Below, one piece after another: positions 1 through 32,000 of a stretch of DNA of 32,000 nucleotides (its first letter is position 1; the number at the start of each line of letters is the position of its first letter). The notes beneath the pieces were generated by a model that was not told where the DNA came from, did not search any database, and worked only from the letters and a program-made list of their open reading frames with translations. The position numbers were made by a program, and so were the translations under genes. Source of the stretch: Cuniculiplasma divulgatum (GTDB lineage: Archaea; Thermoplasmatota; Thermoplasmata; Thermoplasmatales; Thermoplasmataceae); the NCBI RefSeq assembly GCF_900083515.1, contig NZ_LT671858.1, positions 90,001-122,000 of the forward strand, written 5' to 3'.

Positions 1-14
1 CGCGTCTGTTCGCG

Positions 15-851
15 GTGGCACGTTATGAATTTACTTGGGACATCAGAAAGTACCGTACCATAGTGATGTTATTTGTTATTTTGCTGGCAACTATCGGTTA
101 TGGTATTCTTCAGCCAATGCTTTTGCTTACTCCTGCTGAAAGATTAGCCCTGGGGAATAACTGGTGGATGAATGTGATTGGGCAGCACTTATTCACAGAA
201 GTTGTTATTGGCGTTCTTCCACTGGTTGTGGGAGGTACTCTTGCTACCGATTCAATTTCACAAGAATTTGACAAAGGGTGGATAGTGCCCCTCCTGTCTC
301 AACCAGTTTCTAAAGCTGAGATCTATATTGGCAAGGTTTTCGAAAAGGTATTTCTTTGCTGTATATTCTCTCTGGTTGTAATTACAGTAAGCCTTGTATC
401 ATCATATGTTGTTGACAGCCCTGCATCCTATCTGAACCTTGTACCATATATTTTCCTGTCAGTAGTAGTCACTTTTTTTGGATTTTCTGCAATAGCCTTG
501 CTGCTTAGTTCGGTGATCAAGAATTCAAGCGTTGTGTTTGGGTCGTTACTGGGATTGCTTGTTCTCCTTATAATAGTGTATTTCACAGTTGTTTTCTACT
601 CGAACAGTTACACTCCGTGGATGAATGCTGTGCCAATGATCAACGAAAGCATGTTCCCCTCAGTCATTGGACAGTATCTGCTGAATCCCAACGGAAACCT
701 TCCTTTTGCAGCCTCATCTTTTGGAGTCACAAAAACTGAGTCAATAAGTGCATTTAGCTTCTTTTCATCAAGCATCATATCAGTTCTTGTAGAAATTGGA
801 CTGGTTCTTTCTGCAGGTTTCTATTTCTTTAGAAGGAAGGAGGTAGTTTAA
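15..851 (+). CDS. ABC-2-type transporter permease (multi-pass membrane protein)
   Basis: The 278-aa ORF has several long hydrophobic helices. It stops 2 nt before the ATPase gene, whose GGAGG box lies in the permease 3' end. The frame is open back to base 3, so the true start could lie upstream of the window. Confidence 0.6.
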   Translation: MARYEFTWDIRKYRTIVMLFVILLATIGYGILQPMLLLTPAERLALGNNWWMNVIGQHLFTEVVIGVLPLVVGGTLATDSISQEFDKGWIVPLLSQPVSKAEIYIGKVFEKVFLCCIFSLVVITVSLVSSYVVDSPASYLNLVPYIFLSVVVTFFGFSAIALLLSSVIKNSSVVFGSLLGLLVLLIIVYFTVVFYSNSYTPWMNAVPMINESMFPSVIGQYLLNPNGNLPFAASSFGVTKTESISAFSFFSSSIISVLVEIGLVLSAGFYFFRRKEVV

Positions 852-853
852 AC

Positions 854-1786
854 ATGAACAACAACATAATTCTCCAACTAGATAGCATCAAAAAAGTGTA
901 CAGGGGAGGATATGGTATTTTTGGCATTAACATGAACATCCACAGTGGAGGAATACACGGATTTCTTGGACAAAACGGAGCTGGAAAAACAACGACGATG
1001 AAATGCATCATGGGTCTGATCTCATATGATTCCGGCTCCATGAGAATGTTCGGAGAGGAATATAAACCTGGTAACTGGAAACTTAAGGCCAGAATAGGCT
1101 TTATGCCAGAAATTCTGGCATTTCCTCCCTATCTCACAGCACTGGAAGTTATGCTTACCTATGGCAGAATAAGGGGTGTAGAAAAGAGCGCCCTAAAATC
1201 CCAGGCAGAAGTTCTACTTGAAAAGGTTGGGCTCATAGAAGTGAAGAATAGGAAAGTCGGAACCTTCAGCAAAGGAATGACTTCCAGGCTGGGGATTGCC
1301 TTCTCAATGAATGGAAATCCAGATATATTGATACTTGATGAACCTACTTCTGGTCTCGATCCCGTGAGCAAGACTGCAATTCTAAAACTTTTCAAGGAGA
1401 TAGAAAATGAAGGTAAGACCATTGTGCTATCATCTCACCAGCTACAGGATGTCGAGAATCTCTGTGGTAGTGTAACAGTAATAAACAGGGGTCTAACTGT
1501 AGCAGAAGGCCCGACAGAAATGTTGCGCAAGAAAGAAGGAGCAACTTCATACAGGGTAGAATTTTCAAAGGTGGATACTAGACTTCTAAGTAGTTTGAGG
1601 TCTCTGGAAGGAGTCGCTTCTGTTAATGAAATTGAAGGAAAGAATATGGTTAGAGTAGTTGTGGCAGGAGAAAAAGATATCAGGGAAATGCTTGCAAAAG
1701 AGGCTGTGGCACTTGGAAATGCCATGCTATCTTGTGAGGAGGAAAAAAAGACCCTGGAGGAACTCTTCTTCCAGCTAATCAATTAG
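854..1786 (+). CDS. ABC transporter ATP-binding protein
   Basis: Walker A GQNGAGKTT, signature-like FSKGMTSRLG, Walker B ILILDEPTSGLD, H-loop LSSHQL. The gene is tightly coupled to the upstream permease. Confidence 0.9.
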   Translation: MNNNIILQLDSIKKVYRGGYGIFGINMNIHSGGIHGFLGQNGAGKTTTMKCIMGLISYDSGSMRMFGEEYKPGNWKLKARIGFMPEILAFPPYLTALEVMLTYGRIRGVEKSALKSQAEVLLEKVGLIEVKNRKVGTFSKGMTSRLGIAFSMNGNPDILILDEPTSGLDPVSKTAILKLFKEIENEGKTIVLSSHQLQDVENLCGSVTVINRGLTVAEGPTEMLRKKEGATSYRVEFSKVDTRLLSSLRSLEGVASVNEIEGKNMVRVVVAGEKDIREMLAKEAVALGNAMLSCEEEKKTLEELFFQLIN

Positions 1787-2329
1787 ATTAATGAGTGTAA
1801 TAAAAGAGAGGAGGATTTAAAATTATAAACCATTCAGGCAAGTGATGAAGAGGTGTCAGGAAAAGTTGAAAGTAATGTCATTAGAAATAGGAAACTGGAC
1901 GTTTCAATCTGCCTAAATAGGTTTTTGAGACTTCTTTATTTGCACTAATATAAATGCCACTTGTTGCAGTATCTCTGATCACACTCTATAGTGACACATT
2001 CGGGACCGGTAATAATGTCTGAACTAGATCAGCAAGCTTCAAACTTTGAAAAAAAAGCCGTATACTTTTTGATTACTGTGGAGTTAGCTGTGGCATAGGG
2101 ATGAAGAATAAATCTGGAAAAAGAGTTCTAAATATACTTGAGAAATATATTTACCAAAATTATGACACTACTATTATTCGACTCGGTACTTAGAGGTTTT
2201 TAATTGTACTTTTATGATAGAACATCCTACCCGTACCTCATAATTGTAATACATGATTTATGCCTTAAAATACCACTTTAATCATGCCAATAATATCATA
2301 TAAAAGCCAGATTATTTAAATTCCTCGAT

Positions 2330-2875
2330 TCAAATTATACTATATGTGTAGCTCAAGCCAAGATCTGTATCAATAGACAGCACTTCATTAGTTTCACGGG
2401 CACTTACAAACAATAGAATGTAACTCTTTCCTGGGATGAGGTTCCACGACAAAGGCAAATTCCCTGAACCTTTTTGGTTATTTATATAACTAACTGGAGT
2501 TAAATTAGTTGTTATGGTTAAGATTCCTACTGGAACTGTTCCGTTAAACACTCCCTGAATAGCTTTGTTCCCCCATATAGACCTGTTAGATTCGTTCAAC
2601 CATCCAAACAACTGTCCAGGAGTCATGAGAAATGTTAGGTAACTGGTAGAATTAGACTTTACTATACCAGATATATGTGTGTAATTTAGCGACCGAAATG
2701 CAAACATCATACCATAATAACCAAATGTTTTATTTTCTGTAACACTCAATTTCCCCTCTTCAGGGAACGGTTTATTCACCGTTACTGGTTGAGACAGTAC
2801 CACCAGTGTTGAAGATGCAATAACTATCACCACTGCTAGAATAGATATTACCTTCAAGTGGTTTCTGCCTTTCAT
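2330..2875 (-). CDS. Hypothetical secreted or membrane-anchored protein, probably a glycoprotein
   Basis: The 181-aa ORF has an N-terminal hydrophobic anchor (VISILAVVIVIASSTLVVL) and seven N-x-S/T sequons (NKT, NYT, NST, NES, NRS, NGT, NLT). I recognised no family. Confidence 0.5.
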   Translation of the reverse strand: MKGRNHLKVISILAVVIVIASSTLVVLSQPVTVNKPFPEEGKLSVTENKTFGYYGMMFAFRSLNYTHISGIVKSNSTSYLTFLMTPGQLFGWLNESNRSIWGNKAIQGVFNGTVPVGILTITTNLTPVSYINNQKGSGNLPLSWNLIPGKSYILLFVSARETNEVLSIDTDLGLSYTYSII

Positions 2876-3233
2876 AAACGTAGATACCGATTATTAAAAT
2901 ATAAGGTTTTTTATTCTGGTTGTGCCATAAAGAAATATGTAAAACAAAAATTCAAATTCGCTTAGTCACTATAAAATACAAAGTCTACACTATCATAGAT
3001 TAAATCTTTTGGATATTCATATAACCAGAATAGTTTTCAATGTGGTGAAGAGGGTATTGACCAGAAAATTATATGGCAAAACCCTAGTGTTCACTTATAT
3101 TATCAATTATCATAAAAATTCTCCATGCGCTCATAAAGGAAAGAATTTCCAACTAAGTTAAGTTTGATATGAATAATTCTGTTGAAATTTAGACTAAAAA
3201 TCAAAGCACGCTGTTCAGTAAATTATGTCATGA

Positions 3234-3803
3234 TCACATTTGAATTTCTGGCTCATAGTGCAGGGCCACCACTCCATTCGAAAACTTACTGGTAGAAATA
3301 AGTTTGAGTTTGTGCCTTTTATTTTTGTCGTTGAAAAGCGTCTTCCCTGAACCCAGAATTATGGGTCTAATACGAATGCGGTATTCATCTATCATCTCCT
3401 TTGCAACAAGAGAAGACACAAGAGTCCCACTCCCAACGATCACCATATCCTTGCCCTTCTCCTTTTTGAATCTGGATACTGCCTCAACAGGATTCTCACG
3501 TATTAAAACTGCAGGACCCCATGGAACATCTTTGATGCTGCTTGAAAACACCACCTTCTTAAGGTCATTCAACTTTCCTATGATTTCTGCGTCAAAACCT
3601 TCTGGAGTCGGAGAAGCATTTGGCCAGAACTCGCTGAACTCCTGATATGTTACACGGCCATAAAGCATTGTATCTACCCTTCTGAGAATCTCCTTAGACC
3701 ATTCAATTTCCTCCTTGCTGAAACCAAACCAGTCAATTTCATTATTCAGACTTGTATAATAACCGTCCAGAGAAATTATTGTATCAAGGATAACCTTTCT
3801 CAT
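3234..3803 (-). CDS. Dihydrofolate reductase-family protein (RibD C-terminal domain type)
   Basis: The 189-aa ORF begins MRKVILDTIISLDGYY...IDWF and contains VIVGSGTL. Both are typical of RibD_C/YwjB-like reductases as I remember them. Confidence 0.75.
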   Translation of the reverse strand: MRKVILDTIISLDGYYTSLNNEIDWFGFSKEEIEWSKEILRRVDTMLYGRVTYQEFSEFWPNASPTPEGFDAEIIGKLNDLKKVVFSSSIKDVPWGPAVLIRENPVEAVSRFKKEKGKDMVIVGSGTLVSSLVAKEMIDEYRIRIRPIILGSGKTLFNDKNKRHKLKLISTSKFSNGVVALHYEPEIQM

Positions 3804-4570
3804 ACTGTTACAGCCAATGTGGATATATAAAACATTCTGGCGTTATATTTTCTTTATTAGAAGGAAGTTCAACTAATACGGCGATAAACAGGTTAAGCCA
3901 TTTTTATAAAGTATCGGTTTTAAATCAATGTCTATAGATAAAAACGGACCTAAATCGGTTGCTTTCATTCGTTCCATTTCACATTATCTCTCTTCACTCT
4001 GAATTTGTTGTAAAAACTATTTCAGTTGAATGCAGGTTAAACCTGAAAATTATAAGGCATTTCAATCAAAGCAGTTTGCGCAAATTCTAACAGTAAATGA
4101 CAACATCCGATCGAATAATCACTTAAACTTTTAGAAAGTTGATGTAGAGCTTAAAAAATTCAAAAAAAGGGGTATACACAGATATACATAATCAATTTGA
4201 ATTTTGAAAAGAGCTAACTTTTTGTTATCCACTTAAGAGAAAATCATTTAGTTAGATTGAATAGGAGTAGGTGAGGAGGCACAATAATATTTATAACAGG
4301 TTTATGCACATAAATGGTCAAATGCTACACTCAAATAACAAGGATACTTTGAATCTATAAATAGAGAATTTAAAGGAAATCAAGGAAATCATAGGAGAGG
4401 AGTATCCTCAAAACTCAGTATAAAAGAAAATAAATCCCTTATCTTTTCTTAGAGTTCTTATCACTGATAATTCAATAAGGTATCACTAAATACAGATACG
4501 ATATGAAAGAGAACCTTGAAATAACTTCTCAGTTTTACCTGATAAACTTAGGGTCTCGCACGAAGCAAAA

Positions 4571-4699
4571 ATGGAATGGTCATATCCAATAGCCATTGGG
4601 GAAAGGGAATTACTATTAGATCTGGTTATTGAGTCCAAAGAAACTGTGACCATTGTTGAAATCAAGTCAAGAATAAATGGGTACTCTAAAGTTATCTAA
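4571..4699 (+). pseudogene. Possible C-terminal remnant of a PD-(D/E)xK-fold nuclease domain
   Basis: The 42-codon ORF MEWSYPIAIGERELLLDLVIESKETVTIVEIKS... has a D...E-x-K-like spacing. It resembles the tail of archaeal ATPase/DUF234-type proteins. It is too short to be a whole gene and lies just upstream of repeat copy 1. Confidence 0.25.
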
Positions 4700-4731
4700 T
4701 AAAAAGGTCGCCTCCATTTAGTTGGTGGTGA

Positions 4732-4771
4732 AGTATTCACTTAAAACTTTAATTAAATCCCCGCCGGTCCA
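4732..4771 (+). repeat. 40-bp cassette-boundary repeat, copy 1
   Basis: AGTATTCACTTAAAACTTTAATTAAATCCCCGCCGGTCCA. 37/40 identical to copy 4 by hand alignment, with no indels. Confidence 0.9.
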
Positions 4772-4940
4772 CTCTGAATTTTCCTAATTCCTTAATCAAA
4801 AATAACGATGAATTCTTGCGTCAAATTTTCAGGAGGAATTTCTTGCATTCTAATTGCTGTTACACTGAGCCTACATTCAATGCTCGAAGTGACGGCTTGC
4901 AGGTAAATAATCATATACCAAAATACCATTTTTTATTAAC

Positions 4941-5201
4941 ATGAACGTGAAAACGAGTATATCTATAGATAAAAAGATTTGGATGGAACTCAAGAATCTT
5001 GCCTTAGAACGGGGTAAAGACGTAAGCTCCATACTAAAAGATGCTATAGAAAATGAACTGAATTCAAATCTTGACAAATCTTTAATGAAATATTCAATTC
5101 AGGGCACATTTGATTTAGATTTTGAACCCATTAAACCCAAAAGCAAAATATCTGATCTTATAAGGAGCATGAGGGATGACAGAGAAAGTCATATATCTTG
5201 A
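4941..5201 (+). CDS. vapB: Ribbon-helix-helix (CopG-like) VapB antitoxin
   Basis: The N-terminus KTSISIDKKIWMELKNLALERGKDVSSILKDAIE is RHH-like. It overlaps the downstream PIN frame by 26 nt. It is a paralogue of 8067-8351, sharing the C-terminal MR(D/N)(D/E)R.S..S tail. Confidence 0.75.
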   Translation: MNVKTSISIDKKIWMELKNLALERGKDVSSILKDAIENELNSNLDKSLMKYSIQGTFDLDFEPIKPKSKISDLIRSMRDDRESHIS

Positions 5202-5628
5202 CAGTAGTGCCATAATAAAAAGATATGTGTATGAAAACGGATCGTAAATTATTCGTGCACAATATCATGAAGCATATTTTGGAAATGTTCTGCTTTCATT
5301 TAATATATGGAATATTGGGGAAGTAATTGGGATATTTGACAAGGCACATAGACAAAAGAGAATAACAAAAGAACAGCTAAATGTGGTTATGGGCAGATTC
5401 TCAGATGAGACTACAAGGCTTAGAAAGATAGGCATGGTTAGGATAATCCCACTATCAGAAAGGATAATAGAGGGTAGCTGGGATTTTGTAATTAAGTATC
5501 ATATCTATGCTGCTGCTCTACAGATCACAAGTGCCCTTGAAGTTAAATGTAACGAGTTTTATACTGGAGATGAAAGACTTCACAAGGTTACTCTTTCATC
5601 CGGTCTGAAGTCCGTTTATCTGGTATGA
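5176..5628 (+). pseudogene. vapC: PIN-domain VapC toxin interrupted by an in-frame TAA
   Basis: MTEKVIYLDSSAIIKRYVYENGS is followed by TAA at 5245-5247. The same frame then continues IIRAQYHEAYFGN...NIGEV...IYAAALQI...TGDERLH to 5628. It is collinear with the intact paralogue at 8326-8766. The third acidic PIN residue (IVDAIQL in the paralogue) is Ala here. Confidence 0.75.
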
Positions 5629-5683
5629 TAGTTAATGCTTTAATAAACAACAAAACAGCAACTGAAATTAAGTGTTTTAAATT

Positions 5684-5723
5684 AGTGTCCACTTAAAACT
5701 TAAATCAAATATCGACCGGTCCA
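5684..5723 (+). repeat. 40-bp cassette-boundary repeat, copy 2
   Basis: AGTGTCCACTTAAAACTTAAATCAAATATCGACCGGTCCA. 35/40 identical to copy 4. Confidence 0.9.
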
Positions 5724-5909
5724 ATTTAGCGTCAATAAAATTTTTACATTTGGATGAATATCGTAGAATGAGAAAAATTTTCTACAATGTGAGGCATCTT
5801 AACCTTGATAGGATTATCAGAGGGATCTAATCATATACGTTGTTTCGTTTATTTTTTTTAAATTACAAGCAGAATTGATATTATAATAATGATCTATTAT
5901 CTATAAAGG

Positions 5910-6470
5910 ATGAAAAACAGCATGAATAATGGCTTTGATCCATCGGAGAGACAGAAAATCCTAAGAATAGCTATATTCTATGGTATATCCCTTCTTCTGT
6001 CGCTTCTGATCATAGTCATATCCGTGACGTTTTTTGTAATGATTATTTACCTTGAGGGAAAAGTCTCCAGCGAATTCCTATACATTTTTGTCTCAGTTGT
6101 AATAGTCAACTTTGCAATATCGGCGCTATCAATAAGGGGTCTGATGGGCCTTTATGGTTCGTTTCAATCAGAACATACGGACCGCAGAACCATCGTTTTT
6201 TCAATAAACAATAAAAGTCATGCAAGTGCTGAAAGGCCCTCTGCACCAAAGTTAAATCCAGAGTATTTCACAGATTTAGAGCTGGAGATTATAGACATGC
6301 TCAAGAACCATGGAAATAGAATCCTTCAGAGTGATATCGCAAAGACGATCAATGCCTCAAAGGCGTCCATTTCCAGGGTCATTACTTCTCTGGAAAGCAA
6401 GGGAGTCGTCGTCAGGATGAGAAAGGGCGTCACGAATGAAATAATCCTAGTTGAAACCAATTTCAAATAG
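5910..6470 (+). CDS. Membrane-anchored winged-helix (MarR/TrmB-like) DNA-binding protein
   Basis: Two N-terminal TM helices are followed by a C-terminal wHTH, LEIIDMLKNHGNRILQSDIAKTINASKASISRVITSLESKGVVVR. This layout matches COG2512-type archaeal proteins. Confidence 0.65.
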   Translation: MKNSMNNGFDPSERQKILRIAIFYGISLLLSLLIIVISVTFFVMIIYLEGKVSSEFLYIFVSVVIVNFAISALSIRGLMGLYGSFQSEHTDRRTIVFSINNKSHASAERPSAPKLNPEYFTDLELEIIDMLKNHGNRILQSDIAKTINASKASISRVITSLESKGVVVRMRKGVTNEIILVETNFK

Positions 6471-6526
6471 TTTCATGAAACCTGTTTCAGACAACAGTTA
6501 AGTGTTCTTTCAGGATACATTGCATT

Positions 6527-6886
6527 ATGGAAAAGAGAATTGAAAATCTGATATGGGTCCTTATAGGGCTCGTTGCAGTGGTTGCAGCAGTGGCGATCAT
6601 CACTTCCATCTTGTTCGGAGGCCGGTACTACAATGGAGGATACGGACCATATGGAATGATGGGTGGCTTCTATGGTATGGGCATAATAATGCCAATAATT
6701 GGGATAATATCAGTGATACTGGTTCTGATATTTGTATATTTCATACTTGACGCCATTAGAGGTCCAGTCAATTATGTCCATACAGAGAGCATATCCAGAG
6801 CTGAGGAAATCGCCAAAGAGAGGCTTGCAAAGGGAGAGATATCTGAGGAGGAGTACAGGAAGATCATCGAAACGATAATGAGATGA
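6527..6886 (+). CDS. SHOCT-domain membrane protein
   Basis: Two TM helices flank a Gly/Tyr/Met-rich loop. The C-terminal AKERLAKGEISEEEYRKIIETI is the SHOCT (DUF2078) signature. Confidence 0.7.
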   Translation: MEKRIENLIWVLIGLVAVVAAVAIITSILFGGRYYNGGYGPYGMMGGFYGMGIIMPIIGIISVILVLIFVYFILDAIRGPVNYVHTESISRAEEIAKERLAKGEISEEEYRKIIETIMR

Positions 6887-7227
6887 TAATAAAAATGAGC
6901 GCGCATAAAACTTTTGCAATAGTGGCCATATTTTTTTTCGCCGACCAGCAGGTTCACTCTGGCCTCCTTCTCCTTTCTTTCATGCAGCTTCTTTTTCGCA
7001 AAATCATATATTCTTTCTAATGAAAAGCCCACAATATATGGATAAACTTCCTTAATAATTGTAAGTACTTCGCTATAAAAAGCTTGATCTAAAGGGGTTT
7101 ATTTACGGAATATTTATAATCATAATCCTGAAAATATCTCCCAATAAATTGGTTTGTTAAACTATCAAATGAGGGCTGTTCGGGCATTATTGAAGATGGT
7201 CTTTCATAATATATACTTGTTTAAATC

Positions 7228-7267
7228 AGTATTCACTTAAAACTTCAACCAAGTCCCTACCTTTCCA
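7228..7267 (+). repeat. 40-bp cassette-boundary repeat, copy 3 (3' part degenerate)
   Basis: AGTATTCACTTAAAACTTCAACCAAGTCCCTACCTTTCCA. 34/40 identical to copy 4. The CCGG core is lost. Confidence 0.8.
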
Positions 7268-7493
7268 TATTTAAATTTGGTCCCGATGATTAAATATATC
7301 AAGTATTAGCAGACACATACCAAATCAGATAAATAGGTTCTTTGACCATGAGGAAGATAGTATTGTTGTCTGTACTTACCAACTTAGGGTTGCGTCCACC
7401 CGAAGTTTCTAGTGTACCCGGATGTGCGAAGGCTCCATGAAGCGCTGAGGGAAGCTGGGTTCTACAGATTCTTCATTTAAAAGGAGGGAATAG

Positions 7494-7804
7494 ATGATGG
7501 AGCAACAATCCCGGACTAATACCCTGATAAAATTTCATCTGGAAGAATACGAAATGAGTATGAAACACTAAAATATTCCAAGAAAATTAAAGAACTAATC
7601 ATAGGAATATTAGAGAGTGGAAACACTCTTCTTGTCATTGGTGGTGAGGATCTTGCTAAATTGGTGAACTTCTTGGCACCGGGCACTATTGGTGCTGATG
7701 TCACTATCTTTAATCCGGATCCCGACCCGGATGGAAAATATGCTATTTATGTAGTCAAAATTATTTCTGAAGGATTGAGGTACCTCGGCGTGATGCACGT
7801 GTGA
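7494..7804 (+). pseudogene. Frameshifted hypothetical gene (about 99 aa if repaired)
   Basis: A GGAGGG box precedes ATGATG at 7494. Frame 0 stops at 7569-7571, while the +2 frame is open 7520-7804 (…KIKELIIGILESGNTLLVIGGEDLAKLVNFLAPGTIGADV…). Removing the 11-nt unit 7556-7566 fuses both parts into one ORF. Confidence 0.35.
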
Positions 7805-8066
7805 TTTGTTCTGAATGTGCGCAAAGGGAGCACTGATATCCCTAAAGAGGCAACGTTCAGGACTGGAGCGGCCTCAATACTCGGTAATGGGTCCAGCAAA
7901 ACAGACTGGACCGTGAGGGACGAAGACGAAACCGAAGCAAAAGTGCGAACCTCACAATCTTCAGCTGTGAGAGTATGTCAGACCTGTTTATTGCTGTTGA
8001 ATATGTTCTCGGCTAAGAACCAAATGAGTGGAAATACTTAATACGGTTTACCATATATACGGTTAG

Positions 8067-8351
8067 ATGGTTAAAACCAAGATAACTGTATCGGTAGAAA
8101 AACCAGTGGTGGAAAACGCAAAGTTGGCACTATTGAAAAAGGGAAGGACCCTCAGCGACTACATAGAAAAATCACTTCGTTCCCTTTCCACAGCTGAGTT
8201 TCTAAGCGATCTGTGCAAGGAGCTTAATCTCGATTGCGGATACATGAGCGGGGAAGATGTAGAGAAGAACAGGCCTGATCTCACTGGTAGAGTGGAATCG
8301 GAAAAAGAAGTAAGGGAAATGCGAAATGAACGTATCTCACGTCTATCTTGA
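8067..8351 (+). CDS. vapB: Ribbon-helix-helix VapB antitoxin
   Basis: KTKITVSVEKPVVENAKLALLKKGRTLSDYIEKSL is RHH-like. It overlaps the downstream PIN gene by 26 nt. Confidence 0.75.
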   Translation: MVKTKITVSVEKPVVENAKLALLKKGRTLSDYIEKSLRSLSTAEFLSDLCKELNLDCGYMSGEDVEKNRPDLTGRVESEKEVREMRNERISRLS

Positions 8352-8766
8352 TACCAGTATACTAATCAAGAGGTACGTTAAGGAGGAAAACAGTGCCCTA
8401 GCTGACAGCTACTTCCATCAAGCCCATCGAGGGGAGACAGTTATTTGCCTGTCTGAGATCAACCTTGGCGAGGCAGCTGTTGTTTTTGATAAATACTCCA
8501 GGAAAACGGGTATTGACGCTAGAAAACGTCTCCAGGCAATGCTAAGTGAGTTGGCCATACTTGAAAGATCCTCCTCGGTTGAAATATATCCTGTTAGTAG
8601 CCAGATAATAAGGAAAGCTGTCGAGACAGTTCTTGAACAACGCATATACATTGTAGATGCAATTCAACTAGAAACCTGTATTGAATCGGGGACGACTGTG
8701 TTCTGCTCGGCTGACAGGGGACTTAATGCAGCAGCCAGGAAGCTTGGTATAGAAACAGCCCTGTGA
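8326..8766 (+). CDS. vapC: PIN-domain VapC toxin (intact)
   Basis: All four acidic PIN positions are present: YLDTS, NLGEAA, IVDAIQL, SADRGL. Length is 146 aa. Confidence 0.85.
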   Translation: MNVSHVYLDTSILIKRYVKEENSALADSYFHQAHRGETVICLSEINLGEAAVVFDKYSRKTGIDARKRLQAMLSELAILERSSSVEIYPVSSQIIRKAVETVLEQRIYIVDAIQLETCIESGTTVFCSADRGLNAAARKLGIETAL

Positions 8767-8880
8767 GTGCCGTAATATACTTTTTCTCTTCTATTTACTA
8801 AGCTTCCAATCAGGCATAAGTATCAATCCCAGGTATAATGCGAGAACAGCAACTCCCTTCTTGTCCCAAGAACCTTCAAC

Positions 8881-8920
8881 AGTATTCACTTAAAACTTTA
8901 ATCAAATCCCGACCGGTCCA
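8881..8920 (+). repeat. 40-bp cassette-boundary repeat, copy 4 (closest to consensus)
   Basis: AGTATTCACTTAAAACTTTAATCAAATCCCGACCGGTCCA. It contains the 8-bp palindrome GACCGGTC and the imperfect inverted repeat ATTCACTTAAA/TTTAATCAAAT. Confidence 0.9.
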
Positions 8921-8957
8921 TATTAAGTCATCTTGGTCAGGAAACATTTTCTATTCA

Positions 8958-9401
8958 TCATCTAATTTCATCAATTACTTTTATATCCTTGACGTTCTTG
9001 AAAGACTGGTCATGAGTGATGAGGGTGTTGGATCCTACTGACTTCATTGTGGCAAGAATTACACAGTCCCTCGAGCCAAGCCCCATGGAACCATAAGTTG
9101 ACAGAAGATTAATTGACGATTGCATGATAGTAGCGGTGAAATCAACTAGACTAAGAGTTGTGAGGTCAGCTATGATTCTCATTTTCTCGTTCAAAATATC
9201 CGGTGGGATCATCCTAAAGTAGTGTGCTACTTCCATTAAGGTAACAGTGCTGACCACTACATCACCCTGAATAGTTCTTTGCATTACATCGTCAACTGAA
9301 TCATGCTCTGGGAGTCTTTCATCGAACCAGTAAATCCAGTAATTAGCATCTACATATGATAGGACCAATGGAATCTCACTTCCAGATGTGTTTAAGCTCA
9401 A
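8958..9401 (-). CDS. vapC: PIN-domain VapC toxin (intact)
   Basis: Acidic positions are present: YVDANY, LMEVAH, SRDCVILA, ITHDQSF. An internal TTG at 9368 may be the real start. Confidence 0.8.
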   Translation of the reverse strand: MSLNTSGSEIPLVLSYVDANYWIYWFDERLPEHDSVDDVMQRTIQGDVVVSTVTLMEVAHYFRMIPPDILNEKMRIIADLTTLSLVDFTATIMQSSINLLSTYGSMGLGSRDCVILATMKSVGSNTLITHDQSFKNVKDIKVIDEIR

Positions 9402-9630
9402 GAGGATCGCTTAACGGTATCTCAGAACCTTTTTTGATAAATCCTCTCATCTTTACGCGAAATTCATCCGGGGATACAGATTTTTCAATTATTAGACGAT
9501 TGGATTCAATGTACATTTTTACTCTCATTCCATTCTTGAGTCCGAGAGAGTTTCTGACATTTTTCGAGATCACTATTCTACCCTTTTCATCTATCACAGT
9601 CTCTTGTCCCATTCCCACTTCATTTCCCAC
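9376..9630 (-). CDS. vapB: AbrB/SpoVT-family VapB antitoxin
   Basis: IDEKGRIVISKNVRNSLGLKNGMRVKMYIESNRLIIEK is a typical swapped-hairpin AbrB/MazE motif. The gene lies directly upstream of the PIN gene on the same strand. Confidence 0.8.
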   Translation of the reverse strand: MGNEVGMGQETVIDEKGRIVISKNVRNSLGLKNGMRVKMYIESNRLIIEKSVSPDEFRVKMRGFIKKGSEIPLSDPLELKHIWK

Positions 9631-9736
9631 ATATCAAATCAGTATGTAAAGTTTTCGCCGATTTTCAAATTGTAATTATTATGGGATACCGACTGATTTG
9701 AGGGCGAGGAATCTCCATGGATTGCTTGAAGAAATT

Positions 9737-9776
9737 GGTGTTCCCTTAAAACTTTAATCAAATACCGACCGGTCCA
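9737..9776 (+). repeat. 40-bp cassette-boundary repeat, copy 5
   Basis: GGTGTTCCCTTAAAACTTTAATCAAATACCGACCGGTCCA. 36/40 identical to copy 4. Confidence 0.9.
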
Positions 9777-9856
9777 TTTTAATTTTGCTCTTATATATAC
9801 ACCAGTCGGACTTAGAACATTTATGCTCAACTCTCTCGTTGCATTAGATTATGTCT

Positions 9857-10665
9857 TTATTCATGATTGGCACAATTCATCTCAGCGTATCCTTTTACAC
9901 ACTTCATGAGAGTTATAAAACTCGTAAACTCCAGATTATTAAGAGGTTTAAAAGTGTTAGGCATAATACTGGCAATTTTCAACTCACTAACAAAGCCCTG
10001 AAATGAGGTCTTAAATGAATTGAGGAAGCATTACCAAGAGAACCTTCTTAAAATGGTCATACCAGGGAATGTAACTATAATAGATTCCCCCGATGGCAGG
10101 TTATCCAGTGGTAAAATATCGTAAATCCACACTTGCATCAAAATCATACCTTGAACTTGATAAAAAGATTGGAAGAAAATAGTCGAAAACCTTTCTGGCG
10201 CTATAGAAGAATTTCCTGATGATTTAGTAAGTTGCATAATTAATATCCCTCACTTAATTTATTATATTCATTGTAAAAATAAACATTTAACATTATCTCC
10301 TGAATTATACATTCAGGTTTAACGGCCCTTACTGTTTCACCGAATAATCTCTTCATTCCGGGGAAATATATTTCAATATTCCATCTTAGGCCGTAATTAT
10401 TCTTAATCTTCCATAATTTTTCATTGAATCTTTTAATAAATCTTGTAACTTTGCATCTATAGGGAGGTCCCTTAGGTAATGTCGATGAGTTTTTTCTTAC
10501 AGGTATTGCAGTTTTATTTTTTAATTTATTGTAAATTAATTTGAAATCATATACATTATGTCCATATAGTTTCTTTATTTTCTTTTTAATTCATCTTATT
10601 ATTTTTATACCCTCCATGACATCATTGGTATTTTCACTGTGAATAAAGGAAGTCAATAAATATTA
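9857..10665 (-). mobile_element. Decayed DDE (IS4/IS5-superfamily-like) transposase fragments in permuted order
   Basis: Minus-strand frame 10590-10240 reads IKKKIKKLYGHNVYDF...IPVRKNSS...NYGLRWNIEIYFPGMKRLFGETVRA...QEIMLNVYFYN, a C-terminal D...E region. An in-frame TGA precedes it. Downstream on the same strand, 10237-9857 reads like an N-terminal part (…ILRRFSW*CFLNSFKTSFQGFVSEL…) with an in-frame TAA. Confidence 0.55.
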
Positions 10666-10683
10666 TATCACTCTATATTCATT

Positions 10684-10896
10684 ATGAATGCATGTTCTCC
10701 GATTATTAAATTTACAGAAAGAGAGAAAAATGTTTGCAACATAATTTGCAATTCAGGCAAGATAAGATTTATTGATATTAAAAATAAGAGTGGTCTTCAT
10801 CAGGAAATCCTTTCAAGAACATTGAAAAGAATAAAGGATGACTGCGGTATATCTAAATGCATTAATGGTTATGAATGCAATAAAAGTGGTCAATAA
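10684..10896 (+). CDS. Small winged-helix DNA-binding protein (hypothetical)
   Basis: The 70-aa ORF has an HTH-like segment, IRFIDIKNKSGLHQEILSRTLKRIKDDCGI. The local composition is very AT-rich. Confidence 0.4.
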   Translation: MNACSPIIKFTEREKNVCNIICNSGKIRFIDIKNKSGLHQEILSRTLKRIKDDCGISKCINGYECNKSGQ

Positions 10897-10905
10897 ATAG
10901 CATTA

Positions 10906-11193
10906 ATGAATACATTAATTGGTGAGAAAATGGCGGAAAAGGAAGTTGTACAGAAGAATGATGGCGTAGAAATTATAGTGCCAGAAAGTGCAGATGCTGA
11001 TGATATTAATGAGGTTATTAGATCATGTTCCTCAGGCGAAAATTCATGCTCATGCTGTTCTTCTGATTTTTTAAGTGAAAATAAGGTAGGCGTGTATGAA
11101 TTGAACGGGCATGAAGTTATAAAAATAATGGGTAATGTCAAAAAGGATGAAATCGAAAAGAAGATAAATAGCTGTTCATGCTTCGACAAATAA
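10906..11193 (+). CDS. Small acidic Cys-rich protein (hypothetical)
   Basis: The 95-aa ORF contains the clusters CSSGENSCSCCSS and NSCSCF. The probable start is MAEKE at 10930. It follows the wHTH gene by 10 nt. Confidence 0.35.
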   Translation: MNTLIGEKMAEKEVVQKNDGVEIIVPESADADDINEVIRSCSSGENSCSCCSSDFLSENKVGVYELNGHEVIKIMGNVKKDEIEKKINSCSCFDK

Positions 11194-11354
11194 AAATTTT
11201 AAATTTTTTATTAAATTTTATAGTAAGTTGCATAATTCATTTTAATAAAATTTACAATTAAATCTAAGTCAACTGCGCTTTTAAATGGACGGAATTGACT
11301 GGTTTTCTATAACTCCAAAACCCATCAGATTTGGTTCAAATTGTTCGGCATTTC

Positions 11355-11394
11355 GGTATTCGCATAAAGCTTTAATCGAATCCTAACCGGTCTA
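11355..11394 (+). repeat. 40-bp cassette-boundary repeat, copy 6 (most diverged)
   Basis: GGTATTCGCATAAAGCTTTAATCGAATCCTAACCGGTCTA. 32/40 identical to copy 4, with the same register and no indels. Confidence 0.7.
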
Positions 11395-12124
11395 TTTAAC
11401 ATTGATGATCACAATTCAAGAAATACAAAACCATGAGCACTGACTCAATTTTTAATAGGGAACAGAGGAACCAAATGTAATGGTAAGTCCACATGCATGG
11501 TCATAAGAAAATTCTAGAGGTAGTAAGGAGAAATGACAAATTCTCAAGTATTTGTGACTCATGTGTGACAATGTTTAAGAAACACAGGGTTTCGGTAAAT
11601 GAATACCTAAATGGGCACAGAGATTTGGTCTAACTAAATGAAGTTCTTCTTAGTGACAATATCAGGATATATGCGGAGACAATCATGGCATTGTATTCAC
11701 TTAGCTTTTCTATATTAACAAAGGAGACATTTAGCCTTTTTGCAGCCAACCAAAAAACCTATAAATACAGGATAGTTCATCTCAAAATATTCAAAACGTA
11801 CTACAGTTAAGGAAAATTATTCCTGAACTGCCTCTATATAATTTCAACAAAAGACAACAATCCGGTGGTAGAAATACAAGTGAATTTCCTCAATTATAAT
11901 TTTTCTATTCGTTGCAGAATTACATCATTCACTTCTAACCATTTTGTTAATACTTAAAATTCTAAATTATATTTTTTAAACCTAACTGATTGTCTAATTT
12001 GTCCAATATAAGATAAATATGCATTCACTAACGATTCATACATTATGAAACAAGCCTTCTTTTTTGGATAGCATCGACATAAATGTCTGAACACATAAAA
12101 CCGTACTATCCCTAATCTGATATT

Positions 12125-12367
12125 TTATTTATCTATTTTCTGACCAAGATATACCAGATTAGTCTTAAGAGGCTTATTCGGATCAACTTCAGGAATGTTA
12201 CAATCACATTTCCACTTGCAATCTAATGTAATTACGTGTCCAGCAGGCCAGTGTGGTAAACCCAGGAGCTTACTTCTTGTTATGTGATGCAACCATTTTG
12301 AATTATAATTAACAACAGTATGTCCACAATTCTTACAGACACCAAACTCTAAACGAACCATATACAA
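12125..12367 (-). CDS. Small Cys/His-rich (zinc-binding?) hypothetical protein
   Basis: The 80-aa ORF has CKNCGH...H H...CKWKCDC. I recognised no family. Confidence 0.3.
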   Translation of the reverse strand: MYMVRLEFGVCKNCGHTVVNYNSKWLHHITRSKLLGLPHWPAGHVITLDCKWKCDCNIPEVDPNKPLKTNLVYLGQKIDK

Positions 12368-12617
12368 ACACTACTCACTGCTCAATCATATTGACATACT
12401 ATTACAAACATATAACCTTTAGCAGAAACTATATACTAATCAATTAAATTTTCTCTGCAGGCATTCCTGGTCTGCTTTTCAAACAAAATCAATCCCTTAT
12501 TTTTATTTCATAGAAACATGATTGAGATTTAATGATTTTATTCAAGTTTTTTCGCTATTTCTCAATCTAACACAAAGAAAATAACCTATATGGTATAGTT
12601 CATAGAATATTGGATCA

Positions 12618-12956
12618 ATGATCGAGGAGAATAAGAAGGAATGCTCCAGTGTGGAATATGGTTCAGAAGAAAGTTTATATCTTTTACAAATGTGTATGAA
12701 ACTGAATCAAATGGGAAGCAAGAACATATCCATTTCGGAAGATGCATACTTAAGATTATCAGAGTTAAAGCTAAAGAACGAAAGTTTTACAGAACTCATC
12801 TATAGGCTGACAAATAAGTCAAATGTGCTTGACCTAAGGGGAATCATGAGTGAAGATGAGGGAAAATCCATAGAGAAAAATATTAGAGAGTCAAGGAAAA
12901 TGAGTAAGGAAAGAGTAGATAGAATTACTGACGAGTTAAATAGAAACGTTAGCTGA
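12618..12956 (+). CDS. VapB-like antitoxin (archaeal putative-antitoxin type)
   Basis: NISISEDAYLRLSELKLKNESFTELIYRL matches the short archaeal antitoxins that precede PIN genes. The likely real start is ATG 12711 (MGSKNISI...). Confidence 0.5.
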   Translation: MIEENKKECSSVEYGSEESLYLLQMCMKLNQMGSKNISISEDAYLRLSELKLKNESFTELIYRLTNKSNVLDLRGIMSEDEGKSIEKNIRESRKMSKERVDRITDELNRNVS

Positions 12957-13011
12957 TACTTCATTTCTAATTGACATATTGAAATTTGACATGATAATTG
13001 AAGCTCGATAA
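12940..13011 (+). pseudogene. About 20-codon stub of a PIN-domain toxin
   Basis: The frame overlapping the antitoxin stop reads ..LADTSFLIDILKFDMIIEAR*. This is a canonical PIN N-terminus (DTSFLID) that ends after about 20 codons, and it has no canonical start codon. Confidence 0.5.
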
Positions 13012-13148
13012 TATAGCATCTAAAGAATTCATAAGATTTAAATTCTATAAGACAATATTATTAACAAAAGGATAAATGTAAATCACATGGACGTTAAGAT
13101 TAGGAATACTGCACCAGAAGTGTATAATGTAAGTAGGGGTAACAAAAG

Positions 13149-13364
13149 ATGAAACCTATTTCAAACAGAATTATGATCCCACTCATGGTTATTGAGATAA
13201 TTCTAATCGCAGTTACGCCATATATAATGGGAGGTTTTGTGAGCCAGGGATATTTTGCTACTTTGTTCACTGAGTTGCTAACCCTGGTTTCCATGATTGT
13301 AGGCATTAAGGCGAGAATAAACTGGGAACGAAATAGAGATTACCAGAATAGTGTAAAAATTTAA
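13149..13364 (+). CDS. Small two-helix membrane protein (hypothetical)
   Basis: The 71-aa ORF has two hydrophobic helices and a basic tail. Confidence 0.35.
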   Translation: MKPISNRIMIPLMVIEIILIAVTPYIMGGFVSQGYFATLFTELLTLVSMIVGIKARINWERNRDYQNSVKI

Positions 13365-13636
13365 ATTAAGTGATTCAGTACCTATTTTTAGATACATGAA
13401 ATATAAGATCATTTTATCACTATTTTTTTGTTTTTCCAGATCATATATCTACCTATAGTTTCTTAAAGAGTGAACGAGGATTGTAGGTAGATATTTTATA
13501 GATCTCTTCTTAGTTCATCATCGAACCAAATCATTAATGAATATGATAAATCCTAAAAGAATATTTCAGATCAAAACGTAACTATTTTCAATGGTTCATT
13601 CAGTTTTTCAAAATGATTCATAAAATCAAAAATAAA

Positions 13637-14425
13637 TCAAAGGTTCTTGAAAATAACTGTTGTTAGGGAGGCAGCATTGAATTCGATTTCGTTTGACAAA
13701 ACTCTTGATTTGAATTTCTCACCAACTGCTCCCTGAATGAACCTTAGGGGAAGATTATGTCCCTCCGGAGAGGCTGCCCTTACAATATCTGGTGGAGCAT
13801 TCCAGATCTTTTCCCAGTTACCTTCATTAAAGGCTGAAATGCAAAGATTCAGATACTCAACCGCCGCTGGAGGTGTTTCCTGATTGCCTCTCTGGAAAAG
13901 ATCAAGCCTGTGAATCAGAGATCCTGTTGAAAGGACGCAGATATTTTTCTTAATAGATTGGGATCTCATAAGCTTGCCTAAAAGTACATGAGCCTGTGGA
14001 CCGATTTCAGGGCATATTGATAGGGGCACCACTGGCACATCTGAATCCCTGAAAATATGAAACAGCGGAGACCAGGCACCATGATCGAGCCCCCAGTTTG
14101 TTACTTGACCAATTCTTATAGAATTTTCAGATCCAAGTTTCATTATTTCCTTTGCAAGATCTGGATCACCTGGTGGTTCGTATTTGATCTCATAAAAATC
14201 AGATGGAAATCCATAGAAATCATAGATCTGTTTCAACCTTGGGCTTGAAACTATTCCGAATGATCCTGAAGTCTGAAAATGGGGTGACATTATAATGACA
14301 GCATCGGTAGTATCTCTGATCTCATCACCTAATGATCTCAACGCTGATAATGTTTTATCGTTTTTGACACCCAGATCCCCAATAAGTGTTGGGGTATTAG
14401 GCAGAAAGCACACGGAACTAATCAC
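13637..14425 (-). CDS. Class III extradiol ring-cleavage dioxygenase (LigB/4,5-DOPA dioxygenase family)
   Basis: The 262-aa ORF has IIMSPHF, WGLDHGAWSPL, VPVVPLSI and STGSLIHRL, which match the YgiD/LigB family pattern. Confidence 0.8.
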   Translation of the reverse strand: MISSVCFLPNTPTLIGDLGVKNDKTLSALRSLGDEIRDTTDAVIIMSPHFQTSGSFGIVSSPRLKQIYDFYGFPSDFYEIKYEPPGDPDLAKEIMKLGSENSIRIGQVTNWGLDHGAWSPLFHIFRDSDVPVVPLSICPEIGPQAHVLLGKLMRSQSIKKNICVLSTGSLIHRLDLFQRGNQETPPAAVEYLNLCISAFNEGNWEKIWNAPPDIVRAASPEGHNLPLRFIQGAVGEKFKSRVLSNEIEFNAASLTTVIFKNL

Positions 14426-14770
14426 ATCCCATCCATGTGAAAAATAATTATAAACATTATTAGTTTAATACAACAAGGATATCTAATGTATTCCAGTTCA
14501 TCTTGGTTTATGCAGTAAGAGAGATTCTGTCATTTCTATGGCTTGTAACCGAATTCATTTAACTGTAGTGATAAAGGTGTTAAGAAGGAAGATAGAAATA
14601 AAAACCCATTTGCGAATTAAAAAAAAGAACTAAAAAGAAAAAGACCGCTCAATCCTATAACCTCCGGTATATGATAGATGTCTGGCAATGAACCATTGAA
14701 GAGTTGCTATAATCGTGAAAATCCTTCTTTATCAAAATAAAAAGAATTAATTGAAGTATCGCGTTCCTTC

Positions 14771-15403
14771 TCACTTCATCTTCCTGAGAGACTTAAGGAG
14801 ATATTCTGGTATGGCTACGACGAGAATCATGTTATGATCTCCATCTTTTTTTTCATTCGTATCCTCAGGCTTAAAATTCTCAGGAGTGTCAACATAATCC
14901 ATAAAAGGTTTGAGTTTTTTAACGCCCGTTGAAAAGTGATCATTTGAAAGAGTGCTGAAAGAAAGATTTAGATAGCTTTTCGTTCCATCTTCAACAGCCC
15001 TCATCATGTCTTCATCTGAAACACTCATTATCTCCTGCGCAATGACTTTCAGGTTAAGTGACTGAGATAGTAAGAATGTGGCCATGAGGTTTCTCAATTT
15101 GTCAGGGGACATCTTCTTAAACTCTTCATTCATCTCTCCTGCCGTTGTCTGGTTAAAAGCAGAATCATTTAGAGAATAATATTTCTCCACATAATTTTTC
15201 CTGACAACAATATCTGGAGGATTCACGAAACCCTGTTCCTGAAGGTCTGAAATGGCCTGATAGAGATTTGACCTGCTGGTTTTGATATGTTTCGAAATCT
15301 GTGTAACAGTCATTTTTCCACTCAATGCGAGTAAGGCTATTATGTGGCTCTTTGTCTGGCTAGACATCACATCAAAGAGTTTTTCCAGTCTGTCCTGAGG
15401 CAT
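14771..15403 (-). CDS. Winged-helix transcriptional regulator (ArsR/TrmB-like N-terminal domain)
   Basis: SHIIALLALSGKMTVTQISKHIKTSRSNLYQAISDLQEQGFV. The gene is divergent from the MFS gene across a 50-bp gap. Confidence 0.7.
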   Translation of the reverse strand: MPQDRLEKLFDVMSSQTKSHIIALLALSGKMTVTQISKHIKTSRSNLYQAISDLQEQGFVNPPDIVVRKNYVEKYYSLNDSAFNQTTAGEMNEEFKKMSPDKLRNLMATFLLSQSLNLKVIAQEIMSVSDEDMMRAVEDGTKSYLNLSFSTLSNDHFSTGVKKLKPFMDYVDTPENFKPEDTNEKKDGDHNMILVVAIPEYLLKSLRKMK

Positions 15404-15409
15404 GCACTA

Positions 15410-15434
15410 AGATTTATATATAAGATATAAATCT
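15410..15434. promoter_or_regulatory. Candidate operator: perfect 10-bp inverted repeat in a divergent promoter region
   Basis: AGATTTATAT-ATAAG-ATATAAATCT is centred in the 50-bp gap between the regulator (start 15403) and the MFS gene (start 15454). It overlaps TATA-like sequence. Confidence 0.35.
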
Positions 15435-15453
15435 ACGTATAAGGCAAATTTAT

Positions 15454-16686
15454 ATGAGTAATGAAAACATACACGATTATAACCAGTGGAATAAGTTCCT
15501 GAAGTATCTTATGGGAAGAAATATCATCAGGGTAGCCTATTTTATATTCAACATATTCTTCGTTTGGAGAACAATTGTCGCGTACAATTCAGTTTTTCTT
15601 GCAGGATTAATACCAGCATTCTCACTGCTTGGATACCTGATCATAGTAATACCAGAGGGCCATATTCTTGACAGGCATAACAGAGGCACAGTTTTCAGGA
15701 TATCCTCTTTGCTGCTTGCGTTCACATATCTGATACTGGTTTACAGTGACAGCCTTGCCATTGTTTATCTGGTCGCACTCGTATCTTCCATACTATCATC
15801 AATAAATTCTGATGCTTTCAACACAATTCTAAAGGAAACCGTGAACGAGGAAAAAATTCAGTCTGCAGTTTCCCTGAGTCAGGGAACAAATGCGGTTTCA
15901 GAACTGTCAGGGATCATAGCAGGAGGGATTCTTCTATACCTTCCCTTTGAGTTTCTTGCCATCACCCTCTTCTCTCTACCTGTCATATCTCTCCTATTTG
16001 GGTTAGGTAAAACGCTGAATAGATCAGGCACGGTGGACAAATACGGTTTCAGGGGAGCATACCGTATTATACTGGTGCTTGTGCCTTTCCTAATGCTATC
16101 TTTACTCCTAAACGGTCTGTTCATCTCTCTGGATGTCTTCGGATCCGGTCTAATACACATAATTCTACATGGAACGCCATTTGATTATTCTTTATTTATT
16201 GCCGGATTCCCGTTCGGGATCATAGTTGGTTCTCTCTTCACAGGAAAGCTTTCTGGTGTAATAGCGAAGACAGGTACAATTTCCATACTTCTCGTTCCCA
16301 TGGGAATAGTGCTTCTATTTATTGCACTTTCAAGAATCATCTATCTTGATATAGCACTGGGAATTTTACTTGGGGTCATAGTGATATTTATAAATATAGG
16401 GCTTCAGACCATTTTCATGAAGGCAATACCGGATGGTGTTATGGGGAGGGTAAATTCCCTTGTCACAATTTTTTCAATTGGAGGTTCACCCCTGATGGCT
16501 GCACTTTTCAGTATACTCTCTAATTATTTCTATTTCCCATATATAATGGCTGCTGCAGGAATCTGTGCAGTTCTAGTTTCACTTCCTGCATTTAGGATTT
16601 TGAAAAATTTACCCGAAAAAGTGTCAGGTATTGCCAGGTTAGTAGAAAGTGAGGGTGAGTCCAATCTTATTCAGCAACCCTCTTAA
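15454..16686 (+). CDS. MFS transporter
   Basis: The 410-aa ORF has about 11-12 TM helices and an MFS motif-A-like loop, GHILDRHNRG. Confidence 0.8.
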   Translation: MSNENIHDYNQWNKFLKYLMGRNIIRVAYFIFNIFFVWRTIVAYNSVFLAGLIPAFSLLGYLIIVIPEGHILDRHNRGTVFRISSLLLAFTYLILVYSDSLAIVYLVALVSSILSSINSDAFNTILKETVNEEKIQSAVSLSQGTNAVSELSGIIAGGILLYLPFEFLAITLFSLPVISLLFGLGKTLNRSGTVDKYGFRGAYRIILVLVPFLMLSLLLNGLFISLDVFGSGLIHIILHGTPFDYSLFIAGFPFGIIVGSLFTGKLSGVIAKTGTISILLVPMGIVLLFIALSRIIYLDIALGILLGVIVIFINIGLQTIFMKAIPDGVMGRVNSLVTIFSIGGSPLMAALFSILSNYFYFPYIMAAAGICAVLVSLPAFRILKNLPEKVSGIARLVESEGESNLIQQPS

Positions 16687-16755
16687 TTAAATGCAATCTT
16701 TAAACAATGAATTATTAACCAACAGTCAAAATATGAGGTTCCCTTCTTAAGTATT

Positions 16756-18141
16756 ATGAATAAATGTTTAGATATGAAAGTTGACGTTCTAATTATAGGC
16801 GCAGGGGGTGGCGCATATCCTGCCGCATTCAGGCTTGCTGGATCTGGAAAGACTGTTCTTATGGCTGATCCAAAAGGTGTGCTTGGGGGAAACTGCCTCT
16901 ATCTGGGGTGCATCCCGTCAAAGACAGTAAGAGAGCTTATCGAGATAAATGAAAGGTCGGGCAGATTGCTTGGTTCAAAAAATCATGCTGATTTCAGATT
17001 GATTCAGCAGCATAAGGATGACGTGCAGCAAATGCGTTTTGACCAGCACAACCGGGAAATGTCAGAATTCCAAAGTCTGAAATTCATGAAGGGAAAGGTG
17101 AGTTTTACAGGAAAAAACAGCGCAAAGGTATCCACTGAAAGTGAAATGATCGATGTGGAATTTGATTATGCAATCATTGCAACAGGAACAGTCGTTTCAA
17201 GGATATCGTTCCCGGGATCTGATTTTTGCATAACAAGTGATGATATATTCTCATTCGGTTCAGAAATCAGGGAAATTCCAAAGAAAATGGTGATTGTGGG
17301 CGGAGGTTACATAGCACTTGAGGTTGCAGATATGTTCCACGCCCTTGGAACAGAAGTGCATCTTTTTGTTAGGACAGAAACGGTCCTCAGGAACGTTGAC
17401 AGAGATCTTGTGAATATTGCTTATCCACTTATAACACCATACCGGGTTCATATGAATACAATCATTAGAGATATAACAGGACAGAGGGGGAATCTAAAGG
17501 TCAACTACACTGAGAATAGAGATGATCTTAACATGGAGGCAGATGAGGTTCTACTTGCTGTAGGAAGAAAGGGTGTTGTTCCCGAAGGATTGGATCTCAC
17601 TGGAGTGAAATACAGCAGCAGGGGCATTATAGAAGTAAATGACACACTACAGACAAATGTTTCACACATTTATGCAACCGGTGATATAACAGGAAGAACA
17701 CCGTATTTTCATGCTGCGGTCAGGGAATCACTGGTTGCAGCAAACAACATTCTGGGTGATACCACAGACAGGATGGATTTCCTCAATGTACCAGTCTCAA
17801 TATTCACCTACCCTCCAATTTCATACATAGGTATATTGAGAGATGAGGCAAGGAAGAGGGGTATGGATATAGTGGAGACATCCTATGCCATGTCAGGAGA
17901 TTCACGGGCGCAGATGTATGAGGAACAGGATGGTGAGATAAGGCTATTCTTTGAAAGAAAGACAGGAAGGATAGTTGGGGGATGGGTTGTAGGATTAGAT
18001 GCACCACAGCTCATTAATGAAATAGGCACAGCTGTTTTTAATTCGCTGACAGCATCCGATATGTCCAAGTTCCCGGATCAGCATCCCACCACAAATGAAG
18101 GGATATCCAAGGCAGCAAGAGCCTGGAAGGGTCCCACATAA
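16756..18141 (+). CDS. Class I pyridine nucleotide-disulfide oxidoreductase (dihydrolipoyl dehydrogenase-like)
   Basis: FAD fold IIGAGGGAYPAA, redox disulfide GGNCLYLGCIPSK, NAD fold VIVGGGYIALE, ATGDITG, and C-terminal HPTTNE. The start may be ATG 16774. Confidence 0.85.
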   Translation: MNKCLDMKVDVLIIGAGGGAYPAAFRLAGSGKTVLMADPKGVLGGNCLYLGCIPSKTVRELIEINERSGRLLGSKNHADFRLIQQHKDDVQQMRFDQHNREMSEFQSLKFMKGKVSFTGKNSAKVSTESEMIDVEFDYAIIATGTVVSRISFPGSDFCITSDDIFSFGSEIREIPKKMVIVGGGYIALEVADMFHALGTEVHLFVRTETVLRNVDRDLVNIAYPLITPYRVHMNTIIRDITGQRGNLKVNYTENRDDLNMEADEVLLAVGRKGVVPEGLDLTGVKYSSRGIIEVNDTLQTNVSHIYATGDITGRTPYFHAAVRESLVAANNILGDTTDRMDFLNVPVSIFTYPPISYIGILRDEARKRGMDIVETSYAMSGDSRAQMYEEQDGEIRLFFERKTGRIVGGWVVGLDAPQLINEIGTAVFNSLTASDMSKFPDQHPTTNEGISKAARAWKGPT

Positions 18142-18383
18142 TCAGGTCAACATTTTTACATAAAAAATACAACTTTTTTCAGTTCACCTTTCACGCATTA
18201 ACCATGAAATGACATTAAAAAAATAGTGTAATTAGAAATTTACATTAGGCAATCAGACCGCATGTATTATCAACCCTTATTTTAAATTAAAAAATAGCCT
18301 TATAGCCTGTTTCTCTATGATTTATTTTTTACTTTTCATGTAAAGCAGAACATCTTATTTATAGAATATATATTCATTAACAT

Positions 18384-18635
18384 ATGAAAACAGATTTTAT
18401 TAGCCTAAGACTTGACACGAAAACTTCAACAACTGTAAGAAAATTAATCTCACTCCGTTTGGTTAAAACCAAGACGAACGCTCTGAAATTCATAATGAAA
18501 CACGGTATAATGGAAACAACACATATAATCGAAAACAAAGAAGAAAGCCGTAGAATAATAAAGAAATGGAAAGAGGAAGGATTTCCAGTTCTATCTGAAG
18601 ATCTATCAGACATATCGATCAAAGAAAGAGAATAA
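18384..18635 (+). CDS. Putative antitoxin of the downstream PIN gene
   Basis: The 83-aa ORF has an N-terminal beta-strand-like ISLRLD. Its stop abuts the PIN start (TAAATG). Confidence 0.45.
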   Translation: MKTDFISLRLDTKTSTTVRKLISLRLVKTKTNALKFIMKHGIMETTHIIENKEESRRIIKKWKEEGFPVLSEDLSDISIKERE

Positions 18636-19046
18636 ATGAATTATATAGATAAGAATGTCATTCTTTGTTACCTTAATAAAAACGATTTAAACCATGATAA
18701 GGCAGCAAAGTTATGGGCAATAAATGAGCCAAAAGTGATATCTAAAATTACCTTACCTGAGCTTAGGTCAGTTCTTTCAAGGAAAACAAACCTAAGTGAA
18801 GCAGAAATAGAGGCTTATGTTGAACATTTACCCGATATAGGTTTACAAATTGTAGAATCTGACCTAAACAGAGTTTTCAACCGAGCTTCTGAAATGGTAT
18901 TTAAAATTAAAATGAAAACGTTTGGCACTTTGCATATTTCTGCCTGTTTAGAGATCAATGCTTGAAACCTGGTAACACTTGATTACGAGTTTGTGGAAAA
19001 AAATAGAATCATATCTGAACTTGGCATAAACATAGTTTCAAGATAA
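18636..19046 (+). pseudogene. PIN-domain toxin with in-frame TGA (109-aa ORF plus a 26-codon continuation)
   Basis: MNYIDKNVILCY... (PIN N-terminus) runs to ...TLHISACLEINA, then TGA at 18963-18965. The same frame continues NLVTLDYEFVEKNRIISELGINIVSR* with the typical PIN C-terminal lvT.D motif. The Asp normally before LHIA is Gly/Thr. Confidence 0.55.
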
Positions 19047-19262
19047 TCTTTAAAAAATTATGGAGATTTTTGATACATAACCATCTAAATCTCTAAAAAT
19101 TTTTAAGTTGATCGAAAGTCCAAAGTGTTTTTAAAAGGATTCATATTTGAATTTTTCCTTAAATTAGTTGTTAGGTTTTTACTCTAAGTGCAACGTTGAA
19201 GAAAATCTTAAAAATGACTTTGTAACCAATACTCTTCACTTCATATAATAAACATAAAAACT

Positions 19263-22200
19263 CTAAGATGAAAGTAAACTATTAGACACTTCAAGATATT
19301 TTCCAGGTATTGGATTTTTCAGTTTCCATATTATGTTCATTGGTCTACTGCCCTCATGGCTATAATATTCCACTGTGCCAAGGAAAGTATATGGAAATGC
19401 ACCTGTTTTATCTTCTTTATTTTCTCTGACAAACAGTAAAACTTTACTTCCATATTCTTTATGATTTATGTATCTCTTTCCAGTTTTTGAATCGACTGAT
19501 GTTGTGCTTTGGCTTTGCCAATGGAACAATGTATCATTAATCGAGTAATCTTCGTAGAGTGTTGTTGGAGTATAATCCCCTTCTTTCTTGTTTAATGTCA
19601 CAAATAATAAATCTATTTTCCATTTTGGAATGTATTTGACACCTTCTCTCATATTTTCAGGAGAATCAATGTCCATTGCCACTAAAATTTGATCTCTTGT
19701 GTAATTGCAATGTAGGTCAAGCGGGCAATCAAAACCAACATTAACTGGACTGTCCAGGAAATCTATCTTGTCCAGTCTTAGCTCCAGTAACTCTATTATT
19801 TCATCCAGAAATGGGCCACTTGACTTTATTCTATTAATTGCTTCCTCCGGAGATTTAAAACCACATTGGTCGAATGATTTTTTCCAAACAGTGTATTGAA
19901 ACATGTTCAGCATCCTTCGTTCTGTTTGAGACATTTTACTAACATCAGGTAGATTGTTTGATTTAAGGACATTCAATAGGAAGTTAATCCACCTTCGTGA
20001 GTCTATGGAACAAAGCTTAAGAAATGCTTTAGTCATTAAAGTTTCCATGTCACTATTAAAATCAGGGGCTAAACCAGAATCTGCCTTTAATCTTGAAAAA
20101 CTCGTTTTTGAATAGATTTCCCTCAAGTCCAATTGATAATATTCAATGAAATTTTTGAGTGTTAATGGTAGCCCAGTATCTGCAGTAAAAGTGGAAACCA
20201 GGGACTTTAACTTAGATCTTGATCCAACTGCCTGTCTTATATTATCAAGTATAAATTCCTGAGCTCTTCTTTCAAGCTGAATATAGCATCCCTTAGGTAC
20301 ATCTGGAAATCCATCTGTAATCTCTCTTTCCAATCTCATATGGGTCTTAGAAAGCATTGCAGAAAATTTTTCTCTGAAATTATAATTTTTATTAGCCTGT
20401 CCAACAAAATCAAGGACAGTCAGGCAATCTTTTCCCTCAGAAATCCTTAGTCCTCTTCCAAGTTGCTGCAAGAAAATGGTAAGACTCTCAGTTGGTCGAA
20501 GAAACATGATTGTGTTTATACTTGGAATATCCACACCTTCATTATAAATATCCACAGTAAACACAAATTTTATCTCTCCTCTTTCCAGCAACTCTTTTAT
20601 ATTTTTTCTTTCATCATTCTTAGAGTTGCTGTCAATGTACATAGACGTTATTCCATAAGAATTGAATTGTTCAGTCATGAATTTACAATGCAATTGTGAA
20701 ACACAGAATCCTATGCCCCTGACGTTCTTTATATCGTCTACATACTTTGTAAGAGCATCAACTATGTTGCTAACTCGTTCCATTGAAGACCTGTTTCCAT
20801 CGCTATATATCTGACTTAATTGGTCCTTATCATATCCTCCCCTAACCCATTTCACATCTTTTAGATCTATATTGTCCGTTATCCCAAAATACTGGAAAGG
20901 TGATAGCAACTTTCTATCAATCGCTTCTGGGAGCCTCATTTCGGCTGATATTTTGTTTTCAAAATATTTTAGGATATCCTGCCCATCCATCCTCTCTGGT
21001 GTCGCTGTCAGACCAACCAGTATTTTTGGCTTATAATAAGTAAGTAATTGTTGATAACTTGGAGCTGATGCATGATGAAATTCGTCTATAATGATAAAAT
21101 CATAATAATCGCTTGCGGTTCTAGTTGTCATATCCCTTGAGTTGAACATTTGTATTGACATGAAAAGATGATCCAGTCTATTTGGAATATTATCTCCAAC
21201 GCCAATCTCTCCAAAGTTTTGATCCCTTAGCACACTTCTAAAGCAATCTATTGCCTGTTCAAGTATTTCTTTTCTGTGTGATACAAATAGTAGACGATTA
21301 GTTTTCCCTTGATTTTGGGTTCTGAATCTTTTATAATCTAAAGCAGATATAACAGTTTTGCCTGTTCCGGTTGCCGCAACTATTAGGTTTTTATATCTAC
21401 CATGAACAACCCTTTCTGCTTCGAGCCTGTCAAGGATTTCCTGTTGATATGCAAATGGATGTATGTCTGCTATGAATTTTGAAGGATTCTCTTTTCCAAT
21501 ATTTCTTTCAGAATTTATAGCAGAAACAAGTTTATCCCTTTTACCATTTGAATAAGACTCAAAATCATGAGACTCCCAATAACTTTGAAATGTTGCCTTG
21601 ACCTTATTCATCGTTTCTAACATGTCCTTTTCCGTTATTTTTACATTCCATTCAAGTCCACTGGAAATGGCTACATTAGAAAGATTTGAGGACCCTATGT
21701 AAGCAGTAGAAAAACCGGTGTCACGATAAAATATGTAAGTTTTAGCATGTAACCTTGTACGCTTGGTATCATATGAGATTTTAATCTCTGGGCTTTCACC
21801 GTTCTTGTTTTTAAGATTATTCAATTCTTCTATCGATTTTACGTCAGTTGCACCCATGTATGTTGTAGTTATAATCCGAAGTTTACCATTTTTTTCAAAG
21901 AATTCCCTCAATTCATTAATTATTAATCTAATACCACTCCATTTTATGAAAGAAACGAGAATATCAATTCTATCAGATGATAAGATCTCTTTTTTTAGTT
22001 CAGAATACATACTAGGCTCCCTAGATGCCCCAGTAAAGAGAGAACTTTGTGAAATAGAAGTTATTGGTCTTTCTATTTTATCTACTGTGCAACCAAGACT
22101 CTGGCTTTCCTTTTTATCAAAAATCGCCAAAAGGTTTTCAATTCTTTTCTCATGATTATCAGAAATGTTTGGATAGAGATTTTCATCTTTTCCCAGAGAG

Positions 22201-22454
22201 TCTAAAATTTTATTTACAATATCTATTTGCTCACTAATTCCATGTCCACGGCTCCTTACATTATCAAGGGTTTCCCTTATTAACCCACTCAGGTATAAGG
22301 TAAGTACTTTGGAAGAATCATCATCATCTATTGGAGATTTTTGAAAATCAGTATGGTTGGACATAGATTCCAATTCGTTTTTAATCAAATCGTTAATGAG
22401 TTGTTCATAAATCCCTTTCTTGAGCATATCTAAACTTTTAAGTATACTCCCCAT
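19263..22454 (-). CDS. SauUSI-like type IV (modification-dependent) restriction enzyme: PLD nuclease + SF2 helicase + DUF3427
   Basis: The 1063-aa ORF has an HKD/PLD motif (RLHAKTYIF...GSSNLS). Helicase motifs are AATGTGKT, IIIDEFHH, GLTATPER and QQLGRGLR. The C-terminal region (LFHWQSQS...LLFVRE...FLGTVEY) matches my recollection of DUF3427. This is the same three-part layout as SauUSI. Confidence 0.75.
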   Translation of the reverse strand: MGSILKSLDMLKKGIYEQLINDLIKNELESMSNHTDFQKSPIDDDDSSKVLTLYLSGLIRETLDNVRSRGHGISEQIDIVNKILDSLGKDENLYPNISDNHEKRIENLLAIFDKKESQSLGCTVDKIERPITSISQSSLFTGASREPSMYSELKKEILSSDRIDILVSFIKWSGIRLIINELREFFEKNGKLRIITTTYMGATDVKSIEELNNLKNKNGESPEIKISYDTKRTRLHAKTYIFYRDTGFSTAYIGSSNLSNVAISSGLEWNVKITEKDMLETMNKVKATFQSYWESHDFESYSNGKRDKLVSAINSERNIGKENPSKFIADIHPFAYQQEILDRLEAERVVHGRYKNLIVAATGTGKTVISALDYKRFRTQNQGKTNRLLFVSHRKEILEQAIDCFRSVLRDQNFGEIGVGDNIPNRLDHLFMSIQMFNSRDMTTRTASDYYDFIIIDEFHHASAPSYQQLLTYYKPKILVGLTATPERMDGQDILKYFENKISAEMRLPEAIDRKLLSPFQYFGITDNIDLKDVKWVRGGYDKDQLSQIYSDGNRSSMERVSNIVDALTKYVDDIKNVRGIGFCVSQLHCKFMTEQFNSYGITSMYIDSNSKNDERKNIKELLERGEIKFVFTVDIYNEGVDIPSINTIMFLRPTESLTIFLQQLGRGLRISEGKDCLTVLDFVGQANKNYNFREKFSAMLSKTHMRLEREITDGFPDVPKGCYIQLERRAQEFILDNIRQAVGSRSKLKSLVSTFTADTGLPLTLKNFIEYYQLDLREIYSKTSFSRLKADSGLAPDFNSDMETLMTKAFLKLCSIDSRRWINFLLNVLKSNNLPDVSKMSQTERRMLNMFQYTVWKKSFDQCGFKSPEEAINRIKSSGPFLDEIIELLELRLDKIDFLDSPVNVGFDCPLDLHCNYTRDQILVAMDIDSPENMREGVKYIPKWKIDLLFVTLNKKEGDYTPTTLYEDYSINDTLFHWQSQSTTSVDSKTGKRYINHKEYGSKVLLFVRENKEDKTGAFPYTFLGTVEYYSHEGSRPMNIIWKLKNPIPGKYLEVSNSLLSS

Positions 22455-22645
22455 TGTATAAATAACATGCTTACTCGTTTGAAAATAGAATGAATGGTGG
22501 GAATCTCACGTTCCTGATTGTAAGTGAAGTCGGCCATTTGTTGACTTCTTCAAGGAACCAGAGAGATTTATAAAGGAAAATTTCGGGTCATGTCTATTTC
22601 TGTCCATTAAATTTAAAGTTCATTCTATTTTAATTCAAACTAGAA

Positions 22646-23434
22646 TTAAAATAGTATGTTCTCAAGTGTTTTAACAACGGTCAAATTGTCAGGTAGGGGA
22701 TTAACGAGATAAGATAGTTCTGAATTCCATTTCATACGGCTCGAAGCAATTTGTATCTTTTCCATTAGTTTATTTCTTTCAAACTTCTCATTCCTTCTAT
22801 TCATTTTTTCATTAACCAAAGATTCATCATATTTCACTTTTTTTATGTCCAGAAGAAAATATAGATCATATATATCCCTGATCTTGTCTCTTTCTATTAT
22901 GGAAGCAACCTTCTCTGCTACAATTTCTTCAAGATTCAATACAGGTACCAGAAAGAGCGGAATATCCTGATAAGGTGGTAGCATGTACTTATTTTCAGAT
23001 TCCCTTAGAACATCTCTTCTAAGGCTTATATCAATATTTATATTCTGCATCTGTCTTGAACTTTCATAGAGAGGACCCTGAATCCTTAGTTCAAAGTTCA
23101 TTCCCACGACAGTGTCATTTTCCCTGCGTCCCCTATGTTCATTTCTGTTAATGATGTATTGCTTCCCAACACTTTCCATGACTGTTTCAAATTTCCTGTT
23201 TATTTTTCCTCTTTCCATGGAATTGTTCTCACCTGTGTAAGAGAAATCAAGATCCTCTGAAAATCTGTTAAGATTGTAGAAGTATTTTAGTGATGTACCT
23301 CCCTTGAAAATTAGTTTGTAGTCAAAAACCCTGTAAATCTCGAAGAGCAGAAGTGTAAGAAGATAGTCCTTTTCAAGCTGCCTTGCATCTCTGAATCTTC
23401 CAGACTGCTTCAGAAGATCGCCCGGATCAATCAT
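22646..23434 (-). CDS. abiEii: AbiEii/AbiGii-family nucleotidyltransferase toxin (DUF1814)
   Basis: FKGGTSLKYFYNLNRFSEDLDFSY is the family's NTase motif. The gene is 262 aa and lies 2 nt downstream of the AbiEi-like gene. Confidence 0.85.
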   Translation of the reverse strand: MIDPGDLLKQSGRFRDARQLEKDYLLTLLLFEIYRVFDYKLIFKGGTSLKYFYNLNRFSEDLDFSYTGENNSMERGKINRKFETVMESVGKQYIINRNEHRGRRENDTVVGMNFELRIQGPLYESSRQMQNINIDISLRRDVLRESENKYMLPPYQDIPLFLVPVLNLEEIVAEKVASIIERDKIRDIYDLYFLLDIKKVKYDESLVNEKMNRRNEKFERNKLMEKIQIASSRMKWNSELSYLVNPLPDNLTVVKTLENILF

Positions 23435-23436
23435 TT

Positions 23437-24060
23437 TTAATCACCTTCTGATCTTCTAATTTCATCATCCTCATAAAGCAGCTTAGAGAGTTTCCTGTTC
23501 ACACTTCCAGAATTCATTCTATGGGCGTACTCCCTTAACACTTTGAGGTTCAACATTGAATTCTGTCTGGATAAATCGAAAGCTTCTTTTACATATGAGA
23601 AAGCAGGTATATTCAGATAAAGGGAATCAAGGATTGCCTTTTCTATGGAGGCTATGTAGGCATTCTGTACTCTATTGAATCCAAAAAATCTTTCTCTTCC
23701 AATCGTCCTGAATTCAATTATATTTTCACCAAGGTTAATCTCCCTGTGCCTTTTAATTGATATAACGCTGTATTTTTTAATAACCTGATCTGTAACTGAA
23801 TAATATTGGAATGCAGCGAATAGACTTATGTATGATGGAAAAACAATCTGGGACGCAATCTCATATAGATTATCTCCTCTTGAAGAGCTTATGAAATACA
23901 GTCCTCTTTCAATTCTTTTCACCTTTCTGTTGGACGATAATATCTTGGAAACATATTTTTTTGGTTTTTTCATAAGCATTGATGCATCATTTATTGTGAA
24001 TACAGTTTTTCCATGTAACTGTAATTCTTCAAGAGTATCCATAACTCTGTTGTAAATCAT
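23437..24060 (-). CDS. abiEi: AbiEi-family antitoxin / transcriptional regulator (COG5340-like)
   Basis: The 207-aa ORF lies immediately upstream of abiEii. An N-terminal wHTH-like region is followed by a C-terminal domain, and a 13-bp inverted repeat lies just upstream. Confidence 0.7.
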   Translation of the reverse strand: MIYNRVMDTLEELQLHGKTVFTINDASMLMKKPKKYVSKILSSNRKVKRIERGLYFISSSRGDNLYEIASQIVFPSYISLFAAFQYYSVTDQVIKKYSVISIKRHREINLGENIIEFRTIGRERFFGFNRVQNAYIASIEKAILDSLYLNIPAFSYVKEAFDLSRQNSMLNLKVLREYAHRMNSGSVNRKLSKLLYEDDEIRRSEGD

Positions 24061-24091
24061 ACAGGTAAATATAGTAAAAGAAAATAAAGTT

Positions 24092-24133
24092 TATGTAACA
24101 TTATACCCACAATTCTGGTGATAATGTTACATA
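24092..24133. promoter_or_regulatory. Candidate abiE operator: perfect 13-bp inverted repeat
   Basis: TATGTAACATTAT (24092-24104), a 16-bp spacer, then ATAATGTTACATA (24121-24133). It starts 32 nt upstream of the abiEi start codon. Confidence 0.55.
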
Positions 24134-24227
24134 GATTTAAAATAAAAATCTTAGGGACCCCAATAAGTGAAGAATCTTGTTGAATCAAGAGACTATCGCT
24201 GCATTATATCAATTATGGAATTTTGAA

Positions 24228-24953
24228 TCACCTGATGTTATTTTTTTCAGTGAATATATGACTGTATTGCTTCTTTATGCTGGTTATGTAAACGTCCCTT
24301 GAGACAGTACCTCCAAATCTTTTTCTGTCAAAATCTGTGAACTGAGCTTCAACTGAATCCAGTTCATTAACTGTCTTACGCAGTTTTTCACACCATTCAA
24401 CATTTTCCGGATCAGGATTTGCTAACAGTTCCTTTATGGTCTTTATAAGGCTTCCTTTTGCCATAATACTTTTGGGGTCAGGTTTTCTAAGGCAGGCCCC
24501 ATAGAGGCCAGATTTAAAGTCATCCCACATTTTCTCTGCGTCTTCATCATCTGTACCTGTTTTTTCCACCTGTCCAAACCTGTATACGTATCCTGGTTTC
24601 TCCAGTACCTTTTTTGCGTCCAGTAAAAATTCGTATTTTGGATTTGTATCATTACGGAGACTCCTTTCTATAAGAATAACAAGATATGGTGGGTACCAAA
24701 GTACACCATCCTGCGTCACATAGGTAGGCTCAGGAAACTCACCTCTATCATGCCACTTTGTGATAACATCATGGGTAACCCCAGATTTTTCCATAACATT
24801 ATTCATATTCAAAAAGTTTCCCCTGATATGGGAAACATCTGACTGGCTCAATTCAGTATTTTTTTCATGTTCATTCTTATTCATGTCTTTGTCATCGTAA
24901 AATTCTATGTTAATTGATTGACATATCCGAAAAACATAATATGTGATCGGCAA
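24228..24953 (-). CDS. Hypothetical protein with possible N-terminal HTH
   Basis: The 241-aa ORF more likely starts at the Met at 24884. VMEKSGVTHDVITKWHDRGEFPEP resembles MerR/excisionase-type HTH. A conserved-looking C-terminal region reads GLYGACLRKPDP...FDRKRFGG. I cannot name a family with confidence. Confidence 0.5.
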   Translation of the reverse strand: MPITYYVFRICQSINIEFYDDKDMNKNEHEKNTELSQSDVSHIRGNFLNMNNVMEKSGVTHDVITKWHDRGEFPEPTYVTQDGVLWYPPYLVILIERSLRNDTNPKYEFLLDAKKVLEKPGYVYRFGQVEKTGTDDEDAEKMWDDFKSGLYGACLRKPDPKSIMAKGSLIKTIKELLANPDPENVEWCEKLRKTVNELDSVEAQFTDFDRKRFGGTVSRDVYITSIKKQYSHIFTEKNNIR

Positions 24954-24967
24954 TGGTTGTTAAATAA

Positions 24968-25669
24968 ATGAAAAATATTTCAGCGGAACACATTAGCAGC
25001 GTTATCAGGGCCATATCAAATCCAGAAAGGTTAGCTATCATTGAGATCATGGCTGAGGGGCGATCTAATGTTACAGGGATTGTAAAGAAAACAGGAATTG
25101 CGCAGCCGAAGGTTTCCACATATCTATCCATGTTACAGAACGCAGGCATTGTAGATTCCTTTCGTTCAGGAAAGGAGATCATTTATTCCATCGTACCAGA
25201 GGTGATGGAATCCCTTTTGTCATGGGCAGAGGATCTTTCAGGGAAGATGAATAGAAGCTTACATGGGGAAATGAATGTTATAGTTCCCTCATCAGATAGT
25301 TTTTCTTATGCAAGGTGCTGCTATGACCACCTGGCAGGAAAAATTGGAGTGTATCTTCTTGAGGAACTTCTCAGAAGAGGATGGATAGCAGTTGAGAATA
25401 GTGATAAACCCACATTTATGCTTACCGATTTAGGTGAGGACAGCCTTAAGAACTTAGGTGTAAATATACCAGTAAAGAAGAAGCATGGCAGGATATTTGC
25501 CTATGGATGCAGGGATGTATCAGAGAGAAAACTACATCTTGGCGGATCACTGGGTCATGCAATCTTTCAGGACATGATAGTGAAAGGTATAATACAAAGA
25601 TCTTCAGGGACCAGATCACTGAGGGTAAATTCAACAGTGGATGAGTGGTTTTCTGGAAAGGGAACCTGA
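24968..25669 (+). CDS. ArsR-family transcriptional regulator with C-terminal extension
   Basis: ISNPERLAIIEIMAEGRSNVTGIVKKTGIAQPKVSTYLSMLQNAGIV is followed by a CCYDHLAGKIG-containing domain. Confidence 0.8.
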   Translation: MKNISAEHISSVIRAISNPERLAIIEIMAEGRSNVTGIVKKTGIAQPKVSTYLSMLQNAGIVDSFRSGKEIIYSIVPEVMESLLSWAEDLSGKMNRSLHGEMNVIVPSSDSFSYARCCYDHLAGKIGVYLLEELLRRGWIAVENSDKPTFMLTDLGEDSLKNLGVNIPVKKKHGRIFAYGCRDVSERKLHLGGSLGHAIFQDMIVKGIIQRSSGTRSLRVNSTVDEWFSGKGT

Positions 25670-25743
25670 TAAACACTGATAGAATTTTATACACAAAATT
25701 AAAATGATTTTGTATCACTTCAGGTACTTTTTGTTTATTTAAA

Positions 25744-28107
25744 TCAGATACCATAATGCCTGAAAATATAATTTTTACCAAGATCAATTATGGCCATTGA
25801 AAGGAACGTAAGGGCGAGAACCAGTAGAATATTACGCAGTGGAATAGCAGTAACCAGTATTCCCAGCCATGAGATCAGACTGATAAATATTAAATCTGCA
25901 ACTGTCGCAGACAGTAACCATTTGCTTGGCCTTGAATTCCAGAATCTTCCCCTCTCCCTAACCATATAGACGGTGAACTGGCCAGAAAAGACCAGCATGT
26001 CAAATATGAATGTATGGATCTGATTGTTGTTTAGGCCAAGCCTCATTCCTATAATCAGGATAGCAAAGGATTCCACAACAATGAACATTGCAAGGCTAAA
26101 GGAGGATCCAACAAGCGATCTCACATTCCACTTCTCAGGGTTCTTTGAGAATCTCACATTGTCAGTTGCGATGGACATTGTAACGAAATCGTTCGCAAAA
26201 AGTAGCAGGATTATATCAAAGGGTGTTGTGACGAAGAATCTGAATATGAAAAACGAAGTTGTGAGGAAAATTGCAACCTGTACTGTTTTTATTATCTTGT
26301 TAAGAGTGTATGTAAGCATTCTCTGAAAGATCTTCCTTCCGTCCTCGACTGCACTGACTATATCTGTAAGCCCCTCATGGGTAAGAACTATACTGGCTGA
26401 AGCCTTGGCAACATCTGTGGCCGAGGCAACTGCAATACCAACCTCTGCCTGCTTCAGTGCTGGAGCATCATTGACACCATCACCAGTCATTCCTGTGATG
26501 TGTCCCTCCTTCTGCAGGATTTTTACAATGGAAAATTTATCCTCCGGAAATACCTCTGCAAAAGCATTGCAGTCATCCACCTTCGTTTTTCCAGAAATAA
26601 CATCAGAAACCCTGCTTACATTCTGTCCTATACCAACTTCCTTTGCTATCTCCTCTGCAATGGGTGTAGAATCACCTGTAATCATTCTAGGTACAATACC
26701 CATGTCCCTTAGTTTTCCTATGAGTTCTTTCGAGTCATCCCGTGGAGGATCATGCATGGGAATGAGTCCACTGAATTTCCAGGTAGTTCCATCATTTACC
26801 GCCACAGCAATTGTTCTATATCCTCTTAGAGAAAGTTCCCTGGCCTTTTCCATAACCTCATCTACTTTGATTCCAGGACACATGGCGGCTAAAACCTGTG
26901 GTGCGCCCTTTGTGACAGTGATCATTCCATCAGGTGTTTCAACCTTTGCCTGTGTCCTCTTTGTGGCGGGTTCAAAGGGTGTGAAATCAGTTATCCTGTA
27001 CCCTTCCATATTTACTCCTGCTGATTTCCCAAAATTTATGATTGCAAGATCTATTGAATCCAGGCTGGATTCATCTGATGCAAGCATGGCATATCTTGTA
27101 ATATCTTCTCTAGAGGATTCAAATAGAACAGGTTCCTGCACTGTCAGTTCATTTTTTGTAAGCGTACCGGTTTTATCAAAGCATATGGAATCCATGGAAG
27201 CAGCGTCCTCAACTGCATTCAACCTTGTAACAAGTGCACCCTTTTTTGAAAGGTCTATTGCACCGTATGCAGTTGCGATCGTAAATGTTGCAGGCAGGGC
27301 AACGGGTATTGATGCTATCAGAACTACCAGTGAGAAAGGTATGGCATCGATAAGAGGAACGTTATAGATAAAGGAGAATACGACGAGGCCGAGTACAAGA
27401 ATAACATCTATAACTGCAAGGTATTTCACAATGCTGAGAATGAGCTTTTCAAGATGTGATTCTGATTTTGCGCTGCTGACAAGTTCTGCTGTATGTCCAA
27501 ATAGTGTTTTAGCTCCAGTTGCAACTACAAGTCCTGTTGCCTCTCCCTTTTTTACAATTGAACCTGAAAATATCTCTCCATTTTCTCCCCTTCTAACAGG
27601 ATTTGATTCTCCTGTGAGTGCTGATTGATCGACTTCTACCTTTCCTCTTTCAATCTTAACGTCAGCAGGAACAACATCTCCCATTCTTACATGAACCACA
27701 TCTCCTGGAACAAGTTCAGTTGAGATGATCTGTTCCCAACTTCCATTCCTCAGCACCCTGGTTTTTACAGTGATCCTGCTCCTGAGCATCTCCACTGCAT
27801 CACTGGCCCTGGATTCCTGAAAGAAGCTGATGAAGCTGTTGAATATTAGAAGGGATAGGATGATATATGTATCCAGATCCTTCCCTATAAAAAATGTTAT
27901 GATCGCAGTGATTTCAAGCATCCATGGTACAGGCGCCCAAAACTTCTTCAGAAATTTCAGGACAGCGTTCTCCTTCTTCTCCACAACCTCATTTTTACCA
28001 TATTGCCTGATCCTCTGTTCTACATCGGAAGAACTGAGACCGGAAGATGAAGAATTGAGTTTATTGTAACATTCCTTTGTGGACAGTTTCTCGAATTCAT
28101 TATCCAT
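25744..28107 (-). CDS. P-type ATPase, type III (plasma-membrane H+-ATPase-like)
   Basis: LTGES, CFDKTGTLT, KGAP, MITGD and TGDGVNDAPALKQAEVGIAV. The N-terminus YGKNEV.EKKEN..LKFLKKFWAPVPWMLE is like PMA-type pumps. Length is 787 aa. Confidence 0.9.
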   Translation of the reverse strand: MDNEFEKLSTKECYNKLNSSSSGLSSSDVEQRIRQYGKNEVVEKKENAVLKFLKKFWAPVPWMLEITAIITFFIGKDLDTYIILSLLIFNSFISFFQESRASDAVEMLRSRITVKTRVLRNGSWEQIISTELVPGDVVHVRMGDVVPADVKIERGKVEVDQSALTGESNPVRRGENGEIFSGSIVKKGEATGLVVATGAKTLFGHTAELVSSAKSESHLEKLILSIVKYLAVIDVILVLGLVVFSFIYNVPLIDAIPFSLVVLIASIPVALPATFTIATAYGAIDLSKKGALVTRLNAVEDAASMDSICFDKTGTLTKNELTVQEPVLFESSREDITRYAMLASDESSLDSIDLAIINFGKSAGVNMEGYRITDFTPFEPATKRTQAKVETPDGMITVTKGAPQVLAAMCPGIKVDEVMEKARELSLRGYRTIAVAVNDGTTWKFSGLIPMHDPPRDDSKELIGKLRDMGIVPRMITGDSTPIAEEIAKEVGIGQNVSRVSDVISGKTKVDDCNAFAEVFPEDKFSIVKILQKEGHITGMTGDGVNDAPALKQAEVGIAVASATDVAKASASIVLTHEGLTDIVSAVEDGRKIFQRMLTYTLNKIIKTVQVAIFLTTSFFIFRFFVTTPFDIILLLFANDFVTMSIATDNVRFSKNPEKWNVRSLVGSSFSLAMFIVVESFAILIIGMRLGLNNNQIHTFIFDMLVFSGQFTVYMVRERGRFWNSRPSKWLLSATVADLIFISLISWLGILVTAIPLRNILLVLALTFLSMAIIDLGKNYIFRHYGI

Positions 28108-28405
28108 TCTATCAGTTCTCCCTTACAGAATGTGAATTAGTGAGGGTATAATAATAAAACAATATTGAATGAACAACACGTTTTAAAATAGTTTCTGAAT
28201 TTGTATTTTCAGTGCCCGTCACTTTTCACCTGATTTTAATATCCCATTATAATATTTTAACTATTAACCTGAGAAATCATGCAATAATTAGCCATCTATC
28301 TCCGTTCTAAAAATTCCTAGCAATCCTTTCTATATCGATTCAGCCAGATCAAACTCCAAATTCCTGATCAAGACACCAACAAGTCAATGTTACATAAAAA
28401 GAATC

Positions 28406-28697
28406 ATGACCACAGAACTTTTGCTCAGAGGGCCTGTAGAAGCAGACATTAAAAGCATGTTCATGAGGGAATTTTTACATCGAAGATGTAGTAATCAATT
28501 TCCCACACAGAAGAAAAGGCACATGTAGTTTTCTGTTAAGAGGAATTCCAAAGGATCATTTAAAAGCTATTGTGGCAGATACACCATTAATTAACAAACA
28601 GGCTATTGCATTTTATCAAAAAATGGGATTTGTAAAGGCCTTGGGATTATCCGGAGAGTTTAGTAAAACATGGAACAGAATGTCAAAACCTGAGTGA
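28406..28697 (+). pseudogene. Degraded GNAT N-acetyltransferase
   Basis: One frame gives the N-terminal part, MTTELLLRGPVEADIKSMF, and stops at 28526. Another frame (open 28467-28697) gives the GNAT core, FYIEDVVINFPHRRKGTCS...INKQAIAFYQKMGF. The total is too short for a GNAT, so it is frameshifted and internally deleted. Confidence 0.6.
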
Positions 28698-28714
28698 ATG
28701 CATTTTACCGTGAT

Positions 28715-28930
28715 TTATAAGTCATCATAAACATTCTTTCTGTTTCCCACTTCAATCACAAAGATAACAAGTTTCTCCCTTTCTATACTCATGATCACTC
28801 TGTACTTTCCAGCTCTCAAACTATAAAGCGGTACTCCCCTGAGACGTTTGATGTAATGAAACGGATTTTTGCTGATAATCATCATATTTTTCAAGATATT
28901 TTCGACGCCAACACTTTTCATTTTCTTCAA
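28715..28930 (-). CDS. relE: RelE/ParE-family toxin (possibly N-terminally truncated)
   Basis: GKYRVIMSIEREKLVIFVIEVGNRKNVY is the classic RelE C-terminus. The ORF is only 71 aa with a TTG start, and a stop lies 2 codons upstream. The first beta-strand seems to lie in another frame (…KIDRNNCLILEE…). Confidence 0.65.
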   Translation of the reverse strand: MKKMKSVGVENILKNMMIISKNPFHYIKRLRGVPLYSLRAGKYRVIMSIEREKLVIFVIEVGNRKNVYDDL

Positions 28931-28967
28931 GAATCAGACAGTTGTTTCTATCAATTTTACCTCGTAA

Positions 28968-29198
28968 TCAGGCAATTTTTAGCCTCTTCCTCACTTCATC
29001 GGTTGAATATACCCTACCCTCTTTAATATCCTTTAGAGACATTTCTATCTTCTCAATTGTATCTTTGGAAAGAGGTTCCTCGTCCTCTGCAAGTTTTAAA
29101 AGTCTTCTTATGACTGAATCGTAGGACTCCTTTGGATTGAGTCTCAAAGAATTGAGTCTTTCCTTAAGATCCTTTTTTATTTGGATAGTTGTCTCCAT
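28968..29198 (-). CDS. RelB-like antitoxin
   Basis: The 76-aa ORF lies directly upstream of the RelE gene. It has an RHH-like N-terminus (TIQIKKDLKERLNSL) and the tail EGRVYSTDEVRKRL. Confidence 0.6.
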   Translation of the reverse strand: METTIQIKKDLKERLNSLRLNPKESYDSVIRRLLKLAEDEEPLSKDTIEKIEMSLKDIKEGRVYSTDEVRKRLKIA

Positions 29199-29360
29199 AC
29201 TTATGTAATTATATGATACAGTTAACGTTTATTATGAGTACTTATAACAAGATATGGCAGCTTATGGGACAATCCATTTATTCAATAGTTTCCTATCTAT
29301 TCAAATCAAAGAAAAATTAAGTATTCGCTGACCTGAAAGTCAGTTCCGTTCTATTTCTGA

Positions 29361-29921
29361 TCAGTTGGTTACATTACCGAAAATTCTAACTCCTGCCTCA
29401 TATCCTCTCCTTAGCATGGTCGTGTTTCTTTCAGTATATTTTCCCCCAAAAGCATTACTTACATATTTCATTGCATCATCAAAATGAATTTTCGGATCCA
29501 TGGAACTAATAAATCCTAGAAGTACCATGTTGATGCTTCCACTGGAATCATCACCGGCTATGGACTGGCAGTCAACCCAGTAAACCTTCTTTCCCTCAAC
29601 AAAGTCAATGACAACATCCTTCCCCGGATCATTAATTCTGTTTCCGATACATATTCCAGTTTCTTTCAGGACATACATGTTTGATAATGCCTCTGATGTT
29701 TTCATTCCAATAAGTACATCTGCATCATTTTTTGTAAGTATGGGCGATTTTGCCCCATCATATTTTATATCTGAAACAACACTTCCGCCCCTCTGTGAAA
29801 GACCATGAATCTCAGACATGACTGGATCAAGATTCTCATTCATAAGAATGGTTGAAATTGCCTTTGCCATGGTAATCACTCCCTGACCACCAACACCGGC
29901 AATCCGGTATGCACCTGTCAT
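29361..29921 (-). CDS. iorB: Indolepyruvate:ferredoxin oxidoreductase, beta subunit
   Basis: IAGVGGQGV, at about 186 aa. The start ATG (29921-29919) overlaps the iorA stop TGA (29920-29918) as ATGA. The ORF track's longer 29951 start is probably too far upstream. Confidence 0.85.
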   Translation of the reverse strand: MTGAYRIAGVGGQGVITMAKAISTILMNENLDPVMSEIHGLSQRGGSVVSDIKYDGAKSPILTKNDADVLIGMKTSEALSNMYVLKETGICIGNRINDPGKDVVIDFVEGKKVYWVDCQSIAGDDSSGSINMVLLGFISSMDPKIHFDDAMKYVSNAFGGKYTERNTTMLRRGYEAGVRIFGNVTN

Positions 29922-31768
29922 TGTACCACCTCTATGGCCTTGAATGGACATACATAAATGTCAGAGCACATTCCGCATCCATCACATTCCCCAGAATCTA
30001 TGAATATGGTTCCATCTGGCTTTTCCTGAATTGCTGGACAGTGAAAATCATCAATGCAGTTTCTGCAAAGGCTGCATTTTTCAGTGTTGATCTGATACTT
30101 CAGTCTCCGTGCCTTTTCTTCTCTGTTTATGAGGGCACATTCTCCTCTTGTTATAACAACTGTAATCCCAGAGGATTTTAACGCTTTCATGGTTGTAAGC
30201 ATGAGCTCTTTCTGGTTATAACTGCTTGCAGTTATAACATCCTTTACACCGCATGCCCTGATCATTCCCTCAAGTGGAATTCCTGTGAATTCTTCACCGT
30301 TTACAACCGCATCCTTCTCTGGTGTTGGTTCCTGACCAGTCATTGCAGTGGTGCTGTTATCCAAAATGAATATTAGCATGTTAGCTCCTGATCTTACTGC
30401 ATTTGCCAGAGCGGTTATGCCTGAATGGTAAAATGTTGAATCACCGATGAACGATACCACTCTCTGTCCTGTGGCGAGGCTTATGCCTGAACCGGTGGAG
30501 ATGGACGCTCCCATATCAAGCATCGTATCTCCAGCAGAGTATGGCTCATAGTAACCAAGTGAATAACATCCGATATCTGAGGTGATCACAGTCTGCGGCT
30601 TTCCTGCAAGTTTTAGTGCCCTCTTTATTGTGTAGAAGGATGATCTGTGAGGACATCCGGGGCAGAAATCAGGTCTGGAAGCAGGCTTGGGGATTGATGT
30701 GTCTTCAATATTAAGGCCAAGTATCTTCCTGATGCCATTTTTTACAATGTCCGGGTTCATCTCATATGACCATGGCATATATTCATCCAGCTTTCCGTGA
30801 ATGATTGCACCACTGCCAAGAATATCCCTGTATGTCCTTATCTTTGTCTCAAGATATGGATCAAGTTCTTCAACAATAAGAACAATATCATTTTCCTTCA
30901 GGAATTGAGCCGTTATTTCCTGTGGGATTGGATTGGTAAGCCCAAGTTTCAGCACATTCATTTCAATACCCATAGAAAAGATCGCATCAGTGGATTGGTT
31001 ATACGAGGACCCTGAGGTGATTATACCAATTCTGGAACTCCCATATCGCTCAATTCTGTTGAGTGAGGAGAAGAAGCTATCATTTCCTAGAAGAGCCATC
31101 TTATGCAGCAGATCATTTTTCAGAATACGTGCATTGGAAGGGATGGCCGTTGTCCTGTTTCTAATGCTTTTTACATCAATATTCTTCCTCTGAGCATTCA
31201 TGATTTCTCCAAGTTCCACTGGCGCTCTCATGTGGCTTACCCTTGTTGATGTCCTGTATAAGACAGGTATGGAATATTTCTCTGATATCTCAAAAACAAA
31301 TTTCACAAAGTCCTTGCATTCCTGCGGAGTTGACGGCTCTATCATCGGAGCATGTGCAAGATCAGCATATCTTCTGGAATCCTGTTCATTCTGAGAAGAA
31401 AACATTGATGGATCATCCGCAACCATTACCATCATCCCAGCGCCAATTCCAGTATAAACTGAACTGACAAATGGATCAGAGGCAACATTCAATCCAACGT
31501 GCTTCATGAACACAGAAGATCTTAGACCTGCAAGGGAGGCGCCATAGGCGGTCTCATATGCAACCTTCTCATTTATTGAATACTGGAAATAGGATCCATT
31601 CTTACTTCCATCCCGTGCCATAACATTCCCAATTTCGCTGGAAGGTGTTCCAGGATAGGTTGCAGAGAACCCATTTCCATTCTCCAGAAGACCTCTTGCA
31701 ATGGCCTCATTACCAAGCATTAGCTTTTTATTGCCATTTTCAACCCTCAAGGTTTCGGAAAGAATCAT
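29918..31768 (-). CDS. iorA: Indolepyruvate:ferredoxin oxidoreductase, alpha subunit
   Basis: The 616-aa ORF has the TPP motif GDSTFYHSG and two C-terminal 4Fe-4S clusters (CSLCRNCIDDFHCP, CDGCGMCSDIYVCP). Confidence 0.9.
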   Translation of the reverse strand: MILSETLRVENGNKKLMLGNEAIARGLLENGNGFSATYPGTPSSEIGNVMARDGSKNGSYFQYSINEKVAYETAYGASLAGLRSSVFMKHVGLNVASDPFVSSVYTGIGAGMMVMVADDPSMFSSQNEQDSRRYADLAHAPMIEPSTPQECKDFVKFVFEISEKYSIPVLYRTSTRVSHMRAPVELGEIMNAQRKNIDVKSIRNRTTAIPSNARILKNDLLHKMALLGNDSFFSSLNRIERYGSSRIGIITSGSSYNQSTDAIFSMGIEMNVLKLGLTNPIPQEITAQFLKENDIVLIVEELDPYLETKIRTYRDILGSGAIIHGKLDEYMPWSYEMNPDIVKNGIRKILGLNIEDTSIPKPASRPDFCPGCPHRSSFYTIKRALKLAGKPQTVITSDIGCYSLGYYEPYSAGDTMLDMGASISTGSGISLATGQRVVSFIGDSTFYHSGITALANAVRSGANMLIFILDNSTTAMTGQEPTPEKDAVVNGEEFTGIPLEGMIRACGVKDVITASSYNQKELMLTTMKALKSSGITVVITRGECALINREEKARRLKYQINTEKCSLCRNCIDDFHCPAIQEKPDGTIFIDSGECDGCGMCSDIYVCPFKAIEVVQ

Positions 31769-32000
31769 GGTTATAAATAAAACTTGAGATTATTTCTATT
31801 ACGAGGCTGATATATGAGGCTAAACCGGCATGCTCCTCATTCGCACGGCACAATAAATATGCAGAAAATCTTATCTCCCTGAAGTTTTATTCCTCACGAG
31901 TTTTCAATCCTTTCATTCAACCAGCTTAAAATATTATTGGGGGCTTCCTCATCAAGTATTCTATCTGAAGAATTATAGTTCAGAGAAACATACTGTGCTG

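Follow-up and report, generated by a model that had tools for sequence, protein, structure and literature searches.

Integrative elements that target the 3' ends of tRNA genes recombine through classical attB, attP, attL and attR sites (in archaea, those with pNOB8-type, non-partitioning tyrosine integrases); they share with the tRNA an identity block from the T-loop to the 3' end, regenerate the tRNA beside the integrase gene and leave a partial tRNA repeat at the far junction. The cis-mobilisable elements (CIMEs) of streptococci have att sites on both flanks but no recombination module. Sedentary chromosomal integrons, such as the Vibrio superintegron with its VCR attC sites, hold rows of ~1-kb units rich in toxin-antitoxin (TA) genes with a highly similar repeat between them, and the attC sites of integrons are targets of IS1111-group insertion sequences. 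Tandem integration at a single locus is known in archaea, and archaeal elements can lose their integrase genes after integrating (reviewed in PMC8371274). In the tycheposon islands of Prochlorococcus, successive integrations occur at one tRNA-derived site, the remnants are pushed inward, and partial tRNA copies are the sole separators (10.1101/2020.12.28.424599). Archaeal viruses and plasmids also encode SSV-type "suicidal" integrases (PF16795), whose int ORF is divided by the integration event into Int(N) and Int(C) (PMC7253208).

The array investigated here lies in a 32,000-nt stretch (the window) of the Cuniculiplasma divulgatum genome. As the original prediction had claimed, it contains six co-oriented copies of one element, and the rest of the window is free of them. 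A repeat search placed these copies in a single plus-strand family (4727-4776, 5679-5728, 7223-7272, 8876-8925, 9732-9781 and 11350-11399) and reproduced the claimed spacings of 952, 1544, 1653, 856 and 1618 exactly; a recount returned the same identities to copy 4 (37, 35, 34, 36 and 32 of 40), and alignment bore out that the copies differ by no indels and have unrelated flanks. Searching with the 40-mer at up to 3 mismatches recovered copies 1 and 4 (0 expected from 100 shuffles). A profile HMM trained on the six copies found all of them in the 32 kb (E 1e-15 to 2e-11), its sole extra match at E < 1 being a weak reverse-strand self-overlap in copy 6 (E 0.018). The near-identical record LT719092.1 has a seventh, decayed copy (L029:8892-8935; L numbers denote the compared loci), 256 bp beyond the left end of the window. 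In G-plasma, an IS110-family insertion sequence adjoins the first base of copy 3.

Table 1. Element copies, cassettes and neighbouring features in the window.
Feature	Coordinates	Strand	Remarks
5' gene fragment, nuclease-like N-terminus	4458..4699	+	ends 32 nt upstream of copy 1; full form ~344 aa
Element copy 1	4732..4773	+	P arm 4733-4752; tRNA-Ala 3'-end block 4753-4771 with 3 substitutions
Decayed Int(N), SSV-type "suicidal" integrase	4752..4853	-	reads into copy 1 core
Cassette 1: RHH antitoxin (4941-5201) and broken PIN toxin	4941..5628	+	Pfam RHH_1; PIN weak
Element copy 2	5684..5725	+	repeat search and profile HMM
Cassette 2: membrane MarR/wHTH (5910-6470) and SHOCT protein (6527-6886)	5910..6886	+	Pfam MarR/DUF7343, SHOCT
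Element copy 3	7228..7269	+	core partly decayed: CCTTTCC for CCGGTCC
Cassette 3: DUF6364 antitoxin-like gene (8067-8351) and PIN toxin (8326-8766)	8067..8766	+	Pfam
Element copy 4	8881..8922	+	consensus-like; 40-mer, repeat and HMM searches
Cassette 4: PIN toxin (8958-9401) and AbrB/MazE-like antitoxin (9376-9630)	8958..9630	-	Pfam
Element copy 5	9737..9778	+	repeat search and profile HMM
Cassette 5: two small ORFs, 70 aa and Cys-rich 95 aa	10684..11193	+	ORF list
Element copy 6	11355..11396	+	most diverged, 32/40
Orphan VapB-type antitoxin gene	12618..12956	+	right of last copy; Pfam VAPB_antitox

Several of these features have counterparts in other genomes. The gene fragment before copy 1, for which Pfam gives weak HTH matches only, has a 75% nucleotide match to a full-length gene that follows the element in L018, L022 and L023. 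The PIN calls in cassette 1 are weak and come from the 80-aa product (L030, L035 and L044) and from the intact 151-aa allele in L042. Cassette 2 has a 72% nucleotide homologue elsewhere in L004; in cassette 4, Pfam recognises PIN (E 3.5e-15) and MazE_antitoxin (E 2e-4), and the ORFs of cassette 5, which follow ~0.9 kb of non-coding or decayed sequence, match no significant Pfam family. The orphan antitoxin gene matches the antitoxins of VapBC cassettes that the element bounds in L008, L015 and L019 (74-80% at the nucleotide level) and is probably cassette material whose bounding element was lost. Run against 185,579 species genomes, a degenerate pattern with 21 fixed bases found 28 loci, every one in Thermoplasmata, and it had no match in 2.9 M viral contigs. 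The element often stands in arrays, whose units (0.5-4 kb, median 1.3 kb) abound in PIN, ParE/RelE and Fic modules; PIN (4), ParE (2) and Fic are among the ten commonest unit proteins, and R-M cargo is present in the units of neighbouring strains.

Comparison of 59 non-redundant copies taken from many genomes delimits a conserved block of 41 nt (positions 2 to 42 counted from 4732) with very sharp edges. Its 3' half, TCAAATCCCGACCGGTCCA, reproduces exactly the tRNA-Ala(CGC) 3' end, T-loop through discriminator; the 19 nt at element positions 22-40 are identical to the bona fide tRNA-Ala(CGC) 3' ends in L023, L050, L052 and L053. The 5' half, GTATTCNCTTAAAACTTTAA, here named the P arm, is not tRNA sequence. 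Its conservation in the same 59 copies at least equals that of the tRNA part, and it is ~95% conserved across genera where the neighbouring DNA is unrelated. The original prediction had recognised no annotated biology here and had missed that half of the element is a tRNA-Ala 3' end, which places the element within the well-known biology of tRNA-targeting integrases. The palindrome GACCGGTC that it pointed out exists and is the T-stem/acceptor junction of the tRNA. The internal core proposed from GACCGGTC together with the inverted repeat ATTCACTTAAA/TTTAATCAAAT is better read as tRNA sequence plus arm; the true inverted partner of the P arm lies across the core, beside an integrase gene.

This partner, the P' arm, is found in related Thermoplasmatales DNA between tRNA-Ala and the gene for a 427-aa tyrosine integrase (int2). 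The order tRNA-Ala, TTTAATCTATTAATCGAATAC, int2 occurs in L050, L052 and L053; the L054 contig starts at the tRNA 3' end and continues with the same arm and int2, L027 has this arrangement after a 44-nt tRNA-Ala fragment, and L051 has a tRNA-Val version. Once reverse-complemented, the spacer agrees with the P arm in 16 of its 20 positions, GTATTCGNTTAA included. Arm, core, inverted arm and int2 are contiguous on one contig in L055, and in L007 the 3' end of int2 is followed by 1.7 kb of cargo and then by arm plus core. Source annotations call int2 a site-specific integrase, with PF00589 precomputed on several members; its only PDB match is Pyrococcus XerA, the columns R150, R271, H298 and Y306 are invariant, and Pfam support in our own scan was below the curated threshold. 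By these sequence features, int2 is a divergent tyrosine recombinase. The remark that no recombinase was in view holds for the window and for the 9.1 kb read to its left, where neither tRNA-Ala nor an integrase was found, and for this array the link to an integrase is drawn from other genomes.

Sequence comparison shows how the site is built, that it is linked to the integrase gene and that units bounded by it pass between genomes. We interpret the repeats as attR-type junctions of integrases that use the tRNA-Ala end, in an array built by site-specific accretion (probability about 0.72). The tRNA part of the repeat would be the identity block common to a Thermoplasmatales tyrosine integrase family and the tRNA-Ala 3' end, and the P arm would be the integrase-side arm. 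A circular element carrying arm, core and inverted arm would recombine at the tRNA core; this would rebuild the tRNA, now adjoining inverted arm and integrase gene, and leave arm plus core at the far end. Since every arm-plus-core copy still offers the core, further elements, including SSV-type ones that target the same tRNA end, could insert there, and the locus would grow into a row of units ending in arm plus core. Most units are now integrase-less, and their cargo is of an addictive or defensive kind. Two of the explanations first offered, a cassette array with an outside recombinase and serial att scars, were essentially right and describe the same thing, the repeats being att junctions.

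SSV-type integrases occur in these loci as well. Their elements (PF16795, E 1e-50) are inserted at arm-plus-core copies, with Int(N) directly after the core in L002, L024 and L007. After copy 1 of the window, a tblastn search that used the intact 63-aa L002 Int(N) as query detects a decayed equivalent (46% over 37 aa, internal stop, E 0.002), far weaker than those at the same position in the three other loci. Arm-plus-core copies have served as targets for SSV-type integrases. The SSV-type att is here a 44-nt tRNA-Ala fragment inside the int ORF, and the 41-nt element is not the junction of these integrases but rather their target, as the arm is not int coding sequence and places a stop codon directly after MDRSGFD.

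A convincing inverted arm downstream was found for one of 67 copies, the int2-adjacent one, and not for the array copies; no int2 remnants were found inside arrays. Simple tandem integration of complete elements therefore fails to account for the structure, and an extra step must be assumed, either mobilisation in trans or systematic loss. We give about even odds to the former, in which an integrase supplied in trans would recombine two successive arm-plus-core copies, excising and reinserting integrase-less units.

The idea of cassettes is upheld in other genomes, where the units between repeats act as exchangeable modules. A ParE/RHH unit in L008 (5908-6887) corresponds from element to element to one in L014 (2840-3822) at 88%, with different neighbours on both sides. 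Cassette 3 recurs in L019 and L024 at 93-94% identity, ending at the element and followed by different units, and L013 has its last ~30 nt plus the element with yet another downstream neighbour. In pairs with one common flank, homology breaks at element position 1 or 41-43. These comparisons demonstrate that units bounded by the element are exchanged between genomes. In Cuniculiplasma, on the other hand, the six-copy array is collinear in every spanning contig read, and the lone strain difference, at copy 1 in L044, has its breakpoint ~160 nt downstream of the element, within a tract of ~160 nt at 91% identity, which looks like homologous rather than site-specific exchange.

The static array in near-identical strains from distant sites and the L044 breakpoint are what one would expect if the repeats were inert scars, that is, fossil attR junctions left by elements that had integrated complete and later lost their integrase halves through ordinary deletion. 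Any later shuffling of units between genomes would then reflect homologous recombination over the 41-nt repeats and shared Int(N) remnants, and not the action of an integrase on units that lack one. The decayed copies at L029:8892, L030:2198 and L024:7924 agree with this, as does the loss of integrase genes described for other archaeal elements. Nevertheless, we regard this explanation as unlikely. Among ~75 copies at 30 loci, integrase genes were found only in L002 and L027, and otherwise just the last 12 int2 codons at the start of L007; no further C-terminal integrase or int2 remnant was detected, the one other trace being short SSV-type Int(N) stubs behind some cores. Moreover, the units are small and uniform and show no spectrum of decay stages, and an arm so conserved, with knife-edge boundaries across genera, is hard to square with neutral scars.

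Could the element instead be a portable regulatory repeat, such as a rightward BRE/TATA promoter, a terminator or a REP-like sequence, with only incidental likeness to a tRNA? It contains a TATA-like segment, AAAACTTTAATCAAAT; a comparable motif, TTAATCGAAT, precedes int2 as well as tRNA-Ala in L050 and L053; and the elements are mostly located between gene ends. However, of 43 genes that come first after an element, 31 lie on the opposite strand and 12 on the same strand, which leaves the proposed rightward promoter unsupported; the 32 kb hold no copies outside the array; and the 19-nt identity with tRNA-Ala, which reaches 44 nt at the SSV-type sites nearby, and the physical linkage to integrase genes are not incidental. 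We consider this explanation very improbable.

The row of ~1-kb TA-rich units with a conserved site between them resembles a sedentary chromosomal integron, and IS110/IS1111-group insertions into the repeat were observed here too. A true integron, with an IntI-type integrase, attI and promoterless cassettes ending in folded attC sites, is nonetheless barely conceivable, and the integron-type reading of the original prediction fails. The site is double-stranded and half of it is a tRNA 3' end; five of six top strands and all three tested bottom strands form no hairpin (z -0.2 to +1.6, 0 to -2.9 kcal/mol); the exception is copy 6, a diverged one, which folds modestly (-5.4 kcal/mol, z -2.0). On inspection the consensus showed no RYYYAAC/GTTRRRY boundaries. 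There is no IntI, attI, Pc promoter or adjacent integrase, and unit genes have no orientation bias relative to the element (54 co-oriented versus 42 opposite).

The locus also differs from its other close counterparts. Unlike in typical tRNA-targeting elements, its units are mostly integrase-less and only ~1 kb long, the arm at its far junction is 20 nt long and shared between genera in conserved form, and the window array is detached from tRNA and integrase alike. It shares with tycheposon islands the accretion at a single tRNA-derived site, but differs from them and from CIMEs in domain of life, in integrase family, in its far smaller, TA-dominated units and in the use of one core by two unrelated integrase families, int2-type and SSV-type. 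In this acid-mine archaeon neither a tRNA nor an integrase lies close to the array, which is old and nearly fixed, and the modules captured in this stretch of the genome are mostly toxin-antitoxin pairs; it looks integron-like, yet is built from ordinary tRNA-type integration sites.

The original prediction described six co-oriented copies of one repeat with unrelated sequence upstream of each, and both points hold: our repeat search of the window gives six plus-strand copies at the same spacings (952, 1544, 1653, 856 and 1618), and alignment agrees that the flanking sequences are unrelated between copies. Copies 1 and 4 match the 40-mer at up to 3 mismatches, where shuffled sequences lead one to expect 0, and a six-copy profile recovers all six (E 1e-15 to 2e-11), its sole further match below E 1 in the 32 kb being a weak reverse-strand self-overlap within copy 6. 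The copies are thus clustered, with none elsewhere in the window, which argues against a repeat of the REP or MITE kind. tRNA and Rfam scans found neither a tRNA gene nor an Rfam family in the window. A degenerate pattern that fixed only the 21 positions invariant across the six copies was run against one genome per species (185,579 species) and matched 28 loci, all in Thermoplasmata (Cuniculiplasma sp., Thermoplasmataceae and Thermoplasmatales MAGs); viral contigs gave no match to it. Re-searching these loci with the profile returned about 70 copies, which are often grouped as arrays of 3-7, together with half-length matches that are the 3' end of tRNA-Ala.

This tRNA accounts for half of the element. 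L023, one of the related Thermoplasmata loci and contigs (numbered L001-L058), contains a genuine tRNA-Ala(CGC) whose sequence ends ...GGGTTCAAATCCCGACCGGTCCA, and element positions 22-40 (TCAAATCCCGACCGGTCCA; counted from 4732 in copy 1) equal the tRNA-Ala(CGC) 3' end in L023, L050, L052 and L053. By this match to L023, they correspond to the T-loop, the 3' strand of the T-stem, the 3' strand of the acceptor stem and the discriminator. The palindrome GACCGGTC noticed earlier inside the element is indeed present, but it is tRNA-Ala sequence. The non-tRNA half, positions 2-21 (GTATTCNCTTAAAACTTTAA), we call the P arm. In 59 non-redundant copies the information content rises from about 0.2 to 1.7 bits at position 2 and drops again past position 42, and the arm is conserved at least as well as the tRNA part.

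The same core lies next to an integrase gene in related DNA. In L027, TTTAATTTATTAATCGAATAC follows a tRNA-Ala fragment, and the ORF behind it contains a tyrosine-recombinase box I (AFSGLRPESL). Ferroplasma, Acidiplasma and other Thermoplasmatales have homologues of this gene, which we call int2; they are 427 aa long and named 'site-specific integrases'. Viral contigs contained no relatives. In a Pfam scan PF00589 falls just short of threshold on int2, R150, R271, H298 and Y306 are invariant in a 12-member profile, and the sole PDB match of that profile is Pyrococcus XerA; on sequence grounds, int2 is a divergent tyrosine recombinase. Three independent metagenome contigs (L050, L052 and L053) have an intact tRNA-Ala(CGC), then TTTAATCTATTAATCGAATAC, then int2; L054 starts with the tRNA 3' end and continues with the same arm and the int2 gene, and in L051 an int2 relative is placed likewise behind a tRNA-Val. 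The element arm and the reverse complement of the int2 spacer (GTATTCGATTAATAGATTAAA) are equal at 16/20 positions, GTATTCGNTTAA included, so that the two arms form inverted repeats flanking the tRNA block. When arm, core and inverted arm were all required, the pattern matched one metagenome contig, L055, which reads AGTATTCCCTTAAAACATTAATCAAATCCCGACCGGTCCA-TTTAATCTATTAATCGAATAC with int2 directly after. The opposite end is seen in L007, which begins with the final 12 int2 codons, followed by four small genes and then arm plus core, and in L023, where the tRNA-Ala (4376-4305) is followed 3.5 kb on by a same-strand element (773-733). Within the contig sequence examined, no attR was found for the tRNA-Val element of L051 or the larger int2 element of L053. 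These arrangements make up the anatomy expected of an integrated element, tRNA-core-P'-int-cargo-P-core (P' being the inverted arm beside int2). The window repeat is, judged from these sequence comparisons, probably the attR-type (far) junction of a tRNA-targeting tyrosine integrase, and its site logic is that of classical tRNA-3'-end integration. A SnoaL-like gene is placed consistently with the attR reading: it stands behind tRNA-Ala in L023 and behind arm plus core in L008, L015 and L027, and the homology begins inside the core.

Two further int2 neighbourhoods have other layouts. In L049, arm plus core lies directly upstream of an int2 relative in the orientation opposite to that of L050-L054, which could reflect an inversion by the integrase or another arrangement of the element. 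L056, and likewise L057 and L058, carries an int2 pseudogene that is frameshifted and has a stop at codon 4. Before it stand the inverted arm and just 16 nt of core, with no tRNA or P arm leftward, and the island that begins with this pseudogene includes a type III R-M system, ParE and an OLD-like ATPase.

Among the first 28 loci, integrases are present in only two, L002 and L027. Both contain ORFs that start within 44-nt tRNA-Ala fragments and belong to PF16795 'archaeal phage integrase' (E 1e-50), the SSV or 'suicidal' type whose ORF is split upon integration into Int(N) and Int(C). L002 has a complete 2.5-kb mini-element at an arm-plus-core copy, made up of Int(N), two genes, Int(C) and the 44-nt fragment; its 63-aa Int(N) ends in ...MDRSGFD and reads into the core. 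Decayed Int(N) stubs stand past the core in L024, L007, L027 and L044, and one follows copy 1 of the window. Such remnants behind cores indicate that element copies have been integration targets. The 41-nt element itself was also considered as an SSV-type junction and this was rejected, since the P arm is not integrase-coding and the upstream flanks are unrelated; the downstream Int(N) sequences are secondary insertions.

Coordinates of the repeat copies and of features in or near the arrays (L030, G-plasma, ATDV01000004.1; L029, PM4, LT719092.1)
Feature	Locus and position	Strand	Remark
Element copies 1-6 (starts)	window 4732, 5684, 7228, 8881, 9737, 11355	+	
344-aa gene fragment	window 4458-4699		just upstream of copy 1
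Decayed Int(N) stub	window 4752-4853	-	after copy 1; E 0.002
Orphan VapB-type antitoxin gene	window 12618-12956	+	no bounding element, no PIN partner
RHH-PIN pair	window 18384-18965		no bounding element
1063-aa PLD-nuclease/helicase (DUF3427)	window 19263-22454		no bounding element
AbiEii nucleotidyltransferase with upstream partner	window 22646-24060		no bounding element
RelE/RHH pair	window 28715-29198		no bounding element
344-aa/248-aa cassette	L018:942-1973; L022:226-1260; L023; L001		
Serine-recombinase (resolvase) gene	L027:3202-3510	+	first ~60 codons only, then element copy
IS110-family IS, G-plasma	L030:16397-17733		at position 1 of copy 3, just left of window-7228 equivalent
IS110-family IS	L019, ~5773-7130		at positions 9-11; CTT on either side
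GC-rich block	L030:7040-7290 = L029 ~7049-7283	+ (L030)	~1.9 kb left of window start
GC-rich block elsewhere	L001:6165-6415; L003:4350-4600(-); L005:1-195; L023:3258-3505(-); L028:2015-2260; L056:16765-17015		
int2 pseudogene	L056:9686-10615		likewise in L057, L058
Arm plus core beside int2 relative	L049:9931-9969	-	

The non-redundant loci hold 38 units between successive copies, 0.48-4.2 kb in length (median 1.3 kb), whose commonest proteins are PIN (4 clusters), ParE/RelE (2), Fic and one TPR protein; by Pfam, the window units carry RHH, DUF6364 with PIN, and PIN with AbrB/MazE. Identical units occur in different arrays. L008:5908-6887 corresponds to L014:2840-3822 (88%) over its full length, both bounding elements included, and the neighbours on either side differ; L018:116-2126 corresponds to L022:73-2085 (87%); and window cassette 3 is 93-94% identical in L019 and L024, where other units lie downstream. 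L013 has the last ~30 nt of cassette 3 plus the element in common with the window. In pairs that share the downstream flank only, the mismatch rate stays at 0.6-0.8 through position 1 and falls to about 0 from position 2 on, and in pairs that share the upstream flank only it climbs at positions 41-43; mapping of the crossover by flank-linked polymorphisms within the element had few informative sites.

Several features accompany the units. One recurrent cassette encodes a 344-aa protein with a nuclease-like N-terminus and a weak HTH signal, together with a 248-aa partner, neither with a significant Pfam family, and a fragment of the 344-aa gene remains beside window copy 1. The resolvase gene of L027 ends at an element copy as if an insertion had cut it. 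Two different genomes each have an IS110-family insertion sequence in the P arm of a copy; the two IS share about 70% identity, and the left end of the IS resembles the displaced target. This is reminiscent of IS1111 elements, which target integron attC sites.

The original prediction likened the array to an integron. It does work somewhat like one, but we reject a true integron. When nine strands were modelled as single-stranded DNA, eight folded no better than their shuffles and only that of the diverged copy 6 folded modestly (z -2.0), and with no convincing hairpin in the element the attC idea falls. On inspection, the consensus lacks RYYYAAC/GTTRRRY boundaries. There is no IntI or attI at the array head and neither an integrase nor a tRNA in the window or the 9.1 kb to its left, integrases elsewhere are of the int2 or SSV type, and unit genes have no orientation bias relative to the element (54 co-oriented versus 42 opposite). 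Gene orientation also counts against a promoter repeat firing rightwards from a start site ~25 nt downstream of CTTTAATC, as had been offered as an option: in 31/43 cases the gene that comes first downstream lies on the opposite strand, and that reading is not supported.

Exact protein matches assign the window to the Cuniculiplasma divulgatum / 'G-plasma' lineage. The window and LT719092.1 are 99.97% identical over the first 11.8 kb and 98.9% identical over 20.8 kb. The six copies occur in like order in G-plasma and in every spanning acid-mine MAG or metagenome contig read. To the left, a seventh, decayed copy lies 256 bp outside the window (L029:8892), and G-plasma has two further copies, L030:1477 beside a ParE/RHH pair and the decayed L030:2198. 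The whole 'defence island' left of the window (L029:1-8935, L030:1-8935) seems to be part of the accretion. Between decayed copies, G-plasma carries a type III R-M unit there, and PM4 has a different R-M system plus an OLD-like ATPase at that position. Their synteny breaks exactly at the left edge of a GC-rich block of ~200-250 nt, beyond which the two carry different type III R-M systems. The block is near-invariant across seven loci of different Thermoplasmata genomes, its consensus is predicted to fold strongly (-60 kcal/mol) and no Rfam family matches it; it may represent a structured RNA not yet known or a further target of recombination. The ABC-transporter block left of copy 1 showed only distant homology to the ABC cassette of L007. 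On the right, the orphan antitoxin gene has 74-80% DNA identity to antitoxin genes of VapBC cassettes that the element bounds in L008, L015 and L019, and the array probably once reached beyond copy 6. Further TA and defence genes in the window stand apart from any copy, and the AbiEii gene has an unannotated upstream partner that is AbiEi-like by position. Divergence from LT719092.1 is mosaic, with 0-3 mismatches per 500 nt to ~15 kb and 5-31 per 500 nt in window 15000-19000 and 22000-24500, which suggests recent inter-strain recombination unrelated to the repeat.

How did the arrays form? If complete elements had simply integrated in tandem, each internal junction would retain arm, core, inverted arm and int. 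We rejected such tandem integration as a full explanation because the array copies lack the downstream inverted arm, which was convincing in only 1/67. The arrays are also without int2 remnants, and by tblastn the bodies of int2 and of SSV-type integrases are absent from the window and from array interiors, save for the Int(N) stub at copy 1. Either integrase halves were lost systematically, or an integrase acting in trans recombines successive arm-plus-core copies, in which case anything between two copies could be mobilised; we favour mobilisation in trans, at roughly even odds. A serious alternative, though we judge it improbable, is that the copies are inert scars and that homologous recombination did the rest. 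The Cuniculiplasma array is collinear in all strains read, which counts against ongoing activity there. L044, moreover, carries other cassettes left of copy 1, and mismatch mapping places its switch from 91% to 99.7% identity with the window ~160 nt downstream of copy 1, inside the shared Int(N) remnant; the position of this switch makes the difference look like homologous exchange. Identical units in different arrays are indirect evidence that units may excise or transfer with the help of an integrase-bearing element.

The boldest reading, to which we assign a probability of about 0.3, is that Thermoplasmatales capture cassettes in a manner convergent with integrons, integron-like in function and made of different parts, with integrase-less units of ~1 kb moved by the 427-aa integrase in trans. 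Each unit would carry a single double-stranded site of 41 bp, in which a 20-nt integrase arm is joined to 19 nt of tRNA-Ala; the trans-acting tyrosine integrase would excise units as circles and then reinsert them, with the tRNA-Ala and every existing copy as acceptors. Over time this would build the TA and defence islands of acidophilic Thermoplasmatales.

Parts of this picture have precedents. Tandem integration and loss of the integrase have been described for archaeal elements (PMC8371274), and in Prochlorococcus tycheposons islands grow by successive integrations with only partial tRNAs between them (10.1101/2020.12.28.424599). As in CIME- or tycheposon-like accretion arrays, att-bounded units without their own recombinase lie in tandem with integrase-bearing ones, and L007 and L027 mix both types. 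In the literature searched on Thermoplasmatales repeats and arrays we found no description of the 41-nt site, its 427-aa integrase family or the miniaturised, integrase-less, TA-dominated arrays that the site bounds across Thermoplasmatales.

The att-junction reading offers a mechanism by which the TA-rich 'defence islands' noted in Cuniculiplasma and other acid-mine Thermoplasmatales were assembled, namely repeated use of one tRNA-Ala-derived site, and the compact 41-bp site and candidate integrase family are now defined and directly testable. If the units are not mobile, the arrays are a clean example of att-scar accretion, which annotators should recognise and not label a novel repeat. If the integrase-less units are mobile, they would represent a second cassette-capture system of independent origin and a tool for site-specific integration that is native to archaea.

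Follow-up and report, generated by a model that had tools for sequence, protein, structure and literature searches.

The gene at positions 19263 to 22454 of the window (the whole stretch of DNA that was analyzed, 32,000 nucleotides) very probably codes for a type IV restriction endonuclease of the SauUSI family, a stand-alone enzyme that depends on modification of its target DNA. SauUSI itself, from Staphylococcus aureus USA300 (PDB 7CLG), is an ATP-using enzyme directed against DNA with methylated cytosine (PMC3141236, PMC7913695, bioRxiv 10.1101/2025.10.16.682607). We infer the substrate (5mC/5hmC), ATP dependence, dimerization, and defense role of the archaeal enzyme by homology with it. 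The archaeal origin of the host, a 1.94-Mb Thermoplasmata genome, had been guessed in an earlier note made from the letters alone; it is borne out by the archaeal small-subunit rRNA model of Rfam, which takes the clan competition with 1501 bits, and by the nearest named relatives, which are Thermoplasmata and Thermoplasmatales metagenome-assembled genomes. The features discussed below are as follows.

18157 to 22652, no strand: 4.5-kb insertion relative to sister species G010, holding a vapBC-like pair and the SauUSI-type gene (synteny)
19263 to 22454, minus strand: whole open reading frame of the putative SauUSI-family type IV restriction endonuclease, 1063 aa from the first ATG
22427 to 22429, minus strand: M10, the likely actual start codon of a 1054-aa protein (homolog starts, orthologs)
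22080 to 22426, minus strand: N-terminal extension, residues ~11 to 125, absent from SauUSI (AF2, subfamily conservation)
21567 to 22013, minus strand: PLD-family nuclease domain, residues ~148 to 296 (Pfam PLDc_2 and RE_NgoFVII)
20223 to 21464, minus strand: SF2 helicase-like ATPase/translocase, residues ~331 to 744 (ResIII and Helicase_C)
19713 to 20222, minus strand: alpha-helical coupler, residues ~745 to 914 (collinear with the SauUSI coupler, 618 to 805)
19266 to 19712, minus strand: C-terminal SRA-like target-recognition domain, part of DUF3427, residues ~915 to 1063 (DUF3427)

From N to C terminus, the protein consists of a PLD nuclease, an SF2 ATPase, a helical coupler, and a DUF3427/SRA-like reader. 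The earlier note had read PLD, SF2, and DUF3427 parts in the order of SauUSI, and on this Pfam, phmmer, and PADLOC concur. The Pfam matches, all above the curated cut-offs, are RE_NgoFVII/PLDc_2 (residues 154 to 293), ResIII (331 to 488; E 1.7e-36), Helicase_C (566 to 671), and DUF3427 (852 to 1052; E 9.5e-27), the last of which supports the assignment of the C-terminal region. The top phmmer match in the PDB was 7CLG_A, the SauUSI chain (E 8.3e-77), in a single collinear stretch (query 151 to 1036, chain 42 to 920), and the PADLOC model mREase_IV (PDLC03659) matched residues 129 to 1056 with 717 bits (E 8.6e-216). In the same phmmer search, the SF2 region aligned with the 1A/2A domains of SauUSI and with HsdR (3H1T). 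A structural comparison with the SauUSI crystal structure had also been proposed, and this structure is the best and only full-length match of the predicted model: Foldseek aligned ~950 columns with 7CLG (E 4e-34), and VIA gave Z 20.1 (model 148 to 1059, chain 39 to 953), the sole match covering all domains. The AF2 model of the full-length protein is of modest quality (pLDDT 69, pTM 0.39) and fails to recover how the domains are arranged; within it, the coupler is all-helical (pLDDT 85 to 94) and the C-terminal target-recognition domain is rich in beta structure. The domain limits of SauUSI, including the coupler at 618 to 805, follow PMC7913695, and the identity to SauUSI is 23 to 26%.

The reading frame ends with a stop codon at 19263 to 19265 and contains no internal stops. 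The N-terminal matches of the representative search start nearly all at query residue 10, and the orthologs in archaea, 1054 aa in length, have MLK as first residues; thus, M10 is probably the real start, and the protein would have 1054 aa. A TATA-like TTTATAC lies immediately 5' of the first ATG and ~32 nt ahead of the ATG of codon 10, a placement that would fit a leaderless transcript.

The residues expected to do the work are in place. The predicted nuclease residues H236, K238, N257, and E268 align with H119, K121, N139, and E150 of SauUSI, whose mutation abolishes cleavage (PMC3141236), which speaks for a catalytic H-x-K, N, and E set on alignment; among 68 homologs, K, N, and E are kept in all and H in 67. 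The SF2 motifs, invariant in 68/68 homologs, are Walker A GTGKT (363 to 367, with K366), DEFHH (457 to 461), TATP (483 to 486), and motif VI QQLGRGLR (663 to 670). Consequently, the earlier impression of intact catalytic motifs holds, these being invariant or nearly so in the family. In the predicted 5mC pocket, Y941, F951, V952, D969, and W979 align with Y831, F841, I842, D858, and W868 of SauUSI, with the roles of the pocket residues taken from PMC7913695. D969 and W979 are present in 68/68 homologs, F951 is present in 65/68, and position 941 is aromatic in all 68; the SauUSI wedge residue M829, which occupies the space that the flipped base vacates, is replaced by Val in the archaeal enzyme.

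By homology with SauUSI, a likely mechanism can be proposed. The PLD domains of two subunits would pair and together build one H-x-K active site, and the C-terminal SRA-like domain would flip a 5-methyl- or 5-hydroxymethyl-cytosine of incoming DNA into the aromatic/Asp pocket (Y941, F951, D969, W979). Base flipping would turn on the SF2 ATPase, which would translocate along double-stranded DNA while the nuclease cuts repeatedly at a distance, so that modified DNA would be fragmented. With this gene, the known defenses of a Thermoplasmata archaeon come to include a type IV enzyme that is well supported and probably active. An active enzyme would in practice hinder the transformation of such organisms with DNA from Dcm+ Escherichia coli.

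A nuclease of this kind raises the question of how host methylation avoids it, for which an inventory of cytosine methyltransferases had been suggested. The host genome appears to hold a simple answer, as it has one PF00145 locus only, a homolog that is degraded at its N-terminal side: the match is limited to model positions 63 to 321, motif I is degenerate (FFAGRTPF), a stop lies two codons upstream, and there is no start codon. With motif I and the start codon gone from the sole C5-methyltransferase homolog, host DNA probably carries no 5mC and would be spared. This degraded methyltransferase may also be a coincidence. Across the genus, complete PF00145 matches number 0 in the 5 genomes with the gene and 3 (plus 1 broken by a stop) in the 10 without it, a weak trend only, given the small numbers of related and often incomplete genomes. 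As a general rule, an anticorrelation between SauUSI-type genes and C5 methyltransferases was dropped: in a sister family of Thermoplasmata (f12), 9/18 genomes with a SauUSI-like gene have full-length C5 methyltransferases versus 10/17 in the comparison set, which shows no trend at class level. A host free of 5mC is therefore not something that such enzymes generally require.

This coexistence of SauUSI-like genes and intact C5 methyltransferases in the 9 f12 genomes implies diverse specificities, and it bears on the strongest of the rival explanations, namely, a SauUSI-type machine aimed at something else (a hypermodified cytosine, another mark of archaeal viruses or plasmids, or 5mC outside the S5mCNGS context). 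The low identity to SauUSI, the exchange of wedge residue M829 for Val, and the variation between Y, W, and F at the Y831 position across the subfamily point the same way, and the modified base and its sequence context may indeed differ from those of SauUSI. However, D858 and W868, the residues predicted to make the base-specific contact and the stacking, are invariant as D969 and W979, and the predicted methyl-sensing aromatic residue is kept. A different specificity is a minor possibility, and a SauUSI-type enzyme against 5mC/5hmC DNA is the preferred reading.

The genomic setting is that of a mobile element. The gene was said to stand alone in an islet of toxin-antitoxin and Abi genes, which is real, with gaps of about 190 bp on both sides, which is right only upstream: the AbiEii gene (22646 to 23434) lies 191 bp away, and the downstream PIN open reading frame, ending at 18965, is separated by 297 bp. 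No methyltransferase family was found among the window open reading frames scanned against Pfam, all flanking ones included, nor was a methyltransferase found among the neighbors of two orthologs, in keeping with the definition of type IV enzymes, which have no cognate methyltransferase. Relative to G010, where the flanking genes are contiguous with 645 bp between them, the gene and the vapBC-like pair form the 4.5-kb insertion listed above, missing from that site; the ortholog of G010 is on that contig too, at a distance of ~30 kb, beside IS-integrase fragments. The GC content of the 4.5-kb segment is 0.33 versus 0.40 to 0.42 in the flanks and 0.373 genome-wide. No flanking repeats or att sites were found around the insertion, and none of the copies of a 50-nt repeat family at 4.7 to 11.4 kb lies near the gene. 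We regard the gene as a mobile single-gene cassette, presumably for defense, that shares a small islet of low GC content with AbiE and VapBC-like modules.

Relatives of the enzyme occur in 25/299 Thermoplasmata genomes sampled, with full-length copies in 5/15 genomes of the genus. This patchy presence, together with different loci in sister species near IS fragments and toxin-antitoxin/Abi genes, argues against a housekeeping helicase-nuclease for DNA repair or replication restart with no role in restriction; the SF2 core does resemble the repair helicases RadD and XPB/Rad25, but these matches are confined to the ATPase core and fall far under the family cut-offs, making such a function very improbable. 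An open frame whose function has been lost is just as improbable, even though relatives carry decayed versions of the gene (G016 a truncated frame of 661 aa, G020 a remnant of 79 aa), since the 1054-codon frame is intact, the catalytic motifs are all retained, and dN/dS is 0.073 against the closest ortholog, that of G010 (78% identical). The gene is thus under purifying selection.

In the tree, which has a single long branch as outgroup, the archaeal sequences form their own clade, sister to a bacterial clade (support of 100 for 17 rows; SH-aLRT of 86 for all 21 archaeal rows). The inter-domain transfer is therefore not recent, and a recent transfer from Firmicutes was rejected. Homologs of SauUSI in archaea have already been reported (PMC3141236, PMC7913695), so the archaeal homolog is not new but a sound, ordinary find. 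What emerges is a SauUSI family with a resident Thermoplasmata clade, moving as a single-gene cassette that is gained, changes its site, and decays.

Only one feature goes further than routine annotation would: the conserved helical module at the N terminus, which defines a large subfamily of long forms. The earlier note had described a region without a family assignment, 130 to 150 aa long; the first part stands, and the length is rather ~110 aa, because the start is likely M10 and the PLD domain of SauUSI begins ~40 residues before the aligned part. Four helices followed by a disordered linker are predicted (AF2; pLDDT ~80 over the first three), and conservation of the module (G14, Y16, E17, Q18, E46, Y54, Q76, and N81) is restricted to the long-form subfamily of Firmicutes-type bacteria and Thermoplasmata. 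Pfam gave no match to it above cut-off (sub-threshold DUF3939 and V-SNARE_C), Foldseek found no match in the PDB, and the ESM Atlas returned solely fragments of the same enzyme family. The wider VIA search gave only generic helical hairpins, many of them dimerization domains, at Z of 6 or less, below what is quoted as noise for helical models. When 50 family members were scanned singly, DNTTIP1_dimer appeared below threshold in 20 (best E 3e-4), and none of MazG, PRA-PH, NUDIX, or HIT recurred among these 50 N-terminal sequences. A sub-threshold NUDIX_4 match occurred in one of them (E 9.5e-4), one NTP-pyrophosphohydrolase chain reached Z 5.0 against the module, within helical noise, and the conserved residues form no EExxE...ExxD pattern, the acidic metal-binding signature that would mark a MazG/HisE-like all-alpha NTP pyrophosphohydrolase fused to the enzyme.

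The representative search with the module gave 221 matches, of which 50 were aligned; these come from the same enzyme, as N-terminal fragments or frameshifted pieces that in many cases extend into the PLD region, and lend no support to the module as an independent unit in other architectures. Our best guess is an extra dimerization or regulatory element, added specifically in this subfamily. More tentatively, it could be an undescribed functional element of the long-form enzymes, either a second interface for dimerization or oligomerization or a sensor or autoinhibitor that alters the assembly or licensing of the PLD active site. If this doubtful but possible idea were true, the long-form subfamily would differ from SauUSI in mechanism.

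Among known systems, NgoAVII/CglI have in common with the archaeal protein a PLD nuclease and an SF2 translocase lineage that also includes HsdR and Res. In contrast, NgoAVII/CglI, HsdR, and Res are multi-subunit systems with other recognition domains (B3, HsdS/Mod) and cognate methyltransferases, none of which is part of the archaeal gene. Assignment as a restriction subunit of type I (HsdR) or type III (Res) was rejected, as the nuclease is PLD and not PD-(D/E)XK and there is no adjoining Mod or HsdM/HsdS; the NCBIfam matches to HsdR and EcoAI cover the ATPase only (120 bits versus a cut-off of 550). The closest bacterial proteins are Firmicutes entries named "DUF3427 domain-containing protein" (Desulfitobacterium, Dehalobacter, Syntrophomonadaceae, Oscillospiraceae), the sister clade, which are 57 to 58% identical over 99% of the length, module included; no experimental characterization of these proteins was found. 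The PADLOC model PDLC03659 begins at residue 129 of the archaeal protein, so that the module lies outside it. The short-form genes of family f12 belong to the same class, with PLD-SF2-DUF3427 order and ~955 aa like SauUSI; they are 28 to 39% identical, and their alignment sets in only near residue 140, which leaves them without the module at the N terminus.

Compared with SauUSI, the archaeal enzyme has the extra ~110-aa N-terminal module and an archaeal host, no NUDIX or other nucleotide-hydrolase partner adjoins its gene, and the acidic position of HxK(x)4E is Tyr or His in the long-form subfamily. As in SauUSI, no methyltransferase adjoins the gene, and the host is without an intact C5 methyltransferase, as noted for USA300. 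Furthermore, both are single polypeptides with an identical domain order that share the H/K/N/E residues, the Walker A Lys, DExH, motif VI, and the Y/F/D/W pocket.

The gene at 19263-22454 (minus strand) is one uninterrupted frame of 1063 codons, and its product belongs to the SauUSI family by all sequence-level criteria. Four Pfam domains score above their curated cut-offs:

Residues 154-293, PLD nuclease (RE_NgoFVII/PLDc_2)
Residues 331-488, ResIII
Residues 566-671, Helicase_C
Residues 852-1052, DUF3427

Among all PDB sequences, the top match was the crystal structure of Staphylococcus aureus SauUSI (7CLG, E 8.3e-77), which aligned as a single collinear stretch (residues 151-1036 against chain positions 42-920); the runners-up, HsdR (3H1T), RadD and XPB, matched only over the ATPase core. 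Furthermore, PADLOC's model of methyl-directed type IV enzymes (PDLC03659) covered residues 129-1056 at 717 bits (E 8.6e-216), and a search of NCBIfam gave only sub-threshold matches confined to the ATPase. These results uphold the architecture read from the sequence in the earlier note (PLD, SF2 and a C-terminal DUF3427-like domain), and its interpretation as a SauUSI-type enzyme is correct. The full-length AF2 model was mediocre, with a pLDDT of 69 and a pTM of 0.39, and the way it arranges the domains is unreliable. Nevertheless compared with known structures, it had 7CLG as its best Foldseek match (E 4e-34, about 950 columns) and as the first-ranked chain on VIA re-alignment (Z 20.1), the sole one covering model residues 148-1059. 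From the sequence we infer the substrate and ATP dependence of this enzyme. Purifying selection on the gene is indicated by a dN/dS of 0.073 against the ortholog of the sister species (78% identity), a value that is only rough because dS, at 1.8, is close to saturation.

The archaeal origin of the genome, also suggested previously, was confirmed: it is a complete chromosome of 1.94 Mb on which the archaeal SSU model wins with 1501 bits, and the nearest named relatives bearing an ortholog are Thermoplasmata and Thermoplasmatales MAGs. Of the 15 genomes of the genus, 5 have the gene at full length; two of these copies share 78-100% identity with this protein and the other three only 55-57%. Decayed copies were found in two other genera of the host's family, as a truncated 661-aa frame covering residues 10-630 (L008, G016:C1:815783-817669) and as a C-terminal piece of 79 aa that contains a TGA (L009, G020:C1:1549544-1549777). 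At E <= 1e-40, relatives are present in 25 of 299 Thermoplasmata genomes. In the host's family, 6 of 31 genomes have the long form; in a second family, 18 of 35 have a relative, which is mostly shorter (about 955 aa) and has no N-terminal module. The named bacterial homologs are from Firmicutes (Desulfitobacterium, Dehalobacter and Syntrophomonadaceae among them), and 99% of the length aligns at 57-58% identity. In a rapid ML tree, 17 archaeal rows formed a clade with a support of 100, all 21 archaeal rows grouped with an SH-aLRT of 86, and this group was sister to a bacterial clade of 54 rows (support 97). This separate clade argues that the gene belongs to an established archaeal lineage, the interdomain transfer being old and not a fresh import. 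Within the genus, the versions of three species (L005, L006 and L007), 55-57% identical to the one in the window, are about as distant from it as the bacterial homologs, and in the tree the two versions form separate archaeal sub-lineages. The gene may thus have been acquired more than once, or exchanged among archaea. An archaeal member of the family is not new, as homologs in archaea were already stated in the 2011 and 2021 SauUSI papers (PMC3141236, PMC7913695).

The start codon likely lies at M10 (22427). A search with residues 1-130 against 1.8 billion representative proteins (E <= 0.001) gave 221 matches, almost all starting at query residue 10; the archaeal orthologs are 1054 aa long and begin with MLK, and a TATA-like TTTATAC stands directly 5' of the first ATG, about 32 nt ahead of that of M10. 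All three observations favor M10, and the transcript from it would probably be leaderless. The matches that were aligned are N-terminal pieces of enzymes of this family, often running into the PLD domain, with no sign of the module in a different architecture. In the AF2 prediction, four helices (the first three at a pLDDT of about 80) lead into a disordered linker. Foldseek found no match to the module, a VIA-wide search recovered only generic helical hairpins (Z <= 6), and the ESM Atlas yielded only fragments of the same family. Across 50 family members, Pfam gave nothing above threshold, the commonest sub-threshold match being the helical dimerisation domain DNTTIP1_dimer (20 of 50); MazG, HIT and NUDIX did not recur in these members, and no such gene adjoins. 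None of these searches identified the fold. It is a helical addition specific to this subfamily, and our guess is that it acts in dimerisation or regulation.

The local context points to mobility. The window's gene order (LigB, HTH/MFS, pyridine-nucleotide disulphide oxidoreductase, AbiE, DUF6058/ArsR and P-type ATPase) recurs on one contig of G010, the sister species, where the oxidoreductase and AbiE are only 645 bp apart and the restriction gene's ortholog is about 30 kb away from that site. Thus, 18157-22652 (about 4.5 kb) is an insertion relative to G010, comprising the restriction gene and one further feature, absent from the corresponding site there:

18384-18965, vapBC-like pair (an 83-aa ORF with no Pfam match abutting a 109-aa PIN-domain ORF)

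At 0.33, the GC content of the insertion is below that of the flanks (0.40-0.42) and of the whole genome (0.373), and the restriction gene alone falls in the 11th percentile of genome windows. No repeats were found flanking the insertion. The G010 ortholog lies about 1.7 kb from two rve-family IS integrase fragments (L014:3549-4253) and near a UvrD-helicase/PD-(D/E)XK fusion gene. In other genomes the neighbors of the orthologs are unrelated, which fits a single-gene system. Elsewhere in the window, a 50-nt element occurs in six co-oriented copies spaced 856-1653 bp between small gene cassettes (4727-11399), with no copy near the restriction gene. Directly upstream of AbiEii, in the AbiEi position, is a 207-aa ORF (23437-24060) with no Pfam match at E <= 1.

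An inventory of host cytosine methyltransferases, proposed in the earlier note, revealed one C5 locus (PF00145; G000:C1:1384206-1385702, L001:823-2319). It keeps motifs IV (PCQ), VI (ENV), VIII, IX and X, and its match is restricted to model positions 63-321. The motif I remnant reads FFAGRTPF in place of F-x-G-x-G-G, with a stop two codons upstream and no start codon ahead of the listed TTG, and the roughly 900 bp upstream hold no ORF of at least 80 aa. The locus is probably a pseudogene and most likely inactive, so the host DNA would probably lack 5mC, as noted for S. aureus USA300 (PMC3141236). The genome also encodes one type I methyltransferase and three intact N4/N6 methyltransferase homologs. 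Two more N4/N6 homologs are broken (G000:C1:844317-845183 and 1556099-1556485): a TAA splits one of them, and seven stops interrupt the other. N4mC and N6mA DNA are cleaved poorly or not at all by SauUSI (PMC3141236). A lack of C5 methylation beside a SauUSI-like gene does not hold generally: among genomes of the second Thermoplasmata family, full-length C5 methyltransferases are present in 9 of 18 genomes with the gene vs 10 of 17 without it. Therefore, sequence-context specificity must often permit coexistence.

Since the alignment keeps SauUSI's own residue numbering, the roles described in the literature can be transferred directly. H236, K238, N257 and E268 correspond to SauUSI H119, K121, N139 and E150, whose mutation abolishes cleavage (PMC3141236), and K366 to the Walker A lysine K255. 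K238, N257, E268 and every helicase motif residue are invariant across 68 aligned homologs and H236 is kept in 67, in agreement with the catalytic motifs having been read as intact. In the SRA-like reader, Y941, F951, V952, D969 and W979 match the pocket proposed from the crystal structure (Y831, F841, I842, D858 and W868; PMC7913695); D969 and W979 are invariant, and position 941 is aromatic in 68 of 68. The wedge residue differs, being M829 in SauUSI and Val939 here.
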